A stretch of 64,000 nt of DNA from assembly GCA_019244185.1 (NCBI GenBank), contig JAFATB010000006.1, positions 512,001-576,000 of the forward strand, read 5' to 3'. Source of the DNA: Acidobacteriota bacterium (GTDB taxonomy: Bacteria > Acidobacteriota > Thermoanaerobaculia > Gp7-AA8). Below, piece by piece: positions 1 to 64,000 of this stretch. A model generated the notes under the pieces. The model was not told where the DNA came from, searched no databases, and worked only from the letters and a program-made list of their open reading frames with translations. A program made the translations under genes and the position numbers. Numbering within the stretch: the first letter of the stretch is position 1; each line of letters opens with the position of its first letter.

Positions 1-1113
1 GTCGTCGACGCCGACGCCACCGGCATCGCCGGCATCGACAGCCCCGTGATGCAGGCCGCGATCGCGAGCAACGAACAGAGTTATCAGCCCGAGGCGATGC
101 GTCGTTTGCAGGAGTTGCTCGCCATCGTTCCCGACAACGCGACGCTGCATCTGCTCCTCGGCAATCTGCAGAGCTTCGACGGGATGGAAGAGCAGGCCGC
201 GCAGCATTACCGCCGCGCGATCGAGCTGCGGAAGAACTACGCCGGCGCGCACGTCAACCTCGGCAACCTGCACTTCCTCACCAACGAGTTCCCCGCCGCG
301 ATCACCGAATACGAACAGGCGCAGGCGGACGATCCGAAGCTCGCCATCGCGTACTACAACGCCTCCGTCGCGGACGGCGAGACGTACAAGTTCGACCAGC
401 AGGCGCGCATGCTCGAGAAGGCGCGCGGCGCCGATCCCGGCGTCATCGACCGCCTCACGCGCAATCCGCCGCCGCAGAAGATCGTCATGTATCACCCGCC
501 GCTCGACGAGGCGTGGGCGATCACGCGCGAGTTGTCGCAGCGCAAGGAACTGGCCTCGCTCTTCGGCAACTACGCGCAGTTCGCTCCGGCCGCGAGCGCG
601 CTCAATCCGGTGACGCTCGGCGCGCTCGCGTCGCTGCTGCTCGCGGTCGTGCTCTGGCTCGCGCACCGCCGCGGCGGCTACGCGAACGCGTGCATCAAAT
701 GCGGCCGCACGTTCTGCCACCGCTGCAAGTCGGCGCGCGAGAGCTCGACCTACTGCACGCAGTGCATCCACATCTATCTCAAGCGCGACGGCGTCTCGCT
801 CGACACGAAACGCAAGAAGCTCGAGGAAGTCACCGAGCACCACTCCGGCATGCAGACGCGCAACCGCGTCTTCGCGACGTTCCTCCCCGGCTCCGCGCAG
901 ATGCTCGAAGGACGCACGGCTTCCGGCGCCGCGGGCATGTTCGTCTTCGCCTTGCTCGTCGCGACGGCGATCTTCATCGGCCGGCTCGCGCCCGCCATCG
1001 GCCCGGTCGCCGACGTCGCGCATCTCATCGTGCGCATCGGCGCGGTCGCGCTCGCGGTCGTGCTCTGGCTGACGATGTCGCTCCCGGTGTACCGGCGGAG
1101 GGTCACCGGCTAG
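1..1113 (+). CDS. TPR-repeat membrane protein with Cys-rich Zn-finger-like segment (5' partial)
   Basis: Frame open from base 1; TPR-like helices (AHVNLGNLHF, AYYNASV); TM segment, then CIKC..CHRC..CTQC, then C-terminal TM helices; stop TAG 1111-1113. Confidence 0.8.
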   Translation, partial: VVDADATGIAGIDSPVMQAAIASNEQSYQPEAMRRLQELLAIVPDNATLHLLLGNLQSFDGMEEQAAQHYRRAIELRKNYAGAHVNLGNLHFLTNEFPAAITEYEQAQADDPKLAIAYYNASVADGETYKFDQQARMLEKARGADPGVIDRLTRNPPPQKIVMYHPPLDEAWAITRELSQRKELASLFGNYAQFAPAASALNPVTLGALASLLLAVVLWLAHRRGGYANACIKCGRTFCHRCKSARESSTYCTQCIHIYLKRDGVSLDTKRKKLEEVTEHHSGMQTRNRVFATFLPGSAQMLEGRTASGAAGMFVFALLVATAIFIGRLAPAIGPVADVAHLIVRIGAVALAVVLWLTMSLPVYRRRVTG

Positions 1114-2402
1114 TGGCACTCGAAGGCACGCTCCGCGACTTCAGTCTCGCCGATATCCTGCAGCTCATCGGGCTGCAGCGGAAAACGGGCGTGCTGACGC
1201 TGCGCGGCAAAGACGACACCGTCACCGTCACGTTCCTCGACGGTAAAGTCGTCGGCGCCGACTCGCTCAATCGCCGTCTCGAAAATCGCCTCGGCACGGT
1301 GCTCATGCGCACCGGCTTCCTCACGCAGGATCAGCTCAATCGCGCGCTCGAGATCCAGAAAGAGACGCTCCAGCGCCTCGGCTTCATCCTCACGCACTAC
1401 GGGATCATTTCGCAGGACTCGCTGCGCGAGGCGATCCAGCTGCAGATCATGCAGATCGTCTATCGCCTCTTCCGCTGGAAAGACGGCGACTACCAGTTCT
1501 CCCAGGAAACGACCATCGAGTACGACCGCGACAACGTCGTGCCGATCACCGCCGAATCGATCCTCATGGAAGGCGCGCGGATGATCGACGAGTGGCCGAT
1601 CATCGAGAAGCGCATCCGCTCGTACGACATGGTCTTCCGCAAGAAGCTGACGGACCAGGAGATCGTGGTCGTCGGCGCGGAGGAAGCGGACGAGATCGAC
1701 TTCGACGAGTCGAGCGTCATGCGGCGCCGCCGAGGAGTGTCGGACAAGATCCGCATCTCGCAGGAAGAGAAAGCGATCTACGACATGGTCGACGGCACGA
1801 TGACCGTCGGCGAGATCATCGAGGGCTCGCGCCTGCCGGAGTTCGACGCGAACAAGGCGCTGTACGAGCTGCTGACGCGCGACCTCATCGAAGAGATGCG
1901 CGGCCAGAGCGCCGCCGCGGTCGTGCAGCAGGCCACGCCGGTCGATGAAGACGAAGTCGCCGAAACGCCGGTGCCGCTGCCGCTCGTGCTGATCCTGGTG
2001 ATTCTCGCGCTCGCGTCGCTCGTGACGTCGTTCAAGAATCCGCTGAACGGGTTCGCGCCGCTCGGCGGCGGCCTCTCCGCGCCGGCGAGCACGCGCAAGG
2101 CGATCTCGCTGCAGCGCATCGAGGCCATCGGCACGGCCATCGACAAGTACAACGACGTGCACGGCGCGCCGCCGCGGACGCTCGCCGACCTCGTGCCGAA
2201 CTACCTCTCCGCGTCGTACCTGCACGACCCGTGGGGCAACGCGTACAAATACATCCCGCAGCCGGCGCGCTATCTCGTGATCGGCTTCACCGCCGACGGC
2301 AAGGCCGACACCGATCTCTTCCTCTCGCGCTCCATCGGCGCCGCGCCGGCTCCGTCGACGCCGGCGAAGCCGGAGACCGGCGGCATCGTGCTGATCGAAT
2401 AG
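1113..2402 (+). CDS. DUF4388 (PatA-N) protein with tandem MshEN-like motif, TM helix and GspG/T2SSG-like C-terminus
   Basis: GTG overlaps upstream stop; MALEGTLRDFSLADILQLI...RKTGVL is a typical DUF4388 start; RLGTVLMRTGFLTQDQLNRALEIQ-x5-RLGFILTHYGIISQDSLREAIQLQ; C-terminal DPWGNAYKY. Confidence 0.8.
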   Translation: MALEGTLRDFSLADILQLIGLQRKTGVLTLRGKDDTVTVTFLDGKVVGADSLNRRLENRLGTVLMRTGFLTQDQLNRALEIQKETLQRLGFILTHYGIISQDSLREAIQLQIMQIVYRLFRWKDGDYQFSQETTIEYDRDNVVPITAESILMEGARMIDEWPIIEKRIRSYDMVFRKKLTDQEIVVVGAEEADEIDFDESSVMRRRRGVSDKIRISQEEKAIYDMVDGTMTVGEIIEGSRLPEFDANKALYELLTRDLIEEMRGQSAAAVVQQATPVDEDEVAETPVPLPLVLILVILALASLVTSFKNPLNGFAPLGGGLSAPASTRKAISLQRIEAIGTAIDKYNDVHGAPPRTLADLVPNYLSASYLHDPWGNAYKYIPQPARYLVIGFTADGKADTDLFLSRSIGAAPAPSTPAKPETGGIVLIE

Positions 2403-2405
2403 CCG

Positions 2406-4217
2406 ATGTGCGGCATCAACGGCATCTTCGCGTATCGCGCCGACGCACCGCCGGTCGATCGCAACGAGCTCCTCGCCTCGCGCGAATGCATGCGCTCGCG
2501 CGGACCCGACGCCGCCGACGCGTGGTTCTCGCACGACGGCCGCGTCGGACTCGGACACCGCCGCCTGGCCATCATCGATCTCTCGCCCGGCGGCGCGCAG
2601 CCGATGCGCCGCGGCGAGCGCGTCGTCGTCTACAACGGCGAGATCTACAACTACCGCGCGCTGCGCGCGGAGCTCGAGCGCGAGGGCGTGCACTTCTCGT
2701 CGCATTCGGACACGGAAGTGCTCCTCGCGCTCTATGCGCGGCGCGGCGTGGCCATGCTCGAGCAGCTGCGCGGCATGTTCGCGCTCGCGCTGTGGGACGG
2801 CGAGACGAACCGACTGCTGCTCGCGCGCGACCCGTACGGCATCAAGCCGCTCTACTACGCCGACGACGGCGGCACGCTCCGCATCGCCTCGCAGGTGAAG
2901 GCGCTCGTCGCCGGCGGACGCGTCTCGAAGCAGTTCGATCCCGCCGCCGCCGCGGGCTTCTTCCTGCGCGGCACCGTGCCGGAGCCGTTCACGATGTATC
3001 GCGCGATTCGCGCGCTGCCCGCCGGCTCGTACGCGTGGGTCGACGCGAACGGCATCGGCAATCCGGTGCCGTACTTCTCCATCGCAGCCACGCTGCGCGA
3101 CGGCGTCGCGCACGCGCGTGAGGTGAGCGACGACGAGCGCGCCGCGATCGTGCACGACGCGCTGCTCGAATCGGTGCGCTACCACATGGTCGCCGACGTG
3201 CCGGTCGGCGCGTTCCTCTCCGCCGGCATCGATTCCACGGCCATCGTCGCGCTCGCGCGCGAGAGCGGCGCGGACGATCTGCAGACGATGACGCTGCGCT
3301 TCGCCGAATACCGCGGCCGCGACAACGACGAGGCGCCGCTCGCGCAACTCGTCGCGCAGCAGTACGGCGTGCCGCACACCATCCGCGACCTCACGCGCGA
3401 CGACTTTCGCGCCGAGCTGCCGAAGATCTTCGCCGCGATGGACCAGCCCACCGTCGATGGCCTCAACAGCTACTTCATCAGCAAGGCCGCCGCGGAACTG
3501 GGGCTGAAGGTCGCGATGTCGGGCACCGGCGGCGACGAGCTGTTCGGCGGCTACACGTCCTTCCGCGACATCCCGCGCTGGATGCCGGTGACGCAGGTGC
3601 TCGCGCGCGTCCCCGGCCTCGGCGAAGGCGTGTACCGCGTCAACCGCGCGCTCGCGAAACGCAGCCGCCACATCAGCCCGAAGATGGGCGAGATCGTCCG
3701 CTACGGCGGCAGCTGGGCCGGCGCGTATCTCGTCAAGCGCGGACGCTTTCTCTCCTCCGAGCTCCCCGACGTCCTCGGCGACGACGTCGCTCGCGAAGGC
3801 CTCGCGCGCCTCGACCTCCTCGGCCTCCTCGAACGCGCCGTCACGCCCGATCCCGGCAACGCGTACGCGCGCATCGCCGCGCTGGAGTCGTCGCTCTATC
3901 TGCGCAATCAGCTGCTGCGCGACATGGACTGGGCGAGCATGGCCCATTCGCTGGAGGTGCGCGTACCGCTCGTCGACGCGCACCTGCTGCGCAAGCTCGC
4001 ACCGGTGCTCGTCACGCGCCGCGAGCGCGGCAAAGGCATCCTCGCGAATGCGCCGCGGCCGCCGCTGCCGCCGGAGATCCGGAAGCGCCGCAAGACGGGC
4101 TTCACGCTCCCCATCAAAGAATGGCTCCGGCAGGAAGGGCGGGTGGAGTTCGGGAAGCGCAGCTGGGCGCGCAGAGTCTACGAGGTGATGTTCGCGCCCG
4201 AGAACGGCTCCTACTGA
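2406..4217 (+). CDS. asnB: asparagine synthase (glutamine-hydrolysing) family amidotransferase
   Basis: N-terminal MCGI, RGPD, HRRLAIID, NGEIYN, LSAGIDS, SGTGGDELFGGY, SLEVRVP motifs. Confidence 0.92.
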   Translation: MCGINGIFAYRADAPPVDRNELLASRECMRSRGPDAADAWFSHDGRVGLGHRRLAIIDLSPGGAQPMRRGERVVVYNGEIYNYRALRAELEREGVHFSSHSDTEVLLALYARRGVAMLEQLRGMFALALWDGETNRLLLARDPYGIKPLYYADDGGTLRIASQVKALVAGGRVSKQFDPAAAAGFFLRGTVPEPFTMYRAIRALPAGSYAWVDANGIGNPVPYFSIAATLRDGVAHAREVSDDERAAIVHDALLESVRYHMVADVPVGAFLSAGIDSTAIVALARESGADDLQTMTLRFAEYRGRDNDEAPLAQLVAQQYGVPHTIRDLTRDDFRAELPKIFAAMDQPTVDGLNSYFISKAAAELGLKVAMSGTGGDELFGGYTSFRDIPRWMPVTQVLARVPGLGEGVYRVNRALAKRSRHISPKMGEIVRYGGSWAGAYLVKRGRFLSSELPDVLGDDVAREGLARLDLLGLLERAVTPDPGNAYARIAALESSLYLRNQLLRDMDWASMAHSLEVRVPLVDAHLLRKLAPVLVTRRERGKGILANAPRPPLPPEIRKRRKTGFTLPIKEWLRQEGRVEFGKRSWARRVYEVMFAPENGSY

Positions 4218-4236
4218 TCACTGCTCGGTGCGTTCA

Positions 4237-4707
4237 TCACTGAACGACAATGGTCTTCGTCATCCCCTTCTCGCGGTGATGATCGACCGGACAGTAGATC
4301 GTGTACGTGCCCGGCTTGAGCGTCACGGTGACGGTGCCGTTGTTGCCGCGCGACAGGATCTCCGACTTTTGCGCGACGCCGTTGCCTTCGATGGCGAAGG
4401 CGTGGTTCTCCTTGCCGGCGTTGTCGACGCGGAAGTTCACCGTGCCCGCGTGCAGCGTGTCCGGCATGTTGATCTGATACTCGAGCAGATCGACGCGCTG
4501 GATCGGTGAGACGACGGTCGGCCGGCTCGCCGGCTCGTCGCGCTGCGGGTTGAGCGACGGATCGAGCCGCGCAGTCGCGCGCGGACCGTTGCCGTCGGAG
4601 ACCGTCGAGTTCTTCGGCGGCGACGTCTTCGCCTCGTCGCGGCCGTTGCCGCCGCATGCGACGCCGCAGAGAAGCGCGAGCAGCGCGGGCAGGATCGCCT
4701 TGCGCAT
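4237..4707 (-). CDS. cupredoxin-domain lipoprotein
   Basis: Lipobox GVAC; HAF and YTIYCPVDHHREKGM (Cys/His/Met copper ligands). Confidence 0.82.
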   Translation of the reverse strand: MRKAILPALLALLCGVACGGNGRDEAKTSPPKNSTVSDGNGPRATARLDPSLNPQRDEPASRPTVVSPIQRVDLLEYQINMPDTLHAGTVNFRVDNAGKENHAFAIEGNGVAQKSEILSRGNNGTVTVTLKPGTYTIYCPVDHHREKGMTKTIVVQ

Positions 4708-4709
4708 CG

Positions 4710-5039
4710 CTACTGCTTCCGCGTCGTGGTCACGACGGTGGCCGTCGTCTCGGTCGGCGTCGTGACGGACTGCGTGGTCGTCGTCGGCGTCACGATCGTC
4801 GAGCTCGTGTCGGTCGGCGTGACGACGGCCGTGCCGTTCGCCGCGAGCGGGGCGGTGGCCGAAGTACCGGTCGCCGGCGCGGTCGCCACCGTGTCCGTCT
4901 CCGCGGTGCTGGTTCCCGCCGAATCGCTCGCCGCGGCCGTCGAGGCGTTCGTGTCAGACGTGTCCGTCGACGATTCATGTCCCTTGCACGCAACGAAGAG
5001 AACGAGCAACGCCACGAGCGGCAACACCAGCTTACGCAT
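4710..5039 (-). CDS. small Thr/Ser/Ala-rich lipoprotein
   Basis: MRKLVLPLVALLVLFVAC lipoprotein signal; SD GAGGAG upstream; low-complexity Thr-rich body; stop 2 bp before the next gene. Confidence 0.72.
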   Translation of the reverse strand: MRKLVLPLVALLVLFVACKGHESSTDTSDTNASTAAASDSAGTSTAETDTVATAPATGTSATAPLAANGTAVVTPTDTSSTIVTPTTTTQSVTTPTETTATVVTTTRKQ

Positions 5040-5078
5040 TCCGGAAACTCCTCTCGAACATCGTTGTCCGCATGGCAG

Positions 5079-5093
5079 GCAAAACTTGTTCCC
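5079..5093 (-). promoter_or_regulatory. candidate sigma54 -24/-12 promoter for the lipoprotein pair
   Basis: Minus strand GGGAACAAGTTTTGC versus consensus TGGCACGNNNNTTGC, with GG and GC correctly spaced. Confidence 0.4.
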
Positions 5094-5112
5094 TTGCGTT
5101 AGGCTGCGCCGA

Positions 5113-6705
5113 ATGCAACGGCAATGGACGTACTTCGCCGCGGTCGCGGCGCTCACGCTCCTGGCCTGCATCCGCGTCGCCTCGACGTGGCGCGTCTTCA
5201 GCGAGACGCTCGACGAGCCGGTGCATCTCGCCGCCGGCTACCAGTGGTTCGTGGGCCCGTATACCGTCGATCCGAGCCATCCGCCGCTCGCCCGCGCGCT
5301 CTGCGCGCTGCCGCTGTGGCTCGCCGGCTACCCGAATCCGAAGGCGACCGACGACACCGACAAAGGCAACGAGCTCCTCTACCACGGCGACCGCTACGAG
5401 AAGACGCTCGCCCGCGCGCGCGCCGGCAATCTCCCGCTGCTGATCCTCGCCTGCGCCGCCGTCGCGCTGTGGGCGCGGCGCGCGTTCTCGCAACGCGTCG
5501 CGATTCTCGCCGTCGCGCTCTTCACGAACCTGCCGCCGATCCTCGGACACGCCGGCCTCGTCACGACCGATCTCGCCGTGGCCGCCACGCTGCCGTTCGC
5601 GCTCTACGCGCTCGATCGTTTTCTCGAACTTGCCACGCCGCGCCGCGCCGCGCTTCTCGGACTCGCCATCGGCCTCGGCGTGCTCTCGAAGATGTCGTTC
5701 ATCGTCTACTTTCCCGCGACGGCGGTCGTGCTCGTGATCGCGCGCTGGCGCCCGCGCGTCGCGTGGAAGCCCGTGCTGATCGCACTCGCCGTCGCGTTCT
5801 TCGTCACGTGGGGCGGCTACCGCTTCTCGTTCGGGCGTCCGGTCACGTACGGCGGCGACTTCGCGACGTACGTCTTCGATCAGATGGCGCCCGTCGACGC
5901 GCTGCGCGTTCCGCTGCGCTGGATCGCCAACGAGGTGCCGATGCCCGCGCCCGCGCTTCCGATCGGCCTCGGCATCGTGGCCGTGCACGATCGCGGCGGC
6001 CACGGCACGTACCTTCTCGGCCGCTACAGCGACAAAGGCTGGTGGTATTACTTCCCCGTCGTCTTCTTCTACAAGACGCCGATCCCGTTTCTGCTGCTGC
6101 TCGCGTGGGGGATCGCGCTCCTCGTCCGCGAGCGCGATCGCGTGCGGCTCGCGTACGTCGGCGCCGCACTCGCGATCCTGCTCGTGGCGATGCACGGCAA
6201 GATCAACATCGGCATCCGGCATCTGCTCCCGATTTACGCGCCGCTCGCCATCGTCGCCGCGCACGCGGTCGCGGAGATCTGGCGGCGTGCGACGGATGCG
6301 TTCGGCCGCACCGCGCTCGTTGCGTTGCTGGCGTGGCTCTTCATCGGCGTCGCGATCGAACATCCCGACTACCTGGCGTGGTTCAACGAGGCCGCGCGCC
6401 CCGATCCGTCGCGCATCACCGTCGACAGCAATCTCGATTGGGGACAGGACGTACTGCGCCTCGCGCGCGTCTACCGCGAGATGCACCTCGAGGGACTGCA
6501 CACCGACATCTTCACGAACGCGAAGCTCGAACGCCACGGCGTGCCGCAGATCGACGTGCACGCCGGCACGAAAGTCACCGGCTGGCTCGCCGTCAGCGAC
6601 ACGGCCATGATCTTCAAGCAGCGCTGGGGCGAGTACGCGTGGCTGCGGATGTACCGGCCGGTGAGGCGGATCGGCAAATCGATCCGCCTCTACTACATCG
6701 AATAG
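5113..6705 (+). CDS. GT-C fold (ArnT/PMT-like, GT39/GT83) membrane glycosyltransferase
   Basis: TLDEPVHLAAG, HPPL, LVTTD, LSKMS, GWWYYFP, GIRHLLP, DSNLDWGQD motifs; multiple TM helices. Confidence 0.85.
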   Translation: MQRQWTYFAAVAALTLLACIRVASTWRVFSETLDEPVHLAAGYQWFVGPYTVDPSHPPLARALCALPLWLAGYPNPKATDDTDKGNELLYHGDRYEKTLARARAGNLPLLILACAAVALWARRAFSQRVAILAVALFTNLPPILGHAGLVTTDLAVAATLPFALYALDRFLELATPRRAALLGLAIGLGVLSKMSFIVYFPATAVVLVIARWRPRVAWKPVLIALAVAFFVTWGGYRFSFGRPVTYGGDFATYVFDQMAPVDALRVPLRWIANEVPMPAPALPIGLGIVAVHDRGGHGTYLLGRYSDKGWWYYFPVVFFYKTPIPFLLLLAWGIALLVRERDRVRLAYVGAALAILLVAMHGKINIGIRHLLPIYAPLAIVAAHAVAEIWRRATDAFGRTALVALLAWLFIGVAIEHPDYLAWFNEAARPDPSRITVDSNLDWGQDVLRLARVYREMHLEGLHTDIFTNAKLERHGVPQIDVHAGTKVTGWLAVSDTAMIFKQRWGEYAWLRMYRPVRRIGKSIRLYYIE

Positions 6706-6710
6706 CCGTC

Positions 6711-9326
<2,616 letters not shown>

Positions 9327-9339
9327 GGTGTTACCTCAC

Positions 9340-9360
9340 ATTGAGTCTAGTTGACTCAAG
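9340..9360 (-). promoter_or_regulatory. HAIR (HspR-associated inverted repeat) operator upstream of clpB
   Basis: Minus strand CTTGAGT-CAACTAG-ACTCAAT; 13/14 match to CTTGAGT-N7-ACTCAAG, directly upstream of the clpB SD. Confidence 0.85.
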
Positions 9361-9646
9361 TCACATAACCAGCTGTATTTCATCAGCATTCCGGGAGGCG
9401 TGCACAGAGCGTACGCAGGCGTAGCGTGGCGGGTGATCGTAATCGCCGGCTGCACCGACGGACCGGCAGTTCGCACGAATGTGTCGAGGTGCGTGGCGGG
9501 TGTTCGACAACGACGAGTTCGCCGGCCCGAACTCACTCGCTGCCCGGCGCGCCGAGAGTTCGTGCCGCCGGCTCTCCTTTGGATCACGCAGCTGGCGTAC
9601 GCGGGAGTTTTGCCACAGCACCTTGCCGTGAAGAAGGCGAGCATGT

Positions 9647-9730
9647 GCGCGCGTCGCATCACGCGAGCGCTGTAGAACGCCTACAGTGCCTCGCCGCCGA
9701 ATCGATCGGCTTTTTTGATGCGACGCGCGC
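9647..9730. other. structured intergenic element (three-way junction), candidate ncRNA, REP-like element or terminator
   Basis: Perfect 15-bp stem 9647-9661 with 9716-9730 enclosing two hairpins (GCGAG-CGCTGTAG/CTACAGTG-C-CTCGC and GCCGA/TCGGC followed by a T run). Confidence 0.5.
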
Positions 9731-9759
9731 TGCCGTCGTCGATCTGAGAAGCGTGAGGA

Positions 9760-10125
9760 CTACGCGTTGCCCTGGAACCAGAGAACGATGTCCGAGAGCT
9801 CGGTGAAACGAAAGTCGCTCGAATTCGTGAAGAACTGAAACAGGTTCTCGCCGGCCTTGACGATGTTCGCAGACACGACTTCCTGGATGCAGCGCATCGG
9901 CTGGTCGGTGCCGCCGCTGGTGTTCCACGTCCACACGTCCGTACCGTTGATGCTGACCCGGAGCGTCATGTCATCGGCGCTCGCCACCTTGAACATGAAG
10001 CTGAGGACACAGCGGGAGGCCGCGTGAAAGTTACTCGGAACGTTGAACCTGATGGTGTTCGTGCTGCCGTCGTCCACATGCCAGGCGTCGGCGATAATCA
10101 CGTAATCGGCCACTCTAGCCATCAT
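9760..10125 (-). CDS. hypothetical small beta-rich protein
   Basis: SD AGGAG before ATG ATG; about 121 aa with alternating beta-strand pattern; no recognised motif. Confidence 0.65.
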   Translation of the reverse strand: MMARVADYVIIADAWHVDDGSTNTIRFNVPSNFHAASRCVLSFMFKVASADDMTLRVSINGTDVWTWNTSGGTDQPMRCIQEVVSANIVKAGENLFQFFTNSSDFRFTELSDIVLWFQGNA

Positions 10126-10351
10126 CAATCTCCTGATGCGCCGCGGGCGCAGTTCTTTTAAGTCGAAGTCGTCCTCGTCATCGAGTTTCGGCCTTCGTAC
10201 CCATAGTGCGCCGAGGCCGCCGAGCGTTTCATGCAGGTGCATATTTTCCTGAGCCGCGTCGAGAACTGGCTCCCGAAGCGACCGCACGTGCTGCTCGGCT
10301 CGGCCCTTAGCGCAGCCGGCCGCGCCGGCCCGGGCCAGCTATAGTCGCGGC

Positions 10352-11005
10352 GTGCTGCGCAAGCTCTCACCCGCGGGCGAGTTGCTCCTCGTCAACCTGC
10401 TCTGCTTCGGTCCGTTCGCGGTGATGAGCGCGCGCGATCTGATGCAGAGCCTCGCCACGCATTCGACGACGCTGCTGTACGACGACCGCAGGCTCTACAC
10501 CTTCGTCGCGATCGAGGTCGTCTGCGGCACGCTCTCGATTCTGTTGTTGCGCGCGCGCGGCTGGCGGCGCAGCGACTTCGGATTGCGCGCGAACTTCCCG
10601 CTCACGATCGCGGGACTGGTGCTCTTCCTCGTGGCGAACGTCTCCATCGCCGGCTTGTATCTCCTCTTCAAGACCGCGACCGGGCTCGATCTCGTCGCGC
10701 GCATGCAGCCGGTCACGCGCACCACGTGGCCCGCGCTCGTGCTGCTGCTCGCGATCGATCCGTTGTACGAGGAGACGTTCGAAGTCGCGTACAACATCCG
10801 CGCGACGGAGAAGCTCGGCCCCGCGTTCGGCATCACGCTGAGCGCGGCGATCCGGCTCATCTGTCATCTGTATCAGGGACCGATCGCACCGCTGACGATC
10901 CTGCCGCTCGGGCTCATCTTCGGCTTCGTGTACTGGAAGTGGCGGCGCGTGTGGCCGCTCGCGGTCGCGCATGGCTGGGCGATGTATTTCGGTTTGCACA
11001 GTTAG
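10352..11005 (+). CDS. CPBP family intramembrane glutamic endopeptidase (CAAX/Abi)
   Basis: PLYEETF, HLYQG and AVAHG motifs in a multi-TM protein. Confidence 0.85.
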   Translation: MLRKLSPAGELLLVNLLCFGPFAVMSARDLMQSLATHSTTLLYDDRRLYTFVAIEVVCGTLSILLLRARGWRRSDFGLRANFPLTIAGLVLFLVANVSIAGLYLLFKTATGLDLVARMQPVTRTTWPALVLLLAIDPLYEETFEVAYNIRATEKLGPAFGITLSAAIRLICHLYQGPIAPLTILPLGLIFGFVYWKWRRVWPLAVAHGWAMYFGLHS

Positions 11006-11017
11006 AATGAGGCTCCC

Positions 11018-11929
11018 ATGACCGCCACCGCACCACTGCACGAAGTCCAGCCCCAGTCCGCATTGTTCGAAAGCATCCTCGAGCTGATTCGTCGCACGTC
11101 GACGCAGTTGCCGGACGACGTCGTGCGCGCCGTGACCGACGCGCGCAACGACGAAGAGAAAGGCTCGAATGCCGACGTCGCGCTCGATGTCATCGGCTGC
11201 AACATCGTCCTCGCGCGCGACAGCTCGCTCCCGCTCTGCCAGGACACCGGCACGATCCTCTTCTACGTGCACACGCCCGCCGCCTACGACCAGCTCACCT
11301 TCGAGGAAGTCGCCACCGACGCCGTGCGCGCCGCGACGAAGAAAGGCTATCTCCGCCAGAACAGCGTCGACAGCGTCACCGGCAAGAACACCGGCGACAA
11401 CACCGGTCCCGGCTCGCCGGTCTTTCACTTTCATCAATGGCGTGAGACCTATGTCGAAGTGAAGCTGATGCTCAAAGGCGGCGGCTGCGAGAACATGAAC
11501 GCGCAGTACTCGCTGCCGCACCCCGACCTCGGCGGACGCGATCTCAAAGGCGTCGAGAACGCGATCCTCGACTCCGTGCTGCAAGCGCAGGGACAAGGCT
11601 GCGGCCCCGGCATCCTCGGCGTCTGCATCGGCGGCGACCGCGCCACCGGCTACTCGTTCGCGAAAGAACAACTCCTGCGCACGATGGACGAGGCGAGCGA
11701 CGATCCCGAGCTCGCCGCACTCGAAGAGCGCGTCGTCGAGAAGGCGAATCAATCCGGCATCGGACCGATGGGCTTCGGCGGCAAGACAACGCTGCTCGCC
11801 TGCAAGATCGGCAAGCTCAATCGCCTGCCGGCATCGTTTTTCGTTTCGATCGCGTACATGTGCTGGGCGTTCCGCCGGCGCGGCGCGAACCTCGACATGC
11901 AGGGCAACGTCACGGAGTGGCTCTACTGA
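11018..11929 (+). CDS. class I fumarate hydratase, alpha (N-terminal Fe-S) subunit
   Basis: PLCQDTG, LRQNSV, KGGGCEN, GQGCGPG, GIGPMGFGGKTT. Confidence 0.9.
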   Translation: MTATAPLHEVQPQSALFESILELIRRTSTQLPDDVVRAVTDARNDEEKGSNADVALDVIGCNIVLARDSSLPLCQDTGTILFYVHTPAAYDQLTFEEVATDAVRAATKKGYLRQNSVDSVTGKNTGDNTGPGSPVFHFHQWRETYVEVKLMLKGGGCENMNAQYSLPHPDLGGRDLKGVENAILDSVLQAQGQGCGPGILGVCIGGDRATGYSFAKEQLLRTMDEASDDPELAALEERVVEKANQSGIGPMGFGGKTTLLACKIGKLNRLPASFFVSIAYMCWAFRRRGANLDMQGNVTEWLY

Positions 11930-12504
11930 TGGCGCTCGTCAAGCTCAACACGCCGATCGACGAGGCCACGATCCGCTCGCTCAACGTCGGCGACACCGTC
12001 TCCATCACCGGCCGCCTCTACACCGGCCGCGACGCCGTGCATCACCGCATCCACACCGGCACGAAGCCGCCGGTCGATCTCGCCGGGCAGATCATCTATC
12101 ACTGCGGTCCGGTGATGGTGAAGGAAGGCGACGCGTGGGTGTGCAAGGCCGCCGGGCCGACGACGTCGTCGCGGGAAGAGCCGTACGAGCACGAGGTCAT
12201 CCGCGACTACGGCATTCGCGGCGTCATCGGCAAAGGCGGCATGGGGCCGCTCACGCTCGCCGCGTGCAAGGAGTACGGCGCGGTGTATCTGCACGCCATC
12301 GGCGGCGCCGCGCAGGTCTGTGCGGCGTCGATCAAGCGTGTCGACGGCGTCGACTGGCTCGACCTCGGCTCGCCCGAGGCGATCTGGCATCTGTGGGTGG
12401 AAGACTTCATGGCCATCGTGACGATGGACGCGCACGGCCGCTCGCTCCATCAGCAGGTCTTCGAGGAGTCGAAGGCACGCCTGGCCGCGCTCAAGTCGGT
12501 GTGA
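11929..12504 (+). CDS. class I fumarate hydratase, beta (C-terminal) subunit
   Basis: TGRDAVH, IYHCGP, AGPTTSSR, IGKGGM, DAHGRSLH; start overlaps the alpha-subunit stop. Confidence 0.9.
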   Translation: MALVKLNTPIDEATIRSLNVGDTVSITGRLYTGRDAVHHRIHTGTKPPVDLAGQIIYHCGPVMVKEGDAWVCKAAGPTTSSREEPYEHEVIRDYGIRGVIGKGGMGPLTLAACKEYGAVYLHAIGGAAQVCAASIKRVDGVDWLDLGSPEAIWHLWVEDFMAIVTMDAHGRSLHQQVFEESKARLAALKSV

Positions 12505-12525
12505 GTGTTGCTGACTCGCGCAGTC

Positions 12526-13932
12526 ATGCGAGTTGAAAAAGACACCCTCGGCGAAGTCCGCGTGCCCGACGGCGCGCTCTACGGCGCACAGACGCAGCGC
12601 GCCGTGGAGAACTACCCGATCAGCGGACTGCGCGAGCATCCGCAGTTCATCCGCGCGTTCATCCTGCTCAAACGTTCCGCGGCGCAGGCGAACCGCGAGC
12701 TCGGCGCGCTCGACGACACGCTCGCGAATGCGATCGTCTCCGCGTGCGACACCGTCCTCGGCGATTTCGCGAGGTTCCGCGCGCACTTCGTCGTCGACGT
12801 CTTCCAGGCCGGCGCCGGCACGTCGTTCAACATGAACTGCAACGAGGTGCTCGCGAACCTCGCCAACGTCTCGCTCGGCGGCAAGCTCGGCGAGTACAAA
12901 CCCGTCAATCCCAACGACCACGTCAACATGGCGCAGTCGACGAACGACGTCTTCCCGACCGCCATCCGCATCGCGACGCTCTTCCTCCTCGACCAGCTCA
13001 CGCCGCAGCTCGATGCACTGACCGAGGCGCTCGACGCGAAAGGCGCCGAGTTCGCCGACGTCATCAAGTCCGGCCGCACGCATCTGCAGGATGCCGTGCC
13101 GGTGACGCTCGGCCAGGAGTTCAAGGCCTACGCGTCCGCCACGCGCCGCGCGACACGCCTCCTGCGTGATGCCGCGAACGAGCTCCGCTTCCTCGGCATC
13201 GGCGGCACGGCGGCCGGCACCGGCATCAACACGCCCATCGGTTATCGGTTCGTCGTCGTGAAGTACCTGCGCGAGTCGACGAAGCTCGAGCTCGAAGCGA
13301 TCGACGACCTGCGCGAGTCGATGCAGTCGCAACTGCCCGTCGTCGCCGTGAGCGCCGCGCTGCGCAACCTCGCGCTCGAGCTCACGCGCATCACGAACGA
13401 CCTGCGCCTCCTCGCGTCGGGACCGATGACGGGACTCGCGGAGATCCTGCTGCCGTCCGTGCAGCCGGGCTCCTCGATCATGCCGGGCAAGGTGAACCCG
13501 TCGATGCTCGAATGCATGAACCAGCTGCTCTTCCACATCATCGGCGCCGACACCGCGGTCGCGTACGCGTCGCAGGCGGGGCAGCTCGAGCTCAACGTGA
13601 TGATGCCGCTGATGGCCTTCGAGCTCTCCTTCTCCGTCGAGATCCTGAAGAATTTCCTTCCGGTGTTCGTCGAGAAATGCATCCGCGGCATCGAGGCCAA
13701 TCGCGAGCGCTGCGAGGCGTACTACATCAGTTCCCCGTCGCTCGCCACCGCGCTCAATCCGCTGATCGGCTACGCCGCGGCCGCGGAGATCGCGAAGGAA
13801 TCGGCGAAAACGGGGCAGCGGATCCCCGACCTGCTGCGCGAGCGGAACCTGTTGCCGGAAGAAGAGATCGCGCGGATCTTCACGCCGGAGTTTCTCGCGG
13901 GACAGGCGGATCGGGAGAGAAAAGATGAATGA
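12526..13932 (+). CDS. aspA: aspartate ammonia-lyase (class II fumarase/aspartase superfamily)
   Basis: GSSIMPGKVNP signature; QAGAGTSFNMN resembles AspA more than FumC (QTGSGT); FumC not excluded. Confidence 0.75.
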   Translation: MRVEKDTLGEVRVPDGALYGAQTQRAVENYPISGLREHPQFIRAFILLKRSAAQANRELGALDDTLANAIVSACDTVLGDFARFRAHFVVDVFQAGAGTSFNMNCNEVLANLANVSLGGKLGEYKPVNPNDHVNMAQSTNDVFPTAIRIATLFLLDQLTPQLDALTEALDAKGAEFADVIKSGRTHLQDAVPVTLGQEFKAYASATRRATRLLRDAANELRFLGIGGTAAGTGINTPIGYRFVVVKYLRESTKLELEAIDDLRESMQSQLPVVAVSAALRNLALELTRITNDLRLLASGPMTGLAEILLPSVQPGSSIMPGKVNPSMLECMNQLLFHIIGADTAVAYASQAGQLELNVMMPLMAFELSFSVEILKNFLPVFVEKCIRGIEANRERCEAYYISSPSLATALNPLIGYAAAAEIAKESAKTGQRIPDLLRERNLLPEEEIARIFTPEFLAGQADRERKDE

Positions 13933-14011
13933 AGAATTTCGAATGAAGAATGAAGAAAGGGTCCGGCCGCACGTTCTTCATTCTGAATTCTTCATTCGAA
14001 ATTCTTCATTC
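13927..14011. repeat. heptamer-based palindromic repeat element
   Basis: Perfect 25-bp inverted repeat GAATGAAGAATTTCGAATGAAGAAT (13927-13951) / 13987-14011, built from GAATGAA units. Confidence 0.85.
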
Positions 14012-14059
14012 GCCGTTCGTTCCGCACGATCGGCGTACAATCGCTGCGTCCCCTTCCAA

Positions 14060-14617
14060 ATGCGTCTCTTCCTCGCGGCGAATTTCCCCATCGGGGTCCT
14101 GCGCGACCTCAACGATCGCGTTGCGCGCGTGCGGTCGCGGCTCCCGGCCGCGTCGTGGGTGCGCGCGGAGACGCAGCATCTGACGTTCGCCTTTCTCGGC
14201 GAGCGTCCCGAGGCGCTCGTCGACGCGATCGCGCCGGCGCTGGAGACCTCGCTCGGCGCGCTGCCGAAGTTCGAGGCGCGGCTGCGCGGCTGCGGCGTCT
14301 TCCCGAATCCGCGCCGCGCGCGCGTCGGTTGGGCGGGACTCGATCCGGAGGCACGTTTCAGGAGCATCGCGCAAGTGGTCCGCGAGGTCGTGCTGCAGAA
14401 AGGCGTCTCGCTCGACGGCAGCGACTTCAAGCCTCACCTCACGATCATGCGCATGCGCGATCCGTGGCCGCCCGCGTCGATCGATCTCTTCCAGCGCACG
14501 CTGCGCGACTACGAGTCGGAGCCGTTCGCGATCGACCGCGTGACGTTGTACGAGAGCCAGCTGCATCCGAACGGCGCGATCCATACGCCGCTGCGCGCGT
14601 TCACGCTCGCGGGTTGA
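14060..14617 (+). CDS. thpR: RNA 2',3'-cyclic phosphodiesterase (2H phosphoesterase, LigT)
   Basis: MRLFLA start and two HxT motifs (HLTFAFLG, PHLTIMR). Confidence 0.88.
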   Translation: MRLFLAANFPIGVLRDLNDRVARVRSRLPAASWVRAETQHLTFAFLGERPEALVDAIAPALETSLGALPKFEARLRGCGVFPNPRRARVGWAGLDPEARFRSIAQVVREVVLQKGVSLDGSDFKPHLTIMRMRDPWPPASIDLFQRTLRDYESEPFAIDRVTLYESQLHPNGAIHTPLRAFTLAG

Positions 14618-14624
14618 GCGCGAC

Positions 14625-15701
14625 TCAGCGCCGCGCGTCGACTTCGCGGCCGTTCGTGGCGCGGCTCTTCGCGATCTCTTTGCCGCGCAGCTGTCCGCAT
14701 GCGGCGGCGATGTCGCGTCCTTTCGAGCGGCGCACGGTCACGCGGACGCCGTTGCGCACCAGCGTGTCGACGAAGCGATCGATCGCGGCGTCGCCCGGAC
14801 GTTTCATCCAGCCCGGCAGATTCGCGTCCTCGTTGAAGGGGATCGCATTCACCTTCGCGTGCAGTCCGTCGATCAGCCGCGCCAGCGCGACCGCGTCCTG
14901 CGGCGCGTCGTTGAAGCCGGCGAGGAGCACGTATTCGATCGTCACGTCGCGTCCGCGCTCGAGCGGAAAGCGGCGCAGCGCGGCCATCAGCCTTTCGAGC
15001 GGATACTTCGCTGTGATGGGCATGATCTGCTCGCGCCGTTTGCGGTCGGGCGCGTTGATCGAGATCGCGAGATTCGGACGGCGCTCGAGACGCGCGAGCG
15101 CCTCGATGCCGGGGATGATGCCCGACGTCGACAGCGTGATGCGGCGCGGCGCGAGGTTGCGATAGAGCGCGTCGAGCGTCGTCACCACGTGCTCGAAATT
15201 CAGCAGCGGCTCGCCCATCCCCATGAAGACGACGTTCATCTGCTCCATCGGAATCTGCTCTTCGTGCTGGATCGCGTAGAACTGTCCGACCATCTCCGCC
15301 GGCGTGAGGTTCCGGCCCGCGCCGAAGAAGCCGGTCACGCAGAACGTGCATCCGACCGCGCAGCCGGCCTGGGACGAGAGACAGATGCTCGTGCGCTCGC
15401 CCATCGGCATGTACACCGACTCGATGCGGTTGCCGTCCGCGAGGCGCAGCAGATACTTGCGGCTGCCGTCCGGCGCCGGCTCCGTGCGCGTGAGCACTTC
15501 CGGGAACGCGAGCGTGAAGTGAGCGGCGAGCTTCGCACGCGTTTCTTTCGGGATGTTCGACATCGCGTCGAACGAGTCGACGCCGCGCGCGTACATCCAC
15601 TCCTCGACCTGCCGGATGCGAAACACCGGCGACACGACCTCGGCCAGCGCCGCTTCGAGTTGCGGCGCGGCGAGGTCGTAGAGGTTGACGGGTTCGGTCA
15701 C
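14625..15701 (-). CDS. rlmN: 23S rRNA m2A2503 / tRNA m2A37 methyltransferase RlmN
   Basis: CLSSQAGCAVGCTFC, MGMGEP, GRDIAAACGQL. Confidence 0.95.
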   Translation of the reverse strand: MTEPVNLYDLAAPQLEAALAEVVSPVFRIRQVEEWMYARGVDSFDAMSNIPKETRAKLAAHFTLAFPEVLTRTEPAPDGSRKYLLRLADGNRIESVYMPMGERTSICLSSQAGCAVGCTFCVTGFFGAGRNLTPAEMVGQFYAIQHEEQIPMEQMNVVFMGMGEPLLNFEHVVTTLDALYRNLAPRRITLSTSGIIPGIEALARLERRPNLAISINAPDRKRREQIMPITAKYPLERLMAALRRFPLERGRDVTIEYVLLAGFNDAPQDAVALARLIDGLHAKVNAIPFNEDANLPGWMKRPGDAAIDRFVDTLVRNGVRVTVRRSKGRDIAAACGQLRGKEIAKSRATNGREVDARR

Positions 15702-16036
15702 AGCGTCTCTTCGGACGGTTGCGCGAGCGGCTCGATGCGGCGCGCCGAGCGGACTTTGCGGGTTGGGTCGATGCCGAGGCCGCGCAGGAGCGCGAGATCG
15801 TTGACGTTGATGCGGAACTGCACTTCGCGCGGCGGCGTTGCGGGCACGGGCACTTCGCCCGCGGCTTCCTCGCCGTCCTGTTTATTGAGGCCGATGGTGG
15901 CGTCGAGGACCACGTAGAGATCGTAGCCTTCGTCGCGGATTCGCTGGATGTGGCGGTTCACGTCTTCGGAGCTGGAGATCGACTCGTTGATGGCCGTCCC
16001 GAGTTCCTGCAGGAGCTGCTTGATCTTTTCGTCCAC
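15698..16036 (-). CDS. hypothetical protein
   Basis: GTG with upstream GGAG; stop overlaps rlmN start; typical codon usage. Confidence 0.75.
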   Translation of the reverse strand: MDEKIKQLLQELGTAINESISSSEDVNRHIQRIRDEGYDLYVVLDATIGLNKQDGEEAAGEVPVPATPPREVQFRINVNDLALLRGLGIDPTRKVRSARRIEPLAQPSEETL

Positions 16037-16213
16037 GCGCTCTCCCTGGAGTGCACGTAAGTAATTGCAAAATCAGCAGCTTAGGTTTACGTGCAATGGT
16101 TGAATTATCCAAACGGGACGGCTTCGGGTCAATATTCCGATTCGCCCTTCAGCGGCGTACACTACTTGTCCCGAACCGCCGCGGCTGCAAACCTTCAGCC
16201 ACGAAGTTTCGCG

Positions 16214-16996
16214 TTACGGTCCGTGCAACTCGGACCAGTACGCGAGGTACTGCCACCGTCCCCATTTCTTGTAGCGCCGCAGCATCGTCGCGTCCGAAAC
16301 GCGGCGTCCGCCGTGGTACGTCTCCCGGACGAATCTCCGGAATTCCGTGTCGACGGCAATGAAATCATGCCGTCCATCCATCGCCAGCAGATGCGCGGCG
16401 CCGTACGGCCCGATGCCCGGCAGGCGTTTGTAGCTCGCGAAGAGCTCCGCGGTCGGCTGCCGCGGATCGCTGATCTTCTCGAGATCAATCTCGCCGCGCA
16501 CGATGCCGTTCGCGAGCGCGTGAATCGACTTCGCGCGGTAGCCGAGGCGGCAGTCGTCCTGCAGCTCGCGCTCGGAGAAACGCGCGACATCGTGCGGCGA
16601 CGGAAACACGCCGCCGGGTCCGCACTTCGCCACGAGCAACTCCACCATCCGCACCGTCTGTGACCACGTCACGTTCGTCGTGGCGATGATCTTGACGATG
16701 TCTTCCCACAACGTCGCGCCGCAAAGCAGGCGGCCGAAGCCGGCGGCCTCGACCCACTGATGCGTCGCCACGTCGCGCGTCATCGCCAGAAATTCGGCGA
16801 TGTCGACGTCGAGCTGAAACATGCGCGCGATGCGCCGCCGCAACTCGGCGCTGTCCTCCGCGCCTTCGATGCGCAGCGCGCCGCGCGTCGCCGAGATCGC
16901 GAGCTCGACTACCTTGCCGCCGAGCAGTTCCATCCGCCGCAACACCTTTCCGTCCCAGCGAAACGGCGCCAGGCGATACCAGCCATGCGAGGTCAC
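16214..16996 (-). CDS. HhH-GPD DNA glycosylase (AlkA/Ogg1-like); start uncertain
   Basis: SHGW N-terminal motif, LGYRAKSI, HhH LPGIGPYGAAHLL, catalytic-position AVD; 16996 is the first in-frame start outside the tRNA, but the frame stays open through the tRNA to 17113. Confidence 0.8.
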   Translation of the reverse strand: MTSHGWYRLAPFRWDGKVLRRMELLGGKVVELAISATRGALRIEGAEDSAELRRRIARMFQLDVDIAEFLAMTRDVATHQWVEAAGFGRLLCGATLWEDIVKIIATTNVTWSQTVRMVELLVAKCGPGGVFPSPHDVARFSERELQDDCRLGYRAKSIHALANGIVRGEIDLEKISDPRQPTAELFASYKRLPGIGPYGAAHLLAMDGRHDFIAVDTEFRRFVRETYHGGRRVSDATMLRRYKKWGRWQYLAYWSELHGP

Positions 16997-17034
16997 GGTG
17001 GCGGGAAACGAGAAGTCGCGAGGGACAGGGATGT

Positions 17035-17109
<75 letters not shown>

Positions 17110-17136
17110 TCAATCCCGTTCGGCGAAGGGACAGCG

Positions 17137-17165
17137 AGTGTAGTGAACGGCCTCGGGAGCGTCAA
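17137..17165 (-). promoter_or_regulatory. sigma70 promoter of tRNA-Cys
   Basis: TTGACG-17 bp-TACACT, 27 nt upstream of the mature tRNA 5' end. Confidence 0.75.
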
Positions 17166-18262
17166 TATTCGGGGATCGGGATGACCTTCAGCACATCTCC
17201 CGGCGCGGGATGAATCGCCGCGCCGCGCAGAGACTGCAGCACGATGTCGCTCATGGCGCGGTAGGCGCGCGCCTGCGACTCCTCCGTCGTGCCGCGCATC
17301 TGGTGGTGAAAGCCGGGCACGGACGCCGCCGCGGCGCCGAAAATCGTGAAGTCGAGGTGATGGGCACCGGCGATGCTGACAACGCGCTTCGGCCGCGCCG
17401 CGAGCTCGGCGATCAGGCTCAGATCGTTGCGCGGCTCGCCCGCGACGTTGAGCTGCAGCAGCCGGAAGCCGCGCCGCGTGCGGTCGTATCGCGGCGCCGC
17501 GCGCACGAGGGCGAGGCGGTCGGAAAAGCCGATCACGCCGTCGATGCTGATCACGGCCGCGACGCGCGAGTCATGCATCGCTGTCAGCAGCGCGGCGGCC
17601 GCGCCGAAGCTGTAGCCGATCGCCGTGACGCGGCGCGCGTCGACGTCGTCCCACCGCGCGGCCGTGTCGAGCGCGAACGCGACGTCGCGCGCGTTCGCGT
17701 CGACACTCGGCGCATCGAACCCCATCGACCGCGTCTCGACTCCGACCGTCGGAACGCTCACCACCACGAAGCCGTCACTGGCGAGGCGTTCGGCGAGCGG
17801 CACGTGCAGCACCGGCGATTCGTCGCGGCCGACGGCGAGGACCACCAGCGGAAATCGGCGGTTCACGGGCGGTGCATCGCGCCGTGCGAGGAACGGCCGC
17901 GCGAGGAGACTCGCGACGGCGGCGGGCGTCACGCCGAGCTGGGTCGCGTAGTCGCTGAACTCCTTCGCGCCGGCGCTGCAGGCGTCTGCCTTCTGCACGG
18001 CGGATCCTTCGTTCGGCAGGTCGCAGAGATAGTCGCCGTACGTGAGCGGCGCGGCGCCGGTGCGCATCGCGGGATACCACACCGTGAGCTGCATCGGCCG
18101 CGCGGCGCCGCCGAAGGTGCGCGACGGATCGGTGGTCCGCACGATGCGCATGCCGGCGTCCCACCGGCCGGTGTCCGCGCGCTCCGGCGTCTCGTCGTGC
18201 GGTACGGAGCGGCTGCCGGCGCAGGCGGCGGCGAGCAGCAGAACCAGCAGCCACGGTCGCAT
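17162..18262 (-). CDS. secreted alpha/beta hydrolase lipoprotein (dienelactone hydrolase/PAF-AH-like)
   Basis: Lipobox AAAC; VWYP, GYSFG nucleophile elbow, ISIDG, GAHHLDF. Confidence 0.82.
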   Translation of the reverse strand: MRPWLLVLLLAAACAGSRSVPHDETPERADTGRWDAGMRIVRTTDPSRTFGGAARPMQLTVWYPAMRTGAAPLTYGDYLCDLPNEGSAVQKADACSAGAKEFSDYATQLGVTPAAVASLLARPFLARRDAPPVNRRFPLVVLAVGRDESPVLHVPLAERLASDGFVVVSVPTVGVETRSMGFDAPSVDANARDVAFALDTAARWDDVDARRVTAIGYSFGAAAALLTAMHDSRVAAVISIDGVIGFSDRLALVRAAPRYDRTRRGFRLLQLNVAGEPRNDLSLIAELAARPKRVVSIAGAHHLDFTIFGAAAASVPGFHHQMRGTTEESQARAYRAMSDIVLQSLRGAAIHPAPGDVLKVIPIPEY

Positions 18263-18331
18263 CGCCGCGCATTCTACGGCTGCGACGCTGCTGGCGTACG
18301 CGACGCTACGTTATGATGCGGGCTCCCGATC

Positions 18332-20104
18332 ATGACCAACATCGCGACGCGGCGCTTCTGCCTCGTGCTCGTCAAGCCGTCGCATTACGACGACGACGGC
18401 TACGTCATTCAATGGTTTCGCTCCGCGATTCCATCGAACTCGCTCGCCGCGCTTTACGGCCTCGCTCGCGACTGCGCGGAGCGCCGCATCCTCGGCGATG
18501 ACGTCGCGCTCGACGTCCACAGCTTCGACGAGACGAACACGCGCATCCGTCCCGAGAAGCTCGCGCGCATGATCGAGCGCGCCGGCGCGGGCATGGTCAT
18601 GCTCGTCGGCGTGCAGTCGAACCAGTTCCCGCGCGCGCTCGATCTCGCGCGGCCGCTGCGCGCGCGCGGCATCGCCGTCGGCATCGGCGGCTTTCACGTG
18701 TCGGGAACCATGAGCATGCTCGGCGGCGTCGACGCGGGGCTCGACGAGGCGCGCAAACTCGGCGTCTCGCTCTTCGCCGGCGAGGCGGAGTGGCGGCTCG
18801 ACGACATTCTTCGCGATGCCGCGAACGGCGCGCTCAAGCCGCTCTACAACTTCATGGCCGATCTCCCCGGCATCGAAGGCGCGCCGATCCCGCTCATCAC
18901 CGCGCTGCGCGCGTGGCGCACGGCCGGCGGCGTGACGAGCTTCGACGCGGGACGCGGCTGCCCGTTCCAGTGCTCCTTCTGCACGATCATCAACGTGCAG
19001 GGACGCAAGTCGCGGCGACGCTCGCCGGAAGACATCGAGAAGATCGTGCGCGCGAACGTCGCGCAGGGACTGCACAGCTTCTTCATCACCGACGACAACT
19101 TCGCGCGCAATCAGGACTGGGAGCCGATCCTCGATCGCCTCATCCAGCTGCGCGAGAACGAAGGCATCAAGATCCACTTCATCATCCAGGTGGACACGCT
19201 CTGCCACCGCATCCCGCGCTTCGTCGAGAAATGCGCGCGCGCCGGCGTGCGCCGCGTGTTCATCGGCCTCGAGAACATCAACCCCGACTCGCTCGCCGGC
19301 GCGAAGAAGCGGCAGAACAAGATCACCGAGTACCGCAAGATGCTGCTCGCGTGGAAGGCCGCGCGCGTCATCACCTACGCCGGCTACATCCTCGGATTTC
19401 CGAACGACACGCTCGAATCGATCCGCCGCGACATCGAGATCATCAAGAAAGAGCTCCCCGTCGATCTGCTCGAGTTCTTCTTCCTCACGCCGCTGCCCGG
19501 TTCCGAGGATCACCAGAAGCTCGTGCGCGCGGGAGTTGACGTCGATGCGGATCTCAACAAGTACGACCTCAATCACGTGACGACCGCGCACCCGAAGATG
19601 TCCGCGAACGAATGGGAGCGCGCGTATCGCATGGCGTGGGAGACGTACTACACGCCCGAGCACGTCGACGCGGTGTTGCGGCGGCTCGTGGCCATGCGCT
19701 GCAGCGCGAGCAACGCCATCCTGCTCATGACGTGGTTCAAGGGGTCGATCCACATCGAAGGCGTGCATCCGCTCGAGGCAGGCTTCTTCCGCTACAAGTT
19801 CCGCGACGACCGGCGGCCCGGCTTCGCGCGCGTGCCGGCTTGGGAGTTCTATCCGACGTACGTCATCGAGACCGCGCGCAAGCTCGCGAAGTGGAGCTCG
19901 ATCTATCTCGATCTGCGCCGCAAGTACGTGCGCATCAAGCGCGATCCGGCGCGGCTCGCGTACACGGACGTCGCGCTGACGCCGGTGTCGGATGCGGAGA
20001 TCGACACGCTCGATCTCTTCCACCACACCGACGCCGCGGAGGCGTTCGTCGCGCGCGAGCGGAAGCCCGCGGCCGCGCCGTCCGCCGCCGTCACCGCAGG
20101 CTGA
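18332..20104 (+). CDS. B12-binding domain radical SAM protein
   Basis: GRGCPFQCSFC (CxxxCxxC), FFITDDNF, FIGLE, GYILGFP, TPLPGS; N-terminal cobalamin-binding-like region (GGFH, GEAE). Confidence 0.88.
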   Translation: MTNIATRRFCLVLVKPSHYDDDGYVIQWFRSAIPSNSLAALYGLARDCAERRILGDDVALDVHSFDETNTRIRPEKLARMIERAGAGMVMLVGVQSNQFPRALDLARPLRARGIAVGIGGFHVSGTMSMLGGVDAGLDEARKLGVSLFAGEAEWRLDDILRDAANGALKPLYNFMADLPGIEGAPIPLITALRAWRTAGGVTSFDAGRGCPFQCSFCTIINVQGRKSRRRSPEDIEKIVRANVAQGLHSFFITDDNFARNQDWEPILDRLIQLRENEGIKIHFIIQVDTLCHRIPRFVEKCARAGVRRVFIGLENINPDSLAGAKKRQNKITEYRKMLLAWKAARVITYAGYILGFPNDTLESIRRDIEIIKKELPVDLLEFFFLTPLPGSEDHQKLVRAGVDVDADLNKYDLNHVTTAHPKMSANEWERAYRMAWETYYTPEHVDAVLRRLVAMRCSASNAILLMTWFKGSIHIEGVHPLEAGFFRYKFRDDRRPGFARVPAWEFYPTYVIETARKLAKWSSIYLDLRRKYVRIKRDPARLAYTDVALTPVSDAEIDTLDLFHHTDAAEAFVARERKPAAAPSAAVTAG

Positions 20105-21311
20105 ACGCTTCCTGCGCGTTCGCGGCGACGTGCAACGCACGCGCGGCCAGCGGCAGCGTGACGACGAACGTCGCGCCGTTGCCGACGCTGCTCTCCACGT
20201 CGATCGTTCCCTGATGCAGCATCACCAAGTGCTTTGTGATGGCGAGGCCGAGTCCCGCCCCCGCGACGTCCTGCGAGCGGCTCTTGTCCATGCGATAGAA
20301 GCGGCGGAAGATCCGCTCGCGCTCGTCGGACGGAATGCCTTCGCCGTGATCGGTGACGCGCACGACCGCGGAGTTGCCCGCGGACTCGACGTCGATGTCG
20401 ATGGTCGACTGCTCGGGGCCGTACTTGATCGCGTTGTCGATGAGATTCGAGAACGCCTGCTGGATGCGCACGGCGTCGGCGCGCACGCGGACGTCTTCGC
20501 CGCGCAGCGAGAACTTCACGTGCTTCTGCGCCGCGCGGTCGCCGAAGTCTTCGCAGAGATCGGCGAGCAGCGACTTGAGCTCGATGTCCGCGACTTCGAG
20601 CCCGAGGTCGCCCGACTCGATGCGGCTCAGCTCCGAGAGATCGTCGACGAGGCGCTGGAGGCGGCGCAGCTGGCGGCTCATGAGCCGGCGCAGGTGCTGG
20701 TCTTCTTCCGCGGTGATGTGCTCGGCGGCGAGCTCGTAGCTCTCGACCGCGGCGGACAGCGCGGCCAGCGGCGTGCGCGCCTCGTGCGAGAAGTCGGAGA
20801 TGAAGTTGCGGCGGATCTGTTCGAGACGCTCGATCTGCGTGACGTCGATGAAGATGCCGACGGCGGCGATGCGCTGCGAGAGCAGCGGAAACGCGCGGAT
20901 CTCGATGCGCCGTTCGGCGACGCCGATCGGAATCGTGACGCGCTCGCACGCCTCCTGGTGATCGAGCGCGGCGTCGAACGCGCTGAAGACGCCGGAGACG
21001 CGCACGACGTCGCTGAGCGGCAGCCCGACGACCGGCCGCGTCGCGCCGACCATCTCGCTGAAGCGGCGATTCGCGAGCGCGATGCGCCGCTGCGCGTCGA
21101 CGGCCAGCAAGCCCTCGCCGAGTCCGTCCATGATCTGCAGCAGCACCGCGCGCTCGGCGTCGTTCTCGCCCGCGCGCAAACGAAAGAGATCGCGCGTCGA
21201 TGCGAGCGACCGCACTTCCGCTTCCGCCGCGCGCAGCCGCCGCTGCGCGGCAAGGAGCGCCGCGATGCTGCCCGCGGTCGCGAGCGCGAGCACGATGAGG
21301 AGCTCGATCAT
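20091..21311 (-). CDS. phoR: PhoR-like PAS histidine kinase
   Basis: One TM, PAS, DFSHEARTPL H-box, NLIDNAIKY, DHGEGI, FYRMDKSRS, GAGLGL; pst/phoU context. Confidence 0.85.
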   Translation of the reverse strand: MIELLIVLALATAGSIAALLAAQRRLRAAEAEVRSLASTRDLFRLRAGENDAERAVLLQIMDGLGEGLLAVDAQRRIALANRRFSEMVGATRPVVGLPLSDVVRVSGVFSAFDAALDHQEACERVTIPIGVAERRIEIRAFPLLSQRIAAVGIFIDVTQIERLEQIRRNFISDFSHEARTPLAALSAAVESYELAAEHITAEEDQHLRRLMSRQLRRLQRLVDDLSELSRIESGDLGLEVADIELKSLLADLCEDFGDRAAQKHVKFSLRGEDVRVRADAVRIQQAFSNLIDNAIKYGPEQSTIDIDVESAGNSAVVRVTDHGEGIPSDERERIFRRFYRMDKSRSQDVAGAGLGLAITKHLVMLHQGTIDVESSVGNGATFVVTLPLAARALHVAANAQEAFSLR

Positions 21312-21325
21312 GACAGCCTGCGGCG

Positions 21326-22009
21326 TCAGAGCGGCGCCGGTGGATCGTAACGATAGCCGAAGCCGACGATCGTGGAGATCCGTTCCGTGCCGATCTTCTT
21401 CCGGATGTTGCGGATGTGCGCGTCCACGGTCCGCGTCTCGATCTCATCCGACATCTGCCACACCTCGGACAAGATGCGGTCGCGCGACACCACCGAGCCG
21501 CGATGCTGCACGAGAAGCCACAGCAGCTCGAACTCCTTCTTGGCCAGCTTCACCTCGCGGCCGTAGCGGAAGACGCGGAACGCTTTCTCGTCGATCTTCA
21601 GCTCCGCGTCCTCGTAGAAGCTCGGCTCTTCCGCGGGCGGCCGCGTTCTGCGCCACACCGCGGCCACGCGCGCGACGAGCTCGCGGATGCTGAACGGCTT
21701 CGTGAGGTAATCGTCGGCGCCGAGCTCGAGTCCCGTGACGCGGTCGCGCTCCGAGCCGCGCGCGGTGAGCATGAGGATCGGGATGCGCTGCGTGGCCGGA
21801 TCGCGGCGCAGCTCGCGGCAGAGCGTGAGGCCGTCGAGATCGGGAAGGTTGAGATCGAGAATCACGAAGTCGGCGCTGCCGCGCTGCACCGCGGCGAGCC
21901 CGTCCTGCCCGCGCGCGAAGTGCGCGACCTTGTAGCCTTCGCGCTCCAGATTCAGGCGCACGGTGAAGGCGATGTCGTTGTCGTCCTCGATCAGTGCGAT
22001 GCGTTTCAT
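21326..22009 (-). CDS. phoB: PhoB/PhoP-like OmpR family response regulator
   Basis: REC domain (ILDLNLP, GADDYLTKPF) plus wHTH (RTVDAHIRNIRKK); between phoU and the kinase. Confidence 0.85.
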   Translation of the reverse strand: MKRIALIEDDNDIAFTVRLNLEREGYKVAHFARGQDGLAAVQRGSADFVILDLNLPDLDGLTLCRELRRDPATQRIPILMLTARGSERDRVTGLELGADDYLTKPFSIRELVARVAAVWRRTRPPAEEPSFYEDAELKIDEKAFRVFRYGREVKLAKKEFELLWLLVQHRGSVVSRDRILSEVWQMSDEIETRTVDAHIRNIRKKIGTERISTIVGFGYRYDPPAPL

Positions 22010-22677
22010 TCGGCGCCGTGCAGCGATGCCCCGTGTTTGATGACTTTGCCTTCGACGAGATAGACCACCATCTCGCAGATGTTCGTCGCGCCGTCGGCCA
22101 TCCGCTCGAAGTACTTGCCGATGAACGTGAGGCGGATGGCGCGCGAGATGTTGCGCGGATCTTCGAGCATGTACGTGAGCAGCTCGCGGAACGACTGCTC
22201 GGTGAGGTGGTCGACGTTGTCGTCCTGCGCGATGACCTGCCGCGCGAGGTTCGCGTCGCCGCGGACGAATGCGTCGAGCGACTGCCGCACCATCCTCTGC
22301 GCGTCGTGCGCGAGGCGCGGGATGTCGACCATCGGCTTGAGCTGTGGCTCGCGATTGAGCTCCGTGACGCGCTCGCAGACGTCCTGCGCGAGGTCGGCGA
22401 TGCGCTCGAGCTCCGGCGTGATCTTCATGATCGTGGCGACGAAGCGGAGGTCCGTCGCCGCCGGCTGCATCTTCGCGATCAGCTCGATCGTCTTCTGATC
22501 GATCTCCACTTCCATGCGGTCGATCTCGTCGTCGCGCGCGATGACTTCTTCGGCGAGGTCGGTGTCGCGCTCCATGAGCGCGCGGATGGACTGGCTGATC
22601 GTGTCCTCGACCATCGCTCCCATACGCAGGAGCAGGTCTTTGATCTCTTCGATGTCGCGGTCGAAATGGCGCTGCAT
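22006..22677 (-). CDS. phoU: phosphate signalling complex protein PhoU
   Basis: QPAATDLR, ELERIADLA, ERMADGATNICE. Confidence 0.95.
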   Translation of the reverse strand: MQRHFDRDIEEIKDLLLRMGAMVEDTISQSIRALMERDTDLAEEVIARDDEIDRMEVEIDQKTIELIAKMQPAATDLRFVATIMKITPELERIADLAQDVCERVTELNREPQLKPMVDIPRLAHDAQRMVRQSLDAFVRGDANLARQVIAQDDNVDHLTEQSFRELLTYMLEDPRNISRAIRLTFIGKYFERMADGATNICEMVVYLVEGKVIKHGASLHGAE

Positions 22678-22691
22678 GCGCGTCGTTCTCC

Positions 22692-23522
22692 TCAGCCGAA
22701 GCGGCCGGTCACGTAGTCTTCCGTCATCTGCTCGCGTGGGTTCATGAAGATGGTTTTGGTCTCGCTGTATTCGACGAGACGCCCGAGCATGAAGAACGCG
22801 GTGCGGTCGGAGACGCGCGCCGCCTGCTGCATGTTGTGCGTGACGATGACGATCGTGTAGTTGTCCTTGAGCTCGTAGATCAGCTCTTCGATCTTCTGCG
22901 TCGCGATCGGATCGAGCGCCGACGCCGGCTCGTCCATGAGCAGGATCTCCGGATTCACGGCCAGCGCGCGGGCGATGCAGAGGCGCTGCTGCTGGCCGCC
23001 CGACAGCGCGCTCGCGCTCGCGCCGAGGCGGTCTTTCACTTCCTCCCACAACGCGGCGCGGCGCAGCGACTTCTCGACGATCTCGTCCATCGACGCGCGG
23101 TGATGCAGGCCGCCGATGCGCAGGCCGTACGCGACGTTCTCGTAGATCGACTTCGGGAACGGATTCGATTTCTGGAACACCATGCCCACGCGGCGGCGCA
23201 GCTGCACGACGTCGACGCCGGGATCGTTGACGTTGCGGCCGTCGATCTCGATGACGCCTTCCGCGCGCGCGCCGGGGATGATGTCGTTCATCCGATTGAG
23301 CGAGCGCAGGAACGTCGACTTGCCGCAGCCCGACGGGCCGATCAGCGCGGTGACCTGCTTCTCCGGAATGGAGAGATTGATGTCGTGCAGCACGTGTGCG
23401 GTGCCGTAGAAAAAGTTCACGCCGCGCGCGTCGATCTTCGGCGGCACGACCGCATCGGGCGGCAGCTGCAGATCGCGCGAGCGCGTGTTGCTGAGGTCCA
23501 TCGTGATCGTGGTCATGGTCAT
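22692..23522 (-). CDS. pstB: phosphate ABC transporter ATP-binding protein
   Basis: [50 protein letters not shown]. Confidence 0.96.
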
Positions 23523-24544
23523 CGTCCTCCGAGCCGCGCGCGCGTGCGCGACCGGATCAGCACGCCGGTGAGGTTGAGCAGGAACGTGAGCCCGAGCAGC
23601 ACGAAGACGGTGCCGTAGAGCAGCGGCTCGGTGGCGTCGACGTCGGGCGACTGCGTCGAGAGGATCAGCACGTGATAGCCGAGGTGCATGAACTGATCGG
23701 TCACGTGATGCGGAAGGAACGGCAGGTAATACGCCGCGCCCGTGAAGAGGATCGGCGCGACTTCGCCCGCGCCGCGCGAGACGCCGAGGATCGCGCCGGT
23801 GAGAATGCCCGGCAGCGACGCCGGCAGCACGATCCGGCGGATCGTTTCCCAACGCGTGGCGCCGAGCGCGAGCGACGCTTCGCGTTGCTCCGGCGGCACG
23901 GTGCGCAGCGCTTCTTCCGTCGCCACGATGACGGTCGGCAGCGTGAGCAGCGCGAGCGTCATCGCCGCCCAGATCAGCGAGCCCTGGCCCCACACGATCT
24001 CGCCCGGCGGCTGCGTCCAGCGATCGAGCGCGCGTCCGACGAACTGGATGAAGAAGCCGAGGCCGAAGAGTCCGAAGACGATCGACGGCACGCCCGCGAG
24101 ATTCGCAACGGCGCTGCGCACGATCGTCGCGAGACCCGCGGACAGCACGCGGCGGAACAGCGCCACGCGTCCCTTCTGCCCTTTCGACGCGGCATAGCGG
24201 CCCCACGCGAGGCGCGGACCTTCGCGAGGCGTGTACTCGTGCAGATAGACCGCGGTCGCGACGCCGAACGGCACCGCGACGATGGTCATCAGCAACACGA
24301 GCGCCGCGGTGCCGACGATCGCGGGATAGATGCCGCCGCCGGTCAGCCCCTCGCGCGGCGGCTGCGTGAGAAACGTCCAGCTGATCTGCCCCGCGCCGCG
24401 CACGGCGACCACGCCGAGGATCACGACGAGAATGCCGAGCGTGAGCAGGATGCTGAAGCCGAGCAGACCGACGAGCAGACGATCCTTCAGCGCGCGGCTG
24501 CGCGCCGTCGCGGGCATGGCGATCAGCGGTTGGGCGACGCTCAC
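23519..24544 (-). CDS. pstA: phosphate ABC transporter permease PstA
   Basis: [40 protein letters not shown]; GTG overlaps the pstC stop. Confidence 0.93.
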
Positions 24545-25491
24545 GCCGCGTCTCCCTGCATCCGCCGGCGCATCTTCGCGATGATCAGATTGCCGAGCGA
24601 GTTGCTGATGAAGGTGATGGCGAAGAGCAGCGTTCCGATGAAGAAGAGCGCCGCGTAGTGCGCGCTCCCGAAGACGACTTCGCCGAGTTCCGCGGCGATC
24701 GTGGCCGAGAGCGTGCGCAGCGGATCGTTGAGGCTGAACGACGCGATCGCGGCGTTGCCGCCCGCCATGAGCAGGATCATCGTCTCGCCGATTGCGCGTC
24801 CGAACGCGAGCACGAACGCGGCGAAGACCGCCGGCACCGCCGCCGGCAGCACGACCTTGATCGCAGTCTGCACGCGCGTCGCGCCGAGCGCCATCGACGC
24901 CTCGCGATAGCCGCGCGGCACCGCCGCCAACCCATCCTCCGAGATCGTGAAGATGATCGGCAGGAGCGCGATGCCGAGCGCGAGCCCCGCGTTGTACGCG
25001 TTGAGGCGATACGTGAAGTGAAACGCCGACTGCAGCCACGACGCGAGCACGAGCAGCGCGAAGAATCCCAGCACAACGGACGGAATCCCGGCCAGCAGTT
25101 CCACCACCGGCTTCACGATCTCGCGCATCCGCCGCGAGGCGAACTCCGACGAGAACAGCGCCGCGGCGACGCCGACCGGACACGCGAAGAGCAGCGCGAT
25201 GAAGGTCGACTTGAACGTGCCGAGGAGCAGCGGAATCATCGACATCTTCGGCTGCTCCGAGGTCGGCTGCCAGACGTAGCGCTCCTCGAAATGCTCGGCC
25301 GGCTTCGCGTTGACGAAGAACTGCGCGAGGTTCGCGTCCTTGCGCACTTCCGGATCGGTGAAGACCGGCAGCGCCTCTTTGAACGTGAAGAGGAAGATCA
25401 GGAAGATGAAGACGATGGCCACGGCGCCGGTCGACGAGAACAGCACCGTCATGAACGCGTCGACCCAGCGGCGCGCGCGGTCGCGGATCAT
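24541..25491 (-). CDS. pstC: phosphate ABC transporter permease PstC
   Basis: [28 protein letters not shown]. Confidence 0.94.
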
Positions 25492-26411
25492 TTGGTCGTC
25501 GTCCCCGCGGTCGAACCGCCGGCGGTGTCGCTGAGCGGGAAGTAGCCGACCTGTTTGACCAGCGCCTGCGCGTCCGGCGTCAGCGTCCAGCGCACGTACT
25601 TCGTCACGCGCTCCGGCGAGTTGTCGAAGGCGTAGTAGAAGAGCTTGCGGCTGAGCGGATACGTGCCGTCGGCGACGGTCGCTTCCGACGGCGCGACGGC
25701 CGGCGTCGCGGCATCTTTACGGAGTGCGATCGCGCGCACGCCTTTGCTGTACGCGATCCCGCCGTATCCGATGCCGTTCGCGTCGCGTCCGACCGCGTTC
25801 ACGATGGCCGCGGTGCCCTGCAGCGTCTGCACGGTCGCGGCGAAGTCCGCCTTCTCCAGCACGTGCTCTCGGAAGTACTCGTACGTGCCGGACGAGTTCT
25901 CGCGGCCGTACAGGATGATCGGCGCGTCCTTGCCGCCGACGTCTTTCCAGTTGCGCGTCTTGCCGGTGAAGATCGCGGCCAGCTGCGGGATGGTCAACTC
26001 CTTGACCGGATTGCCTTCGTTGACGAAGACCGCCAGCGAGTCGAGCGCGACCGGCGTCTCGACGATTTTGCCGCCGCGCGCTTTCTCCGCCGCGGCGCGC
26101 TCTTCGTCTTTCATCGGACGCGACGCCTGCGCGAGGTCGACCGTGCCGTTGATCAGCGCCGCGATGCCGGTGCCCGAACCGCCGCCGTTGACCTGCACGC
26201 GGTCCGCCGGATTGCGCTTCATGTACTCCTCGGTCAGCCGCTGCGTGAGGATGACCATCGTGTCGGAGCCTTTGATCGTGAGCGGGCGCGACGACGCCGA
26301 TGACGTGGACGATGACGTTTGCGCGCTGCCAGCCGGCGTTTCCGAACGCCCGCACGCGACGAGACCTGCGGCGAGAAAAAGAGACAGCGCGAGCCTTGCA
26401 CGACGATTCAA
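25488..26411 (-). CDS. pstS: phosphate-binding protein PstS (lipoprotein copy)
   Basis: KGSDTM, GGGSGTG, ASRP, RENSSGT; lipobox LVAC; TTG at 26411 chosen from GGAGG SD (ATG at 26453 is the alternative). Confidence 0.9.
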   Translation of the reverse strand: MNRRARLALSLFLAAGLVACGRSETPAGSAQTSSSTSSASSRPLTIKGSDTMVILTQRLTEEYMKRNPADRVQVNGGGSGTGIAALINGTVDLAQASRPMKDEERAAAEKARGGKIVETPVALDSLAVFVNEGNPVKELTIPQLAAIFTGKTRNWKDVGGKDAPIILYGRENSSGTYEYFREHVLEKADFAATVQTLQGTAAIVNAVGRDANGIGYGGIAYSKGVRAIALRKDAATPAVAPSEATVADGTYPLSRKLFYYAFDNSPERVTKYVRWTLTPDAQALVKQVGYFPLSDTAGGSTAGTTTK

Positions 26412-26496
26412 ACCAACGACCTCCGAGCGGCGTGATCTTAGGTTTCGGGTCATGAAGAAGCTGAGCGATCGATGTAAATTCGAGGCAAAGCCAGCG

Positions 26497-26528
26497 GCTA
26501 CTTGATCGCTACTTGATCGCTACTTGAC
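26497..26528. repeat. 11-bp tandem repeat GCTACTTGATC x3
   Basis: gctacttgatc gctacttgatc gctacttgac spanning the stop codon of the upstream pstS. Confidence 0.8.
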
Positions 26529-27338
26529 GGGGAAGTAGCCGACGTCGGTGACGACCTTCTGCCCTTCCGCGGAAAGGCACCAGTCGATGAAGCGCTTCGC
26601 ATCGCCGTTCGGCGCCGCGCGCAGGTAGAGGTAGAGATAGCGGCTGATCGGATACTGCCCCGCGCGCACGGTCTCGAGCGTCGGCACGTACGCGGCGCTC
26701 TTGTCGTCCTTCCGAACCTTCGCGAAATGCACGCCTTTCGCGTACGCGGAGCCGCCGTAGCCGATGCCGTTGACGTCCTTCGACACCGCGTTCACGACCG
26801 CGGCCGTGCCCTGCAGCGTCTGCGCGCGCGGCGAGTAGTCCTTGCCCATCAGCACGTTGTCTTTGAAGTAGGTGTACGTGCCGGACGAGTTCTCGCGGCT
26901 GTACAGGATGATCGGCGCGTCCTTGCCGCCGACGTCCTTCCAGTTCGTGATGCGCCCCGTGTAGATGTCGCGCAGCTGCGCGAGCGAGAGCTCCTGCACG
27001 GGGTTCGCCGCGTTGAGATAGATCGCGAGTCCGTCGCGCGCGATGGCGATGCCGACGCCGAGCGTGGCGAAGCGCGCCTTGAGCTTGTCGACCTCCGTCG
27101 ACTTGATCGGACGCGATGCCGCGGCGATGTCGGTCGTGCCGTTGATCAGCGCCGCCAGCCCCACGCCCGAGCCGCCGCCCGTGACCTGGATCTGCGCCTC
27201 GGGGTTCTTGCGCATGAATGTCTCGGCGAGCTTCGCGTTCATGATGACCATCGTGTCGGAGCCTTTGATCGTGACCGGCTTCGCGGCGAACGCCGAGCCG
27301 GCGGCGAGCAGGAGAAGTGCGATGAATGTTTTCTTCAT
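26520..27338 (-). CDS. pstS: phosphate-binding protein PstS (periplasmic copy)
   Basis: Sec signal MKKTFIALLLLAAGSAFA; KGSDTM, GGGSGVG, RENSSGT. Confidence 0.92.
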   Translation of the reverse strand: MKKTFIALLLLAAGSAFAAKPVTIKGSDTMVIMNAKLAETFMRKNPEAQIQVTGGGSGVGLAALINGTTDIAAASRPIKSTEVDKLKARFATLGVGIAIARDGLAIYLNAANPVQELSLAQLRDIYTGRITNWKDVGGKDAPIILYSRENSSGTYTYFKDNVLMGKDYSPRAQTLQGTAAVVNAVSKDVNGIGYGGSAYAKGVHFAKVRKDDKSAAYVPTLETVRAGQYPISRYLYLYLRAAPNGDAKRFIDWCLSAEGQKVVTDVGYFPVK

Positions 27339-27349
27339 GAGGACCTCGG

Positions 27350-28561
27350 TTAGAACTTGTACGCGTAGCGGAGGGTGAAGACGTTGTCGTCGGGATCGGC
27401 GAAGCCGCGCGTCTTCAGCCGCTCGTACGCGACCATGATTTTGCTGTTCTCGTCCCAGTGAAAAATGTAGGAGCCGCCGAGCGTGGCCACCTTCGCGTTC
27501 GCGGCGACGTGCGGCAGGTCGTGGCCGGAGTCGGGGTCGTACGCGTCGTAGCGAACCGCGAATTGGTGGTACGTGCCGACGTTTTGGATCGCGTAGAGGT
27601 AGTAGCCGGTGACGTCCGCCGCGAGCGCCGCGTTCGCGGCCGCGTTGGGCAGGGGCGGCTGTTTGCCGCGGATGTACTCGCCGCGCAATCCGAGTCCGCG
27701 GATCGGCGTCACGAGCTGAAAGTCGATCCCCTCGCGCTGCTTCGCGAACTCCTGCCCCGCGGTGTTCGACGCGACGGAGACGAGCTCCGCGCCGCGATAC
27801 CACGACACGCCGACGTCGAGCGGGCCGAACGAGCCGCCGACGCGGCCGACGAAGTCCTTGCGCTTGTTGAAGTCGAACGTCTGCAGCGTGCCGGTGCCGT
27901 TGACCAATGCGGCCTTGTAGTTGAAGCGGTCGCCGAATCCGAGGCCGGAGAGCTGCACGCCGCGGTCGCGTTCGGACGGAAACAGCGTCCGCGTGACGCG
28001 CGCGCGTTCCGGCAATTCGCGATCGCTCGACGAGTACGCGATCTCGAAGCCGAACGGCCAGTTGAACTGACCGGCCGTGACGGTGTGATGCCACTGCGTC
28101 CACGGCTCGGTGAACTCGACGTAACCGTCTTTTAGCGAAACGCCGGACGTCGCGACTTCCGGCTGCAGCACGAAGCGCGACGTCGGAGTGAGCTGATACG
28201 TGAACTTCACGCGCGCCTCGCGCACGGAGAACTGGTCTTTGTTGCGCGTCGCCGCGGCGCTGCTCAGCGCGTTGACCGACGACTCGTCATTGACGTACTG
28301 CGCGAGGATGTAGCCGGTGATGCGCATCTTCGAGAGCGCATCGACGCTGTTGTGCATCTCGGTGAACGCTTCCGTGAGCGCGTCGAGCTTGCTCGCCGTT
28401 TCCTCGAGCGTCGGCGCCGGCGGCTGCGCTGCCTCGGCTTCCTGCTGCGGCTGCGGCTGCGGTTCTTCCGTCGACGGCGGCGCGGGCGGAGTTTCCTGCG
28501 CACGCGCGGACAGGGTCACCAGTCCCACACCGAGGCAGAGAATCGCCATGACTCGTTTCAT
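27350..28561 (-). CDS. phosphate-selective porin (OprO/OprP-like)
   Basis: Signal peptide, coiled segment, GQFNWPFGFE..SSSDRELPER, RDRGV, C-terminal aromatic YKF; first gene of the pst operon. Confidence 0.8.
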   Translation of the reverse strand: MKRVMAILCLGVGLVTLSARAQETPPAPPSTEEPQPQPQQEAEAAQPPAPTLEETASKLDALTEAFTEMHNSVDALSKMRITGYILAQYVNDESSVNALSSAAATRNKDQFSVREARVKFTYQLTPTSRFVLQPEVATSGVSLKDGYVEFTEPWTQWHHTVTAGQFNWPFGFEIAYSSSDRELPERARVTRTLFPSERDRGVQLSGLGFGDRFNYKAALVNGTGTLQTFDFNKRKDFVGRVGGSFGPLDVGVSWYRGAELVSVASNTAGQEFAKQREGIDFQLVTPIRGLGLRGEYIRGKQPPLPNAAANAALAADVTGYYLYAIQNVGTYHQFAVRYDAYDPDSGHDLPHVAANAKVATLGGSYIFHWDENSKIMVAYERLKTRGFADPDDNVFTLRYAYKF

Positions 28562-28600
28562 TCGTACTCCTTCGCTTTCGTGCAGGCCGGGAACGCACGC

Positions 28601-28656
28601 AGTCTAGGAGTCGCGGTGTGAAGGAATCTCGGGAGTCGTGTAAAGAGCGGGTAAAG
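28601..28656 (-). promoter_or_regulatory. candidate Pho-box array plus -10 element for the porin-pst operon
   Basis: Minus strand CTTTACCC, CTTTACAC and CTTCACAC in 11-bp register (28649, 28638, 28616), then TAGACT 9 nt downstream. Confidence 0.6.
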
Positions 28657-29566
28657 AACAGGCGAAGGGCTCGCGGGCCGCGTCCGCGCAAACGGCGCGC
28701 TCGCGGGCCGCTTCTTCCGGCTTTTGCAGAGAGTCGAGAGCGTCGGCGAGGGCGAGGCGCGCGCGCGTGCACAGAGGATCGAGTTGCAAGGCGCGGCGAA
28801 GGCAGGACTCGCTTTTCCGTGAATCCGACTCGAGCAGCGCGACGAGGCCGAGCGCGGCCCACGCGTCGGCGAGCATGCGGTCGCGGCGCAGTGCCGCGGT
28901 GGCGGCTTCGGTGACGCTCGCGAGCTCGCGCGCATCGCGCCGCCCGTCGGCGATCAGCAGTGCGAGCGCGAACGCGCGCGCGGCCGCGGCGGAGACGAGC
29001 ATCGGCGCGAGCACCGCCGCGCGCTCGTACAGGCGCGCGGCGCGCGGCAGCGCATCATCGGCGCCGAACCAGTCGAGCGAGCGCGCCGCGGCGTACGCGC
29101 AGAAGGCGTCCCACGCGTGCGCGGACGCCGGCGCAAGACGCCGGCCGATGCTGCCGCCGCGCACGATCGCGTCGCACACGCGCTCGGCGATGCCGCGCGC
29201 GACGTGCAGGATGTCGTGGCAGTGCACCGCGTAGCGATCCGTCCACAGCTCGCGTTCGGTCAGCGGATCGACGAGCAGCGCGACCACGGTGAGCGCGTCG
29301 CCTTCGACGTGCAGCGTGCCGGTGAGCACCGCGTCGACGCCGGAGCGGCGGCCGACTTCTTCCGGCGTGTCGTCGCAGGGCGCGAGCGACTGGCGGCCGG
29401 GCACGACGCGCAGCGATGCGACGCCGCGCAGCTGCTCGATGAGCAGCACCGCGAAGCCGAACCCGAGCTCGTCGTTCGTATCGGCTGAATCAAAACGGGC
29501 GACGGCCACCGACGTCACGTGCAGGCACGCGTTCGACATCGATGGCCGCCGCCGGGGGAGTCGCAT
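28604..29566 (-). CDS. TolB-N-like plus TPR protein (divergent)
   Basis: SVAVARF..., EVGRRSGVDAVLTGTL, LWTDRY, RRALQLDP resemble the TolB_N-TPR module of kinases and cyclases; ATG directly follows the upstream TAA. Confidence 0.6.
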   Translation of the reverse strand: MRLPRRRPSMSNACLHVTSVAVARFDSADTNDELGFGFAVLLIEQLRGVASLRVVPGRQSLAPCDDTPEEVGRRSGVDAVLTGTLHVEGDALTVVALLVDPLTERELWTDRYAVHCHDILHVARGIAERVCDAIVRGGSIGRRLAPASAHAWDAFCAYAAARSLDWFGADDALPRAARLYERAAVLAPMLVSAAAARAFALALLIADGRRDARELASVTEAATAALRRDRMLADAWAALGLVALLESDSRKSESCLRRALQLDPLCTRARLALADALDSLQKPEEAARERAVCADAAREPFACSLPALYTTPEIPSHRDS

Positions 29567-30634
29567 TTACTGGTTGAGCACCGCGTCGCCGGTCACGTTG
29601 TCCGTGACGGCGCCGTAGACGAGGAGCGGCCCCGTGGCCGACCAGGTGATGAAGTAGTCGTCCTGCGTCTGGCTCGCGGTCGGCACGCTGGAGATCAGCG
29701 AGAACGCCGGCTGCTGCGTCATCGCGTAGCCGGGAATCGTGATCGTGTCGCTGCCGAGGATCACGCCGTTCGCGGCGTGCGCGACGAACGTCGCGGTGAC
29801 CGCGGTCGCGCCCGGGTTGAAGTAGCCGACGTTCGTGCGGTAGTCGGCATTGCTCGAGAGGAACGAGATCGTGCCGCTGGTGTCGCCGGCCGGCTGCGCG
29901 CTGTACGAGAACCCGGCGGTGCCGTGGCCCGCGGCGCGCTGGTCGTTGATGACGCGCGCGCTGACGTCGACGTTCTGGTCGGACGTGATGCGCAGGCCAC
30001 CGAGACCGCTGGTGATGCCGAGCGTCGTGCCGGCCATGTCGTTGAGCACCTTCTGCTCGCCCGGCACGACCGTGATCGTCTTCGTGACCGTCGGTGCGCC
30101 GTTGCCCTCCGCGCTCTGCGCGAAGTAGTCGAGCGTCACGTTGGCGACGCTGCCGCCGTTGTTGACGATGCGCATGTCGGTGACGAAGTTCGTGTTGTTG
30201 ATGCCGCCGACCTTACCGACCACCGGCATGTACGAGACGCGCGAGCCTTCGCCTTCCGTCGAGCGCGCGAGCGGGCCGATGAGCGCGCCGTTCGGGAACT
30301 CGCTCGTGCGGATCTTGATCGCGTAACCAAAGGGATTGGCTGCGATCTGATTCGCGAGCGTCGTGGAGATCGTCGTGGTGCCGTTCGACAGCGTGGCCGG
30401 GTTCAGCGACACGACCGAGTTCTCGGACGCGTCGACGATGTCGGCCTGCGTCACGGTGGCGGTGTTCTGCGTGAGCACCGAGTAGTGCAGCGTCGTGCCG
30501 TCGATGGTGATGACGGCGAAACCGCTGCCGCTGGCGCCGCCGATGGGGGTGAGGATGGCGCTGAAGGAGGTCGCGGCGAACGCGGCGACCGGCATCAGCA
30601 CGAGCAGGAACAGCAATGCAGTGAGGCGTTTCAT
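29567..30634 (-). CDS. secreted CHRD-domain protein with C-terminal beta-rich domain
   Basis: Signal peptide; FSAILT..GSGFAVIT..IAANPFGYAIKIRTSEFPNGALIGPL is CHRD-like; then GGINNTNFVTDMRIVN...YRTNVG...DNVTGD. Confidence 0.7.
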   Translation of the reverse strand: MKRLTALLFLLVLMPVAAFAATSFSAILTPIGGASGSGFAVITIDGTTLHYSVLTQNTATVTQADIVDASENSVVSLNPATLSNGTTTISTTLANQIAANPFGYAIKIRTSEFPNGALIGPLARSTEGEGSRVSYMPVVGKVGGINNTNFVTDMRIVNNGGSVANVTLDYFAQSAEGNGAPTVTKTITVVPGEQKVLNDMAGTTLGITSGLGGLRITSDQNVDVSARVINDQRAAGHGTAGFSYSAQPAGDTSGTISFLSSNADYRTNVGYFNPGATAVTATFVAHAANGVILGSDTITIPGYAMTQQPAFSLISSVPTASQTQDDYFITWSATGPLLVYGAVTDNVTGDAVLNQ

Positions 30635-30655
30635 CGTGATGTCTCCTCGGATGTC

Positions 30656-32482
30656 CTAGTTGTCGGAGAAGTTCGCCCAGCCGCTGAGGATCCAGTTGTC
30701 GCCGGGTCCGACGGCGCCGAGGTAGTCGACCGCCTCGAAGAAACCGTTGTCCGGCGGATAGGCGACGTAGTCGGCGTCGAGCGCGGGCGAGTTCGGGAGC
30801 GGCGTGAGGTCCGGCATGTACGTCCTCACGCGCGTCGGCGTGCCCATCGCGAGCATCGGGTCGACGTTGCGGTTGTACTTGTTGACGTTGAAGATGAAGT
30901 TGCGCGAGTCGGGACCGTCCGTGCGGCCGGGGAACGCGGCGTCCGAGAAGTCGCCGAAGAGAATGGAGTTGTCGAAGATCAGCGTGCCGTTGTTGCCGTT
31001 GCTGATCGTGGCCGCGTCGCGGATGTTGACCGGCGCGAGCTTGGTGCCTTCGACGATGGCGTTGTAGTACGCGCCGGCCGTGTTGCGGCGCAGCACCGCG
31101 CCGTAGTTGCCGGTGGCGCTGGCGACGCGGACGCTGGTGACGTTGTAGACGTGCTGGTTCGACAGCGGCGTATTGGCGCTGCCGTTGGCGTCGTTGTCGG
31201 CCTCGGTCAGCGTGTTCGAATCCGCCTCGTCGTTCTCCGGACGCTTGATGAACGCGGCGAACTGCACGTGCGCCTGGTTGCCGTTGTCGAAGTCGAGCGC
31301 GTCGTCGGCGCAGGCGATGCCGAGGATGTGCTTCGCGTTGGCCGTGCCGCCGAACCACTCGACACAGTCGTCCTTGTTGTGCAGCACCTCGATGTAGTCG
31401 ATGACCGTGCCGCTGCCGACGCCGCCGAGGGTGAGGCCGTTGATCTCCTGGTTCGTGGCGATCTCGAAGCCGCCGAACTCGAGGCGCACGTAGCGCAGCA
31501 CCCCCGAGGAGTCCGTCGCGTTCGCACCGCCGTACGAATACTGCGGCTGGCTGGGAAGACCTTCGAGGAACGCCTGGCCGCCCGGCACGTTGATCGGCGC
31601 GTCGCCGAGGAGCACGAGCGAGCCCCAGTCCTTCTGCGCGCGCGAGCCGACCTTCTGCGCGGAGGTCATGATGATCGGACGCTTGGCGGTGCCTTCGGCC
31701 ATGATCTTCGCGCCGCGCTGGATGAAGAGCGTCGCGCGGCCGTCGCCGCCGTAGACGACCGTGCCCGGATCGATGGTGAGCACCGCCGGCGCGGCCACGC
31801 CGACGTAGTCGTGCAGCACGTAGCGCTTGTCCGCCGTCCAGTGCTGCGAGGCCGTGATCTGGCCGCTCACGTTGACGGTCTCGTTGACGTACGAGTACAT
31901 CGCATTCGAGCGCGAGAGCACGCGCTTGCCGGCCGCGTCGCGCAGCTCGAAGACGAACTGATAGAGGCCGGTCTGGCCGCTCGGCACCGCGATCGACGCG
32001 CCGAGCACGCCGCTCACGCCCCAGCTGAGCGGCGCGCCGTCGGCCGTGCCGAACAGCACGAAGTCATTGAGCGAGGGGACGAACACGGGCACGGGCGCGC
32101 CCGCGGTGCCGAAGAGGTCGGCCTGCACGCCGGCGGCGAGAGGCGCGCCGCTGACGTTGTAGTAGCGGCGCTCGCCGGTGGTGCGGTTCTCGTTGTAGAG
32201 ATACATCGTCACCGGCGCGCCGAAGCCGTTCGGGTCGACGGTGACGCGCAGCTGCAGCGGCTCGCCGGGGTTGAAGGTGTAGTAGTTGGTCTCGAGCAGC
32301 GCGATCGGACGCGCGCCGGTCGTGTCGGTGGCATTCGCCTCCACGATGGCGCGGTCGAACGACGCGGCCGACACCGGCGCGCGGCGCACCCACTGCGTGG
32401 CCCGATCGATGCGCGCGATCTCGCGCGCCTGCGCGGCCGCGCCGAGCAGGCCGATGGCCAGAATCACCAGGATCCTCTTCAT
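30656..32482 (-). CDS. secreted parallel beta-helix protein associated with a TonB receptor
   Basis: Signal peptide; LTIDPGT, AEGTAKRPIIMTS, WGSLVLLGDAP, DSSGVLRYVRLEFGG, EINGLTLGGVGSGT, DDCVEWFGG. Confidence 0.8.
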   Translation of the reverse strand: MKRILVILAIGLLGAAAQAREIARIDRATQWVRRAPVSAASFDRAIVEANATDTTGARPIALLETNYYTFNPGEPLQLRVTVDPNGFGAPVTMYLYNENRTTGERRYYNVSGAPLAAGVQADLFGTAGAPVPVFVPSLNDFVLFGTADGAPLSWGVSGVLGASIAVPSGQTGLYQFVFELRDAAGKRVLSRSNAMYSYVNETVNVSGQITASQHWTADKRYVLHDYVGVAAPAVLTIDPGTVVYGGDGRATLFIQRGAKIMAEGTAKRPIIMTSAQKVGSRAQKDWGSLVLLGDAPINVPGGQAFLEGLPSQPQYSYGGANATDSSGVLRYVRLEFGGFEIATNQEINGLTLGGVGSGTVIDYIEVLHNKDDCVEWFGGTANAKHILGIACADDALDFDNGNQAHVQFAAFIKRPENDEADSNTLTEADNDANGSANTPLSNQHVYNVTSVRVASATGNYGAVLRRNTAGAYYNAIVEGTKLAPVNIRDAATISNGNNGTLIFDNSILFGDFSDAAFPGRTDGPDSRNFIFNVNKYNRNVDPMLAMGTPTRVRTYMPDLTPLPNSPALDADYVAYPPDNGFFEAVDYLGAVGPGDNWILSGWANFSDN

Positions 32483-32520
32483 GAACTTCCTCCTATTGGT
32501 CGTTACGTGAAACGGTGGGA

Positions 32521-35298
32521 CTAGAACGGCGTGTAGCTGAGGCTGAGGGAGACTTTGCGGCCGGGGTCGAAGCTGCGCTGGATCTGCCCGCCCTGCACGA
32601 ACTCGCGCTTCGCGTCCAGCAGGTTCGTCGCGGCGAGTTTCACTTCCAGACCCCGCGCGAGCGCGCCGAAGCTCTGCGAGAGCACGACGTCGAACGTCGT
32701 CGACGCCGACTCGTACGTGTCCGGCAGGCCGAACGCGCCGACTTCCGTCAGACGCTTGCCGCCGTACGCGCCGAGGATGCGGAACATCGTGCCCCACTGC
32801 GGGTGATAGAACTGGAGCGCGAGGTTGGCGACGTCGTCCGACTGCCCTTCGAGCGGACGATTCGTGTTCGTGACGACGGAGAACTGATGCTCGCCGACGT
32901 CGACTTGCGACTGGATGTGCGCGTAGTTCGCGTTGACGGACCAGAGCCGCAGCGCCGGCAGGAGCGATTCGAGCGACCGGCGGAACTCGAGCTCGACGCC
33001 GTAGAGGTTCGCGCTGTCGGCGTTGACGAACGACTGGCGGAAGTCGCTGGTCGGCTGCACGATGCGCTCGATCGGCGAGTCGATGCGCTTGTAGAACGCG
33101 CTCGCCGCGACCACTTCGCCCGGCGTCGGGAACGCTTCCCAACGCACGTCGTAGCTGTCGAGGATGGCCTGCTGCAGATCCGGATTGCCGGAGATCGAGC
33201 GGCCGCCCGCGACTTCCGTGAACGTGAACGGGCTGAGCTCGCGGAACTCCGGACGATTCACCGAACGCCCGTACGCGAAGCGCAGATTCATCCGCTCCGC
33301 GAGCTCGTACACGACGTTGAGCGACGGCAGGATGTTGTTGTTGTCGTGGATCGAGTCGACGGTCGAGTCGACCGCGAACGGATCGAAGGTCGAGACGCGC
33401 TGCTTCGAGCTCTCGTAGCGCGCGCCGCCGATGACGCGCCATTTGCCGAACGTGAAGTCTTCCATCGCGTACGCGGCGTCGACGGTGTGCTCGGCGTCGT
33501 AGGCGTCGTTGACGCCGGTGGTCTCGCGGATCTCGAAGCCGTTCGGACGGATGTTCGCGGCGGTGTAGATCTCGTCCGGCGTCTGCGTGAGATCGAACTG
33601 CTGGAAGTTCGACGTGACGAAGCGAAAGCGCCGCGCCGCGAAGTCGCGCGTCCGCTTCTGCCAGTCGATGCCGCCCTTCACGCTGCCGGACCAGCTGCCT
33701 TCGGGCTTGGCGAAGAAGACCGAGTACGCGGCGCCCGCCTGATTCACCTCATCGTCGAGGTTGAAGTACTCGAGCTTGCCGGAGTCCGCGAAGCCGGTCT
33801 GCATCTGGAAGACGCCGGGATCGGACTCGCGGTAGATGTTCTCGCGCAGGTCGGAGTCGTTCGATGCCGTCGAATGCGCGACGCTCCACTCGACCAGGCT
33901 GCCCATGCCCGGGCCGCCGAGGTTGTGGTCGCCGCGCAGGCGCGTCGAGAGCACCTGCTCGAGCTGGTAGCGCACGCGGAAGTCCTGGATGTCGCCGCCG
34001 GAGTTCGTCTGCAGGCCTTCCTGGAAACGATCTTCGGACGCCGCGTCGCGCGTGAGCACGGAGCTGAGGTAGATGCGGTTCTGATCGTTGAGGCGGTACG
34101 AGAGATTGCCGACGAAGCCGCTGGTCGCGCTCTCGCGGTTCGTGGTGAGGTCGTAGTCGTTGAACGCGACGAGCTCGTTGTTCGCGTCGAGGCCGAAGTA
34201 GCGCTGCTGTTCGTCGATCGTGTTGTAGCCGTGGTTCGAGACGCCGGAGACGACCACGCCGAGCCGGCCGAACGTGTTGCCGTACGTCAGCGCGTAATCG
34301 GTCGCGGGCGGCGCGGACTTCGTGTCGCTGCCGGTCCACTGTCCGACGAAGAGCTGGCCGATCTGCTGCAGCTCCTGCGGCGTGAAGCCGTTCGGATTGA
34401 GGATGCTCGCGCGCTGCAGGAACTCCGACGGCACGCCGGCGGGCAGTTCCTGTCCGCCGTTGCCGAGGCGCGAGAGGCCGCCCGCGTACGTGCGGAAATG
34501 CTCGCCCGTCGTGCCGCTCTGGTAGCCGGTGCCGACAGTGAACTTGAGCGACTGCGCGCCGGGGAACTGCGTGGTGACCATCTCGACGACGCCGCTGCCG
34601 AAGTCGCCCGGCTTGTCGGGCGTGTACGTCTTGACGACGTTGACGGAGTCGAGGAGCTTCGCCGGAAAGAGATCGAGCGGCACGACGCGCTTTTCCGTTT
34701 CGGTGGTCGGCACGGTCGAGCCGTTGATGGTCGTGCCGCTGTAACGCTCGCCGAGTCCGCGCACGAAGACGTACTTGTCGCCGAGGAGCGTGACGCCGGT
34801 GAGGCGCTCGACGACGCCGGCGGCGCTGGAGTCGGGCGTCTTCTTGATCTCTTCCGCGGAGATCGAGTCGCTCACGACGGGCGCTTCGCGGCGGCTCTCG
34901 AGGATCGCCACCTCGCCGGTCTTCTCGCCCTGCGCGACGACTTCGACGGTCTCGCCGAACGCCGGCACGACCGTGAACGCGACGTCGAGTTTCTGGCCGG
35001 TGGTGAGCTTGAGATGCTTCGACACCGGCTTGAAGCCGTCGAGCGCGGTCTCGATGACGTAGTCCCCCGGCGCGAGGTTGGCGATGCGGAACTCGCCGTG
35101 CGCGCCGCTGACCTCCACTTTCGCCGACGACGCGTCGCCCGCTTTCGTCGCCGTGACGGTCACGCCCGGGACGGCCGCGCCGTCGGAATCACGCACCACG
35201 CCCGCCACCACCGCACCCCCGCCGGCTTGCGCAAACAGTGAGGTCGGAATCAGAAACACGACGAGCAGCAGGAGCGAACGAAAGCGCGAAACGAACAT
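32521..35298 (-). CDS. TonB-dependent receptor with N-terminal carboxypeptidase-regulatory-like domain
   Basis: Signal peptide; VAGVVRDSDGAAVPGVTV, plug motifs FVRGLGERY and VVPLDLFP, GNPDL, NLLD, C-terminal YTPF. Confidence 0.93.
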   Translation of the reverse strand: MFVSRFRSLLLLVVFLIPTSLFAQAGGGAVVAGVVRDSDGAAVPGVTVTATKAGDASSAKVEVSGAHGEFRIANLAPGDYVIETALDGFKPVSKHLKLTTGQKLDVAFTVVPAFGETVEVVAQGEKTGEVAILESRREAPVVSDSISAEEIKKTPDSSAAGVVERLTGVTLLGDKYVFVRGLGERYSGTTINGSTVPTTETEKRVVPLDLFPAKLLDSVNVVKTYTPDKPGDFGSGVVEMVTTQFPGAQSLKFTVGTGYQSGTTGEHFRTYAGGLSRLGNGGQELPAGVPSEFLQRASILNPNGFTPQELQQIGQLFVGQWTGSDTKSAPPATDYALTYGNTFGRLGVVVSGVSNHGYNTIDEQQRYFGLDANNELVAFNDYDLTTNRESATSGFVGNLSYRLNDQNRIYLSSVLTRDAASEDRFQEGLQTNSGGDIQDFRVRYQLEQVLSTRLRGDHNLGGPGMGSLVEWSVAHSTASNDSDLRENIYRESDPGVFQMQTGFADSGKLEYFNLDDEVNQAGAAYSVFFAKPEGSWSGSVKGGIDWQKRTRDFAARRFRFVTSNFQQFDLTQTPDEIYTAANIRPNGFEIRETTGVNDAYDAEHTVDAAYAMEDFTFGKWRVIGGARYESSKQRVSTFDPFAVDSTVDSIHDNNNILPSLNVVYELAERMNLRFAYGRSVNRPEFRELSPFTFTEVAGGRSISGNPDLQQAILDSYDVRWEAFPTPGEVVAASAFYKRIDSPIERIVQPTSDFRQSFVNADSANLYGVELEFRRSLESLLPALRLWSVNANYAHIQSQVDVGEHQFSVVTNTNRPLEGQSDDVANLALQFYHPQWGTMFRILGAYGGKRLTEVGAFGLPDTYESASTTFDVVLSQSFGALARGLEVKLAATNLLDAKREFVQGGQIQRSFDPGRKVSLSLSYTPF

Positions 35299-35304
35299 GC
35301 GCGG

Positions 35305-35370
35305 ACTATAGAAACCGCGCGAAAACCGGTCCGCCGCGTGCCGTGAAGTCGACGTAAAGTTCTCGTGCAG
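35305..35370 (-). promoter_or_regulatory. candidate Pho-box array plus -10 element for the TonB receptor operon
   Basis: Minus strand CTGCACGA, CTTTACGT, CTTCACGG at 11-bp spacing (35363, 35352, 35341); TATAGT 6 nt before the ATG. Confidence 0.55.
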
Positions 35371-35433
35371 CACCGAGCGGCCTCACGACCTGCGCCCTTG
35401 TGAGAATGGCCGCACGCTCCGATACTGCGGCAT

Positions 35434-36138
35434 ATGAAACGACTCCTCGTGCTCGTGGTCCTCGCGGCGGCGCTCCCGCTCGCCGCCGCCGAACCGCCGC
35501 TGACGAATCAGGACATCGTCGAGATGACGAAAGCGGGACTCTCGGCCGAGACGATCGTCGCGAAGATCCGCCACAGCGAGGTCGCCTTTCACACCGACTC
35601 GCAGATGCTGATCGAGCTCGTCGGCGACGGCGTGGCCGACGCGGTGATCCGCGCGATGATCGAGCAGCAGGACGCGCAGTCGCACGCGTCGACGCACATC
35701 GCGACGACGCCTGCGCAGCCGCAGCCGGCGACGCCAGCCGCATCGCCCGCGAAACCCATGACGGCGCCGGCGCCAGTCACCACCGCGACGCCCGCGTCCG
35801 CGCCCGCGCCGGCGCCGGCGCCGCGCACCCGCAAGAAGCACAAACGCATCGACGAGGTCTCCGTCGCCACCGACGGAGGCGGACGCTGCGATCACGCGAC
35901 GCTCGATCTGTCGTCGACCGGCCTCAAGACCACCGGCTGCCACGAGACGGACGTCGACGTGGCGTGGAAGGACGTGCAGTCCGTCTGCTACGTCTACTCG
36001 TTCCGCAGCACGCTCGTCATCGGCACCGCGAACGGCGAGCGCCGCATCTACACGAGCAGCCCCGCGGAGCTGAAAGCGCTGCACGATTCGATTCGCGCGT
36101 TCGCGCCTGGCACGCGTGAGGAATCATCGTGTCACTGA
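35434..36138 (+). CDS. secreted hypothetical protein (helical N-domain, Pro/Ala linker, PH-like C-domain)
   Basis: Signal peptide; LTNQDIVEMTKAGLSAETIVAKI motif; stop 1 bp before ppx. Confidence 0.7.
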   Translation: MKRLLVLVVLAAALPLAAAEPPLTNQDIVEMTKAGLSAETIVAKIRHSEVAFHTDSQMLIELVGDGVADAVIRAMIEQQDAQSHASTHIATTPAQPQPATPAASPAKPMTAPAPVTTATPASAPAPAPAPRTRKKHKRIDEVSVATDGGGRCDHATLDLSSTGLKTTGCHETDVDVAWKDVQSVCYVYSFRSTLVIGTANGERRIYTSSPAELKALHDSIRAFAPGTREESSCH

Positions 36139-36139
36139 C

Positions 36140-37672
36140 ATGACCGACCGACCGAAGAAGCTCGCCGCGATCGACGTCGGGACGAACTCGATCCACATGA
36201 TCGTGGCCGAGGCGCGCGAAGGCGCGAGGTATCGCGTCGTCGACCGCGAGAAGGAGATGGTGCAGCTCGGCCTGGCCAGCCTCGGCGGACAACCGCTCAC
36301 CGACGCCGCCATGGACCGCGCCGTCACCGCGCTCGCGCGCATGAGCGGCATCGCCAAGCGCTGGAGCGTCGACGAGCTGCACGCCGTCGCCACGAGCGCC
36401 GTGCGCGAAGCGCCGAACCGGCGCGACTTTCTGAAGCGCGTCCGCGACGAGACCGGCATCAAGCTGCGCGTCATTTCCGGCGAGGAAGAAGCGGACTACA
36501 TCTACCGCGCCGTGCGCGGCGCCGTCGACATCGGCGAGAGCACCGCGCTCTGCATCGACATCGGCGGCGGCAGCACGGAGTTCATCGTCGGCACCGAAGA
36601 CGAGGTGTTCTTCACCGCGAGCGAACGACTCGGCTCGCTGCGCCTCGCGCAGCAGTTCTCGCTCATCGACCGCGTGCCGCAGGCATCGATCGACGCGTGC
36701 CGCCGCCACGTGCACGAGCGCGCCGCGCGCATCGCCAAACGCATCCGGCGCATCGGCATCGACATGACCATCGGCACGTCCGGCACGATCCAGGCGCTGG
36801 CCGCGATCTGCTGCGGCGACGCGGACGCGGGCGCGCACGGACTCAAGCCACTCTCGCACGCGCGCCTCGCCGCGATCCTTCCAGAGCTCGCGCCGATGAC
36901 CGCCGCCGAACGCGCCGCGCGCTTCAATGTCGACGAGAAACGCGCGGCCACACTCGTCGGCGGCGCGATCGCCATCGACGAGTTCCTCACGCTTCTCGGC
37001 GTGCCGTCGCTGCTCGCCTGTCCCGTCGCCATGCGCGAGGGCATCATCGAGAGCCGCGTCTCGCAGCTCGCGCGCACGTCGAAGGCGGGCGGCTCGCTGC
37101 GCCGGCGTTCCGTGCTGACGATGGCGCAGCGCACCGAATGCGACCTTCGCCACGCGAACCACGTCGCGCGCCTAGCGCTGCGCATCTTCGATCAGCTCCC
37201 CGCCGTGCACGGTCTCAACGGCGACGCGCGCGAGCTCCTGCAGTACGCGGCGCTGCTGCACGAGAGCGGCCTGCACATCAGCGACCGCGGTCACCACAAG
37301 CACACCTACTATTTGATTCGTCACGGCGACCTGCGCGGCTTCACGGACGAGCAGCTGATCGTGCTCGCGAACGTCGCGCGCTACTACCGCAAGGCACCGC
37401 CGCGCGGCGCCGACGCGAACTTCCTCGAGCTGAGCGACGAGCAGCGCCAGCGCGTGCAGCGCCTCGCCGCCATCCTGCGCATCGCCGAAGGTCTCGACCG
37501 CGGCCACCGGCAGCGCGTGCGCGACGTCGCCGTCGAGGTGCGCAAGCAGGCCGTGCGCTTCACCGCGCGCACGCGCGCCAGCGCCGACGTCGAGCTGACC
37601 AGCGCCGAGAAACGCGCGAAGTATTTCGCGTCGCTCTTCGAGAAACGCGTCGAATTCGACACGGTCGCGTAA
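36140..37672 (+). CDS. ppx: Ppx/GppA exopolyphosphatase with C-terminal HD domain
   Basis: AAIDVGTNSIH, ATSAVREAPN, ISGEEEA, DIGGGSTE, MREG, ALLHESG..HHKH. Confidence 0.92.
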   Translation: MTDRPKKLAAIDVGTNSIHMIVAEAREGARYRVVDREKEMVQLGLASLGGQPLTDAAMDRAVTALARMSGIAKRWSVDELHAVATSAVREAPNRRDFLKRVRDETGIKLRVISGEEEADYIYRAVRGAVDIGESTALCIDIGGGSTEFIVGTEDEVFFTASERLGSLRLAQQFSLIDRVPQASIDACRRHVHERAARIAKRIRRIGIDMTIGTSGTIQALAAICCGDADAGAHGLKPLSHARLAAILPELAPMTAAERAARFNVDEKRAATLVGGAIAIDEFLTLLGVPSLLACPVAMREGIIESRVSQLARTSKAGGSLRRRSVLTMAQRTECDLRHANHVARLALRIFDQLPAVHGLNGDARELLQYAALLHESGLHISDRGHHKHTYYLIRHGDLRGFTDEQLIVLANVARYYRKAPPRGADANFLELSDEQRQRVQRLAAILRIAEGLDRGHRQRVRDVAVEVRKQAVRFTARTRASADVELTSAEKRAKYFASLFEKRVEFDTVA

Positions 37673-37782
37673 ATCCTTTCCCCACCTTTTGCCGATCTTC
37701 TCCGCGTTGCGCACGCGTCCTTCACCTCCGCCGCGCAGGTGCATCAACTCGGCCTTCTATAGTCGCGAGCCGGAGGTTCCGC

Positions 37783-39501
37783 ATGCCGCTTTCCATCGCC
37801 GCGAACCCGGTCGTCGACCATCTCACCGGCGTCCACACGCTCTCGCGCTTCTACGACACGCTGCCGCGCGAACAGGCCACGCCGTTTCTCGAGACCGTGC
37901 GCCGCGAGCTCGGCCTGGCCTGCACGGTTTCCGATGACGACCTCGCGCGCATTCCGCGCACTGGACCGGTCGTCGTCGTGGCGAACCATCCGTTCGGCGC
38001 GGCGGAAGGGATCGTCCTCGCCCGCATCCTCGGCAGCGTTCGCACCGACGTGCGCGTGCTCGCGAATCAACTGCTCGGCCGCATCCCCGAACTGCGCGAC
38101 GACTTCATCCTCGTCGATCCGTTTCACGCGACGCCGAACGCGACCAACATCCGCGGCCTGCGCCACGCGCTCGCGCACGTCGCGCGCGGCGGCATGCTGG
38201 CCGTCTTTCCCGCCGGCACCGTCTCGCATCTGCAGCTCGACCGCATGACCGTCGACGATGCGCGCTGGTCGCCGAACATCGCGCGGCTCGTGCGCCGCAC
38301 GAAAGCCACGGTCTTGCCGGTCTACTTCCCGGGCACGAACGGCCCGCTGTTCCAGCTCGCCGGGCTGCTGCATCCCGCGCTGCGCACCGCGCTCCTGCCG
38401 CACGCGCTGCTCGACCGCCGGCACACGCGCATGGAGATGCGCATCGGGCGGCCGATCGAATGGTCGCGGCTCGCGCATCTCGACGATGACGACGCGCTCA
38501 TCCTCCACCTGCGCCGCCGCACGTACGTGCTGCGCCATCGCGACGCCCACGCGCCGCACAACGCCGCCGCGCAGCACGACGCCGTGCCGAAGCCGCGCGG
38601 CCCGCGCGCGCCGATCGCGCCTCCGCGTCCGTCGCGGATGCTCGCGCGCGAAGTCTCGGCGCTGCCGGCGCTCGCATCGAGCGGCGCGCTCGACGTCTTC
38701 GTCGCCAGCGCCGATCGCATCCCGAACGTACTGCAGGAAATCGGACGCCTGCGCGAGCTCACGTTCCGCGACGCCGGCGAAGGCACCGGCAACGCGAGCG
38801 ATCTCGACGCTTTCGACAGCTACTACCAGCATCTCTTCCTCTGGAACCGCGACCGCGAGGAAGTCGCCGGCGCGTATCGCCTCGGCGTGGTCGCGCCGAT
38901 CCTCGGCAAGTACGGCATCGGCGGCCTCTACACCTCCACGCTCTTCCGCTACAAGGCGGAGTTCTTCCGGCAGCTCGGCCGCAACGCCGTGGAGCTCGGC
39001 CGGTCGTGGATCCGCGCCGAATACCAGAAGAGCTACGCGCCGCTGCTGCTGCTCTGGAAAGGCATCGGCGCGTTCGTCGTCGCCAATCCCGACGCGTGCG
39101 TCCTCTTCGGTCCGGCGAGCATCTCGAACGAATACGAGGCGTCGTCGCGCGCGCTCATGGCGCGCTATCTCACCGACGACGTGCACGCGCGCGACCTCGC
39201 CGCGCACGTGCGGCCGCGCGCGCCGTTCCGCCTGCCCGCCTGCGAGCGCGCCGCCGACTTCGACGAGCTGCAGGAGCTCCTGCTCGAGATCGAGAACGGA
39301 CGCCGCGGCGTGCCCGTGCTGCTGCGCCAGTATCTGAACATCGGCGCGCGCGTGGCCGCGCTGAACGTCGACCGCAACTTCAGCGACGTCCTCGACGCGC
39401 TCGTCGTCGTCGACCTGCGCACGACGCCCGACAAAACGCTCGCCCGCTATCTCACCGCCGAAGGAGCGCGTGCGTTTCGCGCGCACCACCAGCGGTCATG
39501 A
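37783..39501 (+). CDS. PlsC-like O-acyltransferase fused to OlsB-like GNAT N-acyltransferase (OlsF-like aminolipid synthase)
   Basis: VVANHPFGAAEG and FPAG (acyltransferase); EIGRLRELTFR, DLDAFD, GAYR, ELGRS, LLWKGI, PVLLRQY (GNAT); SD GGAGG. Confidence 0.85.
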   Translation: MPLSIAANPVVDHLTGVHTLSRFYDTLPREQATPFLETVRRELGLACTVSDDDLARIPRTGPVVVVANHPFGAAEGIVLARILGSVRTDVRVLANQLLGRIPELRDDFILVDPFHATPNATNIRGLRHALAHVARGGMLAVFPAGTVSHLQLDRMTVDDARWSPNIARLVRRTKATVLPVYFPGTNGPLFQLAGLLHPALRTALLPHALLDRRHTRMEMRIGRPIEWSRLAHLDDDDALILHLRRRTYVLRHRDAHAPHNAAAQHDAVPKPRGPRAPIAPPRPSRMLAREVSALPALASSGALDVFVASADRIPNVLQEIGRLRELTFRDAGEGTGNASDLDAFDSYYQHLFLWNRDREEVAGAYRLGVVAPILGKYGIGGLYTSTLFRYKAEFFRQLGRNAVELGRSWIRAEYQKSYAPLLLLWKGIGAFVVANPDACVLFGPASISNEYEASSRALMARYLTDDVHARDLAAHVRPRAPFRLPACERAADFDELQELLLEIENGRRGVPVLLRQYLNIGARVAALNVDRNFSDVLDALVVVDLRTTPDKTLARYLTAEGARAFRAHHQRS

Positions 39502-40337
39502 ACACCACCATGACCACGTCCGACATCCAGGCCGGCCTCAAGGCCTTCGAAGGCGACATCGCCGAGCTGCCGATTCCGGAGCTGCTGCAGTTCATCCACA
39601 TCAGCGGCCGCGACGGCGTGCTCGTGGTCAGCGACGTCGCCGGCAAGCCGCGCGCGGTGCTGCACTACGCGGACGCGAACATCATCCACGCCACGTGCGA
39701 CGGCATCACCGGCCGCGACGCGGTCTTCGCGTCGATCGCGTTCACGACCGGGCGCTTCGAGTTCTATCGCGGCAAGGCCTCGTACATCGAACGCACGATC
39801 GAAGAGAACGTGCAGAACCTCATCCTCGAAGGATTGCGGCGGATGGACGAGCTCTCGCACGTCGCCTCGCTCCTGCCGAAGGATCACGAGCCGCTCTTCC
39901 TCGCGCCCGAGCCGCCGCACGACGACATCCGCCTGACCGCGAAAGAGTGGCGCGTGCTGTCGCTCGTCAACGGCAAGCGCAGCATTCGCCAGATCCTCGA
40001 CGCCGCGCAGCGCGAGGAGTCGGAAGTGCGCGGCATCCTCGTCGGACTGCTCGCGGCCGATCTCATCGTCGACCGCCGCGACGACTCGTATCTCGACGCG
40101 ATCGTCCCGCGCCAGCTGCGCCAGAGCGAGCTGCGCGAGACGCGCTACGCGCCGCCGACGCTCATCGCGAACCTGCTGCTCAAGTCGTGCGACGGCCGCC
40201 GCAACGCGCGCGAGCTCATGCTGGAGATGAAGCTCGACGAACGTCAGCTCGTCGAAGAACTGAAGCTCCTCGTGCGCACGCACTGGATCGTGATCACCGC
40301 CGGCGAGGAGCAGTTCCGCCGCCTCGCGCAGGAATGA
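39498..40337 (+). CDS. DUF4388 domain protein with winged-helix-like C-terminal repeats
   Basis: FEGDIAELPIPELLQFI...RDGVL, GRFEF, LILEGLRRMDE, EWRVLSLVNGKRSI; ATGA overlap with the upstream gene. Confidence 0.82.
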   Translation: MNTTMTTSDIQAGLKAFEGDIAELPIPELLQFIHISGRDGVLVVSDVAGKPRAVLHYADANIIHATCDGITGRDAVFASIAFTTGRFEFYRGKASYIERTIEENVQNLILEGLRRMDELSHVASLLPKDHEPLFLAPEPPHDDIRLTAKEWRVLSLVNGKRSIRQILDAAQREESEVRGILVGLLAADLIVDRRDDSYLDAIVPRQLRQSELRETRYAPPTLIANLLLKSCDGRRNARELMLEMKLDERQLVEELKLLVRTHWIVITAGEEQFRRLAQE

Positions 40338-40377
40338 CGCGCGCACGGAACGTGCTTCGTTCGCGGGCACGACGGCC

Positions 40378-41022
40378 ATGCGGCGGCACATCTTCATCGG
40401 CGACATCCACGGTTGCCTCGACGAGGTGCACGACCTCCTCGCGAAGATCGGCGTCACCGACTCCGACCGCGTCGTCTCCCTCGGCGACCTGACGCGCAAG
40501 GGTCCCAAGGTCGCCGGCGTGATCGATCTCTGGATCGCGCGCGGCTACGACGCCGTGCTCGGCAACAACGACGTCAAGCTCACCGCGCGCGCGACGCTCG
40601 TGGCCAGTCCGCGCCGCATCAAGTTCCTCCGCCGCCTGCCGCTCCATCTCGACTTTCCGAAGCTCGGCGTCGTGGCCGTACACGGGGGCGTGCTGCCGAA
40701 CTCCCGTTCGTTCGACGCGTCGCTCGTGCCGCGCCATGCCGCGCTCTCGCTCCGCCACATCCGCCGCGACGGCTCCGGAAAGTGGTCCAGCGTTCCGAAG
40801 GAAAAACAGGCGGATTCCGATCCATTCTGGGCCGACGTCTGGGACGGCGATCGCCTCGTCGTCTACGGCCACACGCCGCGGCGCGAGCCGCGCGTGCACA
40901 AGCGCGCCCTCGGACTCGACACCGGCTGCGTCTACGGCGGCAAGCTCACCGCCGCCGTCTTCGCAGGGCCCGAACGCTGGACGCTCGTCAGCGTGCCCGC
41001 GCGCCGCAAGTACGCCGACTGA
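40378..41022 (+). CDS. calcineurin-like metallophosphoesterase (ApaH/PrpE-like)
   Basis: GDIHG, GDLTRKG, GNND, VHGG, YGHTP, GLDTGCVYGG. Confidence 0.88.
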   Translation: MRRHIFIGDIHGCLDEVHDLLAKIGVTDSDRVVSLGDLTRKGPKVAGVIDLWIARGYDAVLGNNDVKLTARATLVASPRRIKFLRRLPLHLDFPKLGVVAVHGGVLPNSRSFDASLVPRHAALSLRHIRRDGSGKWSSVPKEKQADSDPFWADVWDGDRLVVYGHTPRREPRVHKRALGLDTGCVYGGKLTAAVFAGPERWTLVSVPARRKYAD

Positions 41023-41034
41023 AGCATCGCGCGC

Positions 41035-43269
41035 TCAGTGCTGTTGCTGCTGCTTCTTCCGCTTCTTCGCCTTGCGGCGGAACGAGCCCGGCCTGCGGAT
41101 GATCTCGTCGTACGGTCCGAGCCGCACCGCCTCGGCACGCGCGATCTTGATGAACGCCTCCTGGCTGCGCAGCGGCTCGTCACCCGGCACGCGGCGGCGA
41201 TACGTGCCGTCCGGCTCGAGCGTCCAGCCCTTGACGTTGTCGCCGAGGGAGATCGGGAGGATTTGGGACTCGATGCGGTGCACGAGCTCGGGATCGAGAA
41301 TCGGGAACGTCAACTCGATGCGGCGGATGAAGTTGCGCGGCATCCAGTCGCCGCTCGACACGTAGACCTCGGACGCGCCGCCGTTCGCGAAGCGGAAGAT
41401 GCGCGCGTGCTCGAGGAAGCGGTCGATCACCGACGTCACCCGGATGTTCTCGCTGTAGCCGCGCAGTCCCGGCACGAGACAGCACGTGCCGCGCACGAGG
41501 AGATCGATCTGCACGCCGGCGCGGCTGGCGCGGTACAGCGCCTCGATCACCGTCGGATCGACGAGCGCGTTCATCTTCGCCACGATCGACGCGGGGCGTC
41601 CCGCCGACGCGTGCTCGATCTCGCGCTCGATCATGCGGATCGTCCACGCGAGGTACTCCATCGGCGAGACGATGAACCGCTTCGGCTGCAGCGCCGGCTT
41701 CTTCGACGCGATGAGCTCCTGCACGCCGGCGACGCTGAAGCCGGTCAGCAAATTCATGAGCTGCGCCGCGTCCGCGCCAAACTCCGCGTCGCACGTGAAG
41801 AGATCGATGTCCGTGTACAAACGTCCCGTGATGGCGTTGTAGTTGCCGGTCGACACGTGCAGATAGCGCCGCAGCGCGCGCCCTTCACGCCGCACGACGA
41901 GGCACAGCTTGCAGTGCGTCTTGATGCCGACCAGGCCGTACACGACCTGCACGCCGGCCTGCTCGAGATGCCGCGCCCACGTGATGTTCTTCTTCTCGTC
42001 GAAGCGCGCCTGCAGCTCCACGACCGCGGTGACTTCCTTGCCGCGCTCCGCCGCATTCGCGAGCGCCTCGACGATCGGTGAGCCGGGGTCGGTGCGGTAG
42101 AGCGTCTGCTTGATCGCCACCACGTCCGGATCCTCCGCCGCCGCCTGCACGAACTCCACGACCGCGGTGAACGAGTCGTACGGGCGGTGCAGCAGGATGT
42201 CGCCGCGGCGGATGATCGAGAAGATGTCTTCCGACGTCGCCAGCTCGGTCGGGATGCGCGGGTTGAACGGCGGCTCGAGCAGTGCGGGATCGGGATTCTC
42301 GCGATAGATCTGCATGAGATCGCGCAGCCGCAGCGGCCCGTTCGCGATGAACACGTCCTCGGCTTCGAGCCCAGTCGCCAACACGATGACGTTCGGCAGC
42401 GCTTCGAGCGAGTCGCTCTCGACTTCCAGCCACACCACTTCGCGGCGCTCGCGGCGGCGCAGTTCCGTCTCGACCGACTTCAACAGATCCTGGACGTCGT
42501 CTTCCTTGATCGCGAAATCGGAGTTGCGGATCACGCGGAACGGCACCGTGCGCCGCAGCCGCAATCCGGGGAAGAAGCGGATCGCGTGCGAGGCGATGAC
42601 GTCCTCGATCGGCACGTAACGGCGCGAGTCGCCGAGGCGCACGAAACGCGGGAGCGTCTCGGGGATGCGCAGGACGACGACGATCTGCGTGTCGCCGCGC
42701 TCCGATTCGAGGACCAGCGCGAGGTTCAGCGCGAGGTTCGCGAGCAGCGGAAACGGATGACCGGGATCGATGGCCAGCGGCGTGAGGATCGGCTCGAGCT
42801 CGCGCCCGAAGTACTCGCTCACGAACGCGAGATCTTTCTTGCCGAGTTCCGCGACGCGCTCGATACGGATGCCGGAGTTGCGCAGCTCGGGGAGGAGCTG
42901 CTCGTTGAGACACGCGTACATGCGGCCGAGGAGATCGCGGCAGTGCGTGCGCACGGCGTCGAGACGTTCGGCCGGCGCAACCGTCTCGTGCCGCACGTCG
43001 GCGGCGATGAGGTCGCGGATCTCGCCGACGCGGATCATGAAGAACTCGTCGAGGTTCGACGCGGAGATGCTGAGGAACTTGAGGCGCTCGAGCAGCGGCA
43101 CGGAGCTGCTCTTCGCTTCGGCGACGACGCGGCGGTTGAATTCGAGCCAGCTCAACTCGCGGTCGAACAGCGGCAGCGGCGGCGTGGGGGCGTTCTCGCG
43201 CGCGGCGCGCACCGCGTCCGCGGCCACTGCCGCAACGGCGGCTTTATTTCCTTCCGGCACAGCCGTCAT
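41035..43269 (-). CDS. ppk1: polyphosphate kinase 1
   Basis: RELSWLEFNRRV, NLDEFFMIRV, HPFP, LHRPYDSF, IKQTLYR, ARFDE, KTHCK, TGNYN, RFLEHARI. Confidence 0.96.
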   Translation of the reverse strand: MTAVPEGNKAAVAAVAADAVRAARENAPTPPLPLFDRELSWLEFNRRVVAEAKSSSVPLLERLKFLSISASNLDEFFMIRVGEIRDLIAADVRHETVAPAERLDAVRTHCRDLLGRMYACLNEQLLPELRNSGIRIERVAELGKKDLAFVSEYFGRELEPILTPLAIDPGHPFPLLANLALNLALVLESERGDTQIVVVLRIPETLPRFVRLGDSRRYVPIEDVIASHAIRFFPGLRLRRTVPFRVIRNSDFAIKEDDVQDLLKSVETELRRRERREVVWLEVESDSLEALPNVIVLATGLEAEDVFIANGPLRLRDLMQIYRENPDPALLEPPFNPRIPTELATSEDIFSIIRRGDILLHRPYDSFTAVVEFVQAAAEDPDVVAIKQTLYRTDPGSPIVEALANAAERGKEVTAVVELQARFDEKKNITWARHLEQAGVQVVYGLVGIKTHCKLCLVVRREGRALRRYLHVSTGNYNAITGRLYTDIDLFTCDAEFGADAAQLMNLLTGFSVAGVQELIASKKPALQPKRFIVSPMEYLAWTIRMIEREIEHASAGRPASIVAKMNALVDPTVIEALYRASRAGVQIDLLVRGTCCLVPGLRGYSENIRVTSVIDRFLEHARIFRFANGGASEVYVSSGDWMPRNFIRRIELTFPILDPELVHRIESQILPISLGDNVKGWTLEPDGTYRRRVPGDEPLRSQEAFIKIARAEAVRLGPYDEIIRRPGSFRRKAKKRKKQQQQH

Positions 43270-43401
43270 CCCTCGCATTATGGCCCACGGCGCGTACAGC
43301 GCGTGTAAAGCGGACCTGGAGCGCGTGTCATTTCGGAATGCATGCCGATCTTTCGGTTCCCTTAACGACCTTGCGCCGCGATTCGTGTTATCGGTGTACG
43401 G

Positions 43402-44889
43402 ATGACTTCGCGCCGCATGCTCGCAGGCATCGCGCCGTGGCTGCTCGCCCTCGGCGGCACGGCGCTCGTGACGGCCGCCGGCCGCGCGATGGACGTCAAC
43501 GCGAACGCCGCCGGCTTCGCGTTCCTCATCGTCGTGCTCGTGGCTTCAGTCCGCGGCAGTCTCCTCGGCGGCATGGTCGCCTCGATCGCGGCGACGCTCT
43601 GCTACAACTACTTCTTCTTCCCGCCGCTCTACACGTTCACGATTCACGAGGCGGCGAACTGGGTCGCGCTCGCGGCGTTCCTCGTGACGTCGGTGACGGT
43701 GAGCCGGCTCGTCATCGCCGCGCGCGTGCAGGCCGAGCGCGCCGAGCAACGGCGCAACGAGGTCGCGACGCTGTACGGCCTCAGCGTCGAGCTCTTCACG
43801 GCGACCAATCGCGTCGGCGCGCTCGGCGAAGCGGCCGGCCGCGCGCTCTCGCTCTTCGGCGCGCGCGAGGGCGGGCTCGTGCTGTTCGAAGGCACGCCGT
43901 ACCGTCAGAACGTCATCTGGTGGCTCGGCGACAAACCGGACGAGATGGAAGACCTCATCGCCGGCGTGGGCCGTCATCAGGAGCCGCTCGAGTTTCCCTC
44001 GCCCCTCGGCCGCGACGTGCATCTTCCGCTGCTCGTCGGCGGCAAGACCGCCGGCGCGCTCGTCGCGCGCGGCACGGAAGCGTCGCTCCCCGCGCTCGTC
44101 TCCGCCGCGCGTCTCGTCGCACTCGCCGTCGAACGCGAGCGCTTCATCGAAGAGCACGCGCACATCGAGGCGCTGCGCGAGAGCGAAACGCTGAAAACCT
44201 CGCTCCTGCGCGCGATCTCGCACGACCTCACGACGCCGCTGACCGCGATCACGATTCAGACGGAGGGGCTGCGAAGGCGCGCGGCGAACGACGCGGAGCT
44301 GCGCGTGGCGGTGGCGGGGATCTCTGACGAGACCGCGCGCCTGCACCGCCGCATCGACAACCTCCTCGCGATGGCGCGCCTCGAAGCCGGCAAGTCGCGC
44401 CCGCGCCGCGAGCCGACGCCGCCCGCGGACCTCTTCCACGCCGTTCGCGAGAACCTGCCGCTCGTCTTTCAATCGCGTCCCGTGACGATCCGCGTCGACG
44501 ATGACTGTCCCGACGCGAACGTCGATCCCGCGCTCGCGCTGGAGATCCTCGTGAATCTCATCGAAAATGCACACCGCGTCTCGCCGCCCGACGCGCCGCT
44601 CGAGCTGACCGCGCGGACGCATCCGCTCGATCGCGCGATGGTGCGCATCGAGGTGCTCGACCGCGGCCCCGGCGTCCCCGCCGGACTCGCCGACGCGGAC
44701 GGCAACCTCGTCGCCGGTGCCACGAGCGACGTCGCGCAACGCGGACTCGGACTCGAGATCGCCCGCAGCCTCGCCGCCGCGAATGGAGGCAGCATCGGCA
44801 TCGCCCCGCGGGCGGGCGGAGGGGCGGTGGCGCGGCTGGACGTGCCGTCCGCGCCGCTGCCGGTGGTGGCGGAGGAAGAAGCGTCATGA
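43402..44889 (+). CDS. kdpD: KdpD-like membrane sensor kinase lacking the N-terminal KdpD/Usp domains
   Basis: 4-TM DUF4118 (YNYFFFPPLYTFTI), GAF-like region, ISHDLTTPL, NLIENA, DRGPGV, GLGL. Confidence 0.8.
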   Translation: MTSRRMLAGIAPWLLALGGTALVTAAGRAMDVNANAAGFAFLIVVLVASVRGSLLGGMVASIAATLCYNYFFFPPLYTFTIHEAANWVALAAFLVTSVTVSRLVIAARVQAERAEQRRNEVATLYGLSVELFTATNRVGALGEAAGRALSLFGAREGGLVLFEGTPYRQNVIWWLGDKPDEMEDLIAGVGRHQEPLEFPSPLGRDVHLPLLVGGKTAGALVARGTEASLPALVSAARLVALAVERERFIEEHAHIEALRESETLKTSLLRAISHDLTTPLTAITIQTEGLRRRAANDAELRVAVAGISDETARLHRRIDNLLAMARLEAGKSRPRREPTPPADLFHAVRENLPLVFQSRPVTIRVDDDCPDANVDPALALEILVNLIENAHRVSPPDAPLELTARTHPLDRAMVRIEVLDRGPGVPAGLADADGNLVAGATSDVAQRGLGLEIARSLAAANGGSIGIAPRAGGGAVARLDVPSAPLPVVAEEEAS

Positions 44890-45572
44890 CTCTCGCGCCT
44901 CTCGTCCTCGTCGTCGACGACGACCCATCCATCCGCCAGTCGCTCCAGCGCGAGCTGCACGAGCGCGGCTACACGACCGTCGCGGGAAGCGACGGGCTCG
45001 AAGGCATTCGGGCGTTCGACACGCATGCGCCCGATCTCGTGCTCACCGATCTCTCCATGCCGCGCGCCGACGGCTTCGCGCTCATCAGCGCGATCCGCGC
45101 GAAGGCGCGCACGCCGGTCATCGTGCTCTCCGTGCGCGGCGAGGACGCGGACAAGATCCGCGCGCTCGATCTCGGCGCGGATGATTTCGTGACGAAGCCC
45201 TTCTCCGTCGCCGAATTGCTCGCACGCGTCCGCGCGCAGCTGCGACGCACCGCCGCCGCGGCGAAGACGCTCGCGTTCGACGGCCTCTCCATCGATTTGG
45301 AACGCCGTCGCGTCGTGCAGCACGAGCGCGAGATTCACCTCACGCCCACCGAGTACTCGCTGCTCGAGCTGCTGGCGACGAACGCGGGACGCCCGCTCTT
45401 CACCGACCACATCATCGGCCGCATCTGGCACGACGCGCCCGGCACGACTGCCGACACGGTGCGCGTGCACATGAGCTCTCTGCGCAAGAAGATCGAGCCC
45501 GATCCGTCGTCGCCGCGCTACATCGTGACCGAGCCGTGGGTCGGCTACCGCTTCATCGCCGAGCCGGTGTAG
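44886..45572 (+). CDS. kdpE: KdpE response regulator
   Basis: REC domain plus wHTH; LRKKIEPDPSSPRYIVTEPWVGYRF is a KdpE-type C-terminus. Confidence 0.87.
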   Translation: MTLAPLVLVVDDDPSIRQSLQRELHERGYTTVAGSDGLEGIRAFDTHAPDLVLTDLSMPRADGFALISAIRAKARTPVIVLSVRGEDADKIRALDLGADDFVTKPFSVAELLARVRAQLRRTAAAAKTLAFDGLSIDLERRRVVQHEREIHLTPTEYSLLELLATNAGRPLFTDHIIGRIWHDAPGTTADTVRVHMSSLRKKIEPDPSSPRYIVTEPWVGYRFIAEPV

Positions 45573-45622
45573 GCGTCCCCACGCCTAGGCACGATCCGGC
45601 GAGAGCGCGGCCGGCATCGGAC

Positions 45623-45781
45623 CTCATTCTCATTCTGCGTTCTGCGTTCTGCGTTCTTCCTTCGCTTTTCCTCGTACCGACACCTCCCATCCACGCGGCG
45701 GCGCGCGAGTGCGAGTCGAGGCTCAGTCGGCGCGCACGGGCCGGAATGAAGAACGCAGAACGCAGAATGAAGAATTGAGAA
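45623..45781. repeat. heptamer-based inverted repeat element
   Basis: Left arm (TTCTGCG)n/TTCTCAT at 45623-45663 is complementary to right arm GAATGAAGAACGCAGAACGCAGAATGAAGAATTGAGA at 45744-45781. Confidence 0.8.
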
Positions 45782-45860
45782 GCCCGCCCTGAAGAGACGC
45801 CGCGCCTCGGTGCTCCTCCAATCCTTCATTCCCGCATGCACACCACGCGTTCGGGTCTTT

Positions 45861-46133
45861 TCAATAGTGATAACGCGCCTGGAGAAAGTCGATGCGATCG
45901 TTTGTGACGAGATACACGATGCGGTGCTCCTGCGTCAGCCGTCGCGACCATGTGCCCGACGCGAGGTACTTCAGTGGTTCCGGTTTGCCGATGCCGGTGA
46001 AAGGCTCGCGAAGAACGGCCTCGACGATTTCCAGAGCGCGCAACGCCACTCTGCGGTCGGTCTCGACCCAATAGCGGAGGTCCTCGCGGAACTCGGACTG
46101 GAACACCGCCACGCGAGTGCGCTTCGCCGCCAC
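45861..46133 (-). CDS. yoeB: Txe/YoeB family toxin
   Basis: EDLRYW, PFTGIGKPEPLKY, WSRRLTQEHRIVY, QARYHY. Confidence 0.95.
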   Translation of the reverse strand: MAAKRTRVAVFQSEFREDLRYWVETDRRVALRALEIVEAVLREPFTGIGKPEPLKYLASGTWSRRLTQEHRIVYLVTNDRIDFLQARYHY

Positions 46134-46136
46134 CGG

Positions 46137-46424
46137 TTACTCTGCAGCGTCAAGACCCAAGTCTGCGCGGAGCTTCTCGAGAGCGTCGGCCCGCCCCCCT
46201 CCGGCCTGGGCACGGCGAAGGGCCGCGAGAAGCCGTTGGGCATTCCTGGGAGATCTGAGGAGATGGGCGGTCTCGATCAATCCGCGCAGCTCGTCAGCCG
46301 CGATGAGCGCCACGTCTGCGCCTTCGCGACGATGAATGATGACCTGCTCGCGGTTCTCCGCGACCTCGTCAAGCAGTGTCTTCAGGTTCGCTCGCGCTTG
46401 GGTGTAAGTGGTTTCGATCGCCAT
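46137..46424 (-). CDS. yefM: Phd/YefM family antitoxin
   Basis: TYTQARANLKTLLDEV, ETAHLLRSPRNAQRL; directly upstream of the toxin. Confidence 0.93.
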   Translation of the reverse strand: MAIETTYTQARANLKTLLDEVAENREQVIIHRREGADVALIAADELRGLIETAHLLRSPRNAQRLLAALRRAQAGGGRADALEKLRADLGLDAAE

Positions 46425-46442
46425 GTCGATTCTCTCGCTCAC

Positions 46443-46462
46443 CTGTACAGGCGGACTGTACG
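46443..46462. promoter_or_regulatory. YefM-type operator
   Basis: CTGTACAG palindrome and a second TGTACG 13 bp away; TGTACA is the core of the E. coli yefM-yoeB operator. Confidence 0.65.
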
Positions 46463-46537
46463 CCATATTCCGGTTGCACACAATTGGAGGTCGCCACGTT
46501 GTCCGCTTGACATGCGCATTCACACCACGCATTCGGC

Positions 46538-46915
46538 TTCACGCGACGCATTCCGGCTTTTACGCGTCCAATTCCCGGATTCATCCGACGCGTTCTGGTT
46601 TTCGCGCGTCCAATTCCCGGATTCACGCGACGCGTTCTGGTTTTCATGCGACCGATTCCGACTTTCACGCGTCGCGTTCTGGCTTTCACGCGTCCAATTC
46701 CCGGATTCACGCGACGCGTTCTGGTTTTCACGCGACGCGTTCTGGTTTTCACGCGACCGATTCCGGCTTTCATGCGTCGCGTTCTGGTTTTCATGCGTCG
46801 CGTTCTGGCTTTCACGCGTCGCGTTCTGGCTTTCACGCGACCGGTTCTGGTTTTCATGCGACTGATTCCGGCTTTCATGCGTCGCGTTCTGGCTTTCACG
46901 CGACCGATTCCCGCC
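46538..46915. repeat. 21-bp tandem repeat array, 18 units
   Basis: Consensus TTCA(C/T)GCG(A/T) plus one of CGCGTTCTGG(T/C)T, CCGATTCCGGCT or CCAATTCCCGGA; exact 21-bp register with no spacers. Confidence 0.92.
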
Positions 46916-47156
46916 TCGCCGCCCCCGCGTGACAGGAGGATGCGGCCTCGGCCCGGCCGCGCTCAGCTGCGCGGCGCCACGCGATGAGAAGTCCATGCAT
47001 GGCAGCGATGTGACGGCGCCGTGTCAGCTGCAGCCCGGCGCCGCTTCGCATCTTCACGATTTCTTCCGAAACCATTTCGCGTTTCCGCGCGCGATCCTTC
47101 GCATTCCTTAGCGACCGCGCGGCGACGCCGCTGTTGCGATGAGTCAGGAGGCCGCC

Positions 47157-47576
47157 ATGACGACCCTGACTCACGCACCGGTACCGTTCGCGGACGTCCG
47201 CCATCACCCGCTCACGACCGCCGGGCTCGTGCTGCTCTTCTGGCTTTTCGCGGCGATGCTCGCCGCGACGTGTCATCGCCTGCTCGACGCGCGCTCGCTC
47301 TCCGGCAGCGCCGTCGCGACGATCTTCGCGGTGGCCGGCGTCGCGTACGCGTACACGCGACTCTGCGCGCGCTGCGCCGGCATCGCGCACGCGCTCGGCG
47401 TCGGCAGCGCGTGGCTCGTGCTGGCCATCGCCGCCGAGCTCGCGATCACGAGCCGCACCGGCCACGGCTGGTACGCGCTCCTCGGCACGCCCGCGCATCC
47501 ACTGCTGCGCAACGTCTTTCTCTTCTTATGGGTCTTCGCGCCGGCGCTGTTCGCGGGACGGGAGCGCGACGCATGA
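47157..47576 (+). CDS. hypothetical 4-TM membrane protein, first gene of the kdp operon
   Basis: SD AGGAGG; four hydrophobic segments; ATGA overlap with the porin gene. Confidence 0.7.
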   Translation: MTTLTHAPVPFADVRHHPLTTAGLVLLFWLFAAMLAATCHRLLDARSLSGSAVATIFAVAGVAYAYTRLCARCAGIAHALGVGSAWLVLAIAAELAITSRTGHGWYALLGTPAHPLLRNVFLFLWVFAPALFAGRERDA

Positions 47577-48601
47577 AACGTCTCGCCTTTCTGCTGTTCG
47601 CGTGCTGCGCCGCGTTGCGAGCGCACGCCGAAGACGCGCCCACGTTCTCCGGATTCGTCGACGTCGCGGCGGTCTACAACGCCAACGCGCCGGCGAGTCA
47701 CGAGAACTTCATCCCCGGCACCGGGACTTCGGCGAAGCGGGCGAACGAGCTCGCGCTCAACCTCGCCGAACTGCAGTGGACGCGCGCGGTGAGCGCCGAG
47801 CAGCCGGTCGGCTTCACGCTCTCGGTCGTCGCCGGCGACGGGGAAACCGTCGTGCACGGCAGCGACTCGCTGCGCTACGTCTACCAGGCGTCGGTCGCAT
47901 ACCGGCTGCCGGACGGCGTCGTGCTCGAAGCGGGCGTCTATCCGTCGCACATCGGCTTCGAGAGCCTCTTCTCGAAAGACAACTGGAACTACACGCGCTC
48001 GTGGCTCGGCGAGCTCTCGCCGTATTACCAGACCGGAATCAAAGCGAGCTACGCGTTCAACGCGCACTGGTCGGCGCAGCTGCACGTGCTCAACGGCTGG
48101 CAGCTCGTGCACGACAACAACGACGCGCGCGCGTTCGGGACGCAGCTCGCGTACACGAGCGACCGCCTGACCGCGTCGCTGAACACGTTCATCGGTCCCG
48201 AGCTCGCGGATGACAACAAATCACTGCGCACGCTCGGGGACGTCGTCGCCATCTATCGACTGACACCGCGACTCCAACTCGGCGGCTCGTACGACCGCGG
48301 CTCGCAGCAGCTGCCTGAGACGCGGGCCGCGCGCTGGCGAGGGCTCGCCATGTATGCGCGCTACACGCTGAATGCGCGTCACGCATTCGCACTGCGCGCG
48401 GAGCAATTCCGCGACGACGAAGGCGCGATCAGCGGAACGGGACAGACGCTGCGCGAAGCGACGCTGACGTGGGAAATGCGTCCACGCGACGCGCTCGTGC
48501 TCAAGCTCGAAACGCGCTACGACGATTCGAACACGCGCGTCTTCGCCGAGGACGCACGTGGCCGGTTCCTCGCGCTCATCGGCGCGGTGGTGACCTTCTG
48601 A
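47573..48601 (+). CDS. outer membrane beta-barrel porin (BBP2/DUF1597-like), kdp-associated
   Basis: Signal peptide; SHIGFES..KDNWNYTRS, PYYQTG, NGWQ, RAEQFRD, C-terminal F. Confidence 0.8.
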   Translation: MKRLAFLLFACCAALRAHAEDAPTFSGFVDVAAVYNANAPASHENFIPGTGTSAKRANELALNLAELQWTRAVSAEQPVGFTLSVVAGDGETVVHGSDSLRYVYQASVAYRLPDGVVLEAGVYPSHIGFESLFSKDNWNYTRSWLGELSPYYQTGIKASYAFNAHWSAQLHVLNGWQLVHDNNDARAFGTQLAYTSDRLTASLNTFIGPELADDNKSLRTLGDVVAIYRLTPRLQLGGSYDRGSQQLPETRAARWRGLAMYARYTLNARHAFALRAEQFRDDEGAISGTGQTLREATLTWEMRPRDALVLKLETRYDDSNTRVFAEDARGRFLALIGAVVTF

Positions 48602-48684
48602 TGCTCGACCTTCTCTTTCTCGCGCTGACCCTCGCGCTCTTCGCCGTCGCCGCGGCGTACGTGCGCGCCTGTGAACACCTATGA
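48601..48684 (+). CDS. 27-aa membrane micropeptide upstream of kdpF
   Basis: [27 protein letters not shown]; start and stop both overlap the neighbouring genes. Confidence 0.75.
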   Translation: MLDLLFLALTLALFAVAAAYVRACEHL

Positions 48685-48770
48685 ACTTCGAATCGCTCGC
48701 CGGACTCCTGCTCGCACTCGCCGCACTCGTCTATCTCCTCTTCGCGCTGCTGAAACCGGAGAAGCTGTGA
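48681..48770 (+). CDS. kdpF: K+-transporting ATPase subunit F
   Basis: [29 protein letters not shown] with the YLxxALxxPEx signature; absent from the ORF track. Confidence 0.9.
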
Positions 48771-50451
48771 TGGCGTTCACCAAAGTCGCGCTCTTCTTCC
48801 TGCTCGTCGCGGTGACCACGAAGCCGATCGGTCTCTACATGCGCCGCGTCTTCTGCGGCGAACGGACGTTTCTCGACCCGCTCGCCGCGCCGCTCGAACG
48901 CCTCATCCATCGCCTGGCCGGCATCGACGCGAAACGCGAGCAGTCGTGGCAGGCGTACGCGCTGGCCATGCTCGCGTTCAGCATGATCGGCCTCGTGCTG
49001 ACGTACGCGCTGCTGCGTCTGCAGCACGTCCTGCCGCTGAATCCCGATCACCTCGGCGCGGTCGGGCCCGACCTCGCGTGGAACACCGCGGTCTCGTTCA
49101 CGACGAACACCGACTGGCAGGCCTACGTGGGCGAGTCGACGATGTCGCAGCTCTCGCAGATGGCGGCGCTCGCGTTCCACAACTTCGCGTCCGCCGCGAC
49201 CGGTATCGCCGTCGCCATCGCCGTCATCCGCGGCGTCGCGCGCCAGCGCGCCGCGACGCTCGGCAACTTCTGGGTCGATCTCGTTCGCGCGACGCTCTGG
49301 ATCCTCCTGCCGCTGTCGCTCGTTGCCGCGATCGTGCTGCTCTCGCAGGGCGTCGTGCAGAACTTCGACACGAGCACGCGCGTGCGCACACTCGAAGGCG
49401 CGACGCAAGCGATCGCGCAGGGACCGGTCGCGTCGCAGGAAGCGATCAAGGAGCTCGGCACGAACGGCGGCGGCTTCTTCAACGCGAACTCCGCGCATCC
49501 GTACGAGAACCCGACGCCGTTCACGAATCTCTTCGAGATGTTTCTCATCCTCTGGATCGCGGCCGGGCTCACGTACACGCTCGGCTCGATGACCGGAAAG
49601 CCGCGCCACGGCTGGGCGGTCTTCGCCGCGATGTCGCTGCTGTTTCTCGCGATGACGTCGCTCGGCGTCGCGGCGGAAATCCGCGGCAATCCGCTGCATC
49701 ACCTCGGCCCGAATCTCGAAGGCAAGGAAACGCGCTTCGGCGCCGCCGACTCCGCGCTCTTCGCGTCCGTCACCACCGCCGCGTCGTGCGGCGCCGTGAA
49801 CGCGATGCACGACTCCTTCACGCCGCTCGGCGGCTTCGTTCCGCTGGCGAACATCCTCCTCGGCGAAGTGGTCTTCGGCGGCGCGGGCGCGGGCCTCTAC
49901 GGCATCTTCGTCTTCATCATCCTCGCGGTCTTCATCGCCGGCCTCATGGTCGGCCGCACGCCGGAATACCTCGGCAAGAAGATCGAGGCGAAGGACGTGA
50001 AGCTGGCCATGCTCACGGTGCTGATCTTCGCCTTGTTCGTGCTCGCCGGCAGCGCGCTCGCGACCGCGACGAATGCCGGCCGATCGTCGATCAGCAACGC
50101 CGGACCGCACGGTCTCTCGCAGATGGCGTACGCGTACACGAGCGCCGCGGGCAACAACGGCAGCGCCTTCGCGGGGCTCAACGCGAACACGCGCTTCTAC
50201 AACATCGGACTCGGACTGGCGATGTTCTTCGGCCGCTTCTTCATGATCATTCCGGTCCTCGGCATCGCCGGCTCGCTCGCGGCGAAGAAGCGCATCGCCG
50301 AATCGGCGGGAACGTTTCCCGTCGACGGCGCGCTGTTCGCGATCCTCCTCGCCGGCGTCATCGTCATCGTCGGCGCGCTCACGTACTTCCCGATGCTCTC
50401 GCTCGGCCCCGTCGTCGAGCATTTCGTCATGCAGAGCGGAAAGGTGTTCGG

Positions 50452-50455
<4 letters not shown>
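48770..50455 (+). CDS. kdpA: K+-transporting ATPase subunit A
   Basis: [46 protein letters not shown]. Confidence 0.96.
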
Positions 50456-52448
<1,993 letters not shown>

Positions 52449-52452
<4 letters not shown>

Positions 52453-53027
52453 AAGAGCATCTCGTCATCGCCACGCGCACGACGCTCGTGCTGCTCGTGC
52501 TGGTCAGCGGCATCTATCCCGCGATCGTGTGGGGAATCGGCCAGCTCGCGTTTCGCGACGCCGCGAACGGCTCGCTCATCGTGCGCGACGGCCGCGTCGT
52601 CGGCTCGTCGCTCATCGCGCAGCCGTTCACGAGCGCGCGCTACTTTCATCCGCGACCATCCGCCGTCGATTACAACGCGCAGGGTTCCGGCGGAAGCAAC
52701 CTCGGTCCGACGTCGCAGAAACTGCGCGACCGCATCGTCGCGGACGTGCGCGCACTGCAGACGACGACGCGCGCGACGAACATCCCGCCCGACGCCGTCA
52801 CGACGTCCGCGTCCGGACTCGATCCGCACATCTCGCCCGAATACGCGCTGCTGCAAGTGCCGCGCGTCGCGCGTGCGCGGCATCTCGACGAAGCCAACCT
52901 CCGCGCGCTCGTGCGCGGTCACACCGAGGGACGCTTTCTCGGCGTGTACGGCGAGCCGCGCGTCAACGTGTTGCAGCTCAACCTCGCGCTCGACGCGCTG
53001 GTCTCCCGCGATGGCGCGCGCGAGTGA
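52449..53027 (+). CDS. kdpC: K+-transporting ATPase subunit C
   Basis: [46 protein letters not shown]. Confidence 0.96.
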
Positions 53028-54153
53028 GCCGCGCCGGCCCGACCCCGACGAGCTGCTGCGTCTCGCCGGCACGAGTCGCGATGGGCGCGGGCGCCTCGCC
53101 GTGTACCTCGGCATGGCCGCGGGTGTCGGCAAGACCGTGCGCATGCTCGACGATGCGCACGCCGCGCGCCGCGCCGGCATCGACGTCGTGCTCGGCTTCG
53201 TCGAAACGCACGGCCGCATCGAGACCGCGCAACGCATCGGCGAGCTCGAACAGATCGCGCGCCGGACCGTCGTGCATCGCGGCGTGACCATCGACGAAAT
53301 GGATGTCGACGCGATCCTCGCGCGGCACGCCGATCTCGTCGTCGTCGACGAGCTGCCGCATACGAACGCGCCGGCGTCGCGCAACGAAAAGCGCTGGCAG
53401 GACGTCGAGGAGATCCTCGCCAGCGGCGCGTCGGTGATGACCGCGCTCAACGTGCAGCATCTCGAAGGCGTGCAGGACGTCGTCCGCTCCGCCACCGGCA
53501 TCGACATCCGCGAGCGCGTTCCGGATCGCATCCTTCGCGACGCGCACTCCGTCGTGCTCGTCGACATCCCGGTGCCGGAACTGCTCGAGCGACTGCGCGC
53601 GGGAAAGATCTATCCGCCGGAGCAGGCCGCGCGCGCGCTCGGCAACTTCTTTCGCGCGGAGCTGCTCACGCGTTTGCGCGAGCTCGCGCTGCTGCAGACG
53701 GCGACGTTCAGCGGCGCCGCGCAGAACGGCGACGTCACGAGCGAAGTGCGGCTGGCGGTCGCGGTGCCGTTCGATCCCGAGATCGCGCGTCCGCTGCTCT
53801 TGCGCGCGTCGCGGATCGCGGGACGGATGAACACGCGCTGGTTCGCGCTGTACGTGCGGCAGGAGCGCGAACATCCGCGGAACATCACCGCCGAGGAGCA
53901 TCGGAAGCTCAGCGAGAACGTGCAGCTCGCGATCGCGCTCGGCGCGACCGTCGTCACGCGCGAATCGGAAGACATCGCCGGCGCGATCTGCGCGTTCGCG
54001 GCGGAAGCGCGCATCAACCTGCTCGTCGTCGGCAAGCCGACGCGCCCCGGCTTCTTCAGCCGCTTCGTGCCGAGCATCGTGCACAAGCTGCTCGACCGCG
54101 GCGGCGGCTTCGATCTGGTGATCGTCGACACCGCCCGCGCCGAGCGACCTTAA
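53011..54153 (+). CDS. kdpD: stand-alone KdpD N-terminal sensor domain plus Usp domain
   Basis: [43 protein letters not shown]-like RERVPD; C-terminal Usp; no TM or kinase domain. Confidence 0.88.
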
Positions 54154-54198
54154 GAAACCATTAAGATCCATCGTATCAACGACTTCCGGCGTTAGACT
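54150..54198 (+). promoter_or_regulatory. candidate KdpE/OmpR-family direct repeat plus -10 element
   Basis: TTAAGA at 54150 and 54161 (11-bp spacing) in an AT-rich patch; TAGACT at 54193-54198. Confidence 0.45.
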
Positions 54199-54206
54199 CG
54201 AAGTCG

Positions 54207-56225
54207 ATGTCGAGCGCACAGAGACACGAAGAACCCTCGGATTCCCTCCTTCCCGGCGAGTCGTTCGCCGACCGCGTGCAGCGCAGGATTCTCGGCGAAC
54301 GGCGCGACCTCACCGATCCGCACGCGCTGCACAAGATCTCGCTGATCGCGTTTCTGGCGTGGGTCGGCCTCGGCGCCGACGGGCTCTCCTCGTCCGCGTA
54401 CGGTCCGGAAGAAGCGTTCCGCGCGCTCGGCGAACATCACTACCTCGCGCTCGGCCTGGCGCTGGCCACCGGCATCACGGTGCTCATTCTCTCCGCGTCG
54501 TACTCGAGCATCATCGAACAGTTCCCGACCGGCGGCGGCGGCTACGTCGTCGCGTCGCGCTTGCTCGGGCCGCGCATCGGCGTCATTTCCGGTTGCGCGC
54601 TCGTCGTCGACTACATCCTCACGATCACGGTCTCGATCGCGTCGGGCGGCAACGCCATCTTCAGCTTTCTGCCGGCGTCGTGGCACGCGTGGAAGATGGC
54701 GATCGAAGTCGCGGCGATCGTGCTGCTCATCGCGCTCAATCTGCGCGGCGTGAAAGAGTCGGTGAAAGTGCTGACGCCGATCTTTCTCGTGTTCCTGGCG
54801 ACGCACGCGCTGCTCATCGGCTGGGCGATCTTCACGCACGCGGGCGCGATCCCGGAAGTCTCGCATCGCTTGTCGACGGAGTACGCGGGCGGACTGGCGA
54901 CGCTCGGCGCGGGCGGCATGCTGCTGCTGTTCCTGCGCGCGTACTCGCTCGGCGGCGGCACGTACACCGGCATCGAGGCGGTGTCGAACGGCCTTCAGAT
55001 CATGCGCGAGCCGCGCGTGCACACCGGAAAAAAGACGATGGTCTACATGGCCGTCTCGCTCGCGCTGACCGCGTCCGGAATCCTCATCGCGTATCTGCTG
55101 CTGCAGACGCGGCCGCTCGAAGGCAAGACCATGAACGCGGTGCTCTCCGAGACCGCGTTCGGCGCGTGGCACCTCGGCGCATTACCGGTCGGCTACTGGC
55201 TCGTGCTCGTGACGCTGATCTCCGAGGGGTTGCTGCTCTTCGTCGCGGCGCAGGCAGGCTTCATCGACGGACCGCGCGTCATGGCCAACATGGCCGTCGA
55301 CTCGTTCTTCCCGCACCGTTTCGCCGCGCTGTCGGAACAGCTGTCGATGCACAACGGCGTGATGCTGATGGGCGGCGCGGCGCTGGCGATGCTCTTCTAC
55401 ACGAAGGGCAACATCCACGTGCTCGTGGTGATGTACTCGATCAACGTCTTCCTGACGTTCACGCTCTCGCAGCTCGGCATGTGGCGCTTCTGGTGGCCGC
55501 GCCGCGGCGATGGTCAACGTGCGTACCACATCTTCATTCACGGTCTGGCGCTGGCGATGTGCGCGGCCATTCTGGTCGTCACGATCTTCGAGAAATTCGG
55601 CCACGGCGGCTGGGTCACGGCGGTCATCACCGCGCTCTTCGTGCTGCTCTGCCTGCGCGTGCGCAGGCACTACGACTCGATCCGCGCCGGCCTGCGCCAG
55701 CTCGACGACATCCTCGGCAGCATTCCGACGAGCGGCACGCCGAACGACCAGCCGCTCGCGCCGAACGCGCCGACCGCGGTGATCCTCGTCAGCGGCTTCA
55801 ACGGCCTCGGCGTGCACACGATCCTCTCGACGCTGCGCTTCTTCCCCGGCCTGTACAAGCAGTTCATCTTCGTCTCGATCGCCGTCGTCGACTCGGGCCA
55901 CTTCAAAGGCCGCGAAGAGATCGAAGCGCTGCAGCGCGAGACGGACGAGCAGGTGCAGCGCTACGTCAGTCTCACGCGGCGCCTCGGCTTCCCCGCCGAA
56001 GGCGTGACCGACATCGGCACCGAGGTCGTGGCGGAGGCGACGATCGTGTGCGAGCGCGTCGCGCGCGACTATCCGAAAGCGACGATCATCTCGGGCAAGC
56101 TCGTCTTCCGGCAGGAGCGGATGTTCAACCGCCTGCTCCACAACGAAACGCCGACGCTCATTCAGCGCCGCCTGCAATGGCTCGGCGTGCCGATGGTCGT
56201 GCTGCCGGTGCGCGCGAGCGTCTGA
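54207..56225 (+). CDS. APC-superfamily KimA/YdaO-like potassium transporter
   Basis: ADGLSSSAYGPEE, GGGGYVVA, DYILT, TGIEAVSNG correspond to KimA TM1/TM3/TM6 motifs; cytoplasmic C-domain; kdp context. Confidence 0.8.
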   Translation: MSSAQRHEEPSDSLLPGESFADRVQRRILGERRDLTDPHALHKISLIAFLAWVGLGADGLSSSAYGPEEAFRALGEHHYLALGLALATGITVLILSASYSSIIEQFPTGGGGYVVASRLLGPRIGVISGCALVVDYILTITVSIASGGNAIFSFLPASWHAWKMAIEVAAIVLLIALNLRGVKESVKVLTPIFLVFLATHALLIGWAIFTHAGAIPEVSHRLSTEYAGGLATLGAGGMLLLFLRAYSLGGGTYTGIEAVSNGLQIMREPRVHTGKKTMVYMAVSLALTASGILIAYLLLQTRPLEGKTMNAVLSETAFGAWHLGALPVGYWLVLVTLISEGLLLFVAAQAGFIDGPRVMANMAVDSFFPHRFAALSEQLSMHNGVMLMGGAALAMLFYTKGNIHVLVVMYSINVFLTFTLSQLGMWRFWWPRRGDGQRAYHIFIHGLALAMCAAILVVTIFEKFGHGGWVTAVITALFVLLCLRVRRHYDSIRAGLRQLDDILGSIPTSGTPNDQPLAPNAPTAVILVSGFNGLGVHTILSTLRFFPGLYKQFIFVSIAVVDSGHFKGREEIEALQRETDEQVQRYVSLTRRLGFPAEGVTDIGTEVVAEATIVCERVARDYPKATIISGKLVFRQERMFNRLLHNETPTLIQRRLQWLGVPMVVLPVRASV

Positions 56226-56242
56226 CGCGCGTCACGGCGTTC

Positions 56243-57328
56243 TCATGGCGTCAGCAGGGTCACCTGCTGCGTGTCGTTGTTCGTGACGGAGACATACGCC
56301 CAGAACGGCGCGTCGCCGTCGAGCGGCTCGATCTGCACCTGCACGTGTGGCGTGCTCGCCGGAACGACCGGGAGCGCGAGCGTCGCGAACGCCACGTCCC
56401 ACACCGAGCCTTCAAAGAGCGGATCGAGCTCCGTCGTCACCGGCAGCTCGAGCAGCGTGTCGACCGGAAGCGGCGTCGTGTATCCCTCGAACGCCGGCAC
56501 GAAGACGTCGGCCTGGGTCAGCACGCGCACGCGGTACGGATGCGCGTGGCCGTCGACGCTGAACACGCGCACGTTCGCGCGGAAGCGGCTGCCCATGGGC
56601 ACGCCGGGAATCGTGGTCGCGCCGTGGCGGAAGTCCGCCTCGCGCACCGCCGGCACGCGCGTGCCGAACGTCTGGTCGTCGCGCGAGGCATCGTAGAGGC
56701 GCGTCTCGAACGTGAGCTGCGACGCGAGCGCCTTCGGCACCATGACGCGCACGGGAGCGTGCGCGTTCGCGAGCTCGAGATTGACGGTCGCGTGCGGCGC
56801 CACCGTGAGGAACTCGACGAACGACGGCGAGATCAGCACGTTGTACGGGAACAGCGGCAGATCGAAGCGCATCGACCACGCCGAGTCGTTGCGGATGAAG
56901 CTCTCCGCGCGCCACACCGAGCCGTTCGCGCCGAACACGTCCTCGCCTCCGCCGGCATGCGGAAGCAGGATCGTCTCGAAGTCGGAAGGAGCGACGAACA
57001 GCATCGCGTCTTCGACCGCGGCATTGCCCTGCGCGGTGTGCACTTCGAGATTCGCAACGCCCGGCGGCATGTCGTCCGGAACGCTGATGAGGAGCTTCGA
57101 TCCGTTCCCGAAGAAGGGCACCGCTTCGCCGCCGACCAGCACCGAAACACCCGGACAGTTCGTCCCGCAGATGCCGAGATCGACGCCGGTCAGGACGACG
57201 CGCGCGTAACGGTTCCCGCCCTGCGTGGCGAAGACCGCCGGGTCGATCGCCTGAATCGCCGGCGCGGCGAATGCCGCGGTCGAGAGCGCGAATGCGAGAG
57301 CGAGAGAGAAGCCAAACATGCGGCGCAT
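56243..57328 (-). CDS. secreted IPT/TIG-like domain protein with C-terminal beta-rich domain
   Basis: Signal peptide; PAIQAIDP..GG..V.LTG (IPT-like); GANGSVWRAE, RFRANVRVF, WAYVSVTNNDTQQVTL. Confidence 0.7.
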   Translation of the reverse strand: MRRMFGFSLALAFALSTAAFAAPAIQAIDPAVFATQGGNRYARVVLTGVDLGICGTNCPGVSVLVGGEAVPFFGNGSKLLISVPDDMPPGVANLEVHTAQGNAAVEDAMLFVAPSDFETILLPHAGGGEDVFGANGSVWRAESFIRNDSAWSMRFDLPLFPYNVLISPSFVEFLTVAPHATVNLELANAHAPVRVMVPKALASQLTFETRLYDASRDDQTFGTRVPAVREADFRHGATTIPGVPMGSRFRANVRVFSVDGHAHPYRVRVLTQADVFVPAFEGYTTPLPVDTLLELPVTTELDPLFEGSVWDVAFATLALPVVPASTPHVQVQIEPLDGDAPFWAYVSVTNNDTQQVTLLTP

Positions 57329-57380
57329 GTGCGCATTTTATGGCGTTACAGCATGACCGTCAAACGGCGCTTCCGCGCGA

Positions 57381-57785
57381 TCACGATTCAGAGTCGGACA
57401 CGGTCTGAATGTCCGGCCACTGCGCGCGCGCACTGCAGTACGCGGCGACCGTCGCCTGCAGCTCCGCGAGATGAAACGGCTTGAGGAGAATGGCGTCGGC
57501 ATCGGGCGCATACCGCGCCGCATTCGGCGTGGTGGTGAGGATGATCTTCGGACGCTGCGGCGGCGGCGCGTGGCGGAACTCGCGCAGCAGCGCGTCGAGC
57601 TCCGGCGTATCGCTCGACACGATCACCGCGGCGTAACCGCCGAACCGCAGCGCATCGGCGGCTTCGAGCGCGTCGCTGCTCGCGGTGACCTGGAGCGCGC
57701 AGCGCCGCAGGACGGCGACGAGCAACGCGCGGATCGAAGGATCGGGATCGAGGACGAGGACGTGGGCGAGCGATCGGCTGGTCAT
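57381..57785 (-). CDS. single-domain (pseudo)receiver protein
   Basis: HVLVLDPDPSIRALL, ADAILLKPF; the phospho-Asp position reads IVSSD. Confidence 0.7.
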   Translation of the reverse strand: MTSRSLAHVLVLDPDPSIRALLVAVLRRCALQVTASSDALEAADALRFGGYAAVIVSSDTPELDALLREFRHAPPPQRPKIILTTTPNAARYAPDADAILLKPFHLAELQATVAAYCSARAQWPDIQTVSDSES

Positions 57786-57906
57786 GAGCGCGTTCCGCGG
57801 TCGAGCGGGACGATCAAGATAGGGTCGCCGGTGCAAACGCAATATCGGGAGAGATGCGCAGCGGTCGGGTGAAACCCCTACACGAGCTGGAGCGTGCGAT
57901 GCGCCG

Positions 57907-58917
57907 TCACGCCCCGGCGCCGCTCGCTTTCGCGTGTTCGTCGAACACCGCCTGCCGCACGATGTCGGCGCGGCGTTGCGTCTCCTCGGCGAACTCGAGC
58001 AGCGCACGCGCGTCTCCGGCGTGCGCCTCGCGCGCGTGCGCGGCCGCCTGCCGCATCAGCATGGCGCGCTCCTCGAGCGCGCGAATGGCGCTCCACAGCG
58101 AGTCTTCGATCACGTCGTCCATGTCCGCGAGGAGACTCTCGAGCGTGTAGGCGTGACCCGTGTGGCAGCGGAAGCGCAGCGGATTCGCGTCTTTCATCTG
58201 CAGCAGAACGCCGTGACACTCCGGGCAGGCGTACATCGACGGCGTGCCGAGCTTCTGCACGCCCACCGTGGTCGCTTTGTCTTCCTTCGCGATCTTCACC
58301 TCGATCTCGATGTCCTCGGGCACAGCCAGTTCTCCTTCCCGCGCGTCGGCGCGCGTCGCGGCGAGCCGCACGAGCAGCGGTGCGAGCTCCGCGACGCGGA
58401 CCTTGTAGTCGACGCGCACGTAGGTCAGCGCGCTCAACGGCATCGACGGCGCGAGCGCTTCGTCGGGATCCTGAACGACCGTCGTGCCGCCGAGCTGCTT
58501 GATCGTCCACAAACCGTTCACTCCGTCGTCGAGCCCGCCGCTGAGAATCACGCCCACCACGCGCGGTCCATACGTCTGGGCGGCAGAGCGGAACAAAGGA
58601 TCGATGGCAGGGCGGAAACGGTTCTCGCGCGGGCCGCGGGTGAGCTCGATCTTTCCGGGAGCGACCAGCATGTGATGGTCCGCGCGCGCGACGTAGATCC
58701 ATCCCGGCTCGATGCGCTCACCGTGCACCGCGTACTTCACCGGCAGCGGACCGGCCTCAGCGAAGATGTGCGCGAGCACGCCGGGCGAGTCGGGCGAAGT
58801 GTGCAGGACGACGAAGATGGATGCCGGAAAGTCGGCCGGCAGGCTGCCGAACACGCTCCGCAGCGCCTCGATGCCACCGGCGGAAGCGCCGATGACGATG
58901 ATGTCTTTCCCGGGCAT
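57907..58917 (-). CDS. stand-alone CheB-type methylesterase with C-terminal Zn-ribbon/coiled coil
   Basis: IGASAGG, VLHTSP, RPAIDPLF, SGGLDDG; CPECHGVL..RFRCHTGH. Confidence 0.9.
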   Translation of the reverse strand: MPGKDIIVIGASAGGIEALRSVFGSLPADFPASIFVVLHTSPDSPGVLAHIFAEAGPLPVKYAVHGERIEPGWIYVARADHHMLVAPGKIELTRGPRENRFRPAIDPLFRSAAQTYGPRVVGVILSGGLDDGVNGLWTIKQLGGTTVVQDPDEALAPSMPLSALTYVRVDYKVRVAELAPLLVRLAATRADAREGELAVPEDIEIEVKIAKEDKATTVGVQKLGTPSMYACPECHGVLLQMKDANPLRFRCHTGHAYTLESLLADMDDVIEDSLWSAIRALEERAMLMRQAAAHAREAHAGDARALLEFAEETQRRADIVRQAVFDEHAKASGAGA

Positions 58918-58989
58918 GGGGAACGGCCCCGCACGATCGGTACCACCGTGGCGGCCAACATGCATGATCCGCGCTGCTACCATCGCGTC

Positions 58990-61900
58990 ATGAGCGAACG
59001 CGAGACGATCGGAACCGAGCCGGGCGAGGACACCGCGCAGAAGAAGTTTCTCGTCGTCGGCGTCGGCGGTTCGGCCGGCGCGATCGCATCGTTCCGCGAG
59101 TTCTTCCGCCACGTCCCGTCGACGAGCGGGATGGCCTACGTCGTCATCCTGCATCTCTCTCCTGAATACGACAGCCATCTCGCCGAGGTGCTGCAGGCGG
59201 TGGCGAGGATCCCCGTGGTGCAGGTGCGCACGTCGGTGCACGTCGAGCCCGATCGCGTGTACGTGATTCCGCCGAACAAGAGTCTGGAGATGAACGACGG
59301 CCAGCTGATCGTGTCGAGCGTGACCAGCTACGAGGAGCGGCGCGCGCCGATCGACATCTTCTTCCGCACGCTGGCCGACACGCACGACTCGAGCGCGGTG
59401 TGCGTGGTGATGTCCGGCAGCGGCTCGGACGGCTCGATGGGGCTGCGGCGCGTCAAGGAGTACAACGGTCTCGTGCTGGTGCAGGACCCCGCCGAAGCGG
59501 CCTTCGGCGAGATGCCGCGCAACTGCATCGCCACCGGCCTCGTCGACTTCGTCGTCCCGGTCGCGGACATGCCGCAGCGCATCCTGCACTACCGCGATCA
59601 GCTGCGCACGCTGAGCGTGCCGGACGACACGAAAGAACGCCCCGAGGACGACGAGCAGGCGCTGACGGAGGTCTTCACGTTGCTGCGTCTGCGGACCGGC
59701 CACGACTTCACGAACTACAAGCGGCCGACGGTGCTGCGGCGCATCGAACGCCGCATGGCCGTGCGCGACGTCGACACGCTGCCGGCATACGCCGCGTTCC
59801 TGCGCGAGCGGCACGAGGAAGCGCATGCGCTGCTCGCCGAGCTGCTCATCAGCGTCACGAACTTCTTCCGCGACCGCGAGGTGTGGGAGAAGGTCGAGCT
59901 GAACATCCTCCCGAAGCTGCTGGCGTCGAAGCGCGCCGAAGACCATCTGCGCGTGTGGGTGCCCGGCTGTGCGACCGGCGAAGAGGCGTACTCGATCGCC
60001 ATGCTGCTGGCGGAGAAAGCGCCGCCGAATCTGCAGATCTTCGCCACCGATCTCGACGAGCACGCCATCGCCCGCGCGCGCGACGGCTGGTACAGCGACA
60101 CCGAGGTCGCGGACGTGCCGCCCGAGCGCCTGCGCCGCTTCTTCCTCAAAGACGGCGCCGGCTATCGCGTGCGGCGCGAGCTGCGCGAGATCGTGCTCTT
60201 CGCGCACCACAACCTGATCAAGGACCCGCCGTTCTCGCACCTCGATTTCATCTCGTGCCGCAACCTCCTCATCTATCTCAATCGCGGCGCGCAGCAGCGT
60301 GCGCTCGAGGTGATGCACTTTGCGCTCGAGCCGGACGGCTATCTGCTCCTCGGCACCGCCGAGGCGGTCGACGGCTCGCCGTCGCTCTATTCGCTCGTCG
60401 ACAAGGAAGCGCACGTCTATCGCGCGCGTGCGGTCGAGCGGGCCATGCTGCTCCCGCCGCTCCCGCGCGCGATCGCGCCCATCGATACGCCCGCGCTGCT
60501 CGCCACGGACGTCACGCCGCCGGAGCTCAAGGCGCGGGACCGCTTCGCGCCGATCGATCTGCATCACCGGCTGCTCGAGGAGTACGCCGCGCCGTCGGTC
60601 GTCGTCGACGACCAGTACAACATCGTGCATCTCTCCGAGCGTGCCGGCCGCTATCTGCAGTTCCCGCGCGGCGAGGCGACGTCGAACGTGTTGAACGTCG
60701 TCCGCCAGGAGCTGCGCATCGATCTGCGCTCCGCGCTCTTCCAGGCCGCGCAGAAGCGAACCATCGTCGCGGCGCGCAACGTCGTGGCGCATACCAGCGA
60801 CCGCGAGGAGCGCATCGACCTCGTCGTTCGTCCCGCGCTCACCGCCGACGATCCGGCGCGCGGCTTCTTTCTCATTCTCTTCGAGGAAGCGAACCGCGGG
60901 ACGGAGATGCCGGCGCACGAGGCCACGGCCGTCGAGCCGGGCACGCGCCAGCTCGATGAAGAGCTGCTGCGCGTGAAGGCGCAGATGCGCGCCACCATCG
61001 AGCAGTACGAGGTGCAGGCGGAAGAGGCACGCGCCGCGAACGAAGAGCTGCAGGCGATGAACGAGGAGCTGCGCTCGACCGCCGAGGAGCTCGAGACCAG
61101 CCAGGAGGAACTGCAGTCCGTCAACGAAGAGCTGCAGACGGTCAATCAGGAGCTGAAGGTCAAGATCGACGAGATCTCGCACGCCAGCGACGACCTGCGC
61201 AATCTCATGAGCTCGACCGACATCGGCACGATCTTCGTCGATCGTGCGCTGCGCGTGAAGCTCTTCACGCCGGGCGCGCGAGAGGTCTTCAACCTCATCT
61301 CCGCCGACGTCGGCCGTCCGCTCTCCGACATCACGCACAAGCTCGACATTGACGGGCTGGGCGACGCGATGGCGCGCGTGCTCGAACGCCTGCAGACCAT
61401 CGAGCAGGAAGTGCAGACGCGCGACGGCGCCTGGTACCTGATGCGCCTCCTTCCGTACCGCACATCCGAGGACCGCATCGACGGCGTGGTGCTCACCTTC
61501 CTCGACATCACCGAACGGCACAAGGCCGAAGCCGCGCTACGCCGCACCGAAGAGCGCTATCGCACGCTGTTCGTCTCGATGGACGAAGGCTACGCCGTCG
61601 TCGAGGTGATGGCGAACGCCGACGGCGCGTGGAGCGACTTCCGCTTCCTCGAGGTCAATCCGGCATTCGAGAAGCAAAGCGGAATGCACAACGCCGCCGG
61701 ACGGACCGCGACGGAGATCCTCGGCACGCCCAATCCGCGCTGGGCGCAGATCTACGGCAAGGTCGCCGAAAGCGGCGAGCCGTCGCGCTTCGAGGAAACG
61801 GAGCCGGTCCTCGGCCGCACGTTCGATCTCTACGCCTTTCGCCTCGGCGACCCGCACAACCATCGCGTGGCCGTGCTCTTCATGGACATCACGCGGCGCA

Positions 61901-63000
61901 AGCGCGATGAAGCGGCGCTGCGCGAATCGCAGGCGCAGTTCCACGCCATCGCCAACGTCGTTCCCGATCTGCTCTGGATGAGCGAGCCGTCCGGCGAGAC
62001 GACCTGGTACAACGACCGCTGGCTCGCGTACACCGGGCAGAGCCGCGAACAGGCGCGAGGCTGGGGCTGGACGGAGGCGATCCATCCCGAGGATCGCGCG
62101 CGCTCGGTCGAGCAGTACGCGCGTGCCGTCGCCGAGGCGCGGCCGCTGCAGCAGGAGCATCGCATCCGCGGCGCATCGGGCGAGTACCGCTGGTTCCTCA
62201 TCAACGCCGCGCCGCTGCGCGATCACCAGGGACGCGTGATCCGCTACTACGCCGCCGCGACCGACCTGCACGCGCAACGCATGGCGCGCGAGGAGCTCGA
62301 GGAGCGCGTCCGCGAGCGAACGCAGGCGCTGCTCGATCTCAGCTTGAACCGCCAGCAACTCCTCGAACGGCTCGTCACGGCGGCCGAGGAAGAGCGGCAG
62401 CGCATCGCGCGCGAGCTGCACGACGAGATGGGCCAGCACATCACCGCGCTGCGTGTCGGGCTCGAGTCGCTGAAGCCGCGCGACGAACGCATCACGGAGC
62501 TGAAAGCGATCATCACGCGCATCGATCAGAGCATCGACCGGCTCACGCTGGAACTGCGTCCGCCGGCGCTCGATCAGCTCGGACTGCACGGCGCGATCTC
62601 TTCGCTGGCGGACGAGTTCTCCGCCGCGAGCGGCATTCGCGTCGCCGTCCACCTCGGCATCGGCGACGGCGACCGCTTCTCCGACGCGATCGAGAGCACG
62701 CTCTACCGCGTCGTGCAGGAGTCGCTCACGAACGTCTGGAAGCACGCCGCGGCGACGACCGTCAGCGTGATTCTCGAGCGCGAGCGCGACATCCTGCGGC
62801 TCATCGTCGAAGACAACGGACGCGGGTTCGACGCGGCGCCTTCCGGTGATGGCGTCGCGCCGCGCGGACGCTTCGGACTGCTCGGCATCCGCGAGCGTCT
62901 GGCGCTCGTGCGCGGCACGCTCGACCTCGAGTCGCAGCCCGGCAGCGGCACGACGATGTTCGCGCGCGTGCCGCTCCCGGAAACGGAGAGCGCGGGATGA
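58990..63000 (+). CDS. CheB-CheR-PAS-histidine kinase (HisKA_3) fusion
   Basis: GGSAG/HLSP/GSDG (CheB); ISVTNFFRD, GCATGEEAYS, ISCRNLLIY (CheR); NEELQ coiled-coil repeats; several PAS domains; RIARELHDEMGQ, DNGRGF, FGLLGIRER. Confidence 0.92.
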   Translation: MSERETIGTEPGEDTAQKKFLVVGVGGSAGAIASFREFFRHVPSTSGMAYVVILHLSPEYDSHLAEVLQAVARIPVVQVRTSVHVEPDRVYVIPPNKSLEMNDGQLIVSSVTSYEERRAPIDIFFRTLADTHDSSAVCVVMSGSGSDGSMGLRRVKEYNGLVLVQDPAEAAFGEMPRNCIATGLVDFVVPVADMPQRILHYRDQLRTLSVPDDTKERPEDDEQALTEVFTLLRLRTGHDFTNYKRPTVLRRIERRMAVRDVDTLPAYAAFLRERHEEAHALLAELLISVTNFFRDREVWEKVELNILPKLLASKRAEDHLRVWVPGCATGEEAYSIAMLLAEKAPPNLQIFATDLDEHAIARARDGWYSDTEVADVPPERLRRFFLKDGAGYRVRRELREIVLFAHHNLIKDPPFSHLDFISCRNLLIYLNRGAQQRALEVMHFALEPDGYLLLGTAEAVDGSPSLYSLVDKEAHVYRARAVERAMLLPPLPRAIAPIDTPALLATDVTPPELKARDRFAPIDLHHRLLEEYAAPSVVVDDQYNIVHLSERAGRYLQFPRGEATSNVLNVVRQELRIDLRSALFQAAQKRTIVAARNVVAHTSDREERIDLVVRPALTADDPARGFFLILFEEANRGTEMPAHEATAVEPGTRQLDEELLRVKAQMRATIEQYEVQAEEARAANEELQAMNEELRSTAEELETSQEELQSVNEELQTVNQELKVKIDEISHASDDLRNLMSSTDIGTIFVDRALRVKLFTPGAREVFNLISADVGRPLSDITHKLDIDGLGDAMARVLERLQTIEQEVQTRDGAWYLMRLLPYRTSEDRIDGVVLTFLDITERHKAEAALRRTEERYRTLFVSMDEGYAVVEVMANADGAWSDFRFLEVNPAFEKQSGMHNAAGRTATEILGTPNPRWAQIYGKVAESGEPSRFEETEPVLGRTFDLYAFRLGDPHNHRVAVLFMDITRRKRDEAALRESQAQFHAIANVVPDLLWMSEPSGETTWYNDRWLAYTGQSREQARGWGWTEAIHPEDRARSVEQYARAVAEARPLQQEHRIRGASGEYRWFLINAAPLRDHQGRVIRYYAAATDLHAQRMAREELEERVRERTQALLDLSLNRQQLLERLVTAAEEERQRIARELHDEMGQHITALRVGLESLKPRDERITELKAIITRIDQSIDRLTLELRPPALDQLGLHGAISSLADEFSAASGIRVAVHLGIGDGDRFSDAIESTLYRVVQESLTNVWKHAAATTVSVILERERDILRLIVEDNGRGFDAAPSGDGVAPRGRFGLLGIRERLALVRGTLDLESQPGSGTTMFARVPLPETESAG

Positions 63001-63644
63001 CGAAGACCCGCGTGTTTCTTCTGGACGACCACGCGGTCCTGCGCCAGGGCTTGCGCCTCTTGATCGATGCGCAGGCGGACATGCAGGTGATCGGCGAGGC
63101 CGCGCGCGGACGCGGCGCGGCGGATGCCGTCACGCGCGCCGGCGGTGCCGACGTCGTCGTGCTCGACCTCTCGCTCCCCGATGCGAGCGGACCGGCCGTG
63201 GCCGCCGAGCTGCGCGCGGCGTTGCCGGAGACGAAGGTCGTCGTGCTCACGCGTCACGCGGAGAAGGCGTACGTCCAACAGGTCCTGCAGAACGGCGCGA
63301 GCGGCTACGTGCTCAAGCAGACCGCCGGCGACGAGCTCGTCTCCGCGATCCGCACCGTGCTCTCCGGCGGCACGTATCTCGACCCGACCGTGGCGGGCAA
63401 GATGTTCGAGTCGGGAACGGCGATCCGCGGTGCGGCGAGCGACGAGCTCACCGCGCGCGAGCGCGAGGTGCTGACGATGGTGGCGTACGGACATACGAAC
63501 AAGGAGATCGCCGCCGTCCTCGGTATCACCGTCAAGACCGTCGAGACGCACAAGGCCAACGGTATGCAGAAGCTCGACATCGGAAGCCGCGCCGATCTCG
63601 TGCGCTACGCGCTGAGCCAGGGCTGGCTCGAGCGGCCGGCCTGA
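62997..63644 (+). CDS. NarL/FixJ family response regulator
   Basis: DDHAVLRQGL, VLDLSLP, GYVLK, LTAREREVL..TNKEIA..KTVETH. Confidence 0.93.
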   Translation: MTKTRVFLLDDHAVLRQGLRLLIDAQADMQVIGEAARGRGAADAVTRAGGADVVVLDLSLPDASGPAVAAELRAALPETKVVVLTRHAEKAYVQQVLQNGASGYVLKQTAGDELVSAIRTVLSGGTYLDPTVAGKMFESGTAIRGAASDELTAREREVLTMVAYGHTNKEIAAVLGITVKTVETHKANGMQKLDIGSRADLVRYALSQGWLERPA

Positions 63645-63646
63645 CG

Positions 63647-64000
63647 TCAGTGACTGCGCGCGTAGGCCGGCAGCGGCGCGGGCGCGCCTGCGAGCTCCGC
63701 CGCCGCGCGCGCGGCACCGAGCAGCACCGCCGCGCGCTTGCGGTCGCGCTCGAGCTGCGCCGCCGCATACAACACGTTCGCGAGCTCGAGCGTCGTGCGC
63801 CGCATCTCGTTTCCGAGCAGCAGCTCGTGCATCGTGCGCGACTCGCTTCCCAGCAACGCGCGCAGCTTCGGCACGCTGCGGAGGAAACGCTCCACGCGCG
63901 CGACGTTCACCGTCGCCGCGCTTCCCTCTTCGAGATCGGCGCCGCGGTGGCTTCCGCGCACGCGATGCTGCCGCGACTGCTCGCTGCAACGGCGCACCGC
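63647..64000 (-). CDS. hypothetical protein (possibly 5' partial)
   Basis: Frame open to the window edge, stop 2 bp from the regulator stop; no recognised motif. Confidence 0.45.
   Translation of the reverse strand, partial: AVRRCSEQSRQHRVRGSHRGADLEEGSAATVNVARVERFLRSVPKLRALLGSESRTMHELLLGNEMRRTTLELANVLYAAAQLERDRKRAAVLLGAARAAAELAGAPAPLPAYARSH

Follow-up and report, generated by a model that had tools for sequence, protein, structure and literature searches.

An acidobacterial TonB-dependent transporter and secreted beta-helix protein form a probable phosphate-starvation uptake module of the ElpS/FII/BT4056 type

A TonB-dependent transporter (TBDT) and a secreted beta-helix protein, encoded side by side ahead of a porin-pst operon in an acidobacterial genome, fit the family that includes ElpS of Caulobacter, FII (Fjoh_0546) of Flavobacterium and BT4056 of Bacteroides, a placement drawn from synteny, domain family and the statements of the relevant papers and not from direct alignment to those three proteins. 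The genes come from contig JAFATB010000006.1 (positions 512,001-576,000) of Acidobacteriota bacterium assembly GCA_019244185.1, a genome of 5.3 Mb, and this 64,000-nt stretch is called the window throughout. We consider it probable that the module is a Pho-controlled outer-membrane uptake system of the ElpS/FII/BT4056 type. The TBDT/beta-helix pair and its induction by starvation are already known, and what the window holds is the acidobacterial copy. A preliminary description of this DNA had proposed a candidate undescribed system, a view that cannot be kept, because both the starvation induction of ElpS, FII and BT4056 and their pairing with a TBDT have been published.

Results

Genes and candidate promoters

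The genes for the TBDT, the beta-helix protein, a CHRD protein and a TPR protein all lie on the minus strand in coding frames, with third-position GC of 0.86-0.96, so the four tightly linked, co-oriented genes described previously are real. Coordinates give gaps of 38 nt between the TBDT and beta-helix genes, 21 nt between the beta-helix and CHRD genes, 0 nt between the CHRD and TPR genes and 42 nt between the TPR and porin genes. The position directly ahead of the porin-pst operon was also described correctly, with the porin followed by two copies of pstS and then pstC, pstA, pstB, phoU, phoB and phoR. We take the names from pstS to phoR (20091..27338, minus strand) from recognition of the families in the translations, and the pst and pho proteins of the window served as tblastn queries against related loci. 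The features are as follows.

20091-21311, minus strand: phoR, family recognised from the translation
21326-22009, minus strand: phoB, family recognised from the translation
22006-22677, minus strand: phoU, family recognised from the translation
22692-23522, minus strand: pstB, family recognised from the translation
23519-24517, minus strand: pstA, family recognised from the translation
24541-25491, minus strand: pstC, family recognised from the translation
25488-26453, minus strand: second pstS, family recognised from the translation
26520-27338, minus strand: pstS, family recognised from the translation
27350..28561, minus strand: phosphate-selective porin O/P-like protein (Porin_O_P, 35.7 bits), heading the porin-pstS-pstS-pstCAB-phoU-phoBR string
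28604..29566, minus strand: TolB-like/TPR protein, 320 aa (or 311 aa), an orphan
28640..28667, minus strand: three phased hexamers, CTTCGC-N5-CTTTAC-N5-CTTTAC, lying 79-106 nt ahead of the porin start and within the TPR gene at its 3' end
29567..30634, minus strand: secreted CHRD protein, 355 aa
30656..32482, minus strand: secreted beta-helix protein, 608 aa, with AGGAGG ahead of the start
32521..35298, minus strand: TBDT, 925 aa, recognised by domain search and orthologues
35343..35370, minus strand: three phased hexamers, CTGCAC-N5-CTTTAC-N5-CTTCAC, lying 45-72 nt ahead of the TBDT start and inside the 135-bp divergent region
35434-36138, plus strand: secreted 234-aa protein with no family match, first gene of a divergent unit (35434..37672)
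36116-37672, plus strand: exopolyphosphatase gene ppx, its start overlapped by the 234-aa gene
41035-43278, minus strand: polyphosphate kinase gene ppk1, with a repeat copy upstream
43294-43310, minus strand: one-mismatch repeat copy, 16 nt upstream of the ppk1 open reading frame

The ATG at 35298 is taken as the TBDT start, since a signal peptide then follows. An alternative GTG start near 35370 was rejected, as the upstream repeat would then fall within the gene. The 135-bp divergent region is shared between the TBDT and the unit formed by the 234-aa gene and ppx.

The hexamer arrays are direct repeats with an 11-bp period. A Pho-box-like promoter had been suggested for this locus, and it is present before the porin (28640-28667), while the second array, before the TBDT (35343-35370), had been missed. 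The exact pattern CTTYAC-N5-CTTYAC occurs only three times in the 5.3-Mb genome, and two of these copies precede the TBDT and the porin-pst operon; the third, on contig C3, is followed by no recognisable gene. When up to one mismatch is allowed, the window contains six copies where 0.33 are expected, a number reached in none of 100 shuffles, for a pattern that was derived from the window itself, was later loosened and is not an experimentally defined acidobacterial Pho box. In two of three close relatives CTTTAC-N5-CTTCAC stands about 30-60 nt ahead of the TBDT, and in the third the repeat is degenerate. Among 20 other acidobacterial TBDT pairs, the exact pattern with at most one mismatch is found upstream of only three. 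The looser pattern gives 14 matches in 8 of these 20 upstream regions (dinucleotide shuffles average 0.19, with a maximum of 2 in 300) and none in the other 12, with 9 matches in the 375 kb that make up the remainder of the same loci. For Thermoanaerobaculia, the repeat stands as a clear Pho-box candidate.

The transporter and its beta-helix partner

The TBDT has a signal peptide, a CarboxypepD_reg domain, a Plug domain (39.7 bits) and a TonB_dep_Rec barrel (117 bits) of the 22-strand type. Residues 116-122, ETVEVVA, resemble the TonB-box consensus, and V120 is invariant across 19 orthologues. Comparison with PDB sequences returned no match at E<=0.001. Identity as a siderophore receptor was rejected on the basis of NCBIfam matches of 19-33 bits at best against cut-offs above 900, and no SusD-like partner for the transporter is present.

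The partner protein consists of a Sec signal peptide, an N-terminal beta-sandwich (residues ~57-200), a right-handed beta-helix (~201-545) and a C-terminal cap. The AlphaFold model (pLDDT 88.7, pTM 0.88) places the sandwich ahead of the helix, in keeping with the extra N-terminal beta domain reported from the letters alone. The precomputed label PF28492 (PF28492.1) is carried by this protein and by all 120 homologues among the matches listed; the Atlas reports PF28492 as well, under the name Beta_helix_4, 'pectate-lyase like', and none of the papers searched mentions PF28492. The family is large, with 6022 cluster representatives matching at E<=1e-3, and many of its relatives have two to six tandem copies or T9SS tails.

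All five motifs picked out earlier (DSSG, EING, DDCVEWFGG, DDALDFD and EADND) are present in the translation. The acidic residues E346, D371/D372/E375, D393/D394/D397 and E427 do not vary among 18 sequences drawn from six or more phyla, and in the AlphaFold model they occupy the equivalent short strand on successive turns of the helix, forming a ladder. In the same 18-sequence alignment ten acidic positions are invariant and no basic position is, with R465 varying in proteins from loci of the ElpS layout.

A phmmer search of PDB sequences gave a single chance-level match (E 0.26), the family profile found no PDB chain at E<=10, and Foldseek found no PDB structure at E<=0.001. The model aligns with many right-handed beta-helix proteins over 240-315 residues (Z 17-21, 5-14% identity), and matches to enzyme families are tied with those to the non-enzymes NosD and adhesin PfbA at the same 5-14% identity.

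The signal peptide has no Cys, and no lipobox was found in the window protein. Among 24 full-length homologues of the acidobacterial type, one has a lipobox-like match, located inside the hydrophobic core, whereas a lipobox is present in all five ElpS-layout proteins, which are lipoproteins of 489-522 aa. Because the window protein is not a lipoprotein, its retention at the surface is putative.

Conservation of the pair and of its neighbours

An orthologous TBDT adjoins the beta-helix gene in all 20 sampled Acidobacteriota loci (19 of 19 when the unpublished genome G049 is left aside), in all 20 sampled Pseudomonadota loci and in all four metagenome loci. Of 78 loci sampled across Bacteroidota, Ignavibacteriota, Myxococcota, Gammaproteobacteria and further groups, 64 have the same arrangement, and in 58 of these the orthologue covers at least half of the transporter. 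TBDT orthologues beside a beta-helix gene in other genomes are 26-74% identical over their full length. The beta-helix family is abundant in gut Bacteroidales and in marine bacteria. A Parabacteroides member encoded beside a TBDT matches the window protein at 3e-61. The named homologues found with a Parabacteroides protein are from Parabacteroides, Tannerellaceae and Coprobacter.

Genes for pst, phoU, ppx or porin functions occur in the flanks at 8 of the 78 loci (within 6 kb) and at 5 of 20 sampled loci, and 62 of the 78 loci from other phyla have no Pho gene in their flanks. In Arsukibacterium the pair sits between pstCAB-porin and phoB-phoR, the PhoR domain PF11808 being present. The close relatives examined do not share the direct linkage to pst seen in the window, as no pst gene was found within 7.9 kb (locus L191) or 3.1 kb (locus L192) downstream of the pair.

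The four genes had been presented as one system. The TBDT/beta-helix pair is indeed general, but the CHRD gene accompanies it only in close acidobacterial relatives and the TPR gene is an orphan. The secreted CHRD protein has a CHRD domain (residues 22-126) followed by two ASRT/TM1070-like beta domains (128-249 and 249-350). Its match to CHRD (PF07452) is marginal, at 24.4 bits against a gathering cut-off of 24.1, while a 55%-identical orthologue in locus L051 scores 73.3 bits. The modelled domain is a Cu,Zn-SOD-like sandwich (Z 8-10). The CHRD gene follows the beta-helix gene in loci L051, L053, L190, L191 and L192, and a literature search for 'CHRD domain' with phosphate found nothing relevant to bacteria. 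The TPR protein lacks a signal peptide and a DNA-binding domain, and every TPR match falls below Pfam cut-offs; it has four close homologues, and distant relatives carry the JGI name 'TolB-like protein/TPR'. A tblastn search of 102 related loci found the TPR gene in none of them. On these comparisons, the TPR gene is outside the conserved unit, whereas the CHRD protein is a third member of it in close acidobacterial relatives.

Discussion

Relation to known systems

A literature search combining TonB-dependent receptor, phosphate starvation and beta-helix found no paper. Work on Caulobacter crescentus (PMC2996285) describes the layout cc0170-cc0171-gspC..N, in which CC0171 is the TonB-dependent receptor, and an ElpS protein (CC0170) that is produced on phosphate starvation, is exposed at the surface and is released into the medium. 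The preliminary description had named ElpS, and correctly, since the literature confirms the starvation link and beta-helix relatives occupy the elpS position, in the order lipoprotein, TBDT, secretin and GspE, at 5 of 20 Pseudomonadota loci. These ElpS-layout proteins match the window protein with BLASTP E values of 9e-29 to 5e-40. Both ElpS and the window protein are secreted or surface proteins encoded beside their own TBDT. However, ElpS is described as a lipoprotein of about 50 kDa released by a T2SS-dependent protease, whereas the window protein lacks a lipobox and has a further 140 residues that form its N-terminal beta-sandwich. The gene order in the window is reversed, with the TBDT first, and no T2SS genes adjoin the pair, which is followed by the CHRD gene.

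A related cluster is PUSIV, or the 'PhoBR operon', of Flavobacterium johnsoniae, in which Fjoh_0542 (OprP), Fjoh_0543-0544 (PhoRB), Fjoh_0545 (TBDT) and Fjoh_0546 (the pectin-lyase-fold lipoprotein FII) are neighbours. Fjoh_0545 and Fjoh_0546 are reported to be strongly induced on Pi depletion, with tight repression of these loci when N or Fe is limiting (PMC8115612). As described there, PUSIV and the window share a CarboxypepD_reg-type TBDT followed by a pectin-lyase-fold protein, clustering with porin O/P and phoBR, and further secreted proteins of unassigned role. They differ in that FII is a lipoprotein, in that the accessory is the CARDB lipoprotein Fjoh_0549 rather than a CHRD/ASRT-like protein, and in that the window also has a full pstSCAB-phoU set adjacent. 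In Bacteroides thetaiotaomicron the non-SusC TBDT BT4055 likewise has a partner of the pectin-lyase superfamily, BT4056, which is a lipoprotein of about 455 aa without the N-terminal domain of the window protein. That preprint finds the pair conserved in 621 genera, and our sampling reproduces the proximity across genera; its AlphaFold-Multimer model of BT4055-BT4056 has few confident contacts, and the 'lid' role it assigns is a prediction (bioRxiv 10.1101/2023.03.17.533168). The SusCD-type PusCD systems of Flavobacterium also have a surface binding protein that passes ligand to a TBDT and belong to Pus loci under Pho control (bioRxiv 10.64898/2026.09.03.749221), but their partner is SusD-like and helical, whereas that of the window is a beta-helix.

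A proposed role and its alternatives

The phosphorus-scavenging role proposed at the outset gains support from the rare repeat common to the TBDT, porin-pst and ppk1 genes and from the recurrence of Pho neighbours in other phyla. Starvation induction and surface exposure are in print for relatives; no RNA run was found to contain this stretch of DNA. We infer the following course of events. When phosphate is scarce, PhoB, whose gene lies 11 kb downstream, would bind the phased CTTYAC repeats and switch on the TBDT-beta-helix-CHRD(-TPR) transcript, with the second array doing the same for the porin-pst operon. The beta-helix protein would be exported by way of its Sec signal peptide to the cell surface or the medium, where the acidic ladder on one face of the helix may hold a divalent metal and, through it, bind and perhaps also cut an anionic molecule that contains phosphorus. 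The partner TBDT would then import this ligand with TonB energy, and phosphate freed in the periplasm would be taken up by PstS-PstCAB.

It is possible, although we think it rather unlikely, that the beta-helix protein is an extracellular metal-dependent lyase, hydrolase or phosphodiesterase, not a passive binder or lid, and that it breaks down a polymer rich in phosphate (teichoic acid, polyphosphate, extracellular DNA or phosphoglycan) to pieces that the TBDT imports. The fold is common to polysaccharide lyases, hydrolases and phage depolymerases, with matches to Pel9A (Z 21.3 over 302 residues), PL6 lyases, GH28 and phi29 gp12 (Z 18.7). Pectate lyases and polygalacturonases (PL1, PL9, GH28) have as catalytic residues Ca2+ ligands together with a Lys/Arg base, or the GH28 Asp triad. 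The invariant acidic ladder occupies consecutive turns, the place of the active site in enzymes of this fold, and the tandem copies and T9SS tails of many relatives resemble those of secreted enzymes. The reported release of ElpS into the medium (PMC2996285) points the same way. However, the family has no invariant basic residue, R465 being variable in ElpS-layout proteins. The family profile has no sequence match to solved enzymes, and because many families tie as structural matches, all at 5-14% identity, catalytic machinery is not transferable to the beta-helix protein. Published accounts report no activity for any family member; refolded or immunoprecipitated ElpS had no phosphatase activity, and deletion of elpS left alkaline phosphatase activity in the supernatant unchanged (PMC2996285).

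That the pair serves carbohydrate uptake for carbon, with a pectate-lyase-like protein feeding a sugar importer of the Xanthomonas/Caulobacter type and an incidental link to phosphate, seems to us very unlikely. The pectin-lyase-like fold and the absence of Pho genes from the flanks at most loci of other phyla are consistent with it, as is the best NCBIfam match of the TBDT, TIGR01782 (TonB-Xanth-Caul), but that match, at 246.7 bits, is below the cut-off of 310 and stayed under the cut-off in the genome search too. Moreover, the rare repeat is common to the TBDT, porin-pst and ppk1 promoters, Pho genes beside the pair (8 of 78 loci within 6 kb) are far above chance for one pst operon per genome, and the Flavobacterium loci are reported to be induced on Pi depletion and repressed under N and Fe limitation (PMC8115612), as induction is also reported for Caulobacter (PMC2996285). 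A different cargo has equally little probability in our estimation: the ladder would capture metal, alone or complexed with phosphate (Ca, Fe or lanthanide phosphate), at a mineral surface, and the TBDT would import the complex. TBDTs typically import metal chelates, the invariant residues are ten acidic and no basic, and DNA of the organism is present in rock, root and rhizosphere metagenomes, although three with a full share may be the source sample. Yet no metal-regulation signal and no metal-handling gene was seen among the scanned neighbours, in which the 234-aa gene (35434-36138) is without a family, and the family abounds in gut Bacteroidales and marine bacteria, whose habitats do not obviously offer mineral phosphate as a source.

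To return to the Pho-controlled uptake system, a more specific form of it, which we think unlikely, can be put forward as speculation. Acidobacteriota might possess a three-part machine made up of the TBDT, an unanchored beta-helix protein docked through its N-terminal beta-sandwich instead of a lipid, and the CHRD/ASRT-like protein, which would bind ligand as a second subunit. In such a machine the ladder would be the site of metal-dependent binding and cleavage of a polymer with phosphodiester bonds, for instance teichoic acid, polyphosphate or extracellular DNA.

Significance

According to a 2026 preprint, the Flavobacterium loci are still called unpredictable, and function is not yet assignable for Pus3 and Pus4, the loci that have the distinct surface proteins (bioRxiv 10.64898/2026.09.03.749221). 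The window alone does not reveal the substrate that the pair takes up. What is new here is an acidobacterial version in which the partner is held differently and a third protein is conserved, together with the candidate Pho box and a list of the acidic residues invariant throughout the family, as a guide to mutation sites. The TBDT/beta-helix pair is among the most widespread phosphate-starvation modules of Gram-negative bacteria, with 621 genera in print and 6022 cluster representatives here. If the three-part machine were to prove true, this organism's version could show which substrate, long sought, is taken by a family that hundreds of genera possess.

Gene arrangement and phosphate-related neighborhood

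The genome that encodes the TonB-dependent transporter (TBDT) and its secreted beta-helix partner is 5.3 Mb in size with 68% G+C, and the named relatives of the window proteins belong to Thermoanaerobaculia (phylum Acidobacteriota). The preliminary description had noted four tightly spaced, co-oriented genes, and we find the same arrangement, with gaps of 38, 21 and 0 nt between the TBDT, beta-helix, CHRD and TPR genes. Third-position G+C in all four minus-strand genes (0.86-0.96) is that expected of real genes.

Features of the locus and its neighborhood (window coordinates, strand, description)
28604-29566, minus: TPR protein, 320 aa; weak TPR matches
28640-28667, minus: CTTCGC-N5-CTTTAC-N5-CTTTAC, before the porin start and within the end of the TPR gene
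29567-30634, minus: secreted CHRD protein, 355 aa; marginal CHRD match
30656-32482, minus: secreted beta-helix protein, 608 aa; PF28492 via homologues
32521-35298, minus: TBDT, 925 aa; CarboxypepD_reg domain, plug and barrel
35343-35370, minus: CTGCAC-N5-CTTTAC-N5-CTTCAC, before the TBDT start
35434-36138, plus: secreted protein, 234 aa; Pro/Ala-rich linker, no family match in Pfam and NCBIfam scans
37783-39501, plus: bifunctional acyltransferase and GNAT (Acetyltransf_5) protein, from its domains
40378-41022, plus: phosphoesterase of Pfam family Metallophos_2
41035-43278, minus: polyphosphate kinase ppk1, with a Pho-box-like site upstream

Residues 116-122 of the transporter (ETVEVVA) resemble a TonB box. 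A porin O/P gene starts 42 nt beyond the TPR gene and is followed by two pstS genes, pstC, pstA, pstB, phoU, phoB and phoR, names that were assigned from pstS to phoR by reading translations, without a family scan. The gene for the 234-aa protein and the exopolyphosphatase gene ppx run divergently from the TBDT gene, the two overlapping by 23 nt at the ppx start; the 234-aa and TBDT genes have in common a 135-bp divergent promoter region that contains the repeat. The locus belongs to a larger putative phosphate-starvation island (window 37783-43310), in which the acyltransferase and GNAT protein has a layout reminiscent of the ornithine-lipid synthase OlsF. Metallophos_2 is the Pfam family given for Flavobacterium PlcP (PMC8115612). 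Elsewhere in the window, positions 57934-63000 (plus strand) encode a 1688-aa protein in which CheB methylesterase and CheR methyltransferase are fused to several PAS domains and a histidine kinase.

The TPR protein has only four close homologues, and it lacks the DNA-binding domain, membrane segment and signal peptide of its distant relatives, which are wHTH-TolB-like-TPR regulators. Its gene is an orphan, and possibly a remnant.

Pho-box-like repeats and probable phosphate control

The direct repeat CTTYAC-N5-CTTYAC occurs six times in the window with at most one mismatch, compared to 0.33 expected, and one such one-mismatch copy lies 16 nt upstream of ppk1. Exact copies number only three in the entire genome, two of which are the sites before the TBDT and porin genes. 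In its 11-bp period and TT(T/C)AC core, the repeat is similar to PhoB/PhoP boxes known from other bacteria. On contig C3, the third exact copy (about 76988-77004, plus strand; 2989-3005 of fetched locus L131) resides in a stretch of about 770 nt between class-V aminotransferase and poly(A) polymerase-like genes. No recognizable ORF was found downstream of it, and this copy may point to a small gene or an RNA that is controlled in the same way.

Of three metagenome-derived close relatives (63-73% identity), two carry CTTTAC-N5-CTTCAC about 30-60 nt upstream of the TBDT gene, and the site is degenerate in the third. A looser pattern, TT[ACT]A[CT]-N6-TT[ACT]A[CT], gives 14 matches in 8 of 20 acidobacterial upstream regions and none in the other 12; the mean for 300 dinucleotide shuffles was 0.19 (maximum 2), and elsewhere in those loci there are 9 matches in 375 kb. 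This enrichment is supporting evidence rather than proof, since this window was the source of the pattern. An incidental product of the loose repeat scan is the conserved 19-nt sequence CGTTCTGCGTTCTTCATTC, present at least seven times in the genome (C2:243385, C5:118546, C6:344245, C7:297858, C13:43935, C13:49065 and C23:109849).

Phosphate genes also neighbor the pair in other genomes. Genes for pst, phoU, ppx or porin occur within the flanks of 8 of 78 and 5 of 20 loci, and a PhoB/PhoR-like pair in 9 of the 78 and 5 of the 20. In an Arsukibacterium genome, the TBDT and beta-helix genes are located exactly between pstCAB-porin and phoB-phoR (with a PhoR domain). A response-regulator gene divergent from the pair in Chryseobacterium sp. 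POE27 (locus L129, 14028-14558) looks split, with a receiver domain alone in a 176-aa ORF and two pieces by tblastn. Together with the rare repeat before the TBDT and porin genes, these neighbors bear out the phosphorus-scavenging role suggested in the preliminary description. Its emphasis on linkage to pst does not hold for the close relatives, in which neither pst nor porin genes lie downstream of the pair in the 7.9 kb (L191) and 3.1 kb (L192) covered.

Probable membership of the ElpS/FII/BT4056 family

The beta-helix gene is single-copy in its genome, and matches are present in 30 of 201 sampled Acidobacteriota genomes, a count that includes the genome of the window itself and two unpublished ones; the four other genomes from its family are without a match. 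An orthologous TBDT (35-40% identity, full length) adjoins the beta-helix gene in all 20 fetched acidobacterial loci (19 of 19 without the unpublished genome G049), with the TBDT gene first in 18. A set of 78 named loci comes from Bacteroidota, Ignavibacteriota, Myxococcota, Bdellovibrionota, Gammaproteobacteria, Spirochaetales and Acidobacteriota. In 64 of them the beta-helix gene has a neighboring TBDT homologue, which in 58 extends over half or more of the transporter; several of the remaining loci stop at a contig edge. Matches also occur in 37 of 401 sampled Pseudomonadota genomes, with a TBDT adjacent in 20 of 20 fetched loci.

The pair very probably belongs to the ElpS/FII/BT4056 family, and the proposal that it represents an undescribed system is superseded by published work. 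Caulobacter ElpS (CC0170) is described as a lipoprotein of about 50 kDa without a recognized domain, encoded next to TBDT CC0171, with gspC-N immediately downstream; its production occurs upon phosphate starvation, and it is exposed at the surface before being released (Le Blastier et al. 2010, PMC2996285). The same report states that over-expression raises alkaline phosphatase activity in the supernatant, and that purified ElpS has none. Five of the 20 Pseudomonadota loci have the ElpS layout (beta-helix gene, TBDT, about 2 kb, secretin, GspE), and their beta-helix proteins, lipoproteins of 489-522 aa, match the window protein with E values of 9e-29 to 5e-40. The likeness to ElpS noted in the preliminary description is upheld by these loci, through gene layout and the matches of the layout proteins rather than CC0170 itself.

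The Flavobacterium johnsoniae 'PhoBR operon' comprises OprP, PhoR, PhoB, TBDT Fjoh_0545 and the lipoprotein FII (Fjoh_0546), which has a pectin-lyase fold (IPR011050); FI, FII and FIII are 31-36% identical to ElpS over 50-54% coverage, and Fjoh_0545 and FII show some of the strongest induction by Pi depletion (Lidbury et al. 2020, PMC8115612). BT4056, of the pectin-lyase superfamily, is an ElpS homologue with 40% identity to Fjoh_0546, and its proximity to the partner TBDT, BT4055, is kept in 621 genera; it was proposed as a 'lid' on the basis of few confident AlphaFold-Multimer contacts (Price and Arkin, bioRxiv 10.1101/2023.03.17.533168). For Pus3 and Pus4, a September 2026 preprint states that function is not assignable (bioRxiv 10.64898/2026.09.03.749221).

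Fold and conserved residues of the beta-helix protein

The 608-aa protein has no match in the Pfam and NCBIfam model sets scanned, and PF28492, a very recent Pfam entry named Beta_helix_4 ('pectate-lyase like beta helix') in the ESM Atlas, is found on all 120 of its best homologues. With 6022 cluster representatives at E<=1e-3, this is a very large family; in many members the unit of about 400 residues occurs in two to six tandem copies, or T9SS tails or Big_2, TIG, fn3 or PKD domains are present. The AlphaFold model, built from an alignment of 24 sequences, is confident (pLDDT 88.7, pTM 0.88) and predicts a beta-sandwich (about 57-200), a right-handed beta-helix (about 201-545) and a cap. Foldseek gave no match at E<=0.001, and an exhaustive structural aligner matched the model to dozens of beta-helix proteins with Z scores of 17-21 and identities of 5-14%, among them phage tailspike depolymerases, Pel9A, alginate epimerases and lyases, NosD, GH28 enzymes, phi29 gp12 and the adhesin PfbA. 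The modeled beta-helix fold is certain, and function cannot be read from it because the matches are spread over so many proteins at such low identity.

Against the reading as a binding partner, the main rival holds that the beta-helix protein works as an enzyme. Across 18 aligned members, drawn from at least six phyla, the invariant core consists of W286-G287, E307, G318-G319, D324/S326/G327, E346, D371/D372/E375/F377-G379, D393/D394/D397 and E427, with no invariant basic residue; all of the acidic motifs singled out from the sequence earlier are present and correspond to this core. In the model, the acidic residues appear to occupy an equivalent short strand of successive turns, forming a ladder along one face that we read as a putative divalent-metal site.

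Lineage-specific features

Five loci (L051, L053, L190, L191 and L192) have a CHRD gene next after the beta-helix gene, and none of the remaining loci examined does. The AlphaFold model of the CHRD protein (pLDDT 80.6) has three domains, predicted to be a Cu,Zn-SOD-like CHRD sandwich (Z 8-10), a TM1070-like domain (Z 13.6; 112 of 116 residues aligned) and a domain like the Anabaena sensory rhodopsin transducer, ASRT (Z 10.4). The tandem ASRT/TM1070-like module of about 225 residues (window 29567-30265, residues 128-355) is covered by no model in the Pfam set searched. It recurs at the ends of or inside 12 other large ORFs of the genome, up to 2117 aa, and across Acidobacteriota it stands behind many types of N-terminal domain, such as PKD, multihaem cytochrome and GH32. 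In L053 (a Sulfomarinibacteraceae genome; 2721-3782 and 4032-6391), the CHRD-like gene reads in two frames, and is either frameshifted or affected by sequencing error; M28 peptidase, pstS and porin genes come after it.

The 608-aa partner is, as judged from its sequence, not a lipoprotein, because its signal peptide contains no Cys, and a lipobox-like match is present in only one of 24 full-length homologues, itself doubtful. Whereas the ElpS-layout proteins are lipoproteins, the window protein carries in place of a lipid anchor an N-terminal beta-sandwich that is found only in acidobacterial members. The genome encodes ATPases of the T2SS/T4P type and two secretins, which could carry the beta-helix protein across the outer membrane.
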